A stretch of DNA of 64,000 nucleotides, taken from sequence record PP391266.1; one strand, written 5' to 3'. Every line of letters begins with the position of its first letter. Position 1 is the first letter of the stretch. This DNA is from Escherichia phage PJNS034. A program made the position numbers and the translations under genes. This document shows, piece by piece, positions 1 to 64,000 of the stretch. The notes under the pieces are model-generated. The model had not been told where the DNA came from and made no database searches. It worked only from the letters and a program-made list of their open reading frames with translations.

Positions 1-91
1 GTTTGAGCATGTCTCAGAGTTTACTACTGTGACGGAACGTGGTGATGGTGCCTTTGGTTCTACTGGTAACACAATTGAGGGTTCCAAGTGA
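1..91 (+). CDS. 3' end of a gene that starts upstream of the window (last 29 codons)
   Basis: Open frame from base 2 to TGA at 89-91; contains in-frame copy of ACTACTGTGACG. Confidence 0.3.
   Translation, partial: FEHVSEFTTVTERGDGAFGSTGNTIEGSK
23..34 (+). repeat. 12-mer ACTACTGTGACG, copy 1
   Basis: Exact match, in frame (TTVT) in partial upstream ORF. Confidence 0.9.
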
Positions 92-387
92 TTGATAAAG
101 TTCTTGAACAATGTGCGTCGATTAATCAGCCTCGTTCGCTGGCTTCTGTGGCTCTTAAAGTTTCCGAAGAGACTGGTGAACTCGCACAAGCGGTCAACAA
201 GAACATCGGGAATGTTGTCGAAGAAGCAGCAGATGTAATCATCGCAGCAACTGACACGGCATTCCTCTATATCCGTGAAAAGTATGGTGCTGAAGAAGCT
301 ACGGCTGCTGGTGCTTTACTTGAAATGGCTGTAGCTGATAAACTCCAGAAGTGGAAAAATCTTTATTCTTTAGAAGGAAAGCGCTAA
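88..387 (+). CDS. MazG-like nucleotide pyrophosphohydrolase
   Basis: 99 aa; EETGELAQAV and EEAADVIIA motifs typical of MazG NTP-PPase; GTG start with GAGGG upstream. Confidence 0.55.
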   Translation: MIDKVLEQCASINQPRSLASVALKVSEETGELAQAVNKNIGNVVEEAADVIIAATDTAFLYIREKYGAEEATAAGALLEMAVADKLQKWKNLYSLEGKR

Positions 388-623
388 TGCTGAAAGTATA
401 TACCTCCCCTATGTGTGGCCCGTGTCATGTCCTGAAGAACCGCATCAAAGCGGCAACTGAAGCTGGTAAAGAACTTCCAGAACATGAAATTGTGGATATC
501 ACGAAGGTAGATAAATCTACTCTACCTGAAGGTGTGCGTACCATTCCAACCATCATCGACGAAGAAACTGGTGATGTGTTCACTGGTATTCAGGCAACCT
601 CTGAACGTATGGGTGTGAAGTAA
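387..623 (+). CDS. glutaredoxin/thioredoxin-fold redoxin (CGPC active site)
   Basis: 78 aa from internal ATG (RBS AGGAAAG); VYTSPMCGPCHVLK then TIPTIIDEETGDVFTG, glutaredoxin-fold pattern. Confidence 0.55.
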   Translation: MLKVYTSPMCGPCHVLKNRIKAATEAGKELPEHEIVDITKVDKSTLPEGVRTIPTIIDEETGDVFTGIQATSERMGVK

Positions 624-847
624 TGGAAGTACGTGACCTCCGTAACGTTCCGATTGACTCGTTGACTCCGCAGGAGATAGCTGGACGTCTGGCTCTGATT
701 TCTGATAGAATGAAGGAAGTCAGCGAGGAGTTCAGCGAGTTACAAGACATGTACTCCGCCCTCGTTGAAGAAACTCAACGACGTGTAAAACGAAAGGCGG
801 AAGAATATGATTCCATTACTCGCAGCGGCGATTCCAGCCGTAGCTAA
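623..847 (+). CDS. hypothetical protein
   Basis: 74 aa ORF, ATG start overlapping preceding stop. Confidence 0.35.
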   Translation: MEVRDLRNVPIDSLTPQEIAGRLALISDRMKEVSEEFSELQDMYSALVEETQRRVKRKAEEYDSITRSGDSSRS

Positions 848-1253
848 AATGTTAGGTATGGCAGCAGGAGCAGCGGCTGCCGGAGGCGGAGCAGCAGCAG
901 GTGGTGCAGCAGCCGCAGGTGCTGGTGGAGCGGCGGCAGGGGGTGCTGCTGCTGGGGCTGGTGCTGGAGGTGCTGCCGCAGGTGGAGCCGCCGCTGGTGG
1001 TTCAGGTGGTGGCATCCTCGGTTCTCTGGGCAATATGTTCGGAGGCGGTGGTGGCGGAGGTGGAATGTCCTTTGAGATGGGTTCGAAGGAAGATGAAGCC
1101 GGAGCCGCTGCTGTCATGAACCAAGCTAAGCAAGGTGCTCAGGGTGGTGCTGGTGGCGGTAACATGGGTTCACTTGATGCTGTAATGGCAATGAATGAAC
1201 GCCAACGCCGTGAAGCCGAAGAAGCTGCCCGTCGCTATGGAGGTGTTCGATAA
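807..1253 (+). CDS. Gly/Ala-rich low-complexity protein
   Basis: 148 aa; ATG with RBS; hydrophobic N-terminus, about 80 residues of G/A repeats encoded by GCN/GGN repeat DNA, charged C-terminus. Confidence 0.4.
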   Translation: MIPLLAAAIPAVAKMLGMAAGAAAAGGGAAAGGAAAAGAGGAAAGGAAAGAGAGGAAAGGAAAGGSGGGILGSLGNMFGGGGGGGGMSFEMGSKEDEAGAAAVMNQAKQGAQGGAGGGNMGSLDAVMAMNERQRREAEEAARRYGGVR

Positions 1254-1376
1254 TGCCTGTCCATAAGGTGAAGGGTGGCTATAAGTGGGGTTCGAAGGGT
1301 AAGGTGTACAAGAAGAAGTCTGACGCTGAGAAGCAAGGACGTGCAGCTTACGCTAATGGTTATCGAGGAGTATTAG

Positions 1377-1685
1377 ATGCCGTCAAGTCCTAACTATGTT
1401 CGTGACTACGACCAAGAACGCAAGACAGCCAAAAAGCGTGGTGAGACTGGTGTTGGTAAAAAGTCTGGTGACGCTCAGCGTCATCGTGCTCGTCGTAAGT
1501 TTGAGAAGGCAACAGGTCGCAAACTCGACAAAGACGAACACGTAGACCACAAACGTACAATTAAGAATGGAGGGACTAACAATCCTAAAAATCTTCGAGT
1601 GCGTAGCGCTTCTGATAATATGGCTGCTGGTGGTCGCAGTGGTAGTAAGGCGGGGAAAGCCGCCGGTGGTCGCAAAGGCAAGTAA
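1377..1685 (+). CDS. HNH endonuclease
   Basis: 102 aa; DEHVDHKRTIKNGGTNNPKNLRV matches HNH core; RBS GGAG before ATG. Confidence 0.55.
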   Translation: MPSSPNYVRDYDQERKTAKKRGETGVGKKSGDAQRHRARRKFEKATGRKLDKDEHVDHKRTIKNGGTNNPKNLRVRSASDNMAAGGRSGSKAGKAAGGRKGK

Positions 1686-1697
1686 GTGAGGTTGTGA

Positions 1698-1982
1698 ATG
1701 GGTAAAACAATTCGTCGTAAAGATGTAAAAGGTAATGGCGGTTACTACGAACACAAAGATGAAATCAGCATGGGTAAATCTACTGCTTATTATCACAGTG
1801 ACATGCCTTCTCGTGGAGGCCGCTGGAGAATGACCGGCCCTGCTAAGGAGGACGAAAAGGTAACTCGTCGCAACTACATGCACAACGTCAATGCTCGTGA
1901 TTTGTTGGATGAAGATGTTGACCTTGTTAATTGTGATAAGGTTTCTCGGAAACAAACCAACAAACACTATGCCCATTACTAA
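1698..1982 (+). CDS. hypothetical protein
   Basis: 94 aa ORF with RBS. Confidence 0.35.
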   Translation: MGKTIRRKDVKGNGGYYEHKDEISMGKSTAYYHSDMPSRGGRWRMTGPAKEDEKVTRRNYMHNVNARDLLDEDVDLVNCDKVSRKQTNKHYAHY

Positions 1983-1988
1983 AATCAA

Positions 1989-2016
1989 GGCTGGCTGAAA
2001 AGCTGGCCTTTCTTGT
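1989..2016 (+). terminator. rho-independent terminator (GNRA-loop hairpin plus T-run)
   Basis: GGCTGGCT-GAAA-AGCTGGCC followed by TTTCTTGTCTCT directly after stop of 1698-1982. Confidence 0.5.
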
Positions 2017-2028
2017 CTCTGAGGTATT

Positions 2029-2226
2029 ATGAAAGTCAGCATTGATTATATTATACGTTCTGCCATTCTTAAACATGGTGAACGGAAGTGGGCTTTGCTA
2101 GAAATCCAGCATAGCTTAGGTGTCAGTCGAACTCGTGCAAAAGAACTCTTCTTTGCTTTTACCTATCATGCAAATGAAGAAAACTTACAACGTATTGCTC
2201 GTGGTGAAAAGGTAGGTAAAATTTGA
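2029..2226 (+). CDS. hypothetical protein
   Basis: 65 aa ORF. Confidence 0.3.
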   Translation: MKVSIDYIIRSAILKHGERKWALLEIQHSLGVSRTRAKELFFAFTYHANEENLQRIARGEKVGKI

Positions 2227-2474
2227 GTATACAACGCATTATCGGTGAACTTGAAGATATCGAAGTTCGCATGGATTCTCTTGAAACAGAGAATGCTGAG
2301 TTACGTGATGAACTTAACCGTCTCGCTGAAGAACGTGATGAAGCTATCGAGGAGCGTGATGAAGCATTAGAGCAACTGGAAGTCGTAAACGACGCTCTTG
2401 CTCAGGGTGCAGATATCATTGCTCGTCAAAACGACGTGATTCGTGAATTAGAAAACGAACTCCAAGGAAGTTAA
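2223..2474 (+). CDS. hypothetical coiled-coil protein
   Basis: 83 aa, heptad-rich acidic sequence. Confidence 0.35.
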   Translation: MSIQRIIGELEDIEVRMDSLETENAELRDELNRLAEERDEAIEERDEALEQLEVVNDALAQGADIIARQNDVIRELENELQGS

Positions 2475-2475
2475 T

Positions 2476-4161
2476 TTGGCAAATATTTGGACAACTCCGC
2501 TCGCTTTGGAAGCGAAGATAGCAAACATTATCTCCAATCAAGGGAAACATGGTGTTAACTTCAACAAGGCCAAAGCAGCGTTCGGTGTGTTTGTTCTTGC
2601 AGAGAAGATTATAAACATCGACAAAGAGCTTGTCCCTATGCTTCCCATGATGATGCACGTGGGCACTGAATATAAGGCTCCATTCAAAGCGAATGGCGAC
2701 TTTAAGGTGTTTGTGCAGAAATATGCGGATAAGGTAGGGTTAAGTCGTTGCGATGTTGGTGGGCCGTTTACAGCGGTTCATTTCACACCATTTGACCCTT
2801 CCAAGACTGACCGCATGAAGCACGTCATGGCTGACGCTGGATGGGTTCCGGCAGTTTGGAATATCAAGAAGAATCCGATTCAAGAGTTGGATGGTCTTGG
2901 TTATATAGAGCGTCAGAATGCGGAAGCATTGCTTCTTGATAAGTATATCGAGAAGAACATCTTAGGTCATGGTGCTGCATGGACTGAGTTGATGTTGAAA
3001 GAGCTTAAATTCCGTGGACAGCGGAAGATTAGTAAGCTCAAAGAACACATCAGAAAGGCTCGTTATTGGCCTACTTCACCGAAGATTACACCAGATGAAG
3101 ACAAGTTCGTTGGTGATTCAAGAATCGGTGAATTAATTCAATCTCGTATGGTATGGTCACATCGTCGGTCATTACTTGAAGGATTGATTAAACTTGTCAG
3201 ACCAGATGGGAAGATTAGCGCTGATGCAAACAGTTGTGCAACACCCACTGCTCGTATGCGGCATCGTGGTGTGGTCAACATTCCTGCCGCTCGTGCTCCT
3301 TTTGGTTATTGGTGCCGAAGTCTTTTCATGGGAGACTATGACAAGACGGTTAAGAAAGGTTCTGTGTTCTATCCGTTTGGTAAGGAATTGCCAGAAGGAT
3401 TAAGACGTAAACCGGGCACAAACATTGTCGAGGAATACGACAAGAAGAAAGATAAATGGAAACACGCTGGTAAATATCGGAAGTTTGTTCCAGCGGGTCA
3501 ACATATCTTTGTTGGTTATGATGGTGCAGGTCTTGAACTTCGTATGTTGGCTCACTATGTTGGTGATGAAAACTTTACGAACCAGATTCTTCACGGTGAT
3601 ATTCATAGCCACAACCAGTCACTTGCTGGTCTTCCAACTCGTGATAACGCAAAGACGTTTATCTACGCATTCCTGTATGGTGCAGGTGATGCGAAAATCG
3701 GTTCTATCATCGGTGGTACTGCTGATGATGGTGCAGAAATCAAAGCTCGATTCATGAAATCACTTCCGAAACTTGCAGCACTGATTGAGCGTGTTCAACA
3801 GATTGCAGGAACTGATGGTTATGTCGAAGCGATTGATGGTCGTCGTTTGTATCTTCGTAAAGGTACGAATGGTAAGTATCAGACTCACAAAGCATTGAAC
3901 GTCTTGTTACAAGGTGCAGGTGCAATTGTCATGAAGTATGCGATGGCTTGGTTGGATTCTCAGATTAAGAAACAAGGTCTGAGGGCTTACAAGGTTATCG
4001 ACATGCACGATGAAGGGCAATTCTCAGTGCATCCTGATGATGTTCCAGCGGTTCGTGAACTGATGGAAAGTTGTGTTAAATGGGCTGGTGAGTTCTTGAA
4101 AATGAACTGTCCACTGGCATCCGATTCAATTGTTGGTCATGACTGGTTTGACACGCATTGA
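2476..4161 (+). CDS. DNA polymerase, family A, polymerase domain only (T7 gp5-like)
   Basis: 561 aa; motif A GYDGAGLELRMLAHY, motif B RDNAKTFIYAFLYGAG, motif C DMHDEGQF, C-terminal HDWFDTH; N-terminus aligns to T7 gp5 after its exonuclease domain; TTG start with AGGAAG RBS. Confidence 0.88.
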   Translation: MANIWTTPLALEAKIANIISNQGKHGVNFNKAKAAFGVFVLAEKIINIDKELVPMLPMMMHVGTEYKAPFKANGDFKVFVQKYADKVGLSRCDVGGPFTAVHFTPFDPSKTDRMKHVMADAGWVPAVWNIKKNPIQELDGLGYIERQNAEALLLDKYIEKNILGHGAAWTELMLKELKFRGQRKISKLKEHIRKARYWPTSPKITPDEDKFVGDSRIGELIQSRMVWSHRRSLLEGLIKLVRPDGKISADANSCATPTARMRHRGVVNIPAARAPFGYWCRSLFMGDYDKTVKKGSVFYPFGKELPEGLRRKPGTNIVEEYDKKKDKWKHAGKYRKFVPAGQHIFVGYDGAGLELRMLAHYVGDENFTNQILHGDIHSHNQSLAGLPTRDNAKTFIYAFLYGAGDAKIGSIIGGTADDGAEIKARFMKSLPKLAALIERVQQIAGTDGYVEAIDGRRLYLRKGTNGKYQTHKALNVLLQGAGAIVMKYAMAWLDSQIKKQGLRAYKVIDMHDEGQFSVHPDDVPAVRELMESCVKWAGEFLKMNCPLASDSIVGHDWFDTH

Positions 4162-4577
4162 TTCACCCTAATCATTTTAAAGGTGCGGCATCTGAAATGA
4201 AGGCTGCTGCACACTTCCTATCGAAAGGTTACGAAGTATTCTTTCCAGCTATCACACAAAGTGCGGCTGACTTCGTTGTAAAAAGTGAAAGGGGTTATGA
4301 AGGTGTTCAAGTCAAATCTGCAACACCTTTGAAGTCTGGTGAGGCGAACTACCTCCAAATACGACTACAAGGGAAACCTACTCCATATGCTACCCACAAC
4401 TATTTAGAAGGTGATTTCGAACATCTGGTAGTGGTTTATGGTGATATGATGTGGGACTTTCCGTGGGAATTAGTCAAAGACAAAACATCAATGACCTTCG
4501 GACGCCTGAATGAAGATGGAACGATATCTACATCAGGGCGAGGTGGTTATAACCCAGAGGATTACAGACTACGATGA
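4158..4577 (+). CDS. PD-(D/E)xK-type nuclease-like protein
   Basis: 139 aa; AAAHFLSKGYEVFFP...ADFVVKS...GVQVKS resembles Hjc/restriction-endonuclease-fold core. Confidence 0.35.
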   Translation: MIHPNHFKGAASEMKAAAHFLSKGYEVFFPAITQSAADFVVKSERGYEGVQVKSATPLKSGEANYLQIRLQGKPTPYATHNYLEGDFEHLVVVYGDMMWDFPWELVKDKTSMTFGRLNEDGTISTSGRGGYNPEDYRLR

Positions 4578-4765
4578 TTCGTGTATACTATATGACTCGT
4601 GACTGTGGCGACGGTACTTCCGTCGTCGATTTCTTCACTGACTTAGCATTTGCTGAGAGCCTTCGTGAAAACGACGAAGAGTTCTTCATGAACGAAAGCA
4701 TTGATTACTTTGATGTTCCTGCTCTCGGTACTATCTCTATCTCAACTCCCAAGGATTATGAATAA
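4574..4765 (+). CDS. hypothetical protein
   Basis: 63 aa ORF, overlapping stop/start. Confidence 0.3.
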   Translation: MIRVYYMTRDCGDGTSVVDFFTDLAFAESLRENDEEFFMNESIDYFDVPALGTISISTPKDYE

Positions 4766-5019
4766 TGTCTCACTTATCTACTCAGAAAACTCTCAAATGG
4801 TCTGTAGCCTATCAGATTGATACTTCTAAAGCTGTGACACACAGCCTCTTCAATACTCGTGAGGAGGCTCGTGAGCATAAGCGTGGTATGCAGAAGCTGT
4901 TAGCTGGTATGCCTAACCAGAAGAATCACAAAGTCTGGCTGGAGCGTCATGAGACTGTGTACGACTTCAAAGATGGCAAACGCCACTTCACTATCACCAA
5001 CGTATCTCGTATTCGCTAA
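4765..5019 (+). CDS. hypothetical protein
   Basis: 84 aa ORF. Confidence 0.3.
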   Translation: MSHLSTQKTLKWSVAYQIDTSKAVTHSLFNTREEAREHKRGMQKLLAGMPNQKNHKVWLERHETVYDFKDGKRHFTITNVSRIR

Positions 5020-5312
5020 TGCAAAAGGAAACTACTGTGACGAACCCTATTAAACTGGAAGACGATGCAATCGCTGTTGTGGCATTCTCTGGCAAAGTTA
5101 TCAAGAAGTCCTTCGAAGACCTTGACCGACTGATTCCTGACGATGCTGTAGTATCTAACGAGCTTGTGGAGTTCATGAGCACTATGTGGGCAATCATCGA
5201 GAAAGGTGTTGAACCAGTGACACCTGAAATGATTGCTGAAATGGAGGCTGAGGAAGGTGAGATTCAGCCAGACGACCGTTCTGCAATTGAGGGAGAACGT
5301 AAAGATGGGTAA
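5019..5312 (+). CDS. hypothetical acidic protein
   Basis: 97 aa; contains in-frame 12-mer at codons 5-8. Confidence 0.35.
   Translation: MQKETTVTNPIKLEDDAIAVVAFSGKVIKKSFEDLDRLIPDDAVVSNELVEFMSTMWAIIEKGVEPVTPEMIAEMEAEEGEIQPDDRSAIEGERKDG
5031..5042 (+). repeat. 12-mer ACTACTGTGACG, copy 2
   Basis: Exact, codons 5-8 of ORF 5019-5312. Confidence 0.9.
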
Positions 5313-5438
5313 ATTCTTCCTGAAACTGGTTAAGATTTTCAACATGATGGTTGATATCTTTGTCCTGTATGTTCTGCTGTTTGGTCATATGTCAGCGAAC
5401 ATCGGTGGTAAACTTTACGAATTTAATGGACTGTTCCT

Positions 5439-5762
5439 ATGATTCTATCTGGCACTGTAAATCTTCAAACTGTTAACACTGAGAAGTTAGTAGAAATTGG
5501 TGAAGCTGTCTGCATCGCTATGGAGCAACGTAAGCAGCTCCTACGCAAGAAGTTCCGAAAGCATGGTAAGGATGCCCTTACTGACTTTGAACTCCGCCTG
5601 ATTGACGAGGCGCACGATTTGGGCACAGACTTCAACGAAGCACTGACTCTTGAATCAAAACGACACGATGAACAACTTGAATCTGACTTCGCTGCTATGA
5701 ACGCTGCTGATAACGTCGGTTCAGAAACATTAAAACTGTTAGACATTCCAGCAGAACGATGA
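5439..5762 (+). CDS. hypothetical protein
   Basis: 107 aa ORF. Confidence 0.35.
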   Translation: MILSGTVNLQTVNTEKLVEIGEAVCIAMEQRKQLLRKKFRKHGKDALTDFELRLIDEAHDLGTDFNEALTLESKRHDEQLESDFAAMNAADNVGSETLKLLDIPAER

Positions 5763-5805
5763 TACTCTAGGGCTTCCCGTTAGGGGAGAGTAAGAAATAA
5801 TATAA

Positions 5806-5831
5806 GGAATATTAGTAAGATATAATATTCC
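5806..5831 (+). promoter_or_regulatory. perfect 9-bp palindrome GGAATATTA-N8-TAATATTCC containing TATAAT
   Basis: Hairpin/operator-like element 25 nt upstream of ORF 5856 and the tRNA cluster; shares GGAATATTAsTAAGA with element at 47265. Confidence 0.4.
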
Positions 5832-5855
5832 TTAATATTACTCCTGAGGTGACTC

Positions 5856-6050
5856 ATGCTTGACTCAAAATGTTCACTATGCGGTTGCACTGGTATTCAT
5901 GCCTGTATGGGCAAGCCTTTAAGTGATGGTGTTATCTATTCAACTTACGGTAACACCGAAGTTAGAAAGTTAGCCGCGAAAGAGATTCAAGAAATCCAAG
6001 AATTATTGGAAAAGATTGTTGACACACAACCCAATAACTTGGTATCTTAA
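5856..6050 (+). CDS. hypothetical Cys-rich small protein
   Basis: 64 aa; RBS TGAGGTGA; CSLCGC...HAC. Confidence 0.35.
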   Translation: MLDSKCSLCGCTGIHACMGKPLSDGVIYSTYGNTEVRKLAAKEIQEIQELLEKIVDTQPNNLVS

Positions 6051-6137
6051 ATACATGGGGTGAGCAATCACCTCTTCCAGAAGTAGTTGGTGTCCACTGT
6101 CCCACAAGGGCTGAAACGGAACAGAACTTCTGGGTAT

Positions 6138-6215
6138 CTTGATGTAGCTCAGTTTGGTAGCAGCACTTGCTTTGGGAGCAAGGGGTCGAAGGTTCGAATC
6201 CTTCCATCAAGACCA
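6138..6215 (+). tRNA. tRNA-Pro (anticodon TGG)
   Basis: Manual cloverleaf: 7-bp acceptor CTTGATG/CATCAAG, anticodon arm CTTGC-TTTGGGA-GCAAG, T-arm GAAGG-TTCGAAT-CCTTC, 3' CCA. Confidence 0.7.
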
Positions 6216-6216
6216 A

Positions 6217-6298
6217 GTGGGATTGGCTGAGTGGTCGAAAGCACCTGACTGTAAATCAGGCATATCACGCGGTGGTTCGAATCCATCATCCCACACCA
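6217..6298 (+). tRNA. tRNA-Tyr (anticodon GTA)
   Basis: Acceptor GTGGGAT/ATCCCAC, anticodon arm CCTGA-CTGTAAA-TCAGG, long variable arm, TTCGAAT T-loop, CCA. Confidence 0.7.
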
Positions 6299-6300
6299 AA

Positions 6301-6377
6301 GCGTCACTAACTCAATTGGTTAGAGTAGCGGTCTTTTAAACCGCAGGTTCTGAGTTCGAGTCTCAGGTGGCGTACCA
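6301..6377 (+). tRNA. tRNA-Lys (anticodon TTT)
   Basis: Anticodon arm GCGGT-CTTTTAA-ACCGC, T-arm CTGAG-TTCGAGT-CTCAG, CCA. Confidence 0.7.
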
Positions 6378-6379
6378 AA

Positions 6380-6469
6380 GGAAGTTAGGGCTTTGTGGAA
6401 AGCAATCGGTCTTGAAAACCGACCCACTGTAGCGATATGGTGATGGTTCGACTCCATTAGCTTCCTCCA
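6380..6469 (+). tRNA. tRNA-Ser (anticodon TGA)
   Basis: Anticodon arm TCGGT-CTTGAAA-ACCGA, long variable arm, TTCGACT T-loop, CCA. Confidence 0.65.
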
Positions 6470-6471
6470 AT

Positions 6472-6548
6472 TGTTTCGTAGCTCAGTTGGTAAGAGCGTT
6501 CGGCTGATAACCGAAAGGTCACAAGTTCGAGTCTTGTCGAAACAACCA
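6472..6548 (+). tRNA. tRNA-Ile (anticodon GAT)
   Basis: Canonical cloverleaf: TGTTTCG/CGAAACA acceptor, GCTC-AGTTGGTAA-GAGC D-arm, TTCGG-CTGATAA-CCGAA, TTCGAGT T-loop, CCA. Confidence 0.8.
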
Positions 6549-6551
6549 AAT

Positions 6552-6640
6552 GACGGGTTGGCAGAGTTGGTTTATTGCAGCAGCTTGCTAAGTTGCCGAG
6601 TCGAAAGGCTCCGTGGGTTCGAATCCCACACCCGACGCCA
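6552..6640 (+). tRNA. tRNA-Ser (anticodon GCT)
   Basis: Anticodon arm GCAGC-TTGCTAA-GTTGC, long variable arm, GTGGG-TTCGAAT-CCCAC, CCA; one acceptor mismatch. Confidence 0.55.
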
Positions 6641-6641
6641 A

Positions 6642-6717
6642 GGACGATAAGCACATGTGGATGTGCGGCAGGCTGTTAACCTGATGGCAGTTGGTTCGAA
6701 TCCAACATCGTCCGCCA
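6642..6717 (+). tRNA. tRNA-Asn (anticodon GTT)
   Basis: Acceptor GGACGAT/ATCGTCC, loop CTGTTAA, T-arm GTTGG-TTCGAAT-CCAAC, CCA. Confidence 0.6.
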
Positions 6718-6719
6718 AT

Positions 6720-6794
6720 AGCGAGATAGTTCAGTGGTAGAATATCGGTTTCATACGCCGACCGTCGATGGTTCGATTCCATCTCTCGCTACCA
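6720..6794 (+). tRNA. tRNA-Met (anticodon CAT; elongator, initiator or lysidine-Ile not distinguishable)
   Basis: Acceptor AGCGAGA/TCTCGCT, anticodon arm TCGGT-TTCATAC-GCCGA, T-arm GATGG-TTCGATT-CCATC, CCA. Confidence 0.65.
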
Positions 6795-6810
6795 AACCTC
6801 TTTATCCGAT

Positions 6811-6882
6811 GGGAGTGTCCTTCTGGGAAGGATGTGGATTCCAACCCCACTAAGTAGAGTTCGATTCTTTACACTCCCGCCA
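6811..6882 (+). tRNA. tRNA, anticodon TCC (Gly) or alternatively CCA (Trp) depending on stem register
   Basis: Acceptor GGGAGTG/CACTCCC, loop region GGATTCCAACCCC, T-arm TAGAG-TTCGATT-CTTTA, CCA. Confidence 0.5.
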
Positions 6883-6889
6883 AATCCCT

Positions 6890-6966
6890 AGCCTTGTAGT
6901 GTAGTCTGGTTAGCACACGTGACTTTGACTCACGGAGCTTAGGTTCGAATCCTGACAGGGCTGCCA
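6890..6966 (+). tRNA. tRNA-Gln (anticodon TTG)
   Basis: Acceptor AGCCTTG/CAGGGCT, anticodon arm CGTGA-CTTTGAC-TCACG, T-arm TTAGG-TTCGAAT-CCTGA, CCA. Confidence 0.7.
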
Positions 6967-6982
6967 ATAAGAGGTAATATCA

Positions 6983-7273
6983 ATGTCTGTTCGTTGTTGG
7001 AATGCCGCTGGAAAGCTGGTAGCAGATGTTGGTGACTACAATGTCCGATACTTAGGACGTCAGACGATTACTTACCCTGCGAAAGCTGCTTCAGCAAGAG
7101 GCAACTTAGCGGGGTTAACTGCATCTGGCTCCTTTGGAGTCATTGTGGGAGCCAGTCAAGGTGCCTTTAATGATTATGTAGTAAAGGCAGTTAACGGTGG
7201 GTATGAAGTTCTGGCTAACAGGACAATCTACCAAAATACGACACTTACAGTGGATTTATATAGCTTCGTATGA
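6983..7273 (+). CDS. hypothetical protein
   Basis: 96 aa ORF starting 17 nt after tRNA cluster. Confidence 0.35.
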   Translation: MSVRCWNAAGKLVADVGDYNVRYLGRQTITYPAKAASARGNLAGLTASGSFGVIVGASQGAFNDYVVKAVNGGYEVLANRTIYQNTTLTVDLYSFV

Positions 7274-7935
7274 GTACCATTCAACTTCGTAATTCAGCAG
7301 GTGCGATAACGGTAGACTCAGATAACAAGGCTGCCCACTACCGTGACCACGTAGCCATGACCACTATTACTGACCGAGGGTATTATGTTTTACCCAATAA
7401 GTTAGGTGGTACTGGTGATATGGGTTATCCTGCAAGGAATCAGCAATTTAAAGCTGATGATAACCTTCAATGGTTCCGATTCAATAACAATGCCAAAGCA
7501 ATGTTCTGCATCAACCAATACCTTGGTGGTGGCTTAGTTACACAGAATGCTGGAGTGATGGCTCGTACACACTTCAACCTTCCGGTAGCTAAAGGCTATA
7601 TCAACATCTGGAATGCTCAAGGTCAGTTGATTTGGTCAGATGCTCAGGCAGCGAAGATTCCACGTATTGTGGGCTTCTTCACAATTCCTCCAAACTTTGA
7701 CTTAGACAACAACGTGTACTCCCAAAACATTGGTCTGGACAAGTTCATTCTTGCCAGTATGTGTCCGGGTGAAATCAGTGATGATGGTACAGTAGCAGGT
7801 TGGTCAGGCTTGTTCTTTCGAATGGTAAATGGAACGCTGCAAGTGCAGTGGCTCAACAAATACCAGAAAACATGGGCGCAAACTTTTAAGGCAACAGGGA
7901 TGAAAATCCCATATGCAATTTTTCCAAACTTATAG
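7270..7935 (+). CDS. hypothetical protein
   Basis: 221 aa ORF, ATG overlapping upstream stop. Confidence 0.4.
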   Translation: MSTIQLRNSAGAITVDSDNKAAHYRDHVAMTTITDRGYYVLPNKLGGTGDMGYPARNQQFKADDNLQWFRFNNNAKAMFCINQYLGGGLVTQNAGVMARTHFNLPVAKGYINIWNAQGQLIWSDAQAAKIPRIVGFFTIPPNFDLDNNVYSQNIGLDKFILASMCPGEISDDGTVAGWSGLFFRMVNGTLQVQWLNKYQKTWAQTFKATGMKIPYAIFPNL

Positions 7936-8136
7936 TTGACGCCAAAGGTTCAATTTAGTATATTGAACTTAACAGAGATGTGTTCCCTGTTACGGCATTG
8001 CGTTCGTCATCACAGCACATCCTTCAACAAATTACCTTGGGACTTAGCCTCTACGCTTCTTCGGAACTAGAGGCTTTTCTTCCCTCATGAGGTTGTCCAA
8101 GCGACAACAAAACAATCGACAAAGTGAGTATACATA

Positions 8137-8916
8137 ATGGCTAAGATTCCTTCTTCTCGTTCCGCTAAAGTTTCCAAAGTTCAGTACGAAGCAACCAAAC
8201 CGGGTCTGTACCCTGCACGTCTGGTTCGTTTCACCGGTCTGGGCACTCAGCCTCAGCCAGAGTTCCAAGGTCAGGCTAAAGACCCTGCACCGAAAGTAGC
8301 TGTAATGTTTGAGTTGTATGACCCGCAGACAGCGAAACCTCTGGATGTTATCGGTGTGAACATCGAAACGGAAGAGAAGGTGGCACGTCCTTCTTGTGTG
8401 TTCCAAGACTACTTCCTGTTCCCAGGCGCTACTCGTGGTAAAGTCTTCGAGTTGACTCAGGCTCTGGATGCAAGCATGGAAAAAGTTCCAGATGATTTCG
8501 AATGGTTCCTGTCTCGTCTCGGTGCTCCAGTTCAGGTTCAGGTAGGCAACTACAAGAAGAAAGATGGTTCTGTTGGTGTTAAAGTTGTTTCCGTAACAGG
8601 TGTCAACTCTTTCGTTTCCAACGCAATGGAACCTGCTCGTTCTGAACTGGTTGGCTTTGACCCATACGATGATAACGTTGAGAAGTTCGAACGTGCTTAT
8701 GCTCAGATGTTCCCATTCCAGCGTACCATGCTGAAAGATGCACTGGATGCGAAACACATTCCTCTGGCTGGTACTGAACCAGTTAAGATTGACGATAACC
8801 CAGCTAACACTGAAAACCGTCAGACTTCCAAGCCGGAAACTACTGTGACGCAAACTGGTTCTGCTCCAAGCGAACCGACTGGTAATTGGGAAGATGACGA
8901 CGACCGTCCTTTCTAA
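8137..8916 (+). CDS. single-stranded DNA-binding protein-like (acidic C-terminal tip)
   Basis: 259 aa; C-terminus WEDDDDRPF resembles the acidic DDD-IPF / terminal-Phe tail of SSB and T7 gp2.5; strong RBS. Confidence 0.5.
   Translation: MAKIPSSRSAKVSKVQYEATKPGLYPARLVRFTGLGTQPQPEFQGQAKDPAPKVAVMFELYDPQTAKPLDVIGVNIETEEKVARPSCVFQDYFLFPGATRGKVFELTQALDASMEKVPDDFEWFLSRLGAPVQVQVGNYKKKDGSVGVKVVSVTGVNSFVSNAMEPARSELVGFDPYDDNVEKFERAYAQMFPFQRTMLKDALDAKHIPLAGTEPVKIDDNPANTENRQTSKPETTVTQTGSAPSEPTGNWEDDDDRPF
8839..8850 (+). repeat. 12-mer ACTACTGTGACG, copy 3
   Basis: Exact, codons 235-238 of SSB-like gene. Confidence 0.9.
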
Positions 8917-8927
8917 TTAAATAATAA

Positions 8928-8952
8928 CCTCGCCTTCGGGCGGGGTTTCTTT
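8928..8952 (+). terminator. rho-independent terminator (UUCG tetraloop)
   Basis: CCTCGCC-TTCG-GGCGGGG then TTTCTTT, just after SSB stop. Confidence 0.6.
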
Positions 8953-8974
8953 GTCCCTAAATTCGAGGTAATAC

Positions 8975-9172
8975 ATGGCTGCTAAGCTGACAATTAAACG
9001 TACTGAAAAAGATAACTTCCACATTCGCTTTGGTAACTTCGAAACTTACCTGACCTTTGTTGAACTGAGCGAAATCAGTGAACAAATTCGTGAAGTGGTA
9101 AGTGATGAAGAGTCTCGTCTGCTACAGGCAGAACTGAGCGGTTCTCTGGTTTGTGATGGTTGCACTATTTAA
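8975..9172 (+). CDS. hypothetical protein
   Basis: 65 aa ORF with RBS. Confidence 0.35.
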   Translation: MAAKLTIKRTEKDNFHIRFGNFETYLTFVELSEISEQIREVVSDEESRLLQAELSGSLVCDGCTI

Positions 9173-9175
9173 GGA

Positions 9176-9475
9176 ATGAAGATGGAAAAGTTAAAGATTG
9201 CAGGTTGTGGTAAAGTTCATCGTGAAGGTCGTTTCATTCACTTCGAAGTAAAACAGAAATCTCCCGGTTCTGCTTACCTGAAGGTAGTAGGCCAGATTCT
9301 GAATATCGTTGATGCTACTGGTCAGCGTGAGAACATCATCATTGACGTGAACAGTGACCACCCTGAGTTACATGCAATGCGAGCTAACTTGCATCGTATG
9401 CACCGTCATACTGGCATCAAGGTAATGATTCGTCGTCATGGCGTACATGGCACTGTAACTGAGTTCGGGTGGTAA
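9176..9475 (+). CDS. hypothetical protein
   Basis: 99 aa ORF. Confidence 0.35.
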   Translation: MKMEKLKIAGCGKVHREGRFIHFEVKQKSPGSAYLKVVGQILNIVDATGQRENIIIDVNSDHPELHAMRANLHRMHRHTGIKVMIRRHGVHGTVTEFGW

Positions 9476-9476
9476 T

Positions 9477-9698
9477 ATGGAATTAGAGGTTGGTCGTCGC
9501 TATAAAGTGCTTTACCGTAATTACAAAGGTGAATGGGCTTGGCGTAAGATTGAAGTCATTGGCTTCAACTTCAAGGTCAACACATTCCATAGCCCACAGG
9601 AGGCTCTATACTTAACTGTGCTGGACGTAGAGCGTGAAGTAGTACGAGACTTCAAACCGTCTGACATTCGTGCTGTAACTCGCAAGGGAGCGAAATGA
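9477..9698 (+). CDS. hypothetical protein
   Basis: 73 aa ORF. Confidence 0.35.
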   Translation: MELEVGRRYKVLYRNYKGEWAWRKIEVIGFNFKVNTFHSPQEALYLTVLDVEREVVRDFKPSDIRAVTRKGAK

Positions 9699-9846
9699 CA
9701 GTATATGTCTTAATGGTTGAGAACCAAGTTGAAAGTGAGTGGGTGTTTGAGATGGACTCTATCTACTCCACTCACGAGAAAGCAACTGCGGCAGGGAAAG
9801 CCTTGCCAAGTGATTTTAATTTCTATGTCGAACCGATGGAGGTCGA

Positions 9847-10119
9847 ATGAGCGCATTAAATACTATGGTTGGTGGTTCACACTATCAGGCAGAAGGTGGC
9901 ATTCAGCCGATTCAGTTCTACCACGCAAATCCACAGTTGAACTTTCAACAGTGTAATATGATTAAGTATGCTTTCCGTCACAAAGATAAGAACGGTTTGC
10001 AGGACTTACTCAAGGTTGTGCATTATGCCATGCTGGAGGCAGAGTTCCATTATCCGAAAGAAGATGTTGAGAAGTGGAAGTTACAGGTAGCGAATCTGAT
10101 TGACCCACCTGCTTTTTGA
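9847..10119 (+). CDS. hypothetical protein
   Basis: 90 aa ORF. Confidence 0.35.
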   Translation: MSALNTMVGGSHYQAEGGIQPIQFYHANPQLNFQQCNMIKYAFRHKDKNGLQDLLKVVHYAMLEAEFHYPKEDVEKWKLQVANLIDPPAF

Positions 10120-10178
10120 TGTTACATTGGCTTTATTGATTCAGAACAATTTTAATTTCCATTCCAAGGTGGCAATAC

Positions 10179-10487
10179 ATGAACATGATTTACTCTAACG
10201 CACATTACGCAATCTACTTCGTACCGAACGGTACTCCTGAGAAAGAACACGACTTTACCAAGCAGTTCACCATCGTGAATATGCACCTCGGTACTGTCGA
10301 AGCTCAGGTTGGTTCTTTCCCACATGCTGTACAGTATTGCGATGTGTTTGCTGCTGATTGGGAAGCACTGGTAATGAATGCAAAAGGCCAGTTCAATCCT
10401 GAGATTCAGGGCAACGATAATGGTGCTGATAAAGCCGAAGCAAAAGCTGGTCTGAAACTGGCAACTGTGGATGGTGAAAACGTATAA
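10179..10487 (+). CDS. hypothetical protein
   Basis: 102 aa ORF. Confidence 0.35.
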   Translation: MNMIYSNAHYAIYFVPNGTPEKEHDFTKQFTIVNMHLGTVEAQVGSFPHAVQYCDVFAADWEALVMNAKGQFNPEIQGNDNGADKAEAKAGLKLATVDGENV

Positions 10488-11512
10488 TGAGCAAAATCCC
10501 CGTATGTAAGACAACACGACCTACGGTGGATTTAGCACTCATTGACGCAGACGTACTGCGTTACGAATTAGGGGCTGTGCAACTAGACCATCCTTATATC
10601 AAGGGTGAGAAGGTTCCAGCCCCTTCCTCGTTTGTTGAGGGCTTAGTTCAAGACCGTATTGAAACTATTCTGGACAGAACTGGTGCGAAAGACTTCTTAT
10701 TGTTCCTCACAGGGCCGGGAAACTTCCGGTTTGATATTGCCAAACAGCAACCATATAAAGGCAACCGAGAAGATTTTGAAAAGCCTTTCCATTGGAAGAC
10801 TGTTGACCGTTACCTCCGAACCGTTTATCCCTCCAAAATCCGTGAAGCATTCGGTAACGAGGCAGATGATGAATTGGGCATTACTCAATTACGTTCTGTC
10901 CTCGCAGGGGATAAGGATAACACCTGCATCGCTTCTCGTGACAAAGACCTGAGAACAGTGGAAGGATGGCATTACTCTTGGGCATGTGGTGAAGACCAGC
11001 CTGAGAAACCACTACGTTACATCACTCAGCTTGAAGGTTATCGCTTCTTCTTCCAACAGATGCTTACTGGTGATAACACTGATAACATCATTGGTTGTGG
11101 TAAAAAGAAAGAAGTGATGTGGGGTGGTAAGCTCATGATGCGGCGTAAAGGCGTGGGCAAGAAAACTGCTGAGAAGTTACTTGCAGAGCTTGAGAACCAA
11201 CAACAAATGTACGATGTTGTTCGTGAACAGTATGTCGAAGTGTTTGAGGATGAAGCTGATACAGTGATGCTCGAACAAGCTCGGTTATTGTTTATTGGAC
11301 AGACTGAGAAACAACAATTTAAATGGCACTGGATTGAGGTGGTTGAATATGGAATTGGCTCCGAAGAAAGCGAAGTTGTGGAAGGAAAAGAACCTGAAGG
11401 GACGTTGGATGTTCCTGAGGAAAATCGACGGAGTGAGAGCACTTCGGAACCTAGACCCAACGATTCCAGCGAAGTATGTGAGCCGGAATGCGAAACCTCT
11501 GTACAATCTTGA
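10487..11512 (+). CDS. 5'-3' exonuclease (T7 gp6-like)
   Basis: 341 aa; LALIDADVLRY, YKGNRE, EADDELG, SRDKDLRTV, TGDNTDNIIGCG align to conserved blocks of T7 gene 6 exonuclease; C-terminal about 55 aa overlap the ligase gene. Confidence 0.7.
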   Translation: MSKIPVCKTTRPTVDLALIDADVLRYELGAVQLDHPYIKGEKVPAPSSFVEGLVQDRIETILDRTGAKDFLLFLTGPGNFRFDIAKQQPYKGNREDFEKPFHWKTVDRYLRTVYPSKIREAFGNEADDELGITQLRSVLAGDKDNTCIASRDKDLRTVEGWHYSWACGEDQPEKPLRYITQLEGYRFFFQQMLTGDNTDNIIGCGKKKEVMWGGKLMMRRKGVGKKTAEKLLAELENQQQMYDVVREQYVEVFEDEADTVMLEQARLLFIGQTEKQQFKWHWIEVVEYGIGSEESEVVEGKEPEGTLDVPEENRRSESTSEPRPNDSSEVCEPECETSVQS

Positions 11513-12047
11513 CCACTTGGAGTTTGATGATGCTGAAATCTTTAATCAAAATTGGGAAACTTCCGTTTCAATGGTGCGTACTCATTGTGCGGCTCCTGTT
11601 CCTGCTGATTGCGTTTATCGTCTTGGTGATGGTCAGACCGATTCACGATTATACTTGTTCACGGTGCAAGACCCAACCGAAGAGTTCATTCGGAAGCATC
11701 TGGAAGAAGCTCTGGCGAAAGGTGATGAAGGCTTAATATTAAGGGAGGCCGATGTTGACGACCCGAAATGGCTCAAAGTCAAAAATAAAGAAACTCATGA
11801 CGTGGTGGTTACGGGTTATCAGCCGGGCACCGGTAAGCATGAAGGACGGATGGGTGCTCTACTTACGACGAGAGGCAAAGTTGGTACAGGCTTCACAGAC
11901 AGTGAACGAGACTACTGGCAGCAACGCTGGGAAGAGGGTACTGTCGTAGGTGTTACGATTGAGGTGGAATGTATGGAGTTAACTTCCACTGGTAAATTCA
12001 GACACCCACGCTTTATCCGTGAACGCCTTGATAAAGATGGCGAATAG
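11349..12047 (+). CDS. ATP-dependent DNA ligase (compact)
   Basis: Motif I KIDGVR, motif IV-like DEGLILR, motif V WLKVK, motif VI FRHPRFIRERLDKD; ATG at 11349 with GAGGTGG RBS; only about 233 aa. Confidence 0.7.
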   Translation: MELAPKKAKLWKEKNLKGRWMFLRKIDGVRALRNLDPTIPAKYVSRNAKPLYNLDHLEFDDAEIFNQNWETSVSMVRTHCAAPVPADCVYRLGDGQTDSRLYLFTVQDPTEEFIRKHLEEALAKGDEGLILREADVDDPKWLKVKNKETHDVVVTGYQPGTGKHEGRMGALLTTRGKVGTGFTDSERDYWQQRWEEGTVVGVTIEVECMELTSTGKFRHPRFIRERLDKDGE

Positions 12048-12267
12048 CAGTATATTAACTAAGGTCACTTCGGTGGCCTTTTCTTTCATCTAACTATAGG
12101 CAAAACAATGAAACAGGCTGTATTTGATTTCGCTTCTCGCATGGTCGATAAGCTGACTGCTGATTATGACAAAGCAGAAACCTCTGACGTTGCAGAACGC
12201 ATCATGTCAGAACTCAAAAACTACATCAAAATGCGTGATGATGCACAACGTTCTCTGGAGAAAGCTA

Positions 12268-12807
12268 ATGCGTAAGGTTTATATTGCAGGTCATATGTTA
12301 ACTCGTGGTGCTCAGATGCAACGTGCTGAGGAACGTGAGCTGGTATCTTCTTTGGGTCATCAACTCTACAACCCAATGGACAACAAGGAAATTAACGACA
12401 AGAAGCTCCACAAGGACGATACAGGGCTGGCTGAACGAATCGTTAAGCAAGACACCGACGCTATTTTCTGGGCTGATACAGTGCTGATTGAGCCGCTTGC
12501 TGAGGCAAATGGCACTCTGGTTGAGTTAGGACAGATTAAAGGTATGAAAGACCTCGCCAAGAAGCTGATGGAGTTACCTGCAACAAATGAGATTGAGTTC
12601 GCTGACCAAGCAATTGAATTGCTCAAACGAATCCTAGACCAGAAGGTTGTTGCTCACTTCGAAGATATCCGACGTGTCGAAGGTATCACCGAAACAGGCG
12701 ACCGTCGCTCTCTTGGCATTAACCAGTATGTATATGGTACTGTCCTTGACCTGACAGATGGCAAAGGCTTCACTGAGTTTAAAGACTTGCCGGAGGCTCT
12801 TGCTTGA
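12268..12807 (+). CDS. nucleoside 2-deoxyribosyltransferase / Rcl-like N-glycosidase family protein
   Basis: N-terminal VYIAGHM and C-terminal NGTLVELG match the NDT-family Rossmann and catalytic-Glu motifs; ATG 12268 with GGAG RBS. Confidence 0.55.
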   Translation: MRKVYIAGHMLTRGAQMQRAEERELVSSLGHQLYNPMDNKEINDKKLHKDDTGLAERIVKQDTDAIFWADTVLIEPLAEANGTLVELGQIKGMKDLAKKLMELPATNEIEFADQAIELLKRILDQKVVAHFEDIRRVEGITETGDRRSLGINQYVYGTVLDLTDGKGFTEFKDLPEALA

Positions 12808-13466
12808 ACTGGAGATTAATATGGTCAGTCTTTGCCGTGCTATCCATTCTGTTTGGGTGCGTTGTTTCAAAAGCAAGTTACGAAGTAATGGCGACGTCCC
12901 TAGTGGGCGTCATGTTCGTGATAGGGGTAGCCTTCAAGAAAGCAAGTGCGAATCTTTTGGGGGCTATACTGTGCGCTATGCTTGGGTTGATGAGCTGGCA
13001 AGCTGGATACTACATGAACGCGATTATCAACATCTTCTTATTGCTACCACTCCAGTTATTAGCTTACGCCAATTGGACGACAGGGGTGTCGAAGCGAGAG
13101 CATCACAGGTACTTGGTGGAAACGGTCTGTCGCAAACGATTCTTGATTTACACATGTTGGCTAATTCCTCTCTTGGTAGCCGCATACTTCTCAGGCAGCC
13201 GTTTGTGGGTACACGATGCTGTGACAGCCTCACTTGTGATTGTCGCAACACTTCTCCTCATGTTCAATACCAAAGAGCAATGGCAATTCTGGATTCCATA
13301 CAATCTGGTAGAAGTCTTCATGTGGTTCATCGCAGCGAGTACAGCCCCTGAAATGCTTGCAATTATGTTCATGCGTATTGTATTCTTCATTAACAGTCTG
13401 ATTGGCTATTACGAATGGAGGAACGATGGCAATCCACGGACGCTACTTTCGACAGAAACCCGCTGA
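12804..13466 (+). CDS. PnuC-like (nicotinamide riboside/nucleoside transporter family) membrane protein
   Basis: 220 aa, multiple TM segments, AYANW...KREHH region resembles PnuC signature; start codon uncertain (TTG 12804 or downstream ATG). Confidence 0.4.
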   Translation: MNWRLIWSVFAVLSILFGCVVSKASYEVMATSLVGVMFVIGVAFKKASANLLGAILCAMLGLMSWQAGYYMNAIINIFLLLPLQLLAYANWTTGVSKREHHRYLVETVCRKRFLIYTCWLIPLLVAAYFSGSRLWVHDAVTASLVIVATLLLMFNTKEQWQFWIPYNLVEVFMWFIAASTAPEMLAIMFMRIVFFINSLIGYYEWRNDGNPRTLLSTETR

Positions 13467-13887
13467 GTTAAAAGGTACTGACTATGACTCACGTCTTGAG
13501 AAAAGGCTGCATGAGGCGCTTCCCGTCCTCAACCACCATCCAGCGAAAAGGCCGTATGTTCGACACCATACCTACGAGCCAGATTTCGAAGTACAAGGAA
13601 ACAAGACATATCTTGTTGAAGCCAAAGGTTACTTCCAAGACCGTAACGAACTTGGCAAGTACCTCCCCATTGCGGAGTCTCTGGGCGATAGTGCTGAGTT
13701 GGTATTTGTGTTTGAGAATGCCGACAAACCAATCCACTTCCAAGCCAAACGTAAGGATGGAAGCAAAATGACACATCGTGAGTGGTGTGTTAAGAATGGA
13801 TTTCAAGTCTTTGACGAGGATGAGTTCCGAGTATGGATTCCAAGTGTTACTACTGTGACGGAATCGGGAGACACAGAGCTTTCGTAA
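13426..13887 (+). CDS. endonuclease I / Holliday-junction resolvase (T7 gp3-like)
   Basis: HTYEPDF and LVEAKG (T7: HTYTPDF, FVETKG) catalytic blocks, C-terminal HREWCVKNGFQVFD; ATG 13426 with GGAGGA RBS. Confidence 0.7.
   Translation: MAIHGRYFRQKPAELKGTDYDSRLEKRLHEALPVLNHHPAKRPYVRHHTYEPDFEVQGNKTYLVEAKGYFQDRNELGKYLPIAESLGDSAELVFVFENADKPIHFQAKRKDGSKMTHREWCVKNGFQVFDEDEFRVWIPSVTTVTESGDTELS
13849..13860 (+). repeat. 12-mer ACTACTGTGACG, copy 4
   Basis: Exact, codons near 3' end of endonuclease I gene. Confidence 0.9.
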
Positions 13888-13987
13888 TGAAAGTTCTTCT
13901 CTGCGAGAAATGTCATGCCGCTGAATTAGCCAGTGTTCGTAAAGAGTACATGCCGATTCGCAAATACCGCCCCTATTGATACAACAA

Positions 13988-14024
13988 AGCCCCAAGGGAT
14001 TTCTCCCAAGGGGCTTTTCTTTTA
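13988..14024. terminator. convergent (bidirectional) terminator hairpin
   Basis: AGCCCCAAGGGA-TTTC-TCCCAAGGGGCT with T-rich flanks on both strands, between converging + and - arms. Confidence 0.5.
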
Positions 14025-17000
14025 CGCCATTCCTGCCACAGAACCACCGAGATTCATGTACTCTGCAAGGTTAGTGCCGTAAGCATCAGTTGCTCGTAAG
14101 TTACGAGACTGGAGAGCTTTCTTAACAGCACCATGACCAAGCAAGTGAGCAGAAGCTCGGATGCCTTCCATAGTTACCGGAACACCATCAATAGTCTGAC
14201 CGATGTACTGGTCAAGACCCATGTTTTTGGTACGACGGTCTAACATCTTATTCCAATCTTCAAAAGCCTTTTCCTGTGCTTCTGGAGAGTTCAGGAACTC
14301 CTCTTTCGAGTTAACCCCATACTTACCAGTCCAGTTAGACTTCTCGTTCAGAATAGATTTCTGACCACGACCAACACGACCTTGTGACTTGATAATACCT
14401 AAGTCAACAAGAGCAGGCCATCCAAATTGGTACTTACCGACATAACCGAGAGTGTTCTCGATATCGTACTTACCACCGGATTCACGCTGGCCTAACACGT
14501 CACCATATGCACTCATCATACCTCCTGCATAAGCGCTACCAGCAAACATAGAAGTCAGACCAATTGCACTCAAACCTAATTTCTTAGCCAGTGCATTAGC
14601 TGATTTCTCGTTACGGGCATAACGAACGATAGTTTCTTTATCAGGGTCAACCATCGCATACTCATAGCCTTTATCAAAGGCTACCTCTGGTGAATCAACA
14701 CCTTCTGCCAGTTCGTATGGGTTTACCACTTTGATTTCTGGGTCAGATTCCAGTGCTTTACCATCCAGAGCTTCTGCTGCGGTGTCTACAACTTGCTTAA
14801 CCTGTTCGGTTGGCATGTCTTGCATAGCATCGAGCATATTCTCTACTGGTGCTTCTGGAGTAGGAGTCGGTTCAGGTTGTGGTTCAGTTACCACTGGTTC
14901 TTCACGTACTGGAGCAGCAAAGTCTTCCTCAGCCATAACTACTGGCTTCTGTACTGGTTCATCCATCATCGCCTTAGCAATTGGGGATTCATCAGCACGT
15001 AAGGCTTGTTTGTAGTCTTCCAGACTGTTGTAAACCTTCGGAGCACGTTCTGGGTCATACAGGCCGTAAGCAGATGCGATTGCTCGCTGGTTAGCTGGCC
15101 CCATATAGTTGGTAGTCTCACCTTTCCCGAACACTGCTTTAATCTGGTTACGCATGTCCATAGTGTACAGGCCGTTAGCCCCATTCACCATTTTATCGTA
15201 GCCTTTAGAGCGACGGTATTCGATAGCACCAAGTACATCACCCATCGTCTTCGCCTGAGTCATTACGTCAGTAACAGATTCAGAAGCCTTACCTGCGTTG
15301 ATTGCTTTCTTACCGAAGTTCTGAATTTGTTTCAGCATCGCATTGGATGCAGTAGCAATGTCAGCTTTCAGGGAATCAGCAATTGCAGCCACTTCTTCTG
15401 GAGTGTTACGGGCAATGATTTCATCCAACGATGCACGAGTCTGTGCAGCCGTTTCTTCCAGTGACTTAACTTGCTCTTTCAGTGCCTTGATTGGAGCATC
15501 CAGTTGAGTTGCTTTCTTCTCAAGAATTTCCAGCTTACGTTCGTGTGCTTCTTTGCGTTTCTGCTCAGCAGCTTGTTCACGTTTCTGTTTGTCTTGGAGA
15601 GCCTTCTCTTCCTTCGCCTGTTTATCACGGAGAGCTTTGTCAGCAGCTTCTTGCTTATCGTGCATCTTCTGATATTCAGCAGCCAGTTTACGTTGTTCAC
15701 GTTCCCAAGCCATATCAGCTTTCTCACGAGCAGCTTCGTCTTTCGCTTGAGCTTTCGCTTCATCACGTTTAACACGAGCAGCATCTAACAGTTCTTTCTC
15801 ACGGGCTTTGAAAGCAGCAATTTCCTCAGCATGTGAATCACGCTGTAAACGTTCTTCTGCACGTTGAGTTTCTTTCAGACGTTTCTGTTCAGCACTTGCT
15901 TGTTCTTTCTTCAGACGGTCGCCACGTTGTAACAGCTTGTTAGCAGTTGCACGAAGTTCTTTCTGAGTCAGTGGAGCAGTAGAGCCGAAGGTCTGTGCTT
16001 CAACAACTTGTAATGCTTGTTCTTTCGGAATGCCAAGTGAATCAGCAAAGTCCATCAGGTTTTCATGCTGAGCATAAATCTGATTAACTGCATCATCTTC
16101 AGCTTTACGGGCTACAGTCTCTTCTGGAGTCTCAGCACCTTTAGCCAGAGCATCACGCTCACGTTGCATTGCCTTAATCAGTGAAGCCTTCTCACTATTC
16201 GTAAGCTGACGCATAGAGCCAGTTACAGGGTCAATGTAAGGTGAAGTCAGGTCGTCCATTACGAACTGGTCAAGGCCGTACTTACTTGCCAAACCGGAAA
16301 TATGTTCGTTCTGGGTTGTGATGTTTTTAGCTGCTTCATCACGGATACCTGCTTTAACTTCCTCTGCCTCTGTCTTAGCTTTCTCAGCCTGTGCATTACG
16401 AGCTTCCTCACGAGCACGTTGAGCCAATTCAGTAATCTCACCAGCATCACGGATGTTAGCGATTTGGTCTTCCGGTACACCTGCACGACGAGCACGTTCT
16501 TCCAATGCTTGACGTTCAACTTGTGCTGCACGGTTACGAATGGTTTCAGTTTCACGAATAGCTGCACCCAATACTGCATCCAGACCACGAGGTGCTGGAG
16601 CATTTGGAGCAGGAGCCGCTGGAGTAGGTTCACCAGTTGCCAGTGCTTGCAGGTCAGATGGGTCACGAACTACAGGGGCAGGTTCTGGAACAACAGTAGG
16701 CTCTACAACCGTTGGTTCAGGAGTACGAGCGTATTCCATTGAAGCCAGAGATTGTAATGCTGCTTGTTCTTCTGCACGACTAATGAATCGAGCAGCCTGT
16801 TCAGAGTTAACTTCCGCAATCTGAGCATCAGACCAACCTTTGTTACGAAGCACTTCTGCCTGTACAGGAGAAACACCACCATCAGGTGCTGGCTGAGTCA
16901 TTTCTGGAGTAACAACTGGTTCAGGAGTTACAGTCTGTTCTGGAGCTACAGGTGGTACATCTGGAGTCGGCTCTGGAGCAACATCTGCTGGTGGCGGAGT

Positions 17001-18854
17001 TGGTTCTTCTGGAGCACGAGCAGCCATAACACGGTTCTGAGCATCTGAGTCACGAGCGATTGCACGTAAGCCTTCGAAGTCCTGAGCCATACGAGCACGA
17101 GCTTTACCTTCACGAGAACGAGCGATGATACCCGGTAATTCAGTTGCACCGAAGGTTTTCAGAGCTACTACTGGCTTAGCCACTTTACCGATTGTCGCTG
17201 GTTGTGAAGCATAATCTTCAATACCGTAACGATAAGCAGGGTCTTGGTTTGCCAACATCTTATCTTTGTAGATAAAGGATGCAGCATTCATTGCTGGGTT
17301 AAAACCTTTGTCACCAACAGTGAAACCATAGGTATCAAGTTGACGAGAGAGGTTTTCAGCACGTTGACCAATTGCATCGTAAATCAGTGAACGGTCAGAA
17401 GCGGTATCACGCATTGCTTTCACAATAGCGTTTGCATCGTTCATCATGTTACGCAGATTACGTTGCTGAGATATAGAAGCAGCAGGGTCAATCTCACCCA
17501 TATCTTGACGCAGTTTCAGTTCCTGAATTGAATCATTCAACTGGTTAACTACATCTTCGAAAGCTGATACGTCTTGTGCTTGTGCTTTCTTACCATTACG
17601 ACGGGCAGTAGCCAATTCTTCTGGAGAGAACACGCGAGAACCGAAGTCCAAGTCACCAAGTGCTGATGCACCTGAAATCTTACGACGACGAGCAGCAGAG
17701 CGAATGTCACCTTCAGTCAGACCCATCATAGCTGCGGCAGAGCCGTAATCATCAGACAGTTCAGACAAGCCACGTTTCACACCAATGTCACGCATTGCTT
17801 CTGGAGAAATATCAACACCAGCATCTTTCAAATCACCAAACGCTTTATAGAAAGCAGATGGGCCGATGTTTTCATTTACCTGAGCACGTTCCGTTACCAG
17901 TGCTTCACGCTGTTCTGGAGTAAGGTCTTTACCTACGAGGCTATTCAGTTCTTCATCACGGTGAAGGTTACGCATAGCTTCAACTTGGTCACGTTCAGTC
18001 AGGGCTGGATTACCACCTGCTTCACGGATGTTACGGTCATTACGACCTGCAAAGCTACGAACTGCTGGAGCAATTTCCATTGGGGCACGAATACCACCAG
18101 AAACCAGACCACCAGTTACTGCATAATCCAACAGGTTTTGTGGGTCAACAGCAAGTTCCTGACGACGACCCATTTCGTATGCTGCACCAGAAGCGCCTGC
18201 ACCGATTGCACCAGTTGCTACGGTTTCCGCCATTCGTCCAAGAGCAGTTTTACCGACAGTTGCAAAAGGCTTCCCATAGGGAATAAGCCCTAGAGCGGCT
18301 GCGGCAGTACCAGCAGTACGAGCGATATCCGTGTTACCAGCACCCTCTTGTTCAGCGTAGATAGAACCAGTGGTAGGGCCATATGAAGTAGCACCGAATG
18401 CTAAGTCACCAGCCATTGTTGGTAAGCCAGATGCAGTTTGTTCTGCAACAAACGTACCCAAGTCACCTAAACCACGAATGTCACGCCAGTTTTCCACGGC
18501 ATAACGTTGGTTCTTCTCACCATGCTCACGTAACTTACGGGCAAGTTCACGGTCATGATAAGACTGTTTAGTAACTTCACCTTCTTGCGTCTGACCAGCT
18601 TTCTGAGCCAAATCAGCCTGACGTGCTGCTGCTGCACCAAACAAACCTGATGCCAGTTCAGTACGTCCACGAGTAAACGCATTAGAGATGTTACCGAAGA
18701 ATCCACGGTCTTCTGTTGGAGCTTCTTGTACAGGCAGGGGAGCCTGAGAGATGTTTTGTTCCTGAGCCATTGGGACATTGCCCGTAGGTTGTGGAGAGCC
18801 ACCGCTTCCACTTTCCAATTGACGCAGTAATTCTGGGTCTGTAATTGGAGTCAT
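14022..18854 (-). CDS. large virion protein (tape-measure/internal-core-like) with C-terminal lytic transglycosylase-like domain
   Basis: 1610 aa; Pro-rich linkers, long Lys/Glu coiled-coil, C-terminal RESGG...GYVGKYQFG resembling SLT E-S...G-x-x-G-x-x-Q-F catalytic block (compare T7 gp16 N-domain). Confidence 0.55.
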   Translation of the reverse strand: MTPITDPELLRQLESGSGGSPQPTGNVPMAQEQNISQAPLPVQEAPTEDRGFFGNISNAFTRGRTELASGLFGAAAARQADLAQKAGQTQEGEVTKQSYHDRELARKLREHGEKNQRYAVENWRDIRGLGDLGTFVAEQTASGLPTMAGDLAFGATSYGPTTGSIYAEQEGAGNTDIARTAGTAAAALGLIPYGKPFATVGKTALGRMAETVATGAIGAGASGAAYEMGRRQELAVDPQNLLDYAVTGGLVSGGIRAPMEIAPAVRSFAGRNDRNIREAGGNPALTERDQVEAMRNLHRDEELNSLVGKDLTPEQREALVTERAQVNENIGPSAFYKAFGDLKDAGVDISPEAMRDIGVKRGLSELSDDYGSAAAMMGLTEGDIRSAARRRKISGASALGDLDFGSRVFSPEELATARRNGKKAQAQDVSAFEDVVNQLNDSIQELKLRQDMGEIDPAASISQQRNLRNMMNDANAIVKAMRDTASDRSLIYDAIGQRAENLSRQLDTYGFTVGDKGFNPAMNAASFIYKDKMLANQDPAYRYGIEDYASQPATIGKVAKPVVALKTFGATELPGIIARSREGKARARMAQDFEGLRAIARDSDAQNRVMAARAPEEPTPPPADVAPEPTPDVPPVAPEQTVTPEPVVTPEMTQPAPDGGVSPVQAEVLRNKGWSDAQIAEVNSEQAARFISRAEEQAALQSLASMEYARTPEPTVVEPTVVPEPAPVVRDPSDLQALATGEPTPAAPAPNAPAPRGLDAVLGAAIRETETIRNRAAQVERQALEERARRAGVPEDQIANIRDAGEITELAQRAREEARNAQAEKAKTEAEEVKAGIRDEAAKNITTQNEHISGLASKYGLDQFVMDDLTSPYIDPVTGSMRQLTNSEKASLIKAMQRERDALAKGAETPEETVARKAEDDAVNQIYAQHENLMDFADSLGIPKEQALQVVEAQTFGSTAPLTQKELRATANKLLQRGDRLKKEQASAEQKRLKETQRAEERLQRDSHAEEIAAFKAREKELLDAARVKRDEAKAQAKDEAAREKADMAWEREQRKLAAEYQKMHDKQEAADKALRDKQAKEEKALQDKQKREQAAEQKRKEAHERKLEILEKKATQLDAPIKALKEQVKSLEETAAQTRASLDEIIARNTPEEVAAIADSLKADIATASNAMLKQIQNFGKKAINAGKASESVTDVMTQAKTMGDVLGAIEYRRSKGYDKMVNGANGLYTMDMRNQIKAVFGKGETTNYMGPANQRAIASAYGLYDPERAPKVYNSLEDYKQALRADESPIAKAMMDEPVQKPVVMAEEDFAAPVREEPVVTEPQPEPTPTPEAPVENMLDAMQDMPTEQVKQVVDTAAEALDGKALESDPEIKVVNPYELAEGVDSPEVAFDKGYEYAMVDPDKETIVRYARNEKSANALAKKLGLSAIGLTSMFAGSAYAGGMMSAYGDVLGQRESGGKYDIENTLGYVGKYQFGWPALVDLGIIKSQGRVGRGQKSILNEKSNWTGKYGVNSKEEFLNSPEAQEKAFEDWNKMLDRRTKNMGLDQYIGQTIDGVPVTMEGIRASAHLLGHGAVKKALQSRNLRATDAYGTNLAEYMNLGGSVAGMA

Positions 18855-18920
18855 TTAAAGTCCTCACTCGTTAGGTCGTTTTAGAGAGTTTATTGGGTAA
18901 TTATACACCGTACTCTACAA

Positions 18921-18944
18921 ATAAGAAAGCCCTCCGAAGAGGGC
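18921..18944 (-). terminator. rho-independent terminator (minus strand)
   Basis: On minus strand GCCCTC-TTCG-GAGGGC followed by TTTCTTATTT; a TATAAT lies just downstream. Confidence 0.5.
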
Positions 18945-18950
18945 AGTATA

Positions 18951-20444
18951 TTATTTACGATGCGTTGGGTCGCCACCAACAAGGTCAGAAACTTTGTACC
19001 AGTTTCCATCTTCCAGTTTAACAGCACCTGCACCACGGTTGTAATCACGCACTTTACCAGCGTAACCAGCCATTTCCTGAACGACTTTCTCACCTTGGTT
19101 ATCAGACATGTTACCAGACTGAGCAAGGTTATACAGACTCTGAACAGTCATGTCACGTAACCACTGTTTCTGTCGGATAGATTGCTGAGTATCACCACGA
19201 CGAGGGAAGTAGATGTGACCGTAGTTCTTCCATTCAGCCAAGCCGATAGCAGAACCAGATTCAGGACGCAGAACACCAGCCAGATAACCCATTTCGTTAT
19301 CACGAGCTTTGATGATTTCTGGATACACCGCTTTGAGAGCCGCAGGAATCATTCCCGGTTTCCAGTCAGAGACTTCATCCATGTACATCGCTGGAAGCGT
19401 TGCAAGTGGGTAGTCTTTAACATCCTGAGCAACATCACCATAGCTTTCCATCCAACGGTTCTGAGAAGCCAGAGCACGGTCAGCACCGAACTGAGCTTTC
19501 GCTTGTTGTTCAGTTAAACCTTTCGCACCTTTAGCCTGAGCAGCAGCCAGCTTGTCTTGAGCCATTTGCAGCTTAGTAGCTGATGGAATTTCAGGAAGAA
19601 CACCTTCGTGAACGTAGTTATTAATCTCCGCAGAGTTATAACCTTTGCCATAAAGTTCTTTGGCATCTTGTTCACGTTGACGCATACCTTCTGTACCAGC
19701 CCAAGCAGCACCAGCGGCAGCAAGAGCAAATGGAATACCTGCACCAGTAGCAATGAACCCACCAAAGGTTGCCAGAGTAGCAAGGCTAGATACCAGTTTG
19801 GCACCGAAACTTTCACGCTGTACATCGGCATCTTTCCCGGTCAGTACACCCTCTTTTCCCGGAGCTTGTTGAGCCTTTTGTGCTTCTGCCATCTTAGCGT
19901 TAGCTAAATCTTTAGCAAATGCAGTTGAGTCTGCAACAGTCTGAGCAGCAGGGTCGTCTACAGCGGCACGTTCAGCATTAGCCTGAGCGGTACGAGTAGG
20001 GTCAGTCGGGGTCAGAGGCTTAGCACCAATTGGTGATGGAGTACCAACCTCAGCTTCTGCTGCTTCGAGAACACCTTTAGGTGCAATTCGAGTTGCAACA
20101 CCACGCTGTAAATCAGTCAACCAGTCACCTGAGCCACTCTCACCATACTGCTTATTCAGATAGGCTTGTTCATCCGCTGGCATACCACCTTGTGCCTTGA
20201 CAGCCATTTGCCCTTCTGGAGTAGCCAGTTGAGCTTGAGCAGCAGGAGATAACTTCCCACCACCAGTAGCAATCATCAATTTACGTTGACGTGCTTCTTC
20301 ATCCTCACGAGCTTTCTTCTGCTTCTGCATTTCGAGGACAGTAGGGTCAGTAGAACGCTTCTCGTACTTCAATCCCGTTTCAGGGTCAGTTGGACTCCAA
20401 TCAGGCATCCAACCTTTAATTGTATCGAGTACACCGCCAGCCAT
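18951..20444 (-). CDS. virion structural protein (hypothetical)
   Basis: 497 aa ORF in structural arm, ATGA overlap with next gene. Confidence 0.45.
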   Translation of the reverse strand: MAGGVLDTIKGWMPDWSPTDPETGLKYEKRSTDPTVLEMQKQKKAREDEEARQRKLMIATGGGKLSPAAQAQLATPEGQMAVKAQGGMPADEQAYLNKQYGESGSGDWLTDLQRGVATRIAPKGVLEAAEAEVGTPSPIGAKPLTPTDPTRTAQANAERAAVDDPAAQTVADSTAFAKDLANAKMAEAQKAQQAPGKEGVLTGKDADVQRESFGAKLVSSLATLATFGGFIATGAGIPFALAAAGAAWAGTEGMRQREQDAKELYGKGYNSAEINNYVHEGVLPEIPSATKLQMAQDKLAAAQAKGAKGLTEQQAKAQFGADRALASQNRWMESYGDVAQDVKDYPLATLPAMYMDEVSDWKPGMIPAALKAVYPEIIKARDNEMGYLAGVLRPESGSAIGLAEWKNYGHIYFPRRGDTQQSIRQKQWLRDMTVQSLYNLAQSGNMSDNQGEKVVQEMAGYAGKVRDYNRGAGAVKLEDGNWYKVSDLVGGDPTHRK

Positions 20445-20770
20445 TACTGTAACTCCCGTGCAATGAACAACTGAACTTGACGTTTGGCTTCGTCAGGAGA
20501 AATGTTCGGGTTAGTCTCACGAAGACCTTCTGCGAATTGCTGAACCTTCTGCATAGCGTTCTGTAAATCAGGGTCGCTATTCATATAGTTCTCAAACTGA
20601 GAAGCCTTCTCTTGGGTATCAACGTGTCGGGATAAGGCACTTGGAGGTTCCATCATCCCTTCCATACCAGATACATTGGGACGGGAAGTTTGATAACCTG
20701 CGTTGCCTGAAGTGATTTGTTGTTGACGAACACTTGCATTACCACGAATGCGGTCATAAATATCTGGCAT
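20444..20770 (-). CDS. hypothetical protein
   Basis: 108 aa; RBS AAGGAGG. Confidence 0.45.
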   Translation of the reverse strand: MPDIYDRIRGNASVRQQQITSGNAGYQTSRPNVSGMEGMMEPPSALSRHVDTQEKASQFENYMNSDPDLQNAMQKVQQFAEGLRETNPNISPDEAKRQVQLFIARELQ

Positions 20771-20830
20771 GTTGCCTCCTTCTTTTTAGTTATTATATCC
20801 CAACGGATTTACAAACTCAAAATTATATGG

Positions 20831-20867
20831 TATTTTAAGCTTCTAGCGTCCGAAGGGAAATAATAGG
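20831..20867. promoter_or_regulatory. conserved intergenic element, copy A
   Basis: TATTTTAAGCTTCTAGCGTCCGAAGGGAAATAATAGG; near-identical copy at 34719-34754, core copies at 47255 and 43104. Confidence 0.45.
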
Positions 20868-20911
20868 TAATAATATAGAAGGGAGAGATGTTACTCCCTC
20901 CCAACATACTA

Positions 20912-21928
20912 TTACTTAAATGAACCTGTAGCACCCATAGAGGTATTCGAGGTAGAGCCAGAGGTTTTGCCAGAGCCAGTGGTGGTTTTGTCCATCAGTG
21001 GGTTCATCTTATTCAGAATATCCATGATAGTGTTAATATCCGTCACACCTGCATCTTTCAACTGCTGACCGACTTGGTTCATGTAGCCAGTGTCCAGTTC
21101 CTTCTGACCTTGTTGCTGCTGGAGATTACCAGACAGTAACTGGTTGAGGATAGACTGCTGACCTGCACCACTGATACGGTCAAGCTGGCCTAACGCCGAA
21201 GTACCACCTGAGATGGAGCCTAACAGACCTTGCAGACGGTTTTGAACGTTCTGCTGGTTCATGTTCTGAGAGATACCAAGACCTTGCTGATACATCTGAG
21301 AAGTCAAGTCAGCTTTCTGCTGGTTCGCTTGGTTCAAGATGTTTTGAGCAACATTGGAACTCTGCTCCATAGCTCCACGAGCAGCCACACCTTGAGCGAT
21401 AGCAGAACGACTAGAGCCAACGTTGCCTTCGCCAACACCCTGACGGTAGATTGAGGGCATTGTGTTTTCTTGGAGGTTACGCTGGATAAGGCGGTTTGCT
21501 TGCTCAACTGAGCTTTGTGCAGACTGGTCGATTGCATCAGTTTGGTTCTTGAGAAAGTCACTGTTGACCATATCAAGAGCGCCCTGAGTCAGCTTACCAG
21601 TGGTCTGGTCAAAAGCACCTTCACCCATTTGGTTCAGGCTATCAACTGTACCCCACAGCTTATCAATACCGCCCTGAGTTTGGTCAAGAACAGATTGTAA
21701 GTGACCTGACTGATTGAGACGTTGAAGCGCAGCAAGCTGTTCTTCATTCATGCTCTCAATCTGTTTCTCAGTATAGCCTTGTTCTTTTAGCTTGTTATAG
21801 ACACCATTGGCATCACCTTTAATGGCATCAATGACGTCTTTTGGCAAGCCGGTTTGAGAAGTAGAAGTCGAAGACGACTTGCTGCTGCTCTTACCTTTAC
21901 TCTTACCGAAACTTAATCCGAAACCCAT
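20912..21928 (-). CDS. Gln/Asn/Ser-rich virion protein (hypothetical)
   Basis: 338 aa, low-complexity Q/N-rich. Confidence 0.4.
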   Translation of the reverse strand: MGFGLSFGKSKGKSSSKSSSTSTSQTGLPKDVIDAIKGDANGVYNKLKEQGYTEKQIESMNEEQLAALQRLNQSGHLQSVLDQTQGGIDKLWGTVDSLNQMGEGAFDQTTGKLTQGALDMVNSDFLKNQTDAIDQSAQSSVEQANRLIQRNLQENTMPSIYRQGVGEGNVGSSRSAIAQGVAARGAMEQSSNVAQNILNQANQQKADLTSQMYQQGLGISQNMNQQNVQNRLQGLLGSISGGTSALGQLDRISGAGQQSILNQLLSGNLQQQQGQKELDTGYMNQVGQQLKDAGVTDINTIMDILNKMNPLMDKTTTGSGKTSGSTSNTSMGATGSFK

Positions 21929-24198
21929 TATGGAGTCTCCTCGTTGTTGATAGGAGGAGCCTCCGTAGAGACTCCATTCATCTTGTCATTATACAACGCA
22001 TCCAGCTTCATCTCAAGCACTTGGACTCGTTCGTCAATCAGCCCCTTCACATTACTCTGTAACAGCTCTAAGGTCGTCCTGAGTGTCTCATTGTCGGCTT
22101 TGAGTTGTCGGTTCTGAGCAGAAAGTTCCTTGATAGCCTCGATGTGCAAAGCATGTAGCTGGTTGTAATCTACAGTGTAATAGTCCTCTTCATCCTCTTC
22201 GTCATTTGGATTGTTCCCAACGAAGACGGCATTGTCATATACTCCAAGCAATTCCTGAGCAATAACGCCTGCACTTGGTACATCGGAACCGTTATACATG
22301 AACGTATAACCATTCAGCTTCTCTACAGTTTCCAAGGCATTATCAACCTTTGTAACACTGTGTTTGAGACGTTCATCCGAGGCATTAACAACCTGACCAG
22401 TAATCTGACCATTCACAGATAACTTAGATTGGTTATTTGCCAGACCTGTATTACGCTCCAGATACATGCCGTAGGGAAGACCTTCCCAACCCCATTCCAG
22501 AACAGTCTCACGAGCACCAGAGCCCCACAAACGAAGGTTAGCCTCACGACCAGCACCATTAATACGTTTCCAGTATTGAGTAGAGTTGTAGTAAGTTGCA
22601 CCATTCAAATGCGTAGGACAACCAAAAGAGGTAGCACCGTCGGTCATATTGATAGTGATAGGACGATGCCCTGTCCAGCCTCCCCAGCCGCCATCTGTAT
22701 GAGATAACAGGAAGTACATGTTTGCACCATCCTGACGGAATATGAAACCTTTGTTACCGTAGACAGCTCGGAATGAGTCAGCATGGGTCGAAGCTACACC
22801 GTAATACACAAACTTGTTAGGGTCGAAGTAACCTTTAACTGCACTGTTTGACCAGAGGTTTACTGCACCATCTGCTCGGAAGCCAAAACCTGAGTCATTA
22901 TCGCCAATAGCTAACTGTAAGGTGTTGTTAGCTTTGCTCTCAAGTTGGATTCGATTCCCAACATTCACAATGTCCTTGATGTTTGCATTACCTGAAGATG
23001 TAATGCTACGGTTGCAGATGTAACTATCTGTAGAAGTCTTCAGGTCAACTAACAAGTTGGCATTGGTTGGAGTTGTTACAGGGCCGACAGGAAATACAGC
23101 AGCATTAGGGGCAGTTCCCAACGATACTTGAGCTTTATGCAGAATTGGTGGAGTCTGAGACTCAATGTGGTATACATTATCTCCACGGACATAAACTACA
23201 AAACCGTAAAAATCCCTGCTACCAGCGAAAATGCCACCAAGTGTACGTTCATTATAATCGTAGACTGACAAAACACCGGAAACTACTTGAGGTGTATCAG
23301 ACCAACCAGATGCTTGTACAAAACCAATAAATGAGTTCTGGTTGAAGGGGTCAGTACCGCCACGAGCTGTAGATTTGATACTCAGTCGAGTAGAGTTCCA
23401 AGTTTGGTCAAGGTTAAACTGGATTGGATAGAACCAGTCTTTATTCAATCCACGGGTATCAATTACATACCGTTTACCAATGTCCTGAGAAGCAGCATTC
23501 AATTCATCAAGAGAAGGTTTACGGCCTGTATGGTACACATCTTGGTCACTGTAAGTAAGGCGCCCATCATCTTTTAGTTGAAGGTACTTATTGGTTGCAC
23601 CATTCTTCAGATAAATGTCACCAGAACCAACGCCAAGGTCAAGAACTTTATTACCAGTTAGTTGTAGGTTCCCACCCTTCGGGATGTACTTACTGTCAGA
23701 TTCACCTTTGGTATAAACACTAATCTTAGCCGCATATCCATTATCTGACTGAGCTTTAGTGTAGTATCGACCATCAGCTTCTGCTTTTGAATAGTATTGT
23801 TTGAGAGCTACCTGTACTCGTGATTCTAGGTCTTGAATCCCTTCCGCTTGCTTGTTGAAATATGCAATAGCTGCTGAGATACGTTTAGCAAAGTCAGCAA
23901 TTGTTTCATTCAGTGTGTTGATAATTGCATACTCCGTATCAGTCACACTGTCTTTGTTGAAAGCGGTACGAAGTTCAATCTCTGTGTTGGAGTTGACAGT
24001 CTTAATCTCTGCCATCATGACATTATCGTCAGCAATAGAAATCAACACCAAGTCACCCGGAGTGATTCCCATCTTATCATCAGCCCACAAGGTATTTTTA
24101 CCAGTGATTAAGGCTGAACCTGCCTTGTACGTTACCGTACCAGTTTTATACCACATACTACCTCCGAGGGAAGAAAGGCTCCAGAAGGAGCCAGTCAA
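21928..24198 (-). CDS. tail fiber/spike protein with C-terminal intramolecular chaperone (peptidase S74-like) domain
   Basis: 756 aa; C-terminal SDERLKHSVTKVD...LNGYTFMY...AQELLGVY block typical of self-cleaving chaperone domains of endosialidase-type fibers. Confidence 0.55.
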   Translation of the reverse strand: MTGSFWSLSSLGGSMWYKTGTVTYKAGSALITGKNTLWADDKMGITPGDLVLISIADDNVMMAEIKTVNSNTEIELRTAFNKDSVTDTEYAIINTLNETIADFAKRISAAIAYFNKQAEGIQDLESRVQVALKQYYSKAEADGRYYTKAQSDNGYAAKISVYTKGESDSKYIPKGGNLQLTGNKVLDLGVGSGDIYLKNGATNKYLQLKDDGRLTYSDQDVYHTGRKPSLDELNAASQDIGKRYVIDTRGLNKDWFYPIQFNLDQTWNSTRLSIKSTARGGTDPFNQNSFIGFVQASGWSDTPQVVSGVLSVYDYNERTLGGIFAGSRDFYGFVVYVRGDNVYHIESQTPPILHKAQVSLGTAPNAAVFPVGPVTTPTNANLLVDLKTSTDSYICNRSITSSGNANIKDIVNVGNRIQLESKANNTLQLAIGDNDSGFGFRADGAVNLWSNSAVKGYFDPNKFVYYGVASTHADSFRAVYGNKGFIFRQDGANMYFLLSHTDGGWGGWTGHRPITINMTDGATSFGCPTHLNGATYYNSTQYWKRINGAGREANLRLWGSGARETVLEWGWEGLPYGMYLERNTGLANNQSKLSVNGQITGQVVNASDERLKHSVTKVDNALETVEKLNGYTFMYNGSDVPSAGVIAQELLGVYDNAVFVGNNPNDEEDEEDYYTVDYNQLHALHIEAIKELSAQNRQLKADNETLRTTLELLQSNVKGLIDERVQVLEMKLDALYNDKMNGVSTEAPPINNEETP

Positions 24199-24450
24199 TT
24201 ACTGCAACTTGCTGGCTAAGTCGCCATACAGATTATTCAATTCCATCATCTGATTAGTCAGGTCGAAAATTTGATTAGAGGTTTCAATTTTAAATGAAAC
24301 CAACTGAGAGTTAAGTTCATCCACTTCTTTCTGAAGCTTACGGTTATTCTCAGCATTACTCTCAATCAAATCACGAAGTTCTTGAAGACGGCTATCGTGA
24401 GAAGACAGGGAATTTTCGATACCTGACAAGCGAAGTTCTAGTTCAGTCAT
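24199..24450 (-). CDS. small coiled-coil protein
   Basis: 83 aa ORF. Confidence 0.35.
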   Translation of the reverse strand: MTELELRLSGIENSLSSHDSRLQELRDLIESNAENNRKLQKEVDELNSQLVSFKIETSNQIFDLTNQMMELNNLYGDLASKLQ

Positions 24451-24479
24451 TATTCACCTCAATGTTGTTGATAAATTAA

Positions 24480-27362
24480 TTATAACGAAATTTGTACACG
24501 CAGTACACCGGCATTGTCGTAGAGTCGGATTGCATTATTAGAAATCTTCAGACCACGGTTTGCGGCAGTGTTATCTTGAATCAAGATATTACCATTTGAC
24601 TCCACCTTCATTCGGTTTGAAATATTCAAAGTACCACCTGTGATGTTAGTACCATTGATATTACCTCCATTAATGTTAGAGCCAGTGATGGTTGCACCAT
24701 TCAAGTTCTTAACATTAATCTGCTGTGCTGCAAGGTTCACAATAGCAGCAGTATCGATGTAGGCAGTCTTGATTCGGACTGTACCATTGATAATCTCAAA
24801 TGGATTGATGGAGTTCTTTGAGTCTCGGTTACGAACAATGAATCGGTCAGCATCAACCACAAATGCAGAGTTAGCACCACCGTTAATCAAGCCAAAACCA
24901 GCAGGTACACCAGCCACATTTGAACGAACAGCCCAAAGAGCTTCGTGCTTGTTGTTAGCACTAGATGCAACACTTGAGACTTGCTGTAAGGTAGTTTTAG
25001 TACCATTCAGGTCAGTCTGTAAAGTGTTTGCCTGAGAGGTAAGTGCATTCGTCTTATCAGTCAGAGTTTTTACCTCGTTCGTGATTCGAGAAGTGTTTGC
25101 ATTCACCTTAGCATCAACGGAAGATACACGAGATGCCATTGCGGTATCTTTGGCAGTCACCACCTTTTCCAGTGCGGCAATCTGAGCCTTAACAGAAGTG
25201 TTCACTGTTGACTCAAGGCTGTTCAGTCGAGAGGTTACGTTACCATCGAGAGTAGAAACAGATTTCTTCACATCGTTGATAGAACCTTCGGCTGTACCTA
25301 AACGAGTGCTCAGTCCAGATACCTGAGTAGCGGTTGCGTTGGCTTTATCTGCTGTTGCCTTAACATCAGTTGTCACTTGTGCAATAGTTTTGCTCTGTGA
25401 ATCTAAATTAAGAGCATTATTAACTCCCGCTTTAGAAGCAGAATCAACACTAGCAACAAGATTGTCAACCCGCTGTGCAAGAGAAGAAGTGGAATCAGCA
25501 ACTGTCTTCTTGAGTGCTTGTACCGATGCGTCATTGTCATTTACCGTTGATTGCATCGCTTCTACTTGCTTTGAAATAGCCAAGATAGCAGTAGAACGAG
25601 CTTCGCTTTCCGCCTGAATCTTAGATTCGTTACCGGCAACACGAGAATCCATGCTGTCTACTTTCTTAACTGCTGCATCCATTTTGGTGGTTACAGTGCT
25701 TTCCAGTTCGGTAACTTTAGCGATAGTCTCGCCAATACGAGATTCAGCCCCAGATACTTTCTCAGTCACAGCTTTCAGTGCATCAGCCTGAGTCTGAGTT
25801 TGTTCTTTGATTGCAGCCTCATTGTGGTTAGCTTTTGCCTCGACACCACTTAACTGAGTAGCCAGAGAACCCATAGCATCTGAGCGAGCTTTGCTTTCAT
25901 CAGTAATTCGAGTATTAGCTAACTGCACTTCTTTCTCAAAGCGTTCAGCCTGAGAGTTGATACGGTCTTCAATCTCTTGGAATTGAGTAGCGGTAAAGCC
26001 ATCTAAACCAGTCAATTGGTCACGATACATAGAAGTGGTAACGTTGATTTTACCATCCATTTCAGGACGACCCACATGCTCCATACCTTGACCAGCGGGG
26101 ATAGTGTCATATCCCATCAGGGCATAAGAACCACCTTCTGCAACTGAGTCGATGCCAATTTCCGTACCACCAAGAGCAATCAGAGATTCTTTCAGTTTTG
26201 GAAGGAACTCACCAGCATACTGATAAGTATAAACCATCTGTAAGTAATCACGATTGAAGGATGCTACACGGTCTTTGAAATCTTGAACCCATTTAGCATC
26301 ATCACCATCATTGAACGACCAGTTGTAAGCACCAGTACGTTCCTGAGTCTTACGATTGATAACGACTAAGTTAATACCGGGTTTTGCAGTTGACAGGACA
26401 GTTTCTTCACGCAGTTCACGTACACCAAAGAACTCAGGGGCAGCCGCTTCACGTGAGGATGAAGCCACTTCTTCGTGAGGAGCACCGGCAGTAGACATAT
26501 TATATGTCTTCATGAACTCAGTGCTGTTCATTGCCATCTCTCCAGCTTTCTTCGCCTCGACAAAGGCTTGGTTCGCTGTATCGTTGACGTTGGTGTACTT
26601 GGTTTCTAGATTATCAATCTTCTGAGCAGTTGATTCCTTGTCAGTAGTGATAGTCTGCTTCATCTGCTCAATGTCAGCTTTGTTGGTGTTGGACTGTGAC
26701 TTAACACCTTCAATCTGAGTAGCTGTAGCTTTGTCCTGTTCAGTTACAACCTGTTGGAATGCAGCCAATTGAGCCAGAACCAAATCATCACCAGCTTTCA
26801 CCTTCTCAGCGATATCAGATGATAGCGCATCCTTAATCCCCTGAAGGGCTTCCCCATCTGCACCAATGTTATCCCATTTCTCTTGAGCCTCTGTTGCTGA
26901 CTTATTCAGATTCGAAATCTGTTCAGACAGTTTGGTTTGAGACTCTTTAAGAGCTTCACGAGCTTCATTGGTTTCTTTCAGGAGTTGGTTAACGACTTCA
27001 TCCTGAGCGTGGGAGATATCTTCACGGAGAAACTCACTCAACTTCTTGGTAAGGGCATCTTCATCAGTAGAGATTGCATCAAGTTGCTTTTTAACTTCAT
27101 CAACTTGCTTTCCAATGTCACCAAGTTCTGTCCCATTCAGTTTGTTGATAGCCTCCCAAAGTTTCTTGATTTCTTCCTTGAGAGCTTCAATAGCAGCGGG
27201 GTCGCCTCCCGAAGAAGAGAGGCGCATCAGTTCATCAATAGCGATTTCGAGTTTGTCGAACTCAGCCATTACGTCTGCCACCGACTGAGTTAAGTCGTTA
27301 GCGGTAATAAAACCACGACGATATGGTAACGCTACTTCTAAACGCTTATTAGTGGCAGCCAT
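24480..27362 (-). CDS. long coiled-coil fiber/structural protein
   Basis: 960 aa, extensive Ser/Thr/Ala-rich helical repeats, Asn/Gly-rich C-terminal beta region. Confidence 0.45.
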   Translation of the reverse strand: MAATNKRLEVALPYRRGFITANDLTQSVADVMAEFDKLEIAIDELMRLSSSGGDPAAIEALKEEIKKLWEAINKLNGTELGDIGKQVDEVKKQLDAISTDEDALTKKLSEFLREDISHAQDEVVNQLLKETNEAREALKESQTKLSEQISNLNKSATEAQEKWDNIGADGEALQGIKDALSSDIAEKVKAGDDLVLAQLAAFQQVVTEQDKATATQIEGVKSQSNTNKADIEQMKQTITTDKESTAQKIDNLETKYTNVNDTANQAFVEAKKAGEMAMNSTEFMKTYNMSTAGAPHEEVASSSREAAAPEFFGVRELREETVLSTAKPGINLVVINRKTQERTGAYNWSFNDGDDAKWVQDFKDRVASFNRDYLQMVYTYQYAGEFLPKLKESLIALGGTEIGIDSVAEGGSYALMGYDTIPAGQGMEHVGRPEMDGKINVTTSMYRDQLTGLDGFTATQFQEIEDRINSQAERFEKEVQLANTRITDESKARSDAMGSLATQLSGVEAKANHNEAAIKEQTQTQADALKAVTEKVSGAESRIGETIAKVTELESTVTTKMDAAVKKVDSMDSRVAGNESKIQAESEARSTAILAISKQVEAMQSTVNDNDASVQALKKTVADSTSSLAQRVDNLVASVDSASKAGVNNALNLDSQSKTIAQVTTDVKATADKANATATQVSGLSTRLGTAEGSINDVKKSVSTLDGNVTSRLNSLESTVNTSVKAQIAALEKVVTAKDTAMASRVSSVDAKVNANTSRITNEVKTLTDKTNALTSQANTLQTDLNGTKTTLQQVSSVASSANNKHEALWAVRSNVAGVPAGFGLINGGANSAFVVDADRFIVRNRDSKNSINPFEIINGTVRIKTAYIDTAAIVNLAAQQINVKNLNGATITGSNINGGNINGTNITGGTLNISNRMKVESNGNILIQDNTAANRGLKISNNAIRLYDNAGVLRVQISL

Positions 27363-27365
27363 AAT

Positions 27366-29090
27366 TTATCGAACTCCTCCTGCGACAATATCTAAGTCGT
27401 AGCCTGTAAATGCCCAACGACCGATATTATCATCTGTGAATCGCATAGCGATGTATTTATTGTTGGTTCGGAATGAAGTTTGGTACTGCTGACCAATGGT
27501 AAACATTTGCTGTTCTTTCCAATTTGGTGCCGAGTTAGAGTCATTAACACCACCAACTTCGATACGAACTGAACCCTCACCAGTGAATTGAGGGTAGCAT
27601 TTACGAACCTTCACATTCCCCCAAGTCTGTAGGCCAACCTCGTCAAAGTCCAACTGACGACGTTCCATTCGTGCCAGAAGAGGCTTCTGAACACTTTGAT
27701 AAACATCCTGAGTAATTGGGATAATAGCACCTGAGTCGGGCTTGTTATATGCCTCTGTGAACTCGTCGTTATAGAATCGCTCACCAGTATCAATCTGGAA
27801 TACTGTACCGAACTTGCCCATAGCAACAAAGTGTTGAGATGCAAAGTTCTGAGAAGTGATTTCCCACTGTTCAAGAGGGTCAACATTTGCCCAAGAGTGT
27901 TTCGGGTCGTTAACATCCTGACCATCATAGTCTTCCCATTTACGGGTATCAACTGCCAGAGGTGCTACGAGGTTTACGTCTGTGTTATCTGGAAGGTCAT
28001 AGAAAGTCCAAGTATCGAACTCCCAATTCCATACAGCAGCACGGTTCGTAGTCCAGTCACCTTCGTTACGTAAGTCAGTACCGGGACGTGCATAACACAC
28101 CCAAATCTCTTTCTTTGGATAAATGGTGAATACACGAGTTGCCAGTGGGTTAACAGAGGTAATCTCACGCATCAATCGTTCACGAATACGACCAGCAACA
28201 ATAGACTTACGAGAAGAACCGTCATGAACGTATACGTCGTTGTTAGAGATTACGAAGTGCTTACCATCGAACTCTGCAACACATTGACGTCCAAGAATAC
28301 CGGAACCAGAGAACAGCTTGGTGAAACGGAAGATAGAGTTACCACCGATGAACTGCATCTGGAAGGTATCTTCTGTAGTGTAGATGATGAATGAGTCACG
28401 CATAGGCAGACCATCAATAATCTCACCAGTTGCATCAGTCAGGTCGTTAAAACCAGCACTGTTAGTTGTAGAGCGGTCATCCCAATCTTGTGGAAGGTCG
28501 TTTACATCGGCAATGTCACTCCAGCGAATACGCTGTGGATACTCTTTACCATCCTCGAAGGTGTTCAGAGCAATCAGGAAGTTTTTGTATGAACGCATCA
28601 GATAGGTACGCCATTCCAACTTCACCTTCTTACCATCTGCACCAGTAACCATACCCCACTCAGGTAATGGCTGGAACTTCTCTTCTGTTGGACGAATGCC
28701 TTGAGGTTCATCACCAAGGTTGTTCATTACCAAGCAGTTTGACAAGGTTGTATAGTACCAAGTCTGAGAAGGACGAGCATTGTATCCATCGAGAGTAGAA
28801 GAAGCAATAATTACATCTGTTGGAGATTTAATTTTGTAGAGATTCTTGGTTGTACCGATAATCCATGAAGAGTCTGTACGGGTATCACGAAGCCCTGCAA
28901 TTGCCAGAGTTACTTCACCATCCTTAACCTTACGCTCCATTGCACGGGAGTTACCACCAAACTTCTCAACCTTAGAACCTTCAAAGCGAACGTTCTGAGC
29001 ATCATTCCACGCATTAGGTGGAAGGTCATATGGAGGGATATCTGAGATAACTCCCACCTGACCAACATTTCGAACTTTATACGTTGGCAT
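27366..29090 (-). CDS. virion structural protein (tail/baseplate-like)
   Basis: 574 aa; RBS AAAGGA. Confidence 0.4.
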   Translation of the reverse strand: MPTYKVRNVGQVGVISDIPPYDLPPNAWNDAQNVRFEGSKVEKFGGNSRAMERKVKDGEVTLAIAGLRDTRTDSSWIIGTTKNLYKIKSPTDVIIASSTLDGYNARPSQTWYYTTLSNCLVMNNLGDEPQGIRPTEEKFQPLPEWGMVTGADGKKVKLEWRTYLMRSYKNFLIALNTFEDGKEYPQRIRWSDIADVNDLPQDWDDRSTTNSAGFNDLTDATGEIIDGLPMRDSFIIYTTEDTFQMQFIGGNSIFRFTKLFSGSGILGRQCVAEFDGKHFVISNNDVYVHDGSSRKSIVAGRIRERLMREITSVNPLATRVFTIYPKKEIWVCYARPGTDLRNEGDWTTNRAAVWNWEFDTWTFYDLPDNTDVNLVAPLAVDTRKWEDYDGQDVNDPKHSWANVDPLEQWEITSQNFASQHFVAMGKFGTVFQIDTGERFYNDEFTEAYNKPDSGAIIPITQDVYQSVQKPLLARMERRQLDFDEVGLQTWGNVKVRKCYPQFTGEGSVRIEVGGVNDSNSAPNWKEQQMFTIGQQYQTSFRTNNKYIAMRFTDDNIGRWAFTGYDLDIVAGGVR

Positions 29091-29150
29091 CTAATAAATC
29101 CTTTGGGTTTGTGTCAAGTTTTATTTTAGCACATTTGCTGTCGTTGTATA

Positions 29151-29174
29151 CAAGAAAACCCTCCGAAGAGGGTT
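29151..29174 (-). terminator. rho-independent terminator (minus strand)
   Basis: On minus strand AACCCTC-TTCG-GAGGGTT followed by TTTCTTG. Confidence 0.5.
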
Positions 29175-29180
29175 AACTTA

Positions 29181-30065
29181 TTAGGCAGTACGTTGCCAGA
29201 TGAACATCGCAAAGCCTGGGTCATATGTATCGAAACGAGCGTTACCACCAGTGTTCTGAGAACGGAAGTCGATTCGGTGTGAGTGATTACCAGCCGCAGA
29301 GGTGTTGGTATCAATATACAGGAATCGGTCGTTATCGTTATCTGAACCTTTGGAACCGAGGTTACGGTTATAGCCACCCGGAGTTGGTTCGATAAAAGGC
29401 AGTGACCATACAGTCGTGTTTGCTTCGATGTAGTAACGGTCACGGTATGGGTGGGTGTGGTTCCCAGCATCCTGGGTCTGACCTACAACTTGGTGGCTGT
29501 GAGCAGGTAAGTTACCTTCAACCAACTGAGTTTTATAGAAGCCCGGAGTCTTACCAACGTTAGGGAAGTTGATAGAATCACGACCATCTGAGTCAGAGCC
29601 TTGACCTACAATATAACGACCAGCAGCAATACGAACCCAAGTACCTACGCCAAGTAACTGAGCAGGGTTTTGGTTTACCATAGTGAAGTACACAGAGCCT
29701 ACAGGCCATGCTTGTCCACGAGCTGCTGCTGAGTTGAAGTAAGCAAGAGTTACTGCATCCTGAGGAGCAGCAGGGTTGGATACGTTCTGAAGACGGTTGC
29801 CACCACAGTTCATGGTCTTATTAGCTGCCATCGTTACAGAACCATTGATAGTCACATCACCATTCGTGTTAGTAGCTGAGAACGTCTTATCAAGGTTATT
29901 CAACTTGTCAGCACTCATTGTGACAACTTTGTTGATATTCGGGAAGGTAGTTTTCAGTACCTGCTTAATCAAACGGAGGTGGTCATCACCTTCTTTAATC
30001 AAGTCAACGTTACGCGGGAATGATGGATTGAGTTGGTCAATAGTGTTAGCTACTTCTACACTCAT
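29181..30065 (-). CDS. tail fiber protein
   Basis: 294 aa; DAVTLAYFN and G-rich beta region reminiscent of phage fiber/collar domains. Confidence 0.45.
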   Translation of the reverse strand: MSVEVANTIDQLNPSFPRNVDLIKEGDDHLRLIKQVLKTTFPNINKVVTMSADKLNNLDKTFSATNTNGDVTINGSVTMAANKTMNCGGNRLQNVSNPAAPQDAVTLAYFNSAAARGQAWPVGSVYFTMVNQNPAQLLGVGTWVRIAAGRYIVGQGSDSDGRDSINFPNVGKTPGFYKTQLVEGNLPAHSHQVVGQTQDAGNHTHPYRDRYYIEANTTVWSLPFIEPTPGGYNRNLGSKGSDNDNDRFLYIDTNTSAAGNHSHRIDFRSQNTGGNARFDTYDPGFAMFIWQRTA

Positions 30066-30310
30066 TTGCGTTTGTCCTCTTTCAGTTCTCGAAGTGCATC
30101 TTTCACTGCATCAAGAGCTTGGTTATTCAGGGCGACTTGCTTTTCCAGAGAAGCTACAACAGTAGACAAACTTGATTGCTGCTCTTGCTTCGCTTTCAGG
30201 ATTTGCACGTCAGTATAGAGAGTTAAGGCTAATCCAAGAGTAATAACAGATAGGGATGTTGCCACCCCTACCAACCACTCTTTCATAACCCCTTGTGGTT
30301 TGTTGTCCAT
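30062..30310 (-). CDS. small membrane protein
   Basis: 82 aa; TM segment WLVGVATSLSVITLGLALTLY, coiled-coil tail. Confidence 0.4.
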   Translation of the reverse strand: MDNKPQGVMKEWLVGVATSLSVITLGLALTLYTDVQILKAKQEQQSSLSTVVASLEKQVALNNQALDAVKDALRELKEDKRK

Positions 30311-30314
30311 TCGA

Positions 30315-33182
30315 TTACTTGTTCGTTTTGTCAGGTTTGATAGTCAGGTCGTACATGTCGTCGCCGACGTTCATCTGTTTCGTCAACAGATACAAGGCCA
30401 TTCCTCGGAGAATCTCACCAGACCAGAAACCGAAGAACATACCGTTGTCAGTGCCCAGACGTACTGCTGGACTCCAAGAACCATTCATGATTTGGTCAGG
30501 TACACCAGTGTTAATGAAGTTGTTTTCCAACTCAGTCACACAAGTTTCAATGAGGAAATCAAGACCTTCAACCTTACTACCAGCCAGCTTAGCGAAACAA
30601 GAACCTGCTAACCACAGACCACACATGTGACCAGTGAAGTCATTCGGGTCAGGCTTAGGAAGGCTTTCTGGTGGGAAGTCAGTTGGAGTGATACCACCAC
30701 TGTCCTTCACGAACTGTACAAGCCATTTAATCCAGTTCTCGGAATAATCTTTGAGCTTCTGAGGGATGGGCTTGCCTTGCAGCATAAGCTCATACCAAGC
30801 TCGACATGCACCCATCATAGCACGAGGTTGGTATCCAGACCAAGCAGTTCCATCACCCCAATGGTACATTGTCCACGTATCAGGTTTACCATATTTCAGG
30901 TTATCCCAACGGTTCCAGATGTAAGCACTCATGCCCGGCCCAACGACACCAAATTTCTTCGTGTATGCAACCTGAGAGTCCCACAACATGTTAACCATCT
31001 GTGTCATGTGTCCCGCCCACTCGTTTGGAGTCTGGTCAATGGTGTAGATGAATGGATACTGATATCCCGGATAAGGCATACCACGCCAACCATCGAACTG
31101 AGCAGTATCAGGAACAGAGATGTTCGAGAATGGAATAGTTCCCGGTGTGTACGCCAAGTTATTCTCTTTGAAGTCAACAATCGTACAGTCACCAACCTTA
31201 GCTACGAAGTCTTTCTGACCACTAATAGTTAAGGAGAATAGGAGAGTGTAAGTATCATTGGTAGTGAATCGACGAGGCAGTTCGTTTACAGAGTACCACT
31301 GGAAATAGCAATCCTTCTCGGTGTCCAGAATCACAGCAACAACTTGTTTCAGCTTGGTGTAATTAGGACGAGAAGGACGAGGAGGTGGAACCCAACCCGG
31401 AGGCTTGCCTTCTGGGTCTTCATTTGGCTGATACTCATTCAGAATCAAAGAAGAGCGAGGTAATGATTTATTTACCCACTTATCTTTTGTATCCTGCATC
31501 ACCCAATGCCAACGCCAACCATCATCATCGACAACACGAAGCTCGAATGAGTTGTTAGTCTTGAACGACATTGCTGTTACATCCAGCGCTTCATCATCTA
31601 GAAGCCAGAAGCCGATAATCAAGCCATCACTGAATTTAGACATATCCACTCGGTTAGTCAAGGCAGAGCGAGTATCAACAACATTGTTCTCATACACCAT
31701 GTCTGATTTGGCATCACCATAGACTACCACAGAACGAGAATCTGACAGGACGAATGATGAACCATCTGCTTTAGTTGCTTCAACCAAGCCAGAGAACGGA
31801 ATATCAAAAGTATTAACTGCACTCGTCTTTGAAACAGGGAAAGGGGCAGCCCAACGAGTTGAACCCGGAGCATCTGAATCTTTAACTGAGTTTAAGCGTA
31901 ATACAGCACGAGCCTCTAATGCACTACCATCTGATGCAACACCACCGTATTGAACACGCAGTTTGGAGTTCTGACCAGCACGGAACCAAATAGCCTGTTG
32001 CTCAATCGTAACCTGAGCACCAGTTGGCTCTTTAATTTGGATGTTGATATAACCTTCTTCATCACGAGTGTAGATGGGTTCTACTTCAGATGGGTAGGTG
32101 TAATCGTAGGAGATGCCATCAGTGAATGGGGTATTATCGTTGACTGACTTACGGAAGAATTTATCTTTGCTGTCAATCTCTGAATAAGCACGACATGTTT
32201 CAAGGGCACATTGCCAACCCATCCAATACTTATCTTCGCCAGTAACACGCCACATCAGGTAACAAGCATCCGCCCACCATAACTCAGCATCCGCAGCATT
32301 ACCAAGATAGTCAGGAGGTACAGGAACGTTCAAGGGGCGGTTGTGCCAAGGTTGGTTACGTTCGATATACTCACCACCAAACTCGATAGGTTGACGGTTA
32401 GCGAAGTTAGTTTTGTGTTCACCATTCACAGTGGTGTCTTGAAGTTTAATCAGACCTTTCTGGTCTTCAGGTAAACCTTCCTCAATTACATCACCATCCC
32501 AATTGATTTTCTTCCCTTCCCAATTGACAATCCAATCCACTGGATAAACAACACCGTCGTGATTCCAGTCAGTTGAACCATCTTCATTGATAGCCTGTAC
32601 ACTTGCGTTGATTGCATCCCAAGCAAGAGCACCATCAAATGCGAAGGTAGCTTTATCAAGGAACTGACCGAAGTATTTATCATCGTGTGGAATCTGAGTG
32701 ATACCATTATTGTAGAACATCATCTCACCCTTAAAACCTGAGTGAGTTGGAGCCTTACGGTCAATAGGCCAGTTAGCAAGGATAGGCTCCTTACCATTCA
32801 CAATCCAGTTACAAATGAACGGTTGTGGTGAGGTCGGCATCTTCTGACCCCAATAGAAGAAGTTGAAGTAAGCATCCCAACACCACTTCGCTTTCTCCAA
32901 CCAAACTTCATCACGAGTTGCAATGTACATGTACACATAACCCATCACCTGAAGAGACTGACCTTCCGTGGTCGCGTCTCCATTAGGCTGTGCTTCCATC
33001 TGTGATGCAGCAATGAAGTGACGGTTGTTTGCAAGTACGCCATCAGGGTTAAACACAAAGTGGTCTACCTGAGCGTCATTAGTCAGGCCAGTGTTACGGT
33101 CGAGAAAGTATTGGTGGCCTTTAGCCATTTGCAATACACCTGCCGTATCACTAATGTTCTCGAAGCACAGCGATTTAATCAT
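30315..33182 (-). CDS. large Trp-rich virion protein (possible carbohydrate-active tail protein)
   Basis: 955 aa, aromatic-rich; no specific motif recognised. Confidence 0.4.
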   Translation of the reverse strand: MIKSLCFENISDTAGVLQMAKGHQYFLDRNTGLTNDAQVDHFVFNPDGVLANNRHFIAASQMEAQPNGDATTEGQSLQVMGYVYMYIATRDEVWLEKAKWCWDAYFNFFYWGQKMPTSPQPFICNWIVNGKEPILANWPIDRKAPTHSGFKGEMMFYNNGITQIPHDDKYFGQFLDKATFAFDGALAWDAINASVQAINEDGSTDWNHDGVVYPVDWIVNWEGKKINWDGDVIEEGLPEDQKGLIKLQDTTVNGEHKTNFANRQPIEFGGEYIERNQPWHNRPLNVPVPPDYLGNAADAELWWADACYLMWRVTGEDKYWMGWQCALETCRAYSEIDSKDKFFRKSVNDNTPFTDGISYDYTYPSEVEPIYTRDEEGYINIQIKEPTGAQVTIEQQAIWFRAGQNSKLRVQYGGVASDGSALEARAVLRLNSVKDSDAPGSTRWAAPFPVSKTSAVNTFDIPFSGLVEATKADGSSFVLSDSRSVVVYGDAKSDMVYENNVVDTRSALTNRVDMSKFSDGLIIGFWLLDDEALDVTAMSFKTNNSFELRVVDDDGWRWHWVMQDTKDKWVNKSLPRSSLILNEYQPNEDPEGKPPGWVPPPRPSRPNYTKLKQVVAVILDTEKDCYFQWYSVNELPRRFTTNDTYTLLFSLTISGQKDFVAKVGDCTIVDFKENNLAYTPGTIPFSNISVPDTAQFDGWRGMPYPGYQYPFIYTIDQTPNEWAGHMTQMVNMLWDSQVAYTKKFGVVGPGMSAYIWNRWDNLKYGKPDTWTMYHWGDGTAWSGYQPRAMMGACRAWYELMLQGKPIPQKLKDYSENWIKWLVQFVKDSGGITPTDFPPESLPKPDPNDFTGHMCGLWLAGSCFAKLAGSKVEGLDFLIETCVTELENNFINTGVPDQIMNGSWSPAVRLGTDNGMFFGFWSGEILRGMALYLLTKQMNVGDDMYDLTIKPDKTNK

Positions 33183-33997
33183 TTAAACCAACCTCCATTG
33201 AAGAATCCTAACCAAGTTTTACCTTCGTCATAAGTCAGGAGCGTAACAACATCCTTACGTCCCATTTCCAATGATAACACAGGTTTACGGTCTTGACTCC
33301 ACTTAATCTTGCTGTCCCAATTTGGAATCTTGTTCGCACCAGTACCTTGTTCCAGAATAACAGTCAACTGACGTGCTACTGTAGGCTCTGTCTTGAACTC
33401 AGCAAAACTGACAGAGGTTTCTGCTTCCATGAGTACATGGTGAGATACAGAACCCTTAGTTGGGTCTAGTACGATGAAGTTGGATGCGTCTTCTTCCCAG
33501 AAAGAGTAAGCAGAAGCAAGGGCGTAAGACTTAATCAAAGCTAAGGTTTCATTTACTTCTTTTCGGAAGTTAGCCATCTGAACTTCAAGGGCATTCATCT
33601 CACCCTTCAGTTCTTCTGACATTTGACGAATCACAACAACTTGAGCATCAATGTAAGGCTTCTGAACATTAACAATGTCGTCGTACACTTCCATGATGTT
33701 ATCCAGAACACCGAGCTTATCAATGATTTCTTCCAGACGAGGATAGTAATCATCAATCAGCTTCATATAGTCCTGCATCTTTTCATCAATCTGACGAACC
33801 TCTTTAAGCGTATCCTCAATCAACTGAGTCTTATACAGCAGAGAAATGATATCCATAATCTCTGCTGTGTTATTCCCGAACTGACCAACGTTTGCCTCAT
33901 AACGTTCGATGATTGCACGTTGCTCAGCATCGAGAGCTTCAGCGGGCATGATTGAGTTGGGAGCATAAGATTCGACAGTACGTGAATATAAGCCCAT
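33179..33997 (-). CDS. virion protein (hypothetical)
   Basis: 272 aa ORF. Confidence 0.4.
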   Translation of the reverse strand: MGLYSRTVESYAPNSIMPAEALDAEQRAIIERYEANVGQFGNNTAEIMDIISLLYKTQLIEDTLKEVRQIDEKMQDYMKLIDDYYPRLEEIIDKLGVLDNIMEVYDDIVNVQKPYIDAQVVVIRQMSEELKGEMNALEVQMANFRKEVNETLALIKSYALASAYSFWEEDASNFIVLDPTKGSVSHHVLMEAETSVSFAEFKTEPTVARQLTVILEQGTGANKIPNWDSKIKWSQDRKPVLSLEMGRKDVVTLLTYDEGKTWLGFFNGGWFK

Positions 33998-34006
33998 CTC
34001 TAGTCC

Positions 34007-34672
34007 TTACCAGTAAACGCGAGAACGAGTCTCACTATAGAATTGAGTATTCTTCTCAACCACCTGAGGAGAACCTGACATGTCATCGTCTTCGAGTTGT
34101 TGCTTAACTTCACCCATGACGTTATCTGCACGTTGTTCCCAAATCGCAGCCTTCTCCATGTCTTCCGCGTAAACAGAACCATGACGTAACGCTGTGAACA
34201 AAAGCAGGTCAGGGGATAGAGTCAGGAGGGGAGTTACTTGGTTGTTATAGCTCAACTCTTCTGGGTCACAGAAATAGTGACAATATACTTCCAACTTCCC
34301 TTCATCACCCGGAGCACTATCCATGTCCTTGAAGAAGTGGTACTCGTTACCAACACGAGAGAAATAGAACTGCTCATGCAGAACATCATCTGATTGGTGA
34401 CGAATCAATTCTCGGTGTGAGGTATGACGACCGACACGTTTGTCGTTTGTATAAATCTCGATAAGCTGGACGAGGTTAAATGGAACCTCTGCACGACCAT
34501 TCTTAATAGTCAGTTGCACTACCGATTCATAAACAGGAAGTTTCAGAACACGATAGATTTCCTTCTCAGCGAAGTTGATGAACGTTGGGATTCGGTTGAT
34601 TGTGTCAGGGTCATCTCGGTTGAGCCAAGCCTTAACTTCTTCAACCAGTTCCGCATAGTTAGTTGCTGCCAT
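34007..34672 (-). CDS. virion protein (possible head-tail adaptor)
   Basis: 221 aa, position downstream of capsid genes. Confidence 0.35.
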   Translation of the reverse strand: MAATNYAELVEEVKAWLNRDDPDTINRIPTFINFAEKEIYRVLKLPVYESVVQLTIKNGRAEVPFNLVQLIEIYTNDKRVGRHTSHRELIRHQSDDVLHEQFYFSRVGNEYHFFKDMDSAPGDEGKLEVYCHYFCDPEELSYNNQVTPLLTLSPDLLLFTALRHGSVYAEDMEKAAIWEQRADNVMGEVKQQLEDDDMSGSPQVVEKNTQFYSETRSRVYW

Positions 34673-34718
34673 GTTTCACCTCGTTGAAATAACACTTCCC
34701 TTCTTCAACTTTTCATGC

Positions 34719-34754
34719 TATTTTAAGCTTCTAGCGTCCGAAGGGAATAATAGG
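34719..34754. promoter_or_regulatory. conserved intergenic element, copy B
   Basis: TATTTTAAGCTTCTAGCGTCCGAAGGGAATAATAGGG, 35/37 identical to copy A. Confidence 0.45.
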
Positions 34755-34929
34755 GTATGTATTACCAACCCATAGTTTTCTTCACCTTCTCCCACACTTC
34801 ATCATCGTATGGGGTCTTGGTGTTCTTCACTAACACATCAATTGATGCTTTAGCGATAGCTTGAGTCAGTTGCAAACCAAGAGCCTTCATAGCCCAAGTC
34901 AGAACGATTGGCATAATGCCTCCTACAAT

Positions 34930-35193
34930 TTAGATTTCATCCCACCAGTTTACACCCATCTCACTAAAAGGTACACCCGACATTGAGGGATTGTTGACGT
35001 ACTGTTTGTACGCTTTCAAAGCTCGCTTACGCCATTTCAGTTTGTAACCGTAACGTTGCAAGTTGTCTGCTGCATTACTCTCATCCAGTGAGAATGCGAT
35101 GATTGCTTTCACTTGGTTAAGGATATGAGGTGATGCCCAGAATTTCTGAGCTTCGGGAGTTTCAATTGGAAAGTTGAGAATGGTCTTTGCCAT
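34930..35193 (-). CDS. hypothetical protein
   Basis: 87 aa ORF. Confidence 0.35.
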   Translation of the reverse strand: MAKTILNFPIETPEAQKFWASPHILNQVKAIIAFSLDESNAADNLQRYGYKLKWRKRALKAYKQYVNNPSMSGVPFSEMGVNWWDEI

Positions 35194-35208
35194 ACAAACC
35201 TCATAAAC

Positions 35209-35247
35209 GAAAAAAGGGAGGCGGAGAGATTAACCCTCCAACCTCCC
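35209..35247 (-). terminator. rho-independent terminator (minus strand)
   Basis: On minus strand GGGAGG...CCTCCC hairpin followed by TTTTTT. Confidence 0.55.
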
Positions 35248-35295
35248 ATTCAGGTTGTTACTCCTATTAACTCCATAGAGTTATTTAAGAGCTTC

Positions 35296-35511
35296 TTAGT
35301 GTGAAACCACACACTTACTTGACTCTACCGACCCATGCAGAGGTGCGGAGGCTACGAAATGAACCGTACCTACGCGGTTGTCGATAAGAGTATCCTGTAG
35401 TGTCTCTAATGACTCGTCTCGAATAAGACTCCCATCAAGGAACCACTGGAAAGTAGAACGCTTATCTACTACTCCTGTTAGCTGCCAGTTCTCCCCTTCC
35501 GTTGCTTTCAA
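35296..35511 (-). CDS. hypothetical protein
   Basis: 71 aa ORF. Confidence 0.3.
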   Translation of the reverse strand: MKATEGENWQLTGVVDKRSTFQWFLDGSLIRDESLETLQDTLIDNRVGTVHFVASAPLHGSVESSKCVVSH

Positions 35512-35531
35512 CGTTGGAGGAAGGTCGGTTA

Positions 35532-35993
35532 CTACATTACCGCTTCAAGGTCTTCCGCAGGGATTACATTCACTCGGCTACCACCAGTAGGGCCGGTAGT
35601 CCACTCGCTACCATCAACGGTAACTTTAAAACCAATACGACCACCGCCACCCGCTGTAACACCAGTTAGGTCACAAGACTTACCATCAGCAGATTGTTTG
35701 AAAGTGAAGCTTCCTTCTTGCCCAGAGTCATAAGTAGCGAACCACTCATACACAGCAGAATCAGGAAGAGTACCACCAGAAATAACCACTTTGTCAGTTT
35801 TAGTCTCACCTACTTTGAGGTCTTGACCAATACCATCAGTATCAATTGAAATGTCTAACACTTCAACTTCGATTGAATCTTTCTTAGTTGCATCACTCAC
35901 AGACTCTACAGTAATAGTGCTGGTGCCCTTATCGACACCAGTCACTTCAAGAGCCTGAGTAGCGAGAGCAGCTTTAGCTTGACGCTTCGCCAT
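35532..35993 (-). CDS. bacterial Ig-like (Big_2-type) domain protein, probable capsid decoration or fiber
   Basis: 153 aa; own RBS GAGGAA; beta-rich TITVESVSD...KVTVDGSEW pattern. Confidence 0.45.
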   Translation of the reverse strand: MAKRQAKAALATQALEVTGVDKGTSTITVESVSDATKKDSIEVEVLDISIDTDGIGQDLKVGETKTDKVVISGGTLPDSAVYEWFATYDSGQEGSFTFKQSADGKSCDLTGVTAGGGGRIGFKVTVDGSEWTTGPTGGSRVNVIPAEDLEAVM

Positions 35994-36005
35994 TCACGAT
36001 TCCTC

Positions 36006-37303
36006 TTATGCTACAGTTGCAGCAGCAGGGTCGCTAGAGGTTGCTTTAATTTCCTGAGGAGCACCATCTGGAGAGACAGTTACTGACAGAGGAAGTTTAG
36101 CACCCTTCTTAACGTACCGCTTTTTTGCACCGGCTATTGCCACACTTTCTACGGCTGGTTGTTCGTCGTTGACTACCACAGTTGCTGCATTGGTAGGAGT
36201 AGTACCAACTTTGTTAGTAAACTCGGCTACATACGAACCTGCATCTTCTTTCTGAGCATTAGCTTTGGTGAAAGATGGAGAGGTTGCACCTTCGATTGCA
36301 GCCCCATCCTTTTTCCACTGCACGGAGTCAAAGTTCTCCGCAGCAGCAGTTAAGGTAAAACTACCGCCAACAACGACGGTAGCATTACTTGGATGGGTTA
36401 GGATTTTGGGGCAGTATCTCCACCCGCTTTAGCAGTAATCATAGCCGCTGCTTTAGGGTTGTTCAGACGCAGACCAACTTCCTGCTCAATCATGAACTTC
36501 TCAGCAGAACCAGATTTCGCCAGAGCTACTTTCTTAGGAGCACGCAGTACAGCCATACCGAGGTCAGATGGGTTGAAGATGTAGATAACATCTTTCGGCA
36601 TCCAACGGTTAGGAATGCACTTCAGTTCCTGGCCCAGCGGGTCAACGATGTACTCAACCTGCTTAACAAAGCGTTTGTCGTTCTCGAAGATACGCATACG
36701 AGTACCAGACTTCTCTTGCAGTGAAGCGAAGAAGTCAGCTTTGCTTGGGTGGTACATGATGATGCTTGGGTCAGCACCTTCGGTGTACAGCAGAGCAGTA
36801 GTTTCGAACAGCAGTTCTTCTTTCAGCTCGCCAGTTTTCTTCATGGTTGCATCAATCATCGTACCGAAAGAAGCAGTCAGACGAGCAGTACCAGCAGCAC
36901 CCGGAGTTGCTTTCTGGTCAGCCAACAGGAAGATACCTTCGTTGTCACGCTTCAGCTCTTTAGCAGCTTTCTTCAGTTGATAGAACAGCTCTTTCTCACG
37001 ACCATGAGAACTAACGGCGTTAGCAGAGTCAGATACGAACACAACTTTACGCATAATCTGAGTGTAGTTCTGAACCACAGTGGTTGGGGTCAGGTCTACG
37101 TCTTCAGCATCAGATGCTTCAGCGAATGCGTTGCCGGTGTTGATATCACTCAGCTTATCCCACTGCCACTGGAACATAGTGTTGTGAACAGGGAATTTGC
37201 GAATCATGGAAATCAGCGGAGTGTATTCAGGAGAGATGTTGCTGACCCAATCAGCAAAGTCTTCCTTGATGCCAGCCATCTTGTAAGTCTGGTAAGTTGC
37301 CAT
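36006..37303 (-). CDS. major capsid protein, long form (MCP-Ig fusion via -1 frameshift)
   Basis: -1 frame is open across the MCP stop and encodes a complete Ig-like domain; slippery CCCAAAA sits two codons before the stop. Confidence 0.5.
36398..37303 (-). CDS. major capsid protein (short form)
   Basis: 301 aa; between scaffold and Ig-extension, size and position typical of T7-supergroup MCP. Confidence 0.65.
36404..36410 (-). other. -1 programmed ribosomal frameshift slippery heptamer C_CCA_AAA
   Basis: X_XXY_YYZ heptamer in zero frame (gcC CCA AAA tcc TAA); -1 frame continues as [16 protein letters not shown]... Confidence 0.5.
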
Positions 37304-37324
37304 GAGTTTGTTTCCTCAATAGTG

Positions 37325-38344
37325 TTAAATGAATTTCAAGAACTCGGTAAACTCAGAGGCTTCCGAACCTTGTAGGCCAGTAGTATTCACAGGCTTCTTA
37401 GAAGCAGTGGATTTCTTGGCTTGAGCAGAGACTACACGTGATGGAGACTTAACAGCCTTCTTCACTTTCGCCTTAACAACATTCTCGCCCTTAGCTAAAC
37501 GCATAGAGTCGTAGAACGCCTTGAGTACGCTGGCATCAGTACAGGTGGTAATGTATTTTTCATCCACACCTGAGTTCACAGCATATTCTAGGATTTGGTG
37601 ATACAGACCATTGCTCCAGCCCGGAATGTTCTTCTGAAGAGAACGAACACACTCTACAGCTTTCGCTTGGTTTTCTGTTTCGGCTTTCTTAGCTTCTTTA
37701 GCATTAAGGTCAGCCATTGCTTTCTGAATGTCTTGGGAACGCTTCTGATAGCGCTCGACAAACATTTTAGTTTTGCCAAACTCTTCTGGCGATTCTTGCA
37801 GGAGTGCATTCCAGTCGAAGCCTTCAAACTTCTCTAGCACATCATCTGCTTCCAGCTTAGCCAGTTTCAGCTTATCGGACAGGTCAGCATACTGAGAAGC
37901 ATATTCATCTTCTTTTGCTTTCAGAGCTTGTTCACGTTCAGCGATAAGGGTGTTATCGGCAAAGCCTTGAGTCAATTCTTCAATAGTACGTTCAGTACCA
38001 TCGGGCAGAGTAATAACGGTATCGAGGTCAACTTCGAGAGGGGAATCATCCTCCTCAGCCTCTTCTTCATCGTTTTCTTCTGCGGGGAGTTCTTCTTCCT
38101 CTTCCTCAGTTTCAGACTCTTCTTCGTCTTCATCTGCTGGGAGTGGTTCATCGTTTTCTTCATCGACCGCTTCATCAGGGTCAACAGGAATTTCGTTTTC
38201 GTCGGACTCAGGTTCAGCAGTGACGGATTCACCGTTCATCATTGCTAGGAAACCTTCATAGTCGTCTTCGGGGCGAATCACGCTATCGGTGATTACTTCG
38301 TTTTCGTCATCCATCGTTTCAACCTTCGTCGTCTTCAAGTTCAT
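37325..38344 (-). CDS. scaffolding protein
   Basis: 339 aa, strongly acidic Glu/Asp runs, helical, between portal and MCP. Confidence 0.55.
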   Translation of the reverse strand: MNLKTTKVETMDDENEVITDSVIRPEDDYEGFLAMMNGESVTAEPESDENEIPVDPDEAVDEENDEPLPADEDEEESETEEEEEELPAEENDEEEAEEDDSPLEVDLDTVITLPDGTERTIEELTQGFADNTLIAEREQALKAKEDEYASQYADLSDKLKLAKLEADDVLEKFEGFDWNALLQESPEEFGKTKMFVERYQKRSQDIQKAMADLNAKEAKKAETENQAKAVECVRSLQKNIPGWSNGLYHQILEYAVNSGVDEKYITTCTDASVLKAFYDSMRLAKGENVVKAKVKKAVKSPSRVVSAQAKKSTASKKPVNTTGLQGSEASEFTEFLKFI

Positions 38345-38537
38345 TCATGACATTTTGGATTTCAGATTCAAGTGCTTTCAACCCACGAATCATATTGATA
38401 GTATCGTCTAATGCCTTCGGATTGTCAATAGTTAATTTGAAGGAATTGTAACATTTTTTATCAATGATTGATGTTAGGGTTGAAAGGGCACCCGACTCTA
38501 CAAGATTGCGAATACACGCACGTTGGTAGTCGTTCAC
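38319..38537 (-). CDS. hypothetical protein
   Basis: 72 aa ORF. Confidence 0.3.
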   Translation of the reverse strand: MNDYQRACIRNLVESGALSTLTSIIDKKCYNSFKLTIDNPKALDDTINMIRGLKALESEIQNVMNELEDDEG

Positions 38538-38550
38538 CCTTTCTTACCTC

Positions 38551-40731
38551 TTATTGTGGAAGTGTGGTTGTTGGTTTGCGAGTTCCCATAGACAGGGCTA
38601 CAGGTCGCTGTTGAGCCATTTCAAGTTGAGCTTCAATCTCAATCTGACGAGCCTTGAGGTCTAACTCTTGCTTCATCAGCTCAAGCTCCAGCATCTTGAG
38701 TTCCAGCTTACGTTCTTCAAGTTCCAATCCACGTTCAGCAACAAACGAATCACTAGCCATCTTACTCTGACGAGATTCAGATTCAGCTTGGTCAATGTTC
38801 ATCTTATCACCTGCAACCGCTTCATCCAACTCAGCACGTTTCAGCTTAGCTTGCGCTTCCATCTGCTCAGCCTGCATACGACCAGTTGCAACTTCCATCT
38901 CATTCTGAATCTTCTGGAGTTCAAGTTGAACACGTTGTGATTCGAGTTCGATACGTTGCTGCTCAGCTTGCTGTTCTGGAGTCGGGCCTTGAGGTTGAAC
39001 TTGTTCCATCGGAGTGATGAAGTTGTTCACATCATAGAATCCCATTGCCAGTGTAAGTTCACGAGCAAGGTGGTTTGCATTCTCAGCGGTGAAAGTAGTA
39101 CCAGCCAGTAACGGGTTCTGGGTCAAGAACTGAGAGAGTTGTACAAGGTTGTTAGCACGTTCACGACGTTCGTTCTGACCAATCGCAACTGCAACAATCA
39201 CTTTGTCTCGGTCAGGCCAATTCGCTGGCATGACTTCCTTCATCTCACCATTAACTTCAATACGGAGGGTGTTTGTTTCACTCTCTTTCAGAAGACGGTA
39301 GATAGCAAGGAACAGTTGAGTCATGAAGTTCTGAGCGATGTTACGAGCAACCATACGCATACGGTTCTGTGCAGCACTCATCATCATATCAACAGTAGCG
39401 TAGCTGTTGTCGTTCTTAAACACTTCAGGGGACAAGCCCATGCCGATACGGGTTACACCAGTACGACGTTCTTTAGCTTGTTCGATTTGTTCAAGGATAT
39501 TATCAACACCTGCTGGCAGGGGGTGATGTGGGAACAGGTCTACCATCCCTACAGCATTCTCTTCTACTACACCACCCGGACGGTTATCCAGAAGGGAGCG
39601 CTTATCATACTGACCTTTAACAGCACGGAAGCGACCATAGTTAGCAGACATGATGTTATCAATGTAACCACGAACCAGTGCAGTCTTAACGTTCTGAATG
39701 TCACGAGTAATATCGAAGACTGACTCACCAATGATGCTGCCCGGAACAGGGAATGGGGTACAGACGTCGAATGGAATCTCACTCACTTCCTCGTAACTGA
39801 CAATCTGGTTGTTCACTTGGAACACCTGATACAGACGAGTCTTACGTCCTTTCAGATTAGTACGAACATAGACTTCATCTACGATGTACTTCTCAAAGTC
39901 ACGTGGGTCGCCAAAGTCCAGACCAGTCATGTCTTGGTCACGAGTCATTTCGATATCTTCTGCCACAAGGTCAGTTGAACCTGCACGAGCACGTTCGATA
40001 TCTTCTTCATCAAAGCCAAGGTCTACCAGTTCGTTACGAGTCTTCTGAACACGATGGCGGAAGTATGAACATTCCTGAATATTCTTGGAGAATTGGTCGA
40101 AGTCGATTTCCTCAGCGGGAACAAACTCAACACGTACACCAGAGGTATTCACTGGAATGGAGATAGTAGCAGAAACAGTACCATCGTCATTCTTCTCAAT
40201 CGTCAACATTGAATCGTCAACTTCATCATTGTCGTCATATTCAGACAGGATGATTTTCAGTTCGTCTTCAGTGACATGCTCCACCTTACGAACGTCTTGT
40301 TCAACAGAATGCTGCCAGTAACGTTTAACAAACGAAACTTTAGACAGGAGACACTCTTTGAATGCGTCGTGAAGTGTGATGTAACCGGGGTTGTCACGCA
40401 GCAGAACTTTGTTAACCATTGCAGTAGCAGCACGGGCACCATCTGCATCGTAACTGTTTAGAGGAGCAAATCGAACAGCATCTTCACCTGATGTAAATAC
40501 ATTGAGCAGGTCTTGAAGAGTACCGTTAACTGATTCCCATACAGTTCGGTCAACATAAGAACTACCACCGCGAGTATAAGCAGCAGGAAGTTCACCATAG
40601 TAATACTTGTATGCCTCCTTGATTGATTCACCCAACTTACCTTCCGTAATCGTCAGACTACGACCAGTAAATTGGGTGATGGCTGACTTGAGTTTAGTTA
40701 ACTCTTTCGTGTCACGTTTAATCGCCATCAC
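38551..40731 (-). CDS. portal protein
   Basis: 726 aa, directly downstream of terminase large subunit, C-terminal Gln/Glu coiled-coil. Confidence 0.6.
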   Translation of the reverse strand: MMAIKRDTKELTKLKSAITQFTGRSLTITEGKLGESIKEAYKYYYGELPAAYTRGGSSYVDRTVWESVNGTLQDLLNVFTSGEDAVRFAPLNSYDADGARAATAMVNKVLLRDNPGYITLHDAFKECLLSKVSFVKRYWQHSVEQDVRKVEHVTEDELKIILSEYDDNDEVDDSMLTIEKNDDGTVSATISIPVNTSGVRVEFVPAEEIDFDQFSKNIQECSYFRHRVQKTRNELVDLGFDEEDIERARAGSTDLVAEDIEMTRDQDMTGLDFGDPRDFEKYIVDEVYVRTNLKGRKTRLYQVFQVNNQIVSYEEVSEIPFDVCTPFPVPGSIIGESVFDITRDIQNVKTALVRGYIDNIMSANYGRFRAVKGQYDKRSLLDNRPGGVVEENAVGMVDLFPHHPLPAGVDNILEQIEQAKERRTGVTRIGMGLSPEVFKNDNSYATVDMMMSAAQNRMRMVARNIAQNFMTQLFLAIYRLLKESETNTLRIEVNGEMKEVMPANWPDRDKVIVAVAIGQNERRERANNLVQLSQFLTQNPLLAGTTFTAENANHLARELTLAMGFYDVNNFITPMEQVQPQGPTPEQQAEQQRIELESQRVQLELQKIQNEMEVATGRMQAEQMEAQAKLKRAELDEAVAGDKMNIDQAESESRQSKMASDSFVAERGLELEERKLELKMLELELMKQELDLKARQIEIEAQLEMAQQRPVALSMGTRKPTTTLPQ

Positions 40732-40740
40732 CGCTCCTAA

Positions 40741-42240
40741 TTAATAAGCGTTATTGAAGTTATTCCAGTTGTCATTATAACTCATTGAGCCATTAAGTCC
40801 AGCATGTTCTGAAATACCTCGATGGGTAACAGACAATGCTGCATAACGCATAGCATCCACAGAGTCATCTTCGACCTTTTTAATCTTACCTTCTTTACGT
40901 TGGTAAGAGCGCATTTCTTCGAAGATTTTATGACAAGTGTTGAAGATTTTGAATCGACCGGTTTTCATTCGCTGGAGAATTTCCATGATGCCGGGTTCAA
41001 CAAAGTTATTTTTCTTCCCATCAAACCCGATTGGGTTGTAGAAAGTGTCTGGCTGTACGTTCACACCAGCTTCACGATAGTACATAGCAACACTACGTCC
41101 AGAACCACGTTCAACGTTGTCAGCGTCGTGAGGCAGAACAACAGGAATCCAAGTCCCTCGTTGGTTAATGGCGTGTGCGTGGATGGCTGGGATGCCTTCG
41201 GCTGCTGCATAGTGGTCATAGATGTAAATCGTGTCTGTATCGACGTCATAAGCCGCCCAAGAAGCCGCAGTATCGTGGTTGATACCGATATCAACACCAC
41301 ATACACGAGGCCAATGGTCTGGAATTTTGAAGGGTTCCACCTTAATGGATTCTTCACTAACTGGATACACGAGTCCGCTCCCCAAGATTGGTAAACCTTT
41401 AGAACGCATGTCATGTTGCCACTCAGGAATAGACGCCAGAAGCTCTTTCTTCGTCTCTTCACTCAGGTGAGGTGCATCATCCCACGTTGCGTTCTGCCAA
41501 TACAGTGCTCCAGACTCATCATTCATGAACTTCTTAACCAGTTCAGTCAGACCGTTCTCAGGAGTAGCTGTGATAGTTACAAGACCGCCTGTAGTAGCTG
41601 TACGAGTAACACATTGTGCATAAATCTGCATTGAACGATAAGGGTCTTCTTCGTCAATCCAGATAAAATCAACTGTAGCACCCATCAGAACGTGTTCACC
41701 CTGCTGGGTAGAACGAAATTCGATAGTGCTGTAACCATCTTGACGTCCTTTCGCATCAAAATGCTTAATTCGACAGGCCAGAATACGTTGACCGTCTTTT
41801 GCCAGCGAATCAAAGTCGATATATTTCTTCGGAATAGCACCAGTACCAATAGCTTTTGTATCACGCACGTCAGCAGTACCGAACAATTCCTTCTGAAGCA
41901 CCTTCTGGGTTGATTCACCAGTAATACCAACACACCAAGCTAGAATCGGCTTCTCAAAACGATGCCCATCCCACCAATCCTTATATACGCCTGTAAGGTG
42001 CTGAGACACTTCCTGTGCCTCTGAAAAGGATTTACCAATACGGTTAGCTGCACAAAGAAAACGTCGCTTAAAACGCTTCCCAGCCGCATAGAAATCGCGT
42101 TGGAATTTGTAAGGTTTGAAGTAATCCAGCGAGTTGTAGCGTTGATACTGCTCTCGCATCTGGATTAGCTCCAGTAACTCAATCTTGTCGTCAGGAGATA
42201 AGGCTGACAGGTCGAGTCCTTGCAGAATTTCATCAATCAT
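40741..42240 (-). CDS. terminase large subunit
   Basis: 499 aa; Walker A CAANRIGKS, Walker B DFIWIDEE, C-terminal RNase-H-like nuclease block GVDIGINHD. Confidence 0.85.
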   Translation of the reverse strand: MIDEILQGLDLSALSPDDKIELLELIQMREQYQRYNSLDYFKPYKFQRDFYAAGKRFKRRFLCAANRIGKSFSEAQEVSQHLTGVYKDWWDGHRFEKPILAWCVGITGESTQKVLQKELFGTADVRDTKAIGTGAIPKKYIDFDSLAKDGQRILACRIKHFDAKGRQDGYSTIEFRSTQQGEHVLMGATVDFIWIDEEDPYRSMQIYAQCVTRTATTGGLVTITATPENGLTELVKKFMNDESGALYWQNATWDDAPHLSEETKKELLASIPEWQHDMRSKGLPILGSGLVYPVSEESIKVEPFKIPDHWPRVCGVDIGINHDTAASWAAYDVDTDTIYIYDHYAAAEGIPAIHAHAINQRGTWIPVVLPHDADNVERGSGRSVAMYYREAGVNVQPDTFYNPIGFDGKKNNFVEPGIMEILQRMKTGRFKIFNTCHKIFEEMRSYQRKEGKIKKVEDDSVDAMRYAALSVTHRGISEHAGLNGSMSYNDNWNNFNNAY

Positions 42241-42460
42241 AGAAGCCTCTCACTTCTGTATCGACGGCTCGACACCGCCAACCTTTAACTTTCACATCAC
42301 AGTGCATTAAAAGGGTTAAGTCTTCATCCTTAATCCCTTGTTCCAGAGCAAATTTTCGAGGGTGGCTGACGACGACATGTTCAAATGGGTCAGCATCCTT
42401 GTAGAACTCATAGGTGCGTACAGTCAGAATACCATCATCCGAGTAAATCATCGCCAGCAC
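42233..42460 (-). CDS. hypothetical protein
   Basis: 75 aa ORF between terS and terL. Confidence 0.3.
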   Translation of the reverse strand: MLAMIYSDDGILTVRTYEFYKDADPFEHVVVSHPRKFALEQGIKDEDLTLLMHCDVKVKGWRCRAVDTEVRGFYD

Positions 42461-42463
42461 CTC

Positions 42464-42919
42464 TTAGTTACTTTCTGGAACAGCAACAGTCAGCTTAATA
42501 CCAGCCAACTTGTCTGCAATCATCTTGTCCAGCTCTTCAGCAGTCAGTTCTTCATCATTCTTAATGTCCACTTCAACAGAAGCAGCTTTAGGATAGACGA
42601 TATCGACCAGCTTCATAGCAGCCATCAGACGCTCTTTAGGAGTAGCTGTGGGGCTTTCCATCACATCAATGAGGTATTCATCAGGGCGAATACGAGCGTT
42701 TGCTATAGCGTCTAACATTTGCTGTGTGAGCTTGTTACGGGAGCCTTTCTTACGACCGCGACCAAAATTATTGCCGGGTAAGAAGGTGTTTTTGACAAGA
42801 TTTCGACCTTTCGAGCAGGGATGGCCTTCTTCACTGAAAAATTCAATGGTTTTGCCTTTATACTCGTCTCCTACGCTGAGATGAGAGTAATCATCCACAT
42901 AAGTCTTTTCATTAGACAT
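42464..42919 (-). CDS. putative terminase small subunit
   Basis: 151 aa, basic GRGRKKGSRNK region, first gene of late arm. Confidence 0.4.
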   Translation of the reverse strand: MSNEKTYVDDYSHLSVGDEYKGKTIEFFSEEGHPCSKGRNLVKNTFLPGNNFGRGRKKGSRNKLTQQMLDAIANARIRPDEYLIDVMESPTATPKERLMAAMKLVDIVYPKAASVEVDIKNDEELTAEELDKMIADKLAGIKLTVAVPESN

Positions 42920-42920
42920 T

Positions 42921-43048
42921 CATGCCACCTAATAATGGGGTTAGTTGAAAGATACACTGTAAGATGGAACCATTCATGCCAGTTCATCTACATGCCATGT
43001 CATAAGTATACACTGATAAGAGGCTATCATGCCACCTCATACATGCCA
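42921..43048. repeat. five direct repeats of CATGCCA (minus strand TGGCATG) upstream of terS
   Basis: Copies at 42921, 42975, 42991, 43028, 43042 with similar flanks. Confidence 0.55.
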
Positions 43049-43103
43049 GTCCATACTTCTGTGGGGATATAGGTAAGAGATGCTACATCTTACACTACTT
43101 ATA

Positions 43104-43125
43104 CCTATTATTTCCCTTCGGAATA
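43104..43125 (-). promoter_or_regulatory. conserved intergenic element, copy D (inverted)
   Basis: Minus strand reads TATTCCGAAGGGAAATAATAGG; contains TATTCC-GAAG-GGAATA hairpin. Confidence 0.4.
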
Positions 43126-43793
43126 TAATGTTTAGGGTACAGGAAGAAGTGCCATATGACAAGACTTATTTACCAATTGAATTACAAATTCAGTGAATTT
43201 ATAAGTGTGAGATAACAAAGTGTGGATATTGCTCACTTTTTAACCAGAAACGTAAATTTCACTTGAGCGGTATGTGGCATATCAGCTTTAGCATAATGTT
43301 CAAAAAGGGGGAACGGGTTCCGCTCATGTTCCGGCGTGTGAATGAGGCGTGTAGACTACCACTAGCCCCTACCCTGAGTCAATACCCTCACTGGTCTGAT
43401 GAGTGTGACTGCTCAAGTAGTAACCGTGTGATGCCGTGTGATGAGTACCCATCGTGCATAGTTATTCATGATAATTTATTTTTGGATAGCCTGAATAAAT
43501 AATAGCCAGTGACCCGTTAGAATCTGCGTGCGTGTCTGATACTGCCTGAGTTATACCTCCATAACGCCAACGTTTAAACGGTGTATTGATAACGGGTAAC
43601 AAGCCAGCGACAAGTGAATAAATATTCCAAGAGATAGCATATCTAATCAATCTATCTTCTCTTTATTCCTTTTACAGTGTAATTCTTATTTGTTTATAAG
43701 TAATAATTCTCCTCGACCTATTGACAATTACCGTCGAGTAAATTACGCGTGTGTTTCATTACGTCTTAAAGAAATGATTTGTTTGTTTTGCTA

Positions 43794-43821
43794 TTGACTT
43801 TTTAACTCATTCGTTTAATAT
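43794..43821 (+). promoter_or_regulatory. sigma70-like promoter candidate
   Basis: TTGACT, 16-17 nt spacer, TAATAT. Confidence 0.4.
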
Positions 43822-43876
43822 AGCTCCCCGTTGAAACGCAGAACATCGCGGAGTAAACAAGTTAATCACTAAGTGG

Positions 43877-43905
43877 TTGACTGAATCGGGTTAGTATGTT
43901 TTAAT
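43877..43905 (+). promoter_or_regulatory. sigma70-like promoter candidate
   Basis: TTGACT, 17 nt spacer, TTTAAT. Confidence 0.35.
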
Positions 43906-44086
43906 GCTTACCGATTCAAACGCTCTTTAAAAATGTGGTCTGTCTTTAGGTGGTGTTTAACATCATTACTACAAGGCGCTTAGTTAGTTATCTGGTTTTG
44001 ATTCCTGTTTCATTAGTGATTCAGGCGGATTGATAAAGCATCTTCAATAAGTCTTTAACAGTTCGATACTTCGAAGAAATTAACGA

Positions 44087-44114
44087 TTGACAGCGTACTA
44101 GATTCCTGTAAGAT
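44087..44114 (+). promoter_or_regulatory. sigma70-like promoter candidate
   Basis: TTGACA, 16 nt spacer, TAAGAT. Confidence 0.4.
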
Positions 44115-44232
44115 AGACCACGTTTTAACGCTCTTTAACAATATGAATCATTAACGCTTAAACGTTAGTTTAATCAGACGTTATCAAGTGAAGCTGAAAA
44201 GTAACACGATAACAAATGATGAAAATAAACGG

Positions 44233-44260
44233 TTGACAGCGTGAAATGATTCGGTATAAT
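44233..44260 (+). promoter_or_regulatory. strong sigma70-like early promoter
   Basis: Consensus TTGACA, 16 nt spacer, consensus TATAAT, about 480 nt upstream of first early gene. Confidence 0.6.
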
Positions 44261-44741
44261 GAGCGCCATCGAATGACAGAACGTTGTCAGACGATAGCCG
44301 GATAAGTGGATAACTTATAACGGCAGTTCGATAAAGTAGTGTGGTAGCGGGTAGCGGTATGTAACACGGATAATCTACGGATTAACGGCTTATTTGTTGC
44401 TTGCTTAAAGCATAAAACGTCGGGCGGCACGATGGGAGAAGTGCATAAAATCAATTAGGCTCCCTGACTCTTTAACAATTAGGAAACTACGCACCACAAT
44501 TAACGTTGGATAACGTAAAGAGTGGGTTAATTTAGGGTGATTCCCTGCGTAGGCTTGTCGAGCTGATAACAGCGGTATGTGATGGACGCTTATATACTCC
44601 CTCCATGATAGTGTATGACTGATTCCACCTAGGCCAAAGTGAAAGGGCGATAACGAATAGCAAGTAACAATCTCGTTTGATATGGGCATTTAATAGTGAG
44701 TGTCCAGATTAAACGATAAAACTGAATTGAGGATTAAACCT

Positions 44742-45323
44742 ATGTCTATCTTAATTGCTGACCTGATTCGTAACGCTGACGGTGTTAACTCTCTGGCTGA
44801 CTCTATCCAGTCCGAAGGTAAAAAGCTGGATAACATGATTCATCTGGCGCTGGCTTCTGCTACTGTTCTGGTGCATGAGCATGGCGATGTTACCGTGTTA
44901 AACCGTGTCATTAACAAGCTGTCTTCTGGTGTCCGTACCAATGCGGCTCGTGCTTTCGCTGAAACTTTCGCTCCGGTAACTTTCGATAAGAAAGCAAAAG
45001 AGTTCCGCTTCAACAAACACAAACGCAATGAAGCATTCATTGACAGTGAAGCGGCGAAAGAAATGTGTGAAACTGTCTGGACTAAATTCCGTCCTGAGCC
45101 TGAGTATAAGCCAATGAATCTGGCTGACTCTTTCACTAAGCTGATTGACCGTGCCGCTAACGATATGGATAAGAACGACACCATTTCCGAAGCACAAATC
45201 GCTCTGCTGCGCTCTTTCCAAGAGCAATTGGTAACACTCCAGACCAAAGAAGCGGCTGAACGTGATGCGGCAAAGGCACAAGCTGCAATCGCTGACGCTC
45301 CGGCTGAGGAAGTAGCGGCATAA
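44742..45323 (+). CDS. first early protein (hypothetical)
   Basis: 193 aa from ATG with RBS GAGGA. Confidence 0.5.
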   Translation: MSILIADLIRNADGVNSLADSIQSEGKKLDNMIHLALASATVLVHEHGDVTVLNRVINKLSSGVRTNAARAFAETFAPVTFDKKAKEFRFNKHKRNEAFIDSEAAKEMCETVWTKFRPEPEYKPMNLADSFTKLIDRAANDMDKNDTISEAQIALLRSFQEQLVTLQTKEAAERDAAKAQAAIADAPAEEVAA

Positions 45324-45348
45324 GATAGGCGATAGTCTATAAACATCT

Positions 45349-45387
45349 AGCCCCTTGCATTGAATAAATGTGAGGGGCTTTTTGTTT
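45349..45387 (+). terminator. rho-independent terminator
   Basis: AGCCCCT-N17-AGGGGCT followed by TTTTTGTTT. Confidence 0.55.
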
Positions 45388-45396
45388 ATGTACTGA

Positions 45397-45717
45397 ATGG
45401 AATTAATCCGCATGACTCCTTTACAGATTAGACGTAACGCCAAACGTAAGGCGGCAGCAATGAAACAAGTTGTAACTCTCAAGTCTAAGCGTGAGAAAAC
45501 TTTACTCATTACTCCACCTGACGATGTTAAAAAGATTGTGGATAACTTTAAGTTCCCATCTGGTAAAACGTTTCGGGCTGTTCCCACTCGCAACAAAGGC
45601 ACTGATGCGAAAGGTGCTAGCAGTGCTGATAAGATTGCTTGCCGTGGTAAACAGAAGTGTAAAGGGTCTAGCGTTAGGCCGTCTGGTTGGTATAGCAAGT
45701 CACAATTAGCGGGGTAA
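45397..45717 (+). CDS. hypothetical basic protein
   Basis: 106 aa, Lys/Arg-rich. Confidence 0.35.
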   Translation: MELIRMTPLQIRRNAKRKAAAMKQVVTLKSKREKTLLITPPDDVKKIVDNFKFPSGKTFRAVPTRNKGTDAKGASSADKIACRGKQKCKGSSVRPSGWYSKSQLAG

Positions 45718-45718
45718 C

Positions 45719-45979
45719 ATGGCTGCGGGATATTTAGGCGGTGATTGTGTACACGGTGAGATTCAAGCCGTTGTAGATAACGCCGTTGACTTTGCCCGTT
45801 CTCAATTGAATTGTGGCGAGTCAGAAATGTTTTGTCTTGAATGTGATGAAGAAATCCCACAAGCAAGGCGTGAGGTTGCGAAAGGCTGCAAGTATTGTAT
45901 TACCTGCCAGTCTAAGCACGATAGAAAACAAGCCAGCCAATTCAACAGGCGAGGCAGTAAAGATAGTCAATTGAGGTAA
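45719..45979 (+). CDS. TraR/DksA-family C4 zinc-finger protein
   Basis: CLEC-x17-CITC spacing matches TraR/DksA C-x2-C-x17-C-x2-C finger. Confidence 0.5.
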   Translation: MAAGYLGGDCVHGEIQAVVDNAVDFARSQLNCGESEMFCLECDEEIPQARREVAKGCKYCITCQSKHDRKQASQFNRRGSKDSQLR

Positions 45980-45983
45980 TAGA

Positions 45984-46565
45984 ATGAGTCAGTGGTCTGA
46001 GTTTTACAAAGGGCGTCTAGGTGGACGCTATCAAGCCCACGTTTTAAAGCAGTATGCCCCATTCATCAATCGAATCATTCAGGCTGGGCGTGGTATCAGT
46101 TCGCCAGTGGTTAACTTCCGTGAGGAGGGCGCTGGTATTGGTACGGTTACGGCTATCCTGCAACAATATGCTGAGTCTCGCTTTGACTTAGACAACTGGA
46201 AGTTTGAAATGGTTGACCGTTGCCCTGAAATGGCTGAGTTAGCTTTTCAAAATACCGGTGTACGCTGTGAGATATTCGATATCCTTAAACGGCGTGAAAT
46301 GCTGGATTCTTTACGGCCTCACATTATCCATTCTCATGGTGTACTTGAACACTTCGAGGACGATGATATACGGGCAATCATTGACAATCAGCGTACACTT
46401 GCAAAGTCTTGTGTAATTGCATACGTTCCCACTAACGGCTATGAAAAGCCTAGCTTCGGTGATGAACGGCTCTTAGATGTGAAACATTGGGTCAAAGAGT
46501 TTAGACCTACAGATGTTCACGCTTTCAACAATGGCTGCGACCTGATGCTTTACTGGCGGGCGTAG
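45984..46565 (+). CDS. putative SAM-dependent methyltransferase
   Basis: 193 aa; FREEGAGIG resembles class-I MTase motif I, acidic FEMVD motif II; substrate unknown. Confidence 0.35.
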   Translation: MSQWSEFYKGRLGGRYQAHVLKQYAPFINRIIQAGRGISSPVVNFREEGAGIGTVTAILQQYAESRFDLDNWKFEMVDRCPEMAELAFQNTGVRCEIFDILKRREMLDSLRPHIIHSHGVLEHFEDDDIRAIIDNQRTLAKSCVIAYVPTNGYEKPSFGDERLLDVKHWVKEFRPTDVHAFNNGCDLMLYWRA

Positions 46566-46568
46566 TTT

Positions 46569-46580
46569 ACTACTGTGACG
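46569..46580 (+). repeat. 12-mer ACTACTGTGACG, copy 5
   Basis: Exact, 3 nt after stop of methyltransferase-like gene. Confidence 0.9.
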
Positions 46581-46688
46581 GGTGGCTCTTATGGTCGAGT
46601 ATGGTGAAGAAGATTTTGTTAAGGCGGCTAATCGCTTCTGGCTTTGGGTCGCTATCGTTGGGACTGTAATTATCTGGGCGGTGTGCTG

Positions 46689-46886
46689 ATGGAAGTATTA
46701 ACAATGTTCGCTGTGTTCGTCATAGAGCTTCTCTGGGTGCATCCTATGGCATTCTTCGCAGACTTAGGTGCTGCGGGTCACTTTGGCTGGTCTTTGGCCT
46801 TCCTGATGGTGTACGGGCTGTTTATCGCTACGTTGCCATACAATATCCTCAAGCTATTCATTAAACGTAAGGAAATCCCTGCATGA
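46689..46886 (+). CDS. small membrane protein
   Basis: About 65 aa, two hydrophobic helices; start uncertain. Confidence 0.35.
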   Translation: MEVLTMFAVFVIELLWVHPMAFFADLGAAGHFGWSLAFLMVYGLFIATLPYNILKLFIKRKEIPA

Positions 46887-47209
46887 TTACTATCGGAGAC
46901 CGTGTACTGTATCGTTATTCACCTGCTGGCTTACCTGTGTATGGTGTGGTAGCTGATGTGTTTCAAGGTGTTGCGGCTGTAAGGGTTAACATTGAGAACC
47001 CAAACCAGACAAGAAGCGGCACTAAGGCGCTAGTCATGTATCGTAAGGTGGAAAGCTGGGAGCCTTTGAGTGAGAAGTCGCCTCTTCACGATGATTTTGT
47101 GTTGCTTGTACTGCCTCATAACGTTCGTATTTGGATTGTTAAGCAGTTGAAACGACACTCCGTAACACCCGTCATGCTTGAAAAGCTGATGGATATGAGC
47201 CGAGTTTAA
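46883..47209 (+). CDS. hypothetical protein
   Basis: 108 aa ORF, ATGA overlap. Confidence 0.4.
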   Translation: MITIGDRVLYRYSPAGLPVYGVVADVFQGVAAVRVNIENPNQTRSGTKALVMYRKVESWEPLSEKSPLHDDFVLLVLPHNVRIWIVKQLKRHSVTPVMLEKLMDMSRV

Positions 47210-47217
47210 TCCGGCTA

Positions 47218-47246
47218 TTGACAACCTTCGGATGTGACGGTAAGCT
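47218..47246 (+). promoter_or_regulatory. weak sigma70-like promoter candidate
   Basis: TTGACA, 17 nt spacer, TAAGCT (poor -10). Confidence 0.3.
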
Positions 47247-47263
47247 AAGCCCAAGCGTCCGAA

Positions 47264-47331
47264 GGGAATATTACTAAGAAATAATATAAGAAAGATTATA
47301 TCTAACTATATTACTTCTTATTAATATTCCC
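47264..47331 (+). repeat. long inverted repeat: 17-bp stem (1 mismatch) with 34-nt AT-rich loop
   Basis: GGGAATATTACTAAGAA ... TTCTTATTAATATTCCC; left arm overlaps conserved element copy C. Confidence 0.55.
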
Positions 47332-47349
47332 TTACTTATTGGAGGAGTT

Positions 47350-47436
47350 ATGTTATCTCTTATCAAACTTCATCAAGATAAACTAATCATTGCACTGGTT
47401 GTGATTCTGTCCTGCTTGAACATGGATGGTGTGTGA
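47350..47436 (+). CDS. small hydrophobic peptide (28 aa)
   Basis: Strong RBS GGAGGAG then ATG; MLSLIKLHQDKLIIALVVILSCLNMDGV; TGATG coupling to next gene. Confidence 0.3.
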   Translation: MLSLIKLHQDKLIIALVVILSCLNMDGV

Positions 47437-47792
47437 TGCAGGGTGTTTATCTTAAACCTCGCATTCAAGACCACATTAAAGCGACTCTGGACTTTCACTC
47501 TGCGGGTGGCAAGATTAACGAGGTGATGGTGTTGGAGTTGTGTGATGTGATGCTGACCTTCGGCATATGTCTGCGAAATCATCCACCAGAAGCTCAAGGA
47601 CAGGCTCTAAAGGGTTGCGCTAGGGAAATGCTCAAGCGGATTAAATATCCTGCCCTGCGTATTCTGGTGCGTAAAATGCTAGTGCCTTTCGCTTTACCTA
47701 AAGGTGTGTTTAACGAGTTGGAACACATCATGGAATCCTGCATCAACGGGATGAATGAAACAACTCACCAAACGATTGAACAAAAGGATTAA
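47436..47792 (+). CDS. hypothetical protein
   Basis: 118 aa ORF. Confidence 0.4.
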   Translation: MQGVYLKPRIQDHIKATLDFHSAGGKINEVMVLELCDVMLTFGICLRNHPPEAQGQALKGCAREMLKRIKYPALRILVRKMLVPFALPKGVFNELEHIMESCINGMNETTHQTIEQKD

Positions 47793-47796
47793 TAAC

Positions 47797-48051
47797 ATGG
47801 CTAAGATTGCAACTGTGTGGTTTAACAAAACTGGTACTAACACTGTGTACCTCAAGCTGAATGGTAAGCTGCACAAGACTGAGGTGACTATCCCTCGTAC
47901 TCACCTTATCAGCGGTCACATGCTAAATGATGCTGTTAAGAAGAAGCTGGTCGAAGAAGCGATTCGTGCTGACCTCGGCTGTGGCGTAGTTATCGCTGAC
48001 AACCTCAAGAACTATCAACACAATGGGGTACGCTTCCAGTATGGAAAATAA
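47797..48051 (+). CDS. hypothetical protein
   Basis: 84 aa from ATG with RBS AAGGA. Confidence 0.4.
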   Translation: MAKIATVWFNKTGTNTVYLKLNGKLHKTEVTIPRTHLISGHMLNDAVKKKLVEEAIRADLGCGVVIADNLKNYQHNGVRFQYGK

Positions 48052-48052
48052 A

Positions 48053-48469
48053 ATGAAGCGTGTGCTTAACCTGTCTGCCGATAAGGTGAACGGGTATGTG
48101 TTTAAAGATAGCCCGTCTATCTACTGGTCATGGTGGCATGTATTGCTCACCGTGGCCTTTGTTGTATTGGTGGTGTTCGCTTTGTGTGCTCCATTCAGTA
48201 AGGCACACGCTGCATCATTCCCTGCTGGTGAGCATTTACAATGCCGCATTGAATTAGAAAGTGTTGGTGGTGGTCGTAAGCTGACGTTTAAATCTTACGA
48301 TGATTCACACATCAAACTTGCTAATAGTAATACTCTGGTGCTTCGCGGTGATGCTCAAGTGCCTGAGTCAACTGTTAACCTGAACAATGGTGAGTTGTTC
48401 GCAACAAGGGGTAGCTGGACTTATCGCGGCCTCTGTAAAAACGTAGATAATATCAGGATAAACCCATGA
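48053..48469 (+). CDS. membrane-anchored protein (N-terminal TM)
   Basis: TM segment WSWWHVLLTVAFVVLVVFALCAPF then soluble domain. Confidence 0.4.
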   Translation: MKRVLNLSADKVNGYVFKDSPSIYWSWWHVLLTVAFVVLVVFALCAPFSKAHAASFPAGEHLQCRIELESVGGGRKLTFKSYDDSHIKLANSNTLVLRGDAQVPESTVNLNNGELFATRGSWTYRGLCKNVDNIRINP

Positions 48470-48789
48470 AAAAGATTTTTACTACTGTGACGATTCTGGC
48501 TGGCCTGTTTGCTTCATCGGCTAACGCCTTTGTTTGCACTGGTACTGCTACCCATAAAGACGGTGGCACGGCTGACATTATCGTTAACACCAACGATATG
48601 GTGTTTGATGATGCTGTCGGTCTGTATCGTGCTGAAACTCAGTGGCATCCTAAGCTGGCCTCTACGCTGTATGTAGACCAGTCTGAAAAGACAATCGAAG
48701 GTGTTGGCTTCCGTGGCATGTACACCGCCGTAGCAGTCGATAGCAAAGACGTTATCATGATTGCTGACGACCTTGTTTGCTATGAGTAA
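48466..48789 (+). CDS. secreted/periplasmic protein (signal peptide)
   Basis: MKKIFTTVTILAGLFASSANA-F: Sec signal with AxA cleavage site. Confidence 0.45.
   Translation: MKKIFTTVTILAGLFASSANAFVCTGTATHKDGGTADIIVNTNDMVFDDAVGLYRAETQWHPKLASTLYVDQSEKTIEGVGFRGMYTAVAVDSKDVIMIADDLVCYE
48481..48492 (+). repeat. 12-mer ACTACTGTGACG, copy 6
   Basis: Exact, codons 6-9 of signal-peptide protein. Confidence 0.9.
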
Positions 48790-49174
48790 ACTTGAGTGGG
48801 CTTGGTATATCTTTGCAATTACTGCCATAGTTGCATGGGGTGTATGGCTCAATAGTCTGCTGTAAGCTGCCTAATGCCTGCCTCATTGGTGGGCATTGTG
48901 AAGCATACCGCTTCAAACAACATTCTCATTAATTCCCTTTAGGGACTATCGCTATGTCTGAATGGCAATCCGATAGCCAACTTGGAACCTGTCCGTGAGT
49001 TGAAAAGAATCCTCTATATGAGGGGTTTTGGGATAAGTAACGCAATATGGTAATCAACCTCAGGGGTGGGGTTGGTTATCTAAGTGTGTTTACGGAAATC
49101 ATTGGTCATTGAGCTAAAGTACCAGTGGTAACTGATAAGCATACTTAGACAACCAACTAAATAAGGAATCCCCA

Positions 49175-49453
49175 ATGAAAAGAATTGCAATGCTGTTAAG
49201 TGCTGTAATGCTGACTGGCTGTGTATCACTGACTGAGCAGACTGATAAAGAGTTGTGCTTTGGTTATGGTCGTGCTGAGTCAGAAGCGATGCGTGATGCT
49301 ATCTTGCAAGAGATGCAAGAGCGTCAGGATGCTGGTATGTTCCCGATTGCTATCGAGGAATGTAAGAAGCAAGTGTTTCGTGGTATTCAATCACGGAATG
49401 AATCAAACCTTCTATCTGCGAGCATGATTGGTGCTCGTTACCAACAACAATAA
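49175..49453 (+). CDS. lipoprotein
   Basis: MKRIAMLLSAVMLTGC lipobox (L-T-G-C); 92 aa. Confidence 0.5.
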   Translation: MKRIAMLLSAVMLTGCVSLTEQTDKELCFGYGRAESEAMRDAILQEMQERQDAGMFPIAIEECKKQVFRGIQSRNESNLLSASMIGARYQQQ

Positions 49454-49463
49454 GGATGTAACA

Positions 49464-49913
49464 ATGTCTCAAGTTCTGAATGATGTAAACCGCAGCTTTG
49501 GTTATGAGTTCTACGAAGAATCAAAAGCTCTGTCTGGTGTTCAAGGCTATCTGGCTGACCAGCCTAAGTTTCGTGTGTTCCTCAAGCTGCGTCGTCGCAT
49601 GATTGAAGGTGAACTGCGTCAACTGAAAGTGATGCTGAAAACTGCCTCTGGTCTGGATGCTGCCGCTATCTACAAGCTGCGCTCTGCACTGAAAGATGAT
49701 TTGCGTCGTATCGGTCAGCAACTGAAAGACCTGCGACTGCATACGCTGGGTGCTAAGAAAGCAGAAGCACAGCGTTACCTGAACGTAATGGCAATGCACG
49801 ACCAGTGTGAGAAGGTCGGTGTTGATGGTACAAAACTCCTGAATGAAGTACATGCTGAAATTCAGGCTCGTAAGGCTTTGGATAATGAGTCTCGCAAACT
49901 GGTTTCTGAATAA
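49464..49913 (+). CDS. hypothetical protein
   Basis: 149 aa from ATG with RBS AAGGATG. Confidence 0.4.
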   Translation: MSQVLNDVNRSFGYEFYEESKALSGVQGYLADQPKFRVFLKLRRRMIEGELRQLKVMLKTASGLDAAAIYKLRSALKDDLRRIGQQLKDLRLHTLGAKKAEAQRYLNVMAMHDQCEKVGVDGTKLLNEVHAEIQARKALDNESRKLVSE

Positions 49914-50102
49914 GATGGAAGCAGGGGTTGATTTGACCCCTGTTAAAAATGTAGGGCTGGTTAAGGCCAGCACCTCACACAATGGCGGCGTTAACTTATC
50001 TGAGAAAGAACGTTATCGTCGTCGTGAATTATCTGGAGGGATTGCTGAGCATCATTGCACACATCCCGGTTATCAAATCTTCCCTTCATAAGAGAGTACA
50101 AA

Positions 50103-50774
50103 GTGAAACGTCCTGAAACTGCAATCCGACCGTTTATGAAGTCCAGCATTGAGAAGCTGGAAGCTGGTCAACTGTTCTATGTTCGCAATGAGAAAGGTAG
50201 TGGTTATCGTCCTCGTTGCTTTGTTGGTGTGTTGCCTGATGGTAAGACGTATCAGTATCAGTCTTACATGAACAACGATATCTTTGATTCGGTTTATGAA
50301 GAACCGCATCTTGACGACCAGCCTGTGTTTGTCCCGAAACCATTTGCAATGAAAATCATGCAACGTGGTAAGGCACTGGCTGAGGAAGTTGCTGAGGTAT
50401 TCAGCGAGATTCCAGCGAACGAAATTCAACGTTCGAATCTGGATGAACTGTTCGACCGTCTGCCTGATGAAGTTATCGACTACGACGCTTATGAAGCGAT
50501 TCGTCAGGCTGTACGTCGTTTGGGTTGGCAGGACGCATCAATTGTTCGTCGTCAGAATGGCGGCTGGATGGTTGATGATGAAGCGTTTGAATATATGTAC
50601 AACGCTGTGACTGGCAAGGCTGAGCGTGAAGCAGCGGATACTACTGTGACGATTGCTCCGGTGGTTGATGTGGTTGATAGCTCGATTAGCCGACCAAAAG
50701 CTAATTCATTCGTTAAGAAGCTGAGCGGTTTCTTGTTTGGTAATTCTAAGCAAGGGGATAGCTGCGGCATCTAA
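50103..50774 (+). CDS. hypothetical protein
   Basis: About 223 aa; start uncertain (GTG 50103 or ATG 50136); contains in-frame 12-mer. Confidence 0.4.
   Translation: MKRPETAIRPFMKSSIEKLEAGQLFYVRNEKGSGYRPRCFVGVLPDGKTYQYQSYMNNDIFDSVYEEPHLDDQPVFVPKPFAMKIMQRGKALAEEVAEVFSEIPANEIQRSNLDELFDRLPDEVIDYDAYEAIRQAVRRLGWQDASIVRRQNGGWMVDDEAFEYMYNAVTGKAEREAADTTVTIAPVVDVVDSSISRPKANSFVKKLSGFLFGNSKQGDSCGI
50640..50651 (+). repeat. 12-mer ACTACTGTGACG, copy 7
   Basis: Exact, within ORF 50103-50774. Confidence 0.9.
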
Positions 50775-50785
50775 ACGGTGATTGT

Positions 50786-51235
50786 ATGAGTGTTGCAGCA
50801 ACAGCAGCATTTCTGTGTATGACGTTAGTTATTCACGAAGAAGCACGAGGCGAGCCTATCGCTGTGAAATACGAGGTAGGCCACGTGGTGAAGAATCGGA
50901 TGGATTCACGCCAGTATCCAGATACATGCGAGGCGGTTGTACTGCAACCCAAACAGTTCTCGTGGACAAAAACAAAAGGTGTACAAGATGAGTACGATTT
51001 GCGACAACGTTATTATCGCGTCCTTGACTCGCTCGACACTCCCCAAAAGCGACTTTCGTTTGCTGCTTCTCAAAGAGCGGCAGATGAAGTGCTCAGTGGT
51101 AAGCATAAATCTCGAATCGGAGCTGCGCTCCACTTCGTTACTCGCGGTCACTCAACTCATTGGGCGTCCAAATTTAAACGCCATACTATAGCAGGTATGG
51201 ATTTCCTACTCCCAAGGAAGAAGAAAAATGCTTAA
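50786..51235 (+). CDS. cell-wall hydrolase, SleB/CwlJ-like (Hydrolase_2 family); candidate endolysin
   Basis: HEEARGEPIAVKYEVGHVVKNRM...YPDTCEAVVLQPKQFSW matches Hydrolase_2 signature. Confidence 0.55.
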   Translation: MSVAATAAFLCMTLVIHEEARGEPIAVKYEVGHVVKNRMDSRQYPDTCEAVVLQPKQFSWTKTKGVQDEYDLRQRYYRVLDSLDTPQKRLSFAASQRAADEVLSGKHKSRIGAALHFVTRGHSTHWASKFKRHTIAGMDFLLPRKKKNA

Positions 51236-51431
51236 ATGGCTGTTCCGTCAGGGAAAAGACCTGAACTCTATTCTGGCTCCGCTTCGTAAGATGAAGCTGG
51301 AACTGGAAGAACGCCTCCACAAGAATGCTGATGATATTGTGGAAGCACAAAAGACCATCACCGAAAAGACCAAAGAAAATGGTTCTATTGGTGAAGCCCT
51401 GCAAACTGACCTGTTCAAATCTATCAAGTGA
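51228..51431 (+). CDS. hypothetical small protein
   Basis: 67 aa; RBS AGGAAG. Confidence 0.35.
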   Translation: MLKWLFRQGKDLNSILAPLRKMKLELEERLHKNADDIVEAQKTITEKTKENGSIGEALQTDLFKSIK

Positions 51432-51442
51432 GACAAACGACT

Positions 51443-52360
51443 ATGATTCGCACCCCATTCGGTAACTTCTCTGGTAAGACTATCGGTATCACTGCTGGCG
51501 TGATTGTGTTCCTCTTCATCCTGCTGCTGTTGAAGCCGTTCAAAGTTATCTCTGACACCGAGGAGGGTGTGCAGAAGTCGTGGTCAGGCCAGATTTACAG
51601 TCAACCAATGACTGCTGGCTTCCACTGGATGAACCCGTTCAACAGCGTCACAACGTTCCCAATGACGTATAAGAACGTTCAACTGACAAATATCGGCGTT
51701 CCTGCTCAGGACGGTTTCAAAACCACGATGGATATCAGCGTAACTGGTAAATTTATTCCGGGCATGACCCCTGCTGTCCTGAAGTCTACCGGTAATTCTG
51801 AACAGTTTGCAGCAGTGCATATCTCTAAACGTATCACAGCTAAGCTGATTGATGCTGGTAAGAAGCACGCTGTAATCAGTCAGAACTTCTACGATGAAAG
51901 CACTCTGAACAAAGTTCGTGAAGAAATCATCGTAACGGCTAACCAAGAGCTTGAGCCTCTGGGTTGGAAAGTGACTGCGGTTGAAATCAGCAACATCGAC
52001 CTGCCGGACGTTATCAAGAACGCTATCAGCGAGTCCAAGGTTCGTGCTGAACAGGTTAAGCGTCAGAAAGAATCCTTAGCAATTGCTGCTCTGAAAGCAC
52101 AAGAGATTGAGAAAGTTGCAGAGTCTAACTCTAAAGCAACTATCCTCGATGCTGATGCTAACGAGTACAAAGCTAAGAAAGAAGCTGATGCTAAAGTGTA
52201 TGCTGCTGCTCAGGAAGCAAAAGGTAACAAAGAAGTTGCTGCCTCTGTAACTCCTGCTCTGGTTGAATACATGAATGCTCAAGCTAAGATGAAGTGGGAT
52301 GGTCAGATGCCAACAACGAATGTTGGTTCTAACACTCCTGTCATCATGAGCATGAAGTAA
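51443..52360 (+). CDS. SPFH/band-7 (HflK/HflC-like) membrane protein
   Basis: N-terminal TM, SPFH core ...VTAVEISNIDLPDVIKNAISE..., C-terminal Ala/Lys coiled-coil. Confidence 0.5.
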   Translation: MIRTPFGNFSGKTIGITAGVIVFLFILLLLKPFKVISDTEEGVQKSWSGQIYSQPMTAGFHWMNPFNSVTTFPMTYKNVQLTNIGVPAQDGFKTTMDISVTGKFIPGMTPAVLKSTGNSEQFAAVHISKRITAKLIDAGKKHAVISQNFYDESTLNKVREEIIVTANQELEPLGWKVTAVEISNIDLPDVIKNAISESKVRAEQVKRQKESLAIAALKAQEIEKVAESNSKATILDADANEYKAKKEADAKVYAAAQEAKGNKEVAASVTPALVEYMNAQAKMKWDGQMPTTNVGSNTPVIMSMK

Positions 52361-52368
52361 TATACTCA

Positions 52369-52393
52369 AGCCCATCTATATGGTGGGCTTTAT
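52369..52393 (+). terminator. terminator/attenuator hairpin in conserved cassette
   Basis: stop-TATACTCAAG, AGCCCATC-TATAT-GGTGGGCT, TTTATGAAT. Confidence 0.45.
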
Positions 52394-52730
52394 GAATGTT
52401 ACTTAAACGAGGAACTAAAAGATGTTTGAATTTATCGGTGATTGTATTGCAACAACACTCAAGGCTGGATTGGGTGTGGTATTCATTGTGCTTATCTGGG
52501 TTGGCTTCCAGATGGCATGGAACTGGACGCTTGACCGTATTCGCTGGGGATTCAAATGAAAATTGAGTTCACTGGAATGAAAGGTGGTCAGCATTGCTTC
52601 AAGAAAGGGGCATTGACTTACCGCTTTAGCGAGGACGAACTCGCACAAATCGTTGGCTATGCTGTACGTATGGCAAAGGCTAACAACAACAAAACCCTGA
52701 AACAAACTAACTCCAAAAAGGACAAATGAA

Positions 52731-54128
52731 ATGCCAATCGTAACTATCGTAACTAACCGTAATAACTCTGAAACTAAGCGTGTTGAAGCTCAGTCAGGCG
52801 GTTGCTTCGGCTTTATGGCATCAACCTCTTTCTTCCGTGACCATCGCCGCGATGTTGAGTACGTTGGTTATCATATGGAGTCATCCAATCAGGCTAAGCA
52901 TTGTAGCGAAGTCTTTGATGGTAAGAATAAGTTATTCCCGTATCACAAATTCATGACCAACAATGAGTTCCATGCTATGTTCGGTGAGAACTTTGTGGAT
53001 ACTCGCCACGGTACTGTTAGTCACCACGGTTATGTGGTTGTTGAAATGCAGCCAGAAGGTTTTGAAGGTGTTGGTATTCCACAGGACATGTTCATCTCTG
53101 GTCTGTTCACTGCTCGTCAGTTGAGCTATGGCCTGTATCCGAACATGCGTGACACCATTAAGAAAGGTGTTCACCCAATGATGGCTTACGTTATCAGTGA
53201 GCTGATTCAGTGGGAAGATACAAGCACTGCTCTTGCTGCACAGCTTCGCTGGAAACGTCAGCGTGTTAGTTCTTCCAACATCGACAGCACAGCGTTCGGT
53301 AAGAAGAACCTGATTAACATGTTCAACTGCCTGAAAGGTAAGAAGCATGTGCCTTACTTCGGTCACGAAGGTGGCATCATTCAGCGTGGTGGTTACAAGC
53401 GTGACCATAACTTCAACACCTCTGCTGATAATCGTCCGGGTATTTATCAGACAATCACGGCGAACATGAACACTTCATCTGCACCGATTGAAGCTGATGA
53501 ACCAATCATCAACCCGTTCCACTTCTCTCCAGCTTACCTCGGTCATGTACTGAATGAACTGCTGGGTTGTGAAGTATTTGATATGTCGAAGATGCTTGAC
53601 CGTCAGGGTATGAAAGTTAACCCAAAATCTTCGGTGTACAAGTTCTACCAGATGCGTGATGTGAAGTTCCGTAAGTCATATCGAAAAGGTGATATGGTTG
53701 AAGTTCGTGCTGATATGTTCGGTGCTGACCAGTACATCAACCGTCACAACACTCCGCTGAGCAATCTGGTTTCTTATCGTCATGGTGAGAACAACACCAC
53801 TAACCGTGTTGGTTTCGTACCGGTTAAGACTCATGTTGAGAAGGTCAGCGTGAAGAACGGTGTGGAAAGCGTTAAGCTGGAAAACGGTTGCTGGGTATCT
53901 CCACGTTACATCAAAACTGCTGGTACTCATGCGGTTGAAGGTGTGAAGATTCAGGCAGGTACTGACACTCCGGTAAATGCACTGTATACAGTTCGTAATT
54001 CAAAAGAAGTGTATGCTGCACGTACCTTTGACTTGTTCGAAGCATCTGTTCGACTGATTCAGGTTACTGGTAACAGTATCGGTCAAGAGATTATCAAGCG
54101 TCCACGTGACCTGATTCCAGCGCTCTAA
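52731..54128 (+). CDS. hypothetical protein (first gene of amidoligase module)
   Basis: 465 aa; no motif recognised. Confidence 0.45.
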   Translation: MPIVTIVTNRNNSETKRVEAQSGGCFGFMASTSFFRDHRRDVEYVGYHMESSNQAKHCSEVFDGKNKLFPYHKFMTNNEFHAMFGENFVDTRHGTVSHHGYVVVEMQPEGFEGVGIPQDMFISGLFTARQLSYGLYPNMRDTIKKGVHPMMAYVISELIQWEDTSTALAAQLRWKRQRVSSSNIDSTAFGKKNLINMFNCLKGKKHVPYFGHEGGIIQRGGYKRDHNFNTSADNRPGIYQTITANMNTSSAPIEADEPIINPFHFSPAYLGHVLNELLGCEVFDMSKMLDRQGMKVNPKSSVYKFYQMRDVKFRKSYRKGDMVEVRADMFGADQYINRHNTPLSNLVSYRHGENNTTNRVGFVPVKTHVEKVSVKNGVESVKLENGCWVSPRYIKTAGTHAVEGVKIQAGTDTPVNALYTVRNSKEVYAARTFDLFEASVRLIQVTGNSIGQEIIKRPRDLIPAL

Positions 54129-54282
54129 TGGGTATTAATAAGACCATGACTACAGCGTTCTTTATCCTCGCTGTAGCATCGCCAATACTTGCCTGTTTCA
54201 ATACAACAGCAGCAGCATTTAGTGCTGGCATGGCTGTCTTCGCAATGCTTTGTTATGTTGTAGCGAACGGTTGATATACTCA

Positions 54283-54312
54283 AGGTCATTCACAAAGTGA
54301 GTGGCCTTTATG
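54283..54312 (+). terminator. terminator/attenuator hairpin in conserved cassette
   Basis: stop-TATACTCAAG, GGTCATTCAC-AAA-GTGAGTGGCC, TTTATGAAT. Confidence 0.45.
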
Positions 54313-54360
54313 AATATCATCTGCCAATAACGGCAACTTAAACTGAACGAGGAAACTACT

Positions 54361-55170
54361 ATGACGATTCGCCTGATTACTCTTGGTGCTGACCCTGAAA
54401 CTATTGTTGCTCGCAACGGTGTTCCAACTCACGCTATTGGTCTTATCGGCGGTACTAAGGAAGAACCACGTAAGATTATCCGTGGTGGTCGTGAAGTTGG
54501 TGCGGTGCAGGAAGATAATGTCCTGTATGAGTTCAACATCATGCCACACGATACTCGTCAGGGATTCATTGACAACATTCAGCAGATGTTGGAAGTGGGT
54601 CGTGAGATTCTGGGTGATGGTTACGAAATCACTAATAAGACTTCTCACATCTTCTCTGATGAAGACATGGCTCATTTCCCTGACTCAGCGTTTATCTTCG
54701 GTTGTGAACCGGATTTCTTCGCTGGTAATGGTGAGATGAATCCGAAGCCTGCTGCACCGTGGCCGGGTCTGCGTACCGCAGGTGGTCATGTTCACTTCGG
54801 GTTCGATGAGCGTGTAGTTCGTGATGATGAGAATGTTCGTTCTCTGATTCAACTGTGCGATATGTATATGGCGTTGCCGTCAATGCTTCTGGACACTGAC
54901 GACCTGCGTAAAGAACTGTATGGTAAGGCCGGTGCATTCCGTCCGAAAGCATATGGTGCTGAATATCGTACACTGTCAGGTTTCTGGATTCATAATCCTG
55001 AAAATACTGGCTTCGTGTTTGACCAAGCGCAGAAAGCGTATGATGCGTTGGCAACTGGTCTGGGTCGTGAGATGTTGGCACGTTTCCCATACGAACTGGT
55101 TGTCGATATCATCAACAGCAATGACCGTGGACGTGCTGAACGTGCCCTGAAAGTTATGCAGGTTGCATAA
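54361..55170 (+). CDS. amidoligase-like (GCS2/carboxylate-amine ligase-like) protein, divergent paralog
   Basis: 269 aa; GGHVHFGFD (H-x-H) and GAEYRTLSGFW (E-x-R) as in GCS2-type ligases; N-terminal E-x-E replaced by D-P-E. Confidence 0.4.
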   Translation: MTIRLITLGADPETIVARNGVPTHAIGLIGGTKEEPRKIIRGGREVGAVQEDNVLYEFNIMPHDTRQGFIDNIQQMLEVGREILGDGYEITNKTSHIFSDEDMAHFPDSAFIFGCEPDFFAGNGEMNPKPAAPWPGLRTAGGHVHFGFDERVVRDDENVRSLIQLCDMYMALPSMLLDTDDLRKELYGKAGAFRPKAYGAEYRTLSGFWIHNPENTGFVFDQAQKAYDALATGLGREMLARFPYELVVDIINSNDRGRAERALKVMQVA

Positions 55171-55352
55171 TGGAAGAAGGTCTGCTGATTAGCTGGGTTG
55201 AATCTCCAGCGAACCGTAAGACCAAGACTCATACCCTCTTCTTCGAAAGCCTGGACGAGGGTTATGAGTTCATGGCCTCTAAAAGTTGTGTAATTCAAGT
55301 ACAACGCATTCCACTGGTGAGAAAGAATGGCGAAACTGGTAACGGTAAATAA
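55170..55352 (+). CDS. hypothetical small protein
   Basis: 60 aa, ATG overlapping upstream stop. Confidence 0.3.
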   Translation: MEEGLLISWVESPANRKTKTHTLFFESLDEGYEFMASKSCVIQVQRIPLVRKNGETGNGK

Positions 55353-55518
55353 CGCAGATAAAACTGTAACTCGTCGTGTCTTTATGGACAACGAAGAGGG
55401 TATCATGTGGGCAGTTGACCAAGCCCGCACAGCACTGTCAGTCGTGACTGATGATGTGGAAGTGGTCGAGGCTTCCAGCCGTAAAGGTTGGGAAGGTCAT
55501 ATCGCATGTGATTGCTAA
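55327..55518 (+). CDS. hypothetical small protein
   Basis: 63 aa ORF. Confidence 0.3.
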   Translation: MAKLVTVNNADKTVTRRVFMDNEEGIMWAVDQARTALSVVTDDVEVVEASSRKGWEGHIACDC

Positions 55519-55542
55519 TTTAAACTGAACGAGAGAACTAAA

Positions 55543-56151
55543 ATGTCAATCAATATGTCAAGTGGTGATTTACGTCTGTATTGGGGTGGGTGTTATGCAC
55601 CTGTTGCATGGGATGCAGCAGATAGTGGCGTAGCAACACTGGTAATTCACGACGTTCGTGTGATAAATCCAATGTCACGTGACTACACCGAAGCACGAGT
55701 TCAAGGTGAACTATTCTTCATTCGTAATGGAGAAGAGGCTCGTGGTAATTTTGAAGGTCGTATGTCTGACCTCCTCGGTGATGGGTTCACCACTCCTCAA
55801 CGCAATATCGGTTATATCCGTGTTCACGGTCAACCGTATTGGATTACCTTCAAACGTCGTCGTACAAATCGTAAAGGCATCACCAATGACCGTCTGGCTG
55901 TGTATGTAGCTGGGCATCGTGGTGAAGCAGGTTTGAACTTCGGTAGTGATGTGTTGTGTCGTCTGTATGCAACCTTTGATGGTCGTATCTCTGATGATTT
56001 CTGTATTCATCAGAACATGATTCATTATAAAGGTGTGGTTGTCGGACGTTATGAGCGTCACAATCGTATTGTATTAGCTGAACGTTTTGCGTATCTTAGC
56101 TGGTCGCTGGAACGTATCGGTGGTTACGACGTAACGGTGGAGGTTGAGTAA
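55543..56151 (+). CDS. hypothetical protein
   Basis: 202 aa; RBS GAGAGAA. Confidence 0.4.
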   Translation: MSINMSSGDLRLYWGGCYAPVAWDAADSGVATLVIHDVRVINPMSRDYTEARVQGELFFIRNGEEARGNFEGRMSDLLGDGFTTPQRNIGYIRVHGQPYWITFKRRRTNRKGITNDRLAVYVAGHRGEAGLNFGSDVLCRLYATFDGRISDDFCIHQNMIHYKGVVVGRYERHNRIVLAERFAYLSWSLERIGGYDVTVEVE

Positions 56152-56975
56152 TGATTATTGCTGACATTTTAGGGCATGGTCGTGGGTCGGATGTTGTTGA
56201 TACGCATCCGTTGATTGTTGGTCGAGGCCGTGTAGGACTCGAATTAGAACTGGAGAATATGCCAAATGCTCGACAAGCTGCTGGTTGGACAGTTACTGGT
56301 GACGGTTCTCTGCGTAATAGCGGCGTGGAATATGTACTCCGTGGTGCTCAGGGAGGTATGGAGTTATTTAATTCGATACTTTCTCTGGAAGAAGCACTCA
56401 TGGCACATCAATGTGATGCTAACCTTCGCTGCTCTACTCACGTTCACCTTGATATACGTCGGCTCACTGTGGCTCAACTCAAGCGTTTACTTCTGGCTTA
56501 TACAGTCTTTGAGCCATTAATCTTTGAGTTGTCCGGTGCGCATCGTCGTACTAACAACTTCTGTCCGTCGTTTAGTTTCGCTCAGCAACAAATTCGTAAG
56601 CTGAGTAACAACTGGCATCATGATGGTGAACGATTCCTTGCTCGTATTGTGGAAGGTCGTGACCGCCAATCCAGTGATAAGTATTCAGCACTGAATCTGG
56701 TTCCAATCTTCACTCAGGGTTCTGTAGAGTTCCGTGGTGCAGAAGCGAAGCCAAGTGCAGGTAAGATGATTCGTCTGGCTAACCGTATTCTAAGTCTGTA
56801 TGACTTAGCGGTTAACTCTGATATGAATCAGTCTGATGCTGAGTTCATTAACTCACTGGCGAACCTTGATGTTCAACAGGCATTGATGGGTACGATTCCT
56901 CGTGACTTCGAACTCAGCGAAGAACTGGTGAATGAAGGACGTGTCTTAGCGTTCGATATTATCTCTCTGGGGTGA
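56151..56975 (+). CDS. amidoligase (GCS2-like carboxylate-amine ligase)
   Basis: 274 aa; VGLELELE (E-x-E), CSTHVHLD (H-x-H), GSVEFRGAE (E-x-R): the three signature blocks of gamma-glutamyl-cysteine-synthetase-2-like amidoligases. Confidence 0.55.
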   Translation: MIIADILGHGRGSDVVDTHPLIVGRGRVGLELELENMPNARQAAGWTVTGDGSLRNSGVEYVLRGAQGGMELFNSILSLEEALMAHQCDANLRCSTHVHLDIRRLTVAQLKRLLLAYTVFEPLIFELSGAHRRTNNFCPSFSFAQQQIRKLSNNWHHDGERFLARIVEGRDRQSSDKYSALNLVPIFTQGSVEFRGAEAKPSAGKMIRLANRILSLYDLAVNSDMNQSDAEFINSLANLDVQQALMGTIPRDFELSEELVNEGRVLAFDIISLG

Positions 56976-56976
56976 C

Positions 56977-57192
56977 ATGAGCTGGAACGAACGAGAGTAT
57001 CGTAAACCAAAGTTGGGCACTGTATGTGTCCACTTCGAACCTTCGTATAAGTCAACCTTTGGAAGTACGAAGAAGTTCCCTAACGCATCGTTCTACTTGA
57101 GTACGAACGGTGTAATCATCATCCGTGATATGGATGGTGACAACATCTGTGCATACCCTGAAGGTGTGTGGCTGAATGTTGAAATGAAGTGA
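56977..57192 (+). CDS. hypothetical small protein
   Basis: 71 aa ORF. Confidence 0.3.
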   Translation: MSWNEREYRKPKLGTVCVHFEPSYKSTFGSTKKFPNASFYLSTNGVIIIRDMDGDNICAYPEGVWLNVEMK

Positions 57193-57202
57193 TTAACTCA
57201 AG

Positions 57203-57224
57203 CCCTTCTTCGGGAGGGTTTTAT
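57203..57224 (+). terminator. terminator/attenuator hairpin in conserved cassette (UUCG loop)
   Basis: stop-TTAACTCAAG, CCCTTC-TTCG-GGAGGG, TTTTATGG. Confidence 0.5.
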
Positions 57225-57278
57225 GGTAATCATTACCACAAACTATTGAAACTAACTATTGAACTTGAGGAAAGTATT

Positions 57279-58871
57279 ATGTGCGGAATCGTTGGAATTA
57301 TGCGTGGCGTTATGACTGAAGGTATGGTGGACATGTTTGAACAACTGCTGTATGCAGATGTGTTCCGTGGCCCGCACTCCACTGGCGTCTATCGTGTTAA
57401 TAAAGATGGTCAATCAGGGTTGTATAAGGATGCAGTACCTGCGTCTTTATATCTTGGCTCGAAAGGCTGGGATGATTTACGTGGGAATCTGAATGGAACT
57501 GCTGGTCATCAGGCACTGTCTCAAGTTTATGTTGGTCATAACCGTTGGGCAACTGTAGGTGCAGTTAACGCTGTGAACTCACATCCATTCAAGTGCGGTA
57601 ACATCACGATGGTACACAATGGTACTGTTGCGAAGTGGCGTTTGAATGACCACCTGAAGTATGACGTTGATAGTCATGCGGTGTGTGCGATGTTGGATTC
57701 ACATGGTCTGGCTGAAACTCTGAAAGTTCTGGATGGTAAGTTTACTCTGGTGTGGCATGACGCATCTGATAACACCATGAACTTTATCCGTAATGCAGAA
57801 CGTCCTCTGCACATGGTTGAGTTCACTGATGGTGGTTGGGCGTTTGCATCAGAAGGTGAGATGTTAACGTGGATTAATGGTCGTCGTAAGACCCCGTTTG
57901 GTATTAAACGTGCTTTCGAACTGCCAGTTGGCTTCCATCATAAATTCCAGTTATCCGCGAGCAAAGTAGAGCTTGCGGAGGTCGTTAAGTACGAACTCCC
58001 AAAGTTCACCAGCTACGCCAGCAACAGCACGTATTATCCAAACCGAAGCTCAGTCGCAAGCAGCAGCGCAAGCTCAACAAACTCAGAAAGCGCAACCGCT
58101 AGACGTGTGCGTCTGATGAAAGAGTGGGGCATTGACGTTGGAGACCGCAAAGATGTAGAGAACATGATTGTGTCTCTGGATAACATCGCGTTCACAGCGT
58201 ACTCAACCAATGCAGCATCAGGTCGTATTGATGCAGACGCATGGGGTTACGATGAAGCTGTTGATGCCTGTGATGCTGGTCATATGGAAATTGACTGTAA
58301 GCGTGGTGGTAAAACTGAAGATGTTCAGGTAACAGTTTACGGTGTTGATACTGTTAAGTGGAAAGACAACTACTCTCAGGGCGACCGTCTGTACGGTAAG
58401 ATTGACAGTGTGTTTGAATCCACTGAGCATGGCAAGACTCGTCTTCGTATCACTTTGAAACCACTGACTCTGTGTACTGAGTTGGCTGATGGCGTTGAAG
58501 CCTTTAATGAGAAAGTGTTCCCGCTCCTCATTAAGAAAGAGGCCGAAAAGGTTGATGCCGACAAAAGTAAATCAGATGTTGCAGGAAGCACTGGAAGCGC
58601 AGGAACTGCAACTGGTCAGGGAACTCAGTTATCGGTTGTAGTGGATAACACTGCAAAAAAGCCGGAAGGTACGGACTCATCAAGCGGCTCGCCGAACTTG
58701 TTCAACATGTCCGCAATTCCAATGAGTCTTAAAGACTTGCGTGAAGACAAGCTGAGTTGTGCTTGGTGCGGAAATGCAATCCACGAACATAACTACGAAA
58801 TGTCTGATATGTTCTTTAAATCTCACATCTGCCCAGATTGTGCCAAGGAGTTACCGGGTTATGGCGACTGA
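57279..58871 (+). CDS. class-II glutamine amidotransferase (Ntn hydrolase) domain protein with C-terminal extension and Zn-ribbon
   Basis: N-terminal Met-Cys-Gly-Ile-Val-Gly (catalytic Cys after Met removal), Ser-rich linker, C-terminal CAWCG...CPDC. Confidence 0.55.
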   Translation: MCGIVGIMRGVMTEGMVDMFEQLLYADVFRGPHSTGVYRVNKDGQSGLYKDAVPASLYLGSKGWDDLRGNLNGTAGHQALSQVYVGHNRWATVGAVNAVNSHPFKCGNITMVHNGTVAKWRLNDHLKYDVDSHAVCAMLDSHGLAETLKVLDGKFTLVWHDASDNTMNFIRNAERPLHMVEFTDGGWAFASEGEMLTWINGRRKTPFGIKRAFELPVGFHHKFQLSASKVELAEVVKYELPKFTSYASNSTYYPNRSSVASSSASSTNSESATARRVRLMKEWGIDVGDRKDVENMIVSLDNIAFTAYSTNAASGRIDADAWGYDEAVDACDAGHMEIDCKRGGKTEDVQVTVYGVDTVKWKDNYSQGDRLYGKIDSVFESTEHGKTRLRITLKPLTLCTELADGVEAFNEKVFPLLIKKEAEKVDADKSKSDVAGSTGSAGTATGQGTQLSVVVDNTAKKPEGTDSSSGSPNLFNMSAIPMSLKDLREDKLSCAWCGNAIHEHNYEMSDMFFKSHICPDCAKELPGYGD

Positions 58872-59154
58872 TAAAATTGTAATTCGTATGCCGAAAGACG
58901 ACATTGAATGTGAGCGGAAATATCCGTTCACTTACTTCATGAATGCAGCGCTGCGTGGTATGCAGCGTCGCTACTCTGAACAAGCGTCGGCAAAGTTTGG
59001 TAGTGAAGTTGAGATTCTATTCCCAACTGCATTATCAAAAATGATTCATGACCACATGGTCACTCTGTATCAACAGGAAGGATTCGAACTCGCTGAAGAA
59101 GATTTCGAAGACTCCGAACAATACCGCAAATATCTGAAACTAATTAAGGGCTAA
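58861..59154 (+). CDS. hypothetical protein
   Basis: 97 aa from ATG overlapping upstream stop. Confidence 0.35.
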   Translation: MATDKIVIRMPKDDIECERKYPFTYFMNAALRGMQRRYSEQASAKFGSEVEILFPTALSKMIHDHMVTLYQQEGFELAEEDFEDSEQYRKYLKLIKG

Positions 59155-59159
59155 AACAA

Positions 59160-60653
59160 ATGCTGCGTATCTTCAACTACAACAACGGTTCTCAAGGTCT
59201 GGGTGCTCTGCGTGAACATGTAGAGCCATTGATTCGTGAGATGAATACTCATCGTGGTTTCCGTAACATTCGTCCGGTTATGGGTAGCGAGAATGGTTCT
59301 GCTCGTCTGTTTCAGGCGACTAACCGCTTCATTATGAACTGGGGTTCTTCGCAACCCCTGAACACTGATGAAAGCAACTTCGTTCTCAACAAACCGGAAG
59401 CTGTTGGTTTAGCAACTCATAAACTCCGCTTCTTCCAACATGTTCACCAGTGGAACCAAGAGAAGATTGCTCAGGGTGTGAATGGCCTGACTGTTCCGAT
59501 TCCTGAGTGGACAACTTCTCGTGATGAAGCTCAGACTTGGGCAGGGCATGACCATCTGGTTTATGCCCGTCAACGTCTGCAAGGTCATAGCGGTGAAGGT
59601 ATCGAAGTATACGGTATCAATCAGGTTGTTGAACGTGCTCCACTGTACACCAAAGGCATCATCGGTGCTCGTCGTGAGTATCGTGTTCATGTCATTGCTG
59701 GTCAGGTGGCACTGGTTCAGTTGAAGAAACGCCGCAATGGTGGTGAGGCTGTGGGCAATGGTAATGACCATGTTCGTAACCTCGGCTCTGGTTGGGTGTA
59801 TGCAGTAAGTGATGCTCGTCCATCACCAGTCGTATTGAGTGCAGCACAGAATGCAGTTCGTGCTCTGGGTCTGGACTTTGGTGCGGTAGACATTATCGCT
59901 AAAGGTCGTAAAGGTCAGGAGCGTGAGTGCTGGGTGTTGGAAGTTAACACTGCACCGGGTCAGCGTGGTGATACTACTGTGACGCTGTATGCTCGTGCTG
60001 TTGCATCGGCATATGCAATCTGGATGAATCGTGATAGCGTTGACGTCCGTGATTTAGGAGGTGTCAAAGCTGCATGGGAAACACTTCCTTGGCTGAACGA
60101 TGAAACCTTCCTTGCTCTGATGCGTGATGAAGGTGCAGATGGTTCGGTACTTCTGCGTTCTCAGCGTGAAACTCAGGCAGCAGAGGCAGAAATGCCTAAC
60201 ACTGACGATGATGTGGCGGCAGATGAAAACTTTGCCCTTCCTGCTGATGAACTGACACCTGCTCGTGCAACCTCTGGTGCTCATGTAGTTCACACTGGTA
60301 CTCGTTGGGTTGATGTAGAAGCAGCACCTCAAGTTCGTGCTGAGCCTGTACGTCGTCGTGACGGTGAGCCAATGCCGTTCAATGGTAATCCATTCGATGC
60401 ACGTATTCGTCGTGAACCTGCACCACGTCCTGCACCTGAACCGGTTGTAATGCCAGAACGTCGTGTCATGTTGTCTCGTCTGGGACAGAATGACCCACAG
60501 AACGAACAGTTCGTGGTATTCACATGGAACGGTCGTCGTGAAGTCGGTGTAGTCAATACTCGTCTGGGTGTTGTTTACATGGCTGGTAGCGAAGTTCAAC
60601 TTCCACTGGCTCAGGTTGATTTGATTGCGGTAGTTGATACCGAAATTCGTTAA
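59160..60653 (+). CDS. ATP-grasp family ligase (RimK-like) with C-terminal extension
   Basis: 497 aa; GEGIEVY, EYRVHVIAG, LGLDFGAVDII, WVLEVNTAPG (E-x-N) ATP-grasp blocks; about 200-aa extension. Confidence 0.5.
   Translation: MLRIFNYNNGSQGLGALREHVEPLIREMNTHRGFRNIRPVMGSENGSARLFQATNRFIMNWGSSQPLNTDESNFVLNKPEAVGLATHKLRFFQHVHQWNQEKIAQGVNGLTVPIPEWTTSRDEAQTWAGHDHLVYARQRLQGHSGEGIEVYGINQVVERAPLYTKGIIGARREYRVHVIAGQVALVQLKKRRNGGEAVGNGNDHVRNLGSGWVYAVSDARPSPVVLSAAQNAVRALGLDFGAVDIIAKGRKGQERECWVLEVNTAPGQRGDTTVTLYARAVASAYAIWMNRDSVDVRDLGGVKAAWETLPWLNDETFLALMRDEGADGSVLLRSQRETQAAEAEMPNTDDDVAADENFALPADELTPARATSGAHVVHTGTRWVDVEAAPQVRAEPVRRRDGEPMPFNGNPFDARIRREPAPRPAPEPVVMPERRVMLSRLGQNDPQNEQFVVFTWNGRREVGVVNTRLGVVYMAGSEVQLPLAQVDLIAVVDTEIR
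59973..59984 (+). repeat. 12-mer ACTACTGTGACG, copy 8
   Basis: Exact, codons 272-275 of ATP-grasp gene. Confidence 0.9.
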
Positions 60654-60682
60654 TTGCTTTAGGGTATTCTTCGGAGTACCCT

Positions 60683-60904
60683 ATGTCGATTGAACCGAAC
60701 GAGGAATATATGAAAGTATGGGTAGTTATGTTCCAAGAGTATGACCTAGCCGAAGTGCTGGAAATCTACTCGAAGGAAGAAGATGCTATAGCACATCGTC
60801 AGGCTGAAATTGATAAGAGCTTGTCATACGCTAAGAAGTGGAATGTCAAACCACACCCTGCGCTCGAACAGTTTTATACAATTCACGAAAAAGAGGTAAA
60901 GTAA
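60683..60904 (+). CDS. hypothetical small protein
   Basis: 73 aa ORF. Confidence 0.3.
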   Translation: MSIEPNEEYMKVWVVMFQEYDLAEVLEIYSKEEDAIAHRQAEIDKSLSYAKKWNVKPHPALEQFYTIHEKEVK

Positions 60905-61311
60905 TGAGCAATTTAGTCGCTGTATATGGTTCCCTTCTGTCTGGTCTGCATAACCACGGTGTTATGGAACGTGCAAAGGGTAAGTTGATTGGTGCTGGTG
61001 AATCGGTGCAGAACATCAACATGTATTCTCTGGGTGGTTTCCCTTCCATCTCTCTGGAACACTCCAGCCACGGTAATACAATTCGTGTTGAAGTATATGA
61101 AGTACCGGATGAAGGTATGCGTCCTCTGAATGCACTGGAAGGTTATCGTGGTGAAGATGGCCCGAACTTCTACAACCGCACTCCAATCAAAATTAAGATG
61201 GACAACGGTGATATGCTGGAAGCGTTCATCTATCACATCGACGAAACTCAATCCCATCCGGTTATTGATGGTGACTGGCGTAAATATCTGGAACAGCGAG
61301 GTCGTGCATAG
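60904..61311 (+). CDS. gamma-glutamyl cyclotransferase (AIG2/GGCT-like)
   Basis: 135 aa from ATG 60904; N-terminal VAVYGSLLSG (YGSL motif) and size typical of AIG2-like cyclotransferases. Confidence 0.5.
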   Translation: MSNLVAVYGSLLSGLHNHGVMERAKGKLIGAGESVQNINMYSLGGFPSISLEHSSHGNTIRVEVYEVPDEGMRPLNALEGYRGEDGPNFYNRTPIKIKMDNGDMLEAFIYHIDETQSHPVIDGDWRKYLEQRGRA

Positions 61312-61523
61312 TGGAATATGATGCAATCCTTGAAGACCCAAGACTCTCACCAATTAGTAAGAGCAAGAAGGTCGCCGTAGGTTATATCTACGAAGATAAG
61401 AAAGGCCGCTGGCCTGATGGAACTTTCATTCGTACCTCTCTGATTGAAAAGGAAATCAAAGAAGGGAATGATGTTTACATCAAAACAATGAACACTGTGT
61501 ATAAGGTGCGTGAGAATGCCTAA
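61311..61523 (+). CDS. hypothetical protein
   Basis: 70 aa ORF. Confidence 0.3.
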   Translation: MEYDAILEDPRLSPISKSKKVAVGYIYEDKKGRWPDGTFIRTSLIEKEIKEGNDVYIKTMNTVYKVRENA

Positions 61524-61935
61524 TGTTGTAATTTTCCAGAAGCGTAATGGTCTGTATGTTCAATTCAATGAACGTGGTGAGCGTATTGCAACACCGTACA
61601 TTCATCTGGCTAAACGTTACGAAGCTGGTGAGGAAACTCGTCGTGTCATTACGCAGTTGAATGCGAATGGTCATGAGTTCTCCGCTGTAGTGGTAACTAA
61701 TCCGCCGTATTACAGTGAACGTGGTGGCTGGCACCTGACGTCAGTGAAGGAAGCTAAGAAATTAGCTGAAGCTCTGGGAATTAAGAATGTATCCCGTTTC
61801 ATTAACCAAATCCCACACATGCGAGCATTAGCCGATGCTGGGAAGATTGAGGAGTTAAACGAGTATGTCTTATCCATCAAATCTAGTCGGGTCGCAATCG
61901 GTTATCCTAACTCGTATACCTACTACAACGGTTGA
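61516..61935 (+). CDS. hypothetical protein
   Basis: 139 aa from ATG 61516. Confidence 0.4.
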   Translation: MPNVVIFQKRNGLYVQFNERGERIATPYIHLAKRYEAGEETRRVITQLNANGHEFSAVVVTNPPYYSERGGWHLTSVKEAKKLAEALGIKNVSRFINQIPHMRALADAGKIEELNEYVLSIKSSRVAIGYPNSYTYYNG

Positions 61936-62111
61936 GTTTCTCAGAGACTTAGCTGATGTATGTAACAAACATGGGATGGGCATTCACCCGTCCCACGAAC
62001 CACTTGAAGTGTACAAATTTGACCGGATGGATTTTCACTTTGACTTCCGGTTCTCTAACTCCAGTGAATTGGTAGATAAATTTCTACCGTCCCTTTTCCC
62101 AATCCAAGGTA

Positions 62112-62570
62112 ATGATAATGAATCTGTCTAAAATCGAAAACAAAGCTGACTTCCTGCGTCGTGTCTCTGCTGGTAAGTTCATTGTTCGTAAGCGTGGTGT
62201 GAGTGTTCTGGGCTTCTATAAGGTTCGCTCTGTCACTGAGCGTCATATCATCACTGATACCCGTACCTTTACCTATCAGGAGCTGTTCAACTTCGCTAAG
62301 GTGTTCCTGCTGACTGGCGAGATTGCACCGAAGGAAGAGACAGCACCTCAATTCAAGAAAGATGCGAAGTTCATCCTGTGGGCACCGAAGTCAAACAAGC
62401 CACCTCGTGTAGTGCTGGAAGATGGTATCGACGCTGCCCTGCATGTAGCGAATGATATGGCTCGTCGTCACGGTGGCAAGTTCTACGTTGCCCATCTGGT
62501 CGCTGAGGCTGAGAAGAAAGTAACTCGTCGTGTTATCGAAGATGTTACTCAAACCTCTCGTATGCTGTAA
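62112..62570 (+). CDS. hypothetical protein
   Basis: 152 aa ORF. Confidence 0.4.
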   Translation: MIMNLSKIENKADFLRRVSAGKFIVRKRGVSVLGFYKVRSVTERHIITDTRTFTYQELFNFAKVFLLTGEIAPKEETAPQFKKDAKFILWAPKSNKPPRVVLEDGIDAALHVANDMARRHGGKFYVAHLVAEAEKKVTRRVIEDVTQTSRML

Positions 62571-62737
62571 GGAGCCATCATGCTACCATTATCTTGCCTC
62601 CTAATTGGAGGCTTGATTGGCTTCTTTATCAGCGGTATGATTGTCTCCTCTGTCTACAAGCGTCAGATTCGTGATGGCTATGTGGAAATCAAAGGTGTGG
62701 TCTACCGTACCTATAAAGCAAGCAAGTGAGGTAAACA

Positions 62738-64000
62738 TTGTCCCAAGAGTATCAAGGTGGTAAACGATTAACGCACGACGGCCCATGTCCAACATGTCGT
62801 TCTCATGGACGTGACAGAACTGGCAACCACTTACAGTTCTGGGAGAATGATAAAGGCGAGCATTGGGCTTTCTGTAACCGATGCGGTCACTACGAAGACG
62901 ATGGAAACAAACTCGGCTCGTATGAAAAGAAAGAACGTCGTGAGTTAAGCGATGAAGAAGTAGCGGAGGTGTTGTCAGAGATTGCCGAACTTCCGTATCA
63001 AGCGTTGGGTAGTCGTGGTATCACATTAGCAGTTGCCGAACGTTATGGTGTTCGTGTTGGATTAAGTCCACAGGACGGACAAACTCAAGTCTCTCACTTC
63101 TATCCGAAGATGAAGGGCAAGGATATCACTGGTTACAAAGTACGTCAGTTGAATCCGAAGTTCTTTTATCATCAAGGTCGTGGTGGTGGATGTGACTTGT
63201 TTGGTATGCAGCAAGCGTTGTTGAAGGATGTGTTTAAACATTCGTTGTATATCTTCGAAGATGAGTTGTCGGCAATGTCTGGTTTTCAGGTATTGAAACA
63301 ATTCGCAAAAGAGGGTTACAAGAACTACTCACCAGCGGTTGTTTCATTGCCAGATGGAACGAAATCAGCAGCACGAGTGTGTGGTCAGAACCGTGAGTTC
63401 ATCCAGAGTTTCAAAGAAGTTGTTGTCTGTATGGATAACGACAAAGCTGGTGATGATGCGGTTGAAGTGATTCGTTCACTTTATCCTGACAAAGTAAAAG
63501 TGGTACGACTTCCGCTGAAAGATGCGAACGATATGCTTATGGCAGGTCGTGAAATGGAGTTGTATCAGCACTTACGATTCAATGCCAAGACTGAGACGCC
63601 AGACGGTGCAGTATCCATTATGGATTGCATTGAAGATGCGTTGAAGAAACCGGAATGGGGTTTATCATTCCCGTGGCAGGGTCTTACGAACTTAACTTAT
63701 GGCATTCAGTACGGTGAGATTATCGCTGTTGGTGGTGGTGTAGGTTTGGGTAAGACCTTGATTGGTCATGAGTTGTGTGCTCACTTGATTAATGTCGAGA
63801 AACAACGAATCGGCATGTTCATGCTGGAGGAAACTGTTGGCAATACCATCAAGAACATTTCTGGTAAGGTTGCTAATATTCCTTTCCATCGCCCAGATGT
63901 TGAGTATGACCCTCAAACCCTTCGTGACGTAGCAATGTCGTTTGGCGACAATGTAGCGTTGTGGCAGAACAAAGGTCAGAACTCATGGGAGAACATTAAG
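62738..64000 (+). CDS. DNA primase-helicase (T7 gp4-like), 5' part; continues beyond window
   Basis: TTG start after GAGGT RBS; Zn-ribbon CPTCRS...CNRCGH, TOPRIM-like VVVCMDNDKAGDDA, helicase Walker A GGGVGLGKT; open to window end. Confidence 0.8.
   Translation, partial: MSQEYQGGKRLTHDGPCPTCRSHGRDRTGNHLQFWENDKGEHWAFCNRCGHYEDDGNKLGSYEKKERRELSDEEVAEVLSEIAELPYQALGSRGITLAVAERYGVRVGLSPQDGQTQVSHFYPKMKGKDITGYKVRQLNPKFFYHQGRGGGCDLFGMQQALLKDVFKHSLYIFEDELSAMSGFQVLKQFAKEGYKNYSPAVVSLPDGTKSAARVCGQNREFIQSFKEVVVCMDNDKAGDDAVEVIRSLYPDKVKVVRLPLKDANDMLMAGREMELYQHLRFNAKTETPDGAVSIMDCIEDALKKPEWGLSFPWQGLTNLTYGIQYGEIIAVGGGVGLGKTLIGHELCAHLINVEKQRIGMFMLEETVGNTIKNISGKVANIPFHRPDVEYDPQTLRDVAMSFGDNVALWQNKGQNSWENIK

What the first reader, a model, noticed from the sequence alone, without database searches (positions are those of the whole stretch)
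52731..61311. Phage-encoded amidoligase / glutamine amidotransferase / ATP-grasp / gamma-glutamyl cyclotransferase module with no obvious substrate
A contiguous plus-strand block encodes two GCS2-like carboxylate-amine ligases (54361-55170 divergent; 56151-56975 with E-x-E, H-x-H and E-x-R blocks), a class-II glutamine amidotransferase with Cys directly after the initiator Met and a C-terminal Zn-ribbon (57279-58871), an ATP-grasp ligase with a long extension (59160-60653) and an AIG2-type gamma-glutamyl cyclotransferase (60904-61311). Unknown proteins of 465 aa (52731-54128) and 202 aa (55543-56151) sit in the same block. Together this is a toolkit for ATP-dependent amide or peptide bond formation followed by gamma-glutamyl-amine cyclisation. 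Similar neighbourhoods have been predicted computationally, but I know of no phage version with an assigned substrate. Possible roles are modification of a virion or host protein, of peptidoglycan precursors, of a nucleotide or DNA base, or synthesis of a small peptide-like metabolite. The genes are separated by a repeated stop-ACTCAAG-hairpin-TTTATG cassette, suggesting co-regulation.
Basis: partly seen in the sequence, partly recalled or inferred. Interest (0 to 1): 0.85.

Follow-up and report, generated by a model that had tools for sequence, protein, structure and literature searches.

The report
Conserved phage amide-ligase gene cassette
This is one phage's copy of a gene cassette (three ATP-dependent amide-bond ligases, a glutamine amidotransferase and helper proteins) that hundreds of tailed phages carry next to their DNA-replication genes; the cassette is already known, but nobody has found what it acts on.

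Summary

The window is Escherichia phage PJNS034. The block is not unusual. It is the phiEco32/LUZ24-type amidoligase cassette, in the same gene order as LUZ24 gp14-gp23 and Kuravirus SU10 gp090-gp077, and it lies upstream of primase/helicase. Relatives occur in 312 phage records and 311 IMG/VR contigs. In 100,044 bacterial and archaeal genomes they appear only on phage-like contigs.

The near-universal core is the three ligases, the amidotransferase and a ~200-aa protein predicted as SH3-like barrels. GGACT is accessory (33 of 86 loci). The 465-aa protein belongs to a rare, fast-evolving family with an invariant N-terminal Cys-aromatic motif that travels with the cassette.

No paper I could search assigns a substrate. 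Extreme restriction-site avoidance (zero GATC in 64 kb) argues against DNA hypermodification. I favour, weakly, a cytoplasmic complex that builds a Glu/Gln-derived amide adduct on a protein or peptide.

Verdict: a new member of a known kind, attached to a real open question.

The parts
50786..51235 (+). Context: SleB-like cell-wall hydrolase (Hydrolase_2). A recurrent but not universal neighbour of the cassette.
   Evidence: Matches the TIGR02869 SleB N-terminal part at 3.9e-8. The same cluster occurs in 6 of 86 loci. It also lies beside the cassette in L097.
51428..52360 (+). Context: membrane-anchored SPFH/Band_7 (HflC-like) protein.
   Evidence: Weak HflC match, 3.6e-5. The cluster occurs in 4 of 86 loci. 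A Band_7 gene lies beside the cassette in L097.
52361..52397 (+). Cassette copy 1: TATACTCAAG box, 7-bp GC-rich hairpin, TTTATGAAT.
52422..52559 (+). 45-aa hydrophobic small ORF (possible membrane peptide). Its end overlaps the next start codon.
   Evidence: Read from the sequence only.
52556..52729 (+). 57-aa ORF of unknown function.
52731..54128 (+). 465-aa 'CFG-family' protein. It has an N-terminal beta-hairpin, an invariant Cys25-Phe26, FTxR(N) and GYxRD motifs, and C-terminal SH3/KOW-like barrels.
54146..54274 (+). 42-aa hydrophobic small ORF.
54275..54316 (+). Cassette copy 2: TGATATACTCAAG, hairpin, CTTTATGAAT. The box reads as an extended -10 (TGnTATACT).
   Evidence: Conserved in TacPo2 at L001:3246 with a shorter, still fully paired stem.
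54361..55170 (+). COOH-NH2 ligase type 2: a phiEco32-like carboxylate-amine ligase of the glutamine-synthetase/GCS2 type.
   Evidence: PF14395 at 4.6e-10 and phrog_3815 at 1.7e-85. Invariant D11-P-E13, Q50, D52, E57, C115, D118, R138, H143, H145, E201 and R203.
55170..55518 (+). Two small overlapping ORFs (60 aa and 63 aa). No family, specific to this phage.
55543..56151 (+). 202-aa core protein (phrog_4877), predicted as tandem SH3-like beta-barrels. Probably a non-catalytic adaptor. It is always encoded between the two GS-like ligase genes.
56151..56975 (+). Amidoligase_2: a GS/GCS2-like carboxylate-amine ligase.
   Evidence: PF12224 at 5.7e-12, phrog_7469 at 1.2e-60. ELELE, THVH and VEFR motifs. 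Present in 82 of 86 loci.
56977..57192 (+). 71-aa ORF, shared only with TacPo2.
57193..57228 (+). Cassette copy 3: TGATTAACTCAAG, hairpin with a UUCG loop, TTTTATGGTAAT.
57279..58871 (+). Stand-alone class-II (Ntn) glutamine amidotransferase. The glutaminase domain covers residues 1 to about 210. A variable, low-complexity, beta-rich middle follows, and a C-terminal zinc ribbon ends the protein. No synthase domain.
   Evidence: GATase_6 at 3.3e-18, phrog_4736 at 2.9e-94. In 83 homologues R30, R89, T92, N114, G115, D131, and the RN..RP and SE motifs are conserved, while the C-terminal half is poorly conserved. MCGIVG start and CxxC...CxxC.
58864..59154 (+). DUF7195 small protein (RKYPF motif). 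Conserved between the amidotransferase and ATP-grasp genes in the enterobacterial/Pseudomonas branch.
   Evidence: PF23825 at 1.5e-6. Clusters 20 and 42. Also present in L100.
59160..60653 (+). RimK-like ATP-grasp amino-acid ligase (residues 1 to about 290), followed by a roughly 130-aa acidic, Pro-rich linker and a roughly 60-aa C-terminal beta domain.
   Evidence: phrog_2599 at 2.3e-75. Profile hits RimK at 4e-8, alpha-L-glutamate ligase at 1e-7 and cyanophycin synthetase at 3e-7. GHSG, EYRVH and LEVN motifs. SU10 has a comparable tail.
60683..60904 (+). 73-aa ORF of unknown function.
60904..61311 (+). AIG2/GGACT-type gamma-glutamyl(amine) cyclotransferase. An accessory member of the cassette.
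   Evidence: PF06094 at 2.7e-19, phrog_2520 at 2.1e-37. YGSL and LEGY motifs. Present in 33 of 86 loci.
62735..64000 (+). Context: primase/helicase, which runs off the window end. It marks the replication module that follows the cassette in other lineages too.
   Evidence: phrog_239 at 2.6e-118. Primase/helicase lies within 10 kb in 66 of 86 loci.

Best explanation
The block is phage PJNS034's copy of the phiEco32/LUZ24-type amidoligase cassette. This module is seen here only on phage or phage-like contigs and is expressed from the early/middle strand just upstream of the replication genes.

Shown by sequence: three different ATP-dependent carboxylate-amine ligases (two of the glutamine-synthetase/GCS2 type, one RimK-like ATP-grasp); a stand-alone Ntn glutaminase domain with no synthase domain of its own; and a gamma-glutamyl-amine cyclotransferase. 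All have intact catalytic motifs.

Inferred: the proteins form a cytoplasmic complex. The ~200-aa SH3-like protein, encoded between the two GS-like ligases with overlapping stop/start codons in this phage and in LUZ24, acts as the scaffold. Each ligase activates a carboxylate as an acyl-phosphate. One acyl-phosphate is captured by ammonia (or an amine) released from glutamine (or another gamma-glutamyl amide) by the amidotransferase acting in trans. The other two are captured by amino groups, with glutamate the most likely building block given the RimK and GCS2 relatives. The cyclotransferase, or in other lineages a class-I GATase/C26 hydrolase, removes or recycles a gamma-glutamyl group as 5-oxoproline or glutamate.

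Committed guess: the acceptor is a protein or peptide rather than a free metabolite or DNA. The fast-evolving 'CFG' protein, with its invariant N-terminal Cys, serves as the specificity, carrier or transfer subunit.

My probabilities for the acceptor: protein/peptide about 0.3, peptidoglycan or envelope precursor about 0.2-0.25, free small molecule about 0.2-0.25, nucleic acid under 0.1.
For: Identity and chemistry: family and motif results. Gene order matches LUZ24 and SU10 and, with variations, PA11 and a Rhizobium phage.

Core versus accessory: in 86 loci, GAT-II is present in 82, Amidoligase_2 in 82, ATP-grasp in 80 and the COOH-NH2 ligase in essentially all. The ~200-aa protein is present in 66 or more, C26 in 47 and GGCT in 33.

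Phage restriction: 311 IMG/VR contigs carry the ligase. Only 11 loci turned up in 100,044 species genomes, all with the phage gene arrangement on short contigs. No PADLOC defence model matches.

Amidotransferase acting in trans: its C-terminal half is variable and holds no conserved synthase domain.

Macromolecular acceptor:
- The nearest solved relatives of the ATP-grasp are RimK (a ligase acting on a protein C-terminus) and cyanophycin synthetase.
- SH3/Tudor/KOW-like barrels are predicted in the 202-aa protein and in the C-terminus of the 465-aa protein.
- Long disordered linkers with small terminal beta or zinc domains occur on the ATP-grasp and the amidotransferase, and these are multiplied in 7-11-like and Kuravirus-like homologues.
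- The CFG family keeps only a Cys-aromatic motif and a few Arg, Asp and Tyr residues, yet stays linked to the cassette in at least five lineages.

Translational coupling: overlapping stop/start codons.
Against: - The ~200-aa protein has no conserved Lys, Glu or C-terminus that could be a tag site.
- The AF2 model of the CFG protein is poor (pLDDT 52.8), so the role of its Cys is a guess.
- GS/GCS2-type ligases, GGCT and C26 enzymes usually act on small gamma-glutamyl compounds. That fits a metabolite pathway as well as it fits a protein one.
- The only published prediction is cell-wall/receptor modification (as quoted).
- SH3-like barrels also bind peptidoglycan peptides or nucleic acids.
- C26 and GGCT are neither universal nor mutually exclusive: 8 loci have both and 14 have neither. 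So 'removal of a gamma-glutamyl group' is not an obligatory step.
Confidence: 0.33

Rival explanations
1. Cell-envelope modification. The enzymes act on cytoplasmic peptidoglycan precursors (UDP-MurNAc-peptide or lipid II), amidating the free carboxylates of D-iso-Glu or meso-DAP, or adding an acidic amino acid to the DAP amino group. This would change wall cross-linking or sensitivity to lysins and exclude superinfecting phages.
For: This is the only published prediction: Iyer et al. 2009, as quoted in PMC10580990 and PMC11318856. From my own knowledge there is chemical precedent: the ATP-grasp D-aspartate ligase Asl with the GAT-II amidotransferase AsnH, the MurT/GatD pair, and LtsA/AsnB1. 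Named hosts of ATP-grasp-bearing phages are all Proteobacteria. A SleB-like hydrolase, an SPFH membrane protein and small hydrophobic ORFs flank the cassette here, in TacPo2, in 7-11-like phages and in a distant relative.
Against: No component resembles Mur ligases or carries a membrane anchor or signal peptide (read from the sequences). The hydrolase and SPFH neighbours occur in only 6 and 4 of 86 loci. The benefit to a strictly lytic phage with a short cycle is unclear. The ATP-grasp is closer to RimK (4e-8) than to D-Ala-D-Ala ligase (3e-4).
Confidence: 0.22
2. Synthesis or remodelling of a free small molecule. Candidates are a gamma-glutamyl amine or polyamine conjugate, a glutathione-like peptide, or a peptide-like inhibitor. 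Gamma-glutamylation would serve as a transient activating or protecting group that GGCT or C26 later removes.
For: From my own knowledge, GS/GCS2-type ligases (PuuA/PauA, GshA-type, theanine and gamma-glutamylmethylamide synthetases), C26 hydrolases (PuuD) and GGCT (BtrG in butirosin biosynthesis, which works with the ATP-grasp BtrJ) act on small gamma-glutamyl compounds. GAT-II domains can also use gamma-glutamyl amides other than glutamine (EgtC; N-methylglutamate synthase). The amidotransferase shows a weak EgtC match (6e-6). Both accessory enzymes of the cassette cleave gamma-glutamyl amides.
Against: A soluble metabolite pathway does not need the non-catalytic SH3-like barrels, zinc ribbons and long linkers. 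The families have no chromosomal bacterial counterparts, so no host pathway is being supplemented.
Confidence: 0.22
3. DNA or nucleotide hypermodification. The ligases would decorate a base in phage DNA with an amino-acid-derived side chain to evade restriction.
For: The cassette lies next to the primase/helicase and DNA polymerase genes in most loci. Kuravirus phages, which carry it, are reported as remarkably resistant to RM systems although no modification pathway is known (PMC11990801). SH3/KOW-like barrels and zinc ribbons can bind nucleic acids. PJNS034 also encodes MazG-like and nucleoside-2-deoxyribosyltransferase-like proteins.
Against: The window has zero GATC against about 250 expected, 5 CCWGG against about 93, and 404 six-base palindromes against about 1025. 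Dozens of type II sites are absent. Cassette-bearing loci in general avoid palindromes, with a median observed/expected of 0.64. Such avoidance is expected only if the DNA is exposed to restriction, and by itself it could account for resistance to type II enzymes, though EcoRV, EcoKI and EcoP1 sites are not depleted. No hydroxymethylase, thymidylate-synthase homologue, kinase or glycosylase-type transferase was found among the ORFs scanned.
Confidence: 0.07
4. A host-derived auxiliary metabolic gene set that boosts nitrogen, glutamate or glutathione metabolism of the infected cell.
For: Proposed for 'Phage-ZRK32' in PMC10945688. Annotation pipelines label the genes as AMGs (PHROG categories).
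Against: The COOH-NH2 ligase family is essentially absent from cellular genomes. None of the proteins reaches the cut-off of any NCBIfam metabolic family; GlmS scores 44 bits against a cut-off of 381. The fixed gene order with phage-only partners is not that of a borrowed host pathway.
Confidence: 0.03

Closest known systems
phiEco32/LUZ24-type phage amidoligase neighbourhood (Iyer, Abhiman, Burroughs and Aravind 2009, Mol Biosyst; Pfam PF14395 'Phage phiEco32-like COOH.NH2 ligase-type 2')
   Same: The same families occur in the same order: unknown Cys-motif protein(s), COOH-NH2 ligase, ~200-aa protein, Amidoligase_2, GAT-II, small DUF7195-type protein, ATP-grasp, GGACT, then primase/helicase. 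Function is unknown in all of them.
   Different: PJNS034 and TacPo2 have one 465-476-aa Cys-motif protein where LUZ24 and SU10 have two paralogues of 318-399 aa. The Amidoligase_2 is short (274 aa against 367-567 aa). The ATP-grasp carries a ~200-aa tail. Extra small ORFs and three promoter/hairpin cassettes are present. SleB-like and SPFH genes lie just upstream.
RimK / RimABK (ribosomal protein S6 poly-alpha-L-glutamate ligase)
   Same: ATP-grasp fold with GHSG, E-x-R-x-H and E-x-N motifs. RimK is the best PDB match of the phage profile (4e-8). It works on a protein C-terminus with glutamate.
   Different: No NCBIfam RimK model is matched at all. There are no RimA or RimB partners. The phage enzyme has a linker plus a small beta domain and is embedded with two GS-like ligases and an amidotransferase.
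Gamma-glutamyl 'protect and release' pathways: butirosin BtrJ (ATP-grasp) with BtrG (GGCT); Puu/Pau gamma-glutamyl-polyamine pathway (GS-like ligase with C26 hydrolase); ergothioneine EgtA (GCS2 ligase) with EgtC (GAT-II-like hydrolase). All recalled from my own knowledge.
   Same: They combine a carboxylate-amine ligase that makes a gamma-glutamyl amide with an enzyme that later removes the gamma-glutamyl group. The cassette pairs its ligases with GGACT or a C26/class-I GATase.
   Different: Those pathways are cellular, act on small molecules or carrier-protein-bound intermediates, and have known substrates. None contains the PF14395 ligase, the SH3-like protein or the Cys-motif protein.
Peptidoglycan side-chain ligation and amidation: Asl (ATP-grasp) with AsnH (GAT-II); MurT/GatD. 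Recalled from my own knowledge.
   Same: An ATP-dependent ligase paired with a glutamine amidotransferase acts on a peptide carboxylate in the cytoplasm.
   Different: There is no detectable sequence relationship beyond the superfamily level. The phage cassette has three ligases and no Mur-ligase domain.

Membership tests
phiEco32/LUZ24-type phage amidoligase cassette | PF14395 COOH-NH2 ligase type 2 with conserved DPE, QEDN..E, GCEPD, RTAGGHVH and EYR.LS motifs | tested here: met
   PF14395 at 4.6e-10, above its cut-off; phrog_3815 at 1.7e-85. The invariant columns are shared with LUZ24, SU10, PA11 and TacPo2.
phiEco32/LUZ24-type phage amidoligase cassette | Co-occurrence in one same-strand block of Amidoligase_2, a stand-alone GAT-II and a RimK-like ATP-grasp | tested here: met
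   The same three genes are present in 80-82 of 86 loci.
phiEco32/LUZ24-type phage amidoligase cassette | A ~200-aa protein (phrog_4877 type) encoded between the two GS-like ligase genes | tested here: met
   phrog_4877 at 9.4e-16. It aligns with LUZ24 gp17 and SU10 gp087. Found in 66 loci.
phiEco32/LUZ24-type phage amidoligase cassette | Position upstream of the primase/helicase and DNA polymerase genes on the early/middle strand | tested here: met
   Primase/helicase starts at 62735. DNA polymerase is at 2476-4161. The order matches.
Class-II (Ntn) glutamine amidotransferase | Catalytic Cys directly after the initiator Met, plus the Arg, Asn-Gly oxyanion and Asp glutamine-binding residues | tested here: met
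   MCGIVG, HNG, and conserved R30, R89, T92, N114, G115 and D131. GATase_6 at 3.3e-18.
Class-II (Ntn) glutamine amidotransferase | A fused synthase/acceptor domain that receives the ammonia | tested here: not met
   The C-terminal half is variable, matches no family and ends in a zinc ribbon. It must work with a partner in trans, or act as a hydrolase.
Class-II (Ntn) glutamine amidotransferase | Glutaminase activity | not testable with these tools
   Needs an enzyme assay.
ATP-grasp amino-acid ligase, RimK-like clade | ATP-grasp motifs (P-loop-like GHSG, E-x-R-x-H, Mg-binding E-x-N) and profile similarity to solved members | tested here: met
   RimK 4e-8, alpha-L-Glu ligase 1e-7, cyanophycin synthetase 3e-7.
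RimK proper (S6-glutamate ligase equivalog) | Reaches the curated family score, and has the S6 substrate and Rim partners | tested here: not met
   No RimK model appears in the NCBIfam hits. Only short cyanophycin-synthetase and MptN fragments score, far below cut-off. The PHROG name 'S6 glutaminyl transferase' is an annotation label only.
GGCT / GGACT (AIG2-like) | YGSL substrate-binding motif and the catalytic Glu | tested here: met
   PF06094 at 2.7e-19, full length. YGSL at residue 8 and LEGY at residue 79.
GS/GCS2-like carboxylate-amine ligase (Amidoligase_2) | E-x-E, H-x-H and E-x-R metal- and phosphate-binding blocks | tested here: met
   ELELE, THVH and VEFR. PF12224 at 5.7e-12. There is no solved homologue by sequence.
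Known phage DNA hypermodification clusters (5-hmdU/5-hmdC-derived, deazaguanine) | A hydroxymethylase or thymidylate-synthase homologue, a 5-HMUDK kinase, aGPT-Pplase or DpdA-type enzymes, and no need for restriction-site avoidance | tested here: not met
   None was found among about 40 ORFs scanned. Palindrome and GATC avoidance is extreme. Not every small ORF was scanned.
Known anti-phage defence systems (PADLOC) | A match to any PADLOC protein model | tested here: not met
   0 hits for all seven cassette proteins.

The most novel reading that the evidence does not exclude
The cassette is a phage-specific conjugation system comparable in logic to pupylation or ubiquitin-like tagging. The ligases would build a short Glu/Gln-derived amide chain. 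The fast-evolving Cys-motif ('CFG') protein would use its invariant N-terminal Cys as a thioester carrier or as a Hint/Ntn-like processing site (the motif SGG|CF resembles the hedgehog autoprocessing site) to deliver the chain to a host or phage target. That would be a new kind of protein modification used for host takeover across hundreds of podoviruses.
Probability: 0.12. Interest if true: 0.85.

Novelty: new member of a known kind. Interest (0 to 1): 0.42.

Why it matters
The cassette takes up 7-9 kb, more than 10% of the genome, in several hundred lytic podoviruses. These include the model phage LUZ24, therapeutic Pseudomonas phages, the BASEL Kuravirus isolates and abundant marine phages. 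In the genome collections searched here it appears only on phage or phage-like contigs. It has stayed without a substrate since it was described computationally in 2009.

Finding its product would annotate thousands of 'hypothetical' or mislabelled genes, such as those called 'GlmS', 'S6 glutaminyl transferase' or 'AMG'. It could also reveal a new protein, cell-wall or metabolite modification used in infection.

This window adds no new system. It does offer a compact E. coli-infecting version. The survey done here narrows the question in four ways:
- It defines the five-gene core.
- It shows that GGACT is accessory.
- It shows that a Cys-motif family travels with the cassette.
- It makes DNA an unlikely target.

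Tried and rejected

2. Direct profile comparison of the 465-aa family with LUZ24 gp14/gp15 and SU10 gp089/gp090. Not significant (probability under 1%). The link rests on the shared position and the C-[FY]-G motif only.

3. GGCT and C26 as mutually exclusive, equivalent 'gamma-glutamyl removers'. Rejected as a rule: 39 loci have C26 only, 25 have GGCT only, 8 have both and 14 have neither.

4. The ~200-aa protein as a tag acceptor through a conserved C-terminal Glu. True only in the PJNS034 clade, not family-wide.

5. Internal homology among the small beta domains of the cassette proteins. No significant BLAST similarity.

6. Bacterial operon context to infer a substrate. The single genome-collection scan found only phage-like contigs.

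7. Solved structures of close homologues. None for the Amidoligase_2 or for the ATP-grasp as a single sequence. Only weak superfamily matches for the GAT-II and GGACT.

8. Literature. Iyer et al. 2009 is not in the held library. Nine searches found only genome descriptions and speculation. PJNS034 itself appears once, in a review.

9. The hairpin cassette as a general gene separator. Rejected: three copies only.

Full report
**Observation.** Profile searches reproduce each family call.
- 54361-55170 is a PF14395 'phiEco32-like COOH-NH2 ligase type 2' (4.6e-10; phrog_3815 at 1.7e-85).
- 56151-56975 is PF12224 Amidoligase_2 (5.7e-12).
- 57279-58871 is a class-II glutamine amidotransferase (GATase_6 at 3.3e-18).
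- 60904-61311 is an AIG2/GGACT cyclotransferase (2.7e-19).
- The ATP-grasp call for 59160-60653 gets no Pfam hit. It is secured by phrog_2599 (2.3e-75) and by a profile of six phage homologues whose best solved relatives are RimK (4e-8), alpha-L-glutamate ligase and cyanophycin synthetase.

The amidotransferase starts at the ATG at 57279, giving Met-Cys, behind a GAGGAAA ribosome-binding site.

The repeated CTCAAG-hairpin-TTTATG element is real: 3 copies against 0.23 expected. But only two copies lie inside the block. Most junctions are overlapping stop/start codons.

**Identity of the phage.** Two proteins of the block are 100% identical to proteins of Escherichia phage PJNS034 (65.7-kb contig). 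The nearest genome in the phage collection is Pantoea phage TacPo2 (80% nucleotide identity over 52% of the block), in which every gene is annotated 'hypothetical'. The rest of the window encodes a podovirus-type structural module, DNA polymerase, ligase, exonuclease and ten tRNAs.

**What the block is.** It is not a peculiarity of this phage.
- LUZ24 gp14-gp23 and Kuravirus SU10 gp090-gp077 carry the same families in the same order, followed by primase/helicase and DNA polymerase.
- PA11 (Zobellviridae) and a Rhizobium phage carry a rearranged version in which a class-I GATase/peptidase C26 appears and no GGACT is annotated.
- The ATP-grasp has tblastn relatives in 312 phage records. The COOH-NH2 ligase has relatives in 311 IMG/VR contigs.

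I clustered the ORFs of 86 loci. The near-universal core is GAT-II (82 loci), Amidoligase_2 (82), ATP-grasp (80), the COOH-NH2 ligase (essentially all), and the ~200-aa protein encoded between the two GS-like ligases (at least 66). Primase/helicase lies within 10 kb in 66 loci. C26 (47) and GGACT (33) are accessory. They are neither universal nor mutually exclusive: 39 loci have C26 only, 25 have GGACT only, 8 have both and 14 have neither.

A scan of one genome for each of 100,044 bacterial and archaeal species found only 11 loci. All are on short contigs of MAGs or drafts of unrelated taxa, and all have the phage arrangement. In these collections, therefore, the module appears only on phage or phage-like contigs and is not a borrowed host pathway. 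None of its proteins matches a PADLOC defence model.

**The unknown components: the 465-aa protein.** It is rare. An exhaustive HMM search of 1.84 billion representatives found 10 proteins. Its invariant residues are C25, F26, F126, R129, F189, Y222, R224 and D225. The AF2 model is poor (pLDDT 52.8), and only C-terminal SH3/KOW-like barrels are recognisable.

One finding here is new, though modest. The unannotated proteins that sit directly upstream of the ligase gene in Kuravirus, Bruynoghevirus and 7-11-like phages, and one upstream of the amidotransferase gene in a Rhizobium phage, all carry the same feature: a Cys followed by Phe or Tyr, preceded by small residues, 20-36 residues from the N-terminus after a short beta-hairpin. 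A cluster in the marine lineage has an invariant Cys-[F/Y/H] in the equivalent place. Distant family members P0015 and P0020 are again encoded a few kb upstream of the cassette, one of them in a phage with a T7-like RNA polymerase.

**Other domain features.** The amidotransferase has a fully conserved glutaminase domain, but its C-terminal half is variable and lacks any synthase domain. The ATP-grasp proteins of PJNS034 and SU10 carry acidic linkers and a small terminal beta domain. Homologues from 7-11-like and Kuravirus-like contigs multiply such beta and zinc-ribbon modules.

**Mechanism.** *Shown:* three distinct ATP-dependent carboxylate-amine ligases, a stand-alone Ntn glutaminase and a gamma-glutamyl-amine cyclotransferase, all with intact motifs, encoded as tightly coupled genes.

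*Inferred from established enzymology of these superfamilies:*
- Each ligase makes an acyl-phosphate.
- One acyl-phosphate is amidated by ammonia (or an amine) released by the amidotransferase in trans.
- The others are joined to amino groups, with glutamate the likeliest unit.
- GGACT or C26 removes a gamma-glutamyl group.

*Guessed:* the acceptor. I favour a protein or peptide (about 0.3) for four reasons: the ATP-grasp's closest solved relative is RimK; adaptor barrels, zinc ribbons and linkers are abundant; the Cys-motif partner evolves fast; and the enzyme families have no cellular counterpart.

The envelope-precursor model is the only published prediction: Iyer et al. 2009, quoted. It has good chemical precedent and some neighbourhood support. 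A SleB-like hydrolase and an SPFH protein lie beside the cassette here, in TacPo2 and in L097, and 7-11-like loci hold both within 10 kb of the ligase gene. But these neighbours occur in only 6 and 4 of 86 loci. A free-metabolite model fits the usual substrates of GS-like ligases, GGCT and C26 enzymes equally well.

DNA hypermodification is disfavoured.
- The window has no GATC at all (about 250 expected), 5 CCWGG (about 93 expected), and 404 six-base palindromes (about 1025 expected).
- Cassette-bearing loci in general avoid palindromes.
- No hydroxymethylase-type enzyme was found.

Site avoidance could also account for at least part of the unexplained RM resistance reported for Kuravirus (PMC11990801), although EcoRV, EcoKI and EcoP1 sites are not depleted here.

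The 'nitrogen-metabolism AMG' idea conflicts with the phage-restricted distribution.

**The hairpin cassette.** Three of the four copies seen (three here, one in TacPo2) read TGnT(A/T)(T/A)ACT. This is an extended -10-like box, placed just before a GC-rich hairpin and TTTATG. The TacPo2 copy has a shorter stem that still pairs fully. A promoter whose transcript begins with a stabilising 5' hairpin, or a terminator-promoter unit, are both possible. This was not tested further.

**Known or new.** The neighbourhood was described computationally in 2009, and a Pfam family is named after it. Phage genome papers list the genes routinely. I found no experimental assignment in nine literature searches, and no solved structure of a close homologue. 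PJNS034's copy is therefore a new member of a known kind, with minor variant features: a single long Cys-motif protein, a short Amidoligase_2 and an extended ATP-grasp.

**Verdict.** The open question is real and long-standing, but this window does not by itself make it more testable than LUZ24 or the BASEL Kuravirus phages already do. Interest is moderate (0.42).

Noticed in passing
window 1-64000 (whole window): Extreme restriction-site avoidance. GATC occurs 0 times against about 250 expected, and CCWGG 5 times against about 93. Six-base palindromes number 404 against about 1025 by base composition (691 by Markov). EcoRI, BamHI, PstI, KpnI, SalI, XhoI, NcoI, SphI, ScaI, PvuII and NsiI sites are all absent. 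EcoRV (23), EcoKI (8) and EcoP1 sites are not depleted. The TacPo2 and 7-11-like loci also have 0 GATC.
   Followed up: partly
window 52731-54128; L002:531-2468; L003:527-2708; L097:4112-5608; L099:10001-11095: A highly divergent protein family defined by a Cys-[Phe/Tyr] motif 20-36 residues from the N-terminus. It is linked to the amidoligase cassette in at least five phage lineages. It has no Pfam family and no usable structure model.
   Followed up: partly
window 6138-6966: A tight cluster of ten tRNA genes (Pro, Tyr, Lys, Ser, Ile, Ser, Asn, Met, Trp, Gln) inside the replication region.
   Followed up: no
window 12166-13466 and 88-623: A nucleoside 2-deoxyribosyltransferase-like gene lies next to a PnuC-like nicotinamide-riboside/NMN transporter gene. 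MazG-like pyrophosphatase and thioredoxin genes are also present. Together they could serve nucleotide-pool or NAD salvage functions.
   Followed up: no
window 48023-52360: A run of envelope-related genes lies upstream of the cassette: a membrane protein (48023-48469), two putative lipoproteins or secreted proteins with signal-like N-termini (48466-48789 and 49175-49453, the latter with LTGC), a SleB-like hydrolase (50786-51235) and an SPFH/HflC-like protein (51428-52360). The hydrolase and SPFH pair recurs beside the cassette in a distant phage contig, L097.
   Followed up: partly
window 52422-52559 and 54146-54274: Two unannotated small hydrophobic ORFs (45 aa and 42 aa) lie in the 'intergenic' gaps. 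The first follows the promoter/hairpin cassette at 52361-52397 and the second ends just before the one at 54275-54316.
   Followed up: no
window 61311-61523: A 70-aa protein just after the GGACT gene (motif DG-x-x-[IV]-x-TS...T-x-N[ST]-x-Y) is conserved in 10 loci, including Kuravirus and 7-11-like phages, although there it lies on the other side of the cassette.
   Followed up: no
L086-L096 (genome-contig hits): Phage contigs carrying the cassette are binned into MAGs or drafts labelled Peptococcaceae, Methanomethylovorans, Colwellia, Crocinitomix, Dojkabacteria and Herbiconiux. These are probably mis-binned or contaminant phage sequences.
   Followed up: partly
L099:4372-6834: A metagenomic phage with a T7-like single-subunit RNA polymerase also carries the Cys-motif protein and the amidoligase cassette. 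The module is therefore not confined to phages that depend on the host polymerase.
   Followed up: no
L001:3256-4119 (TacPo2_6): The deposited start of the TacPo2 COOH-NH2 ligase gene seems too far upstream. It runs through the conserved promoter/hairpin cassette. The ATG that aligns with PJNS034 is 18 codons downstream.
   Followed up: no
window 14022-18854 (- strand): A 1610-aa protein whose only recognisable part is a C-terminal lysozyme/baseplate-hub-like domain. It is probably an ejected internal virion protein.
   Followed up: no
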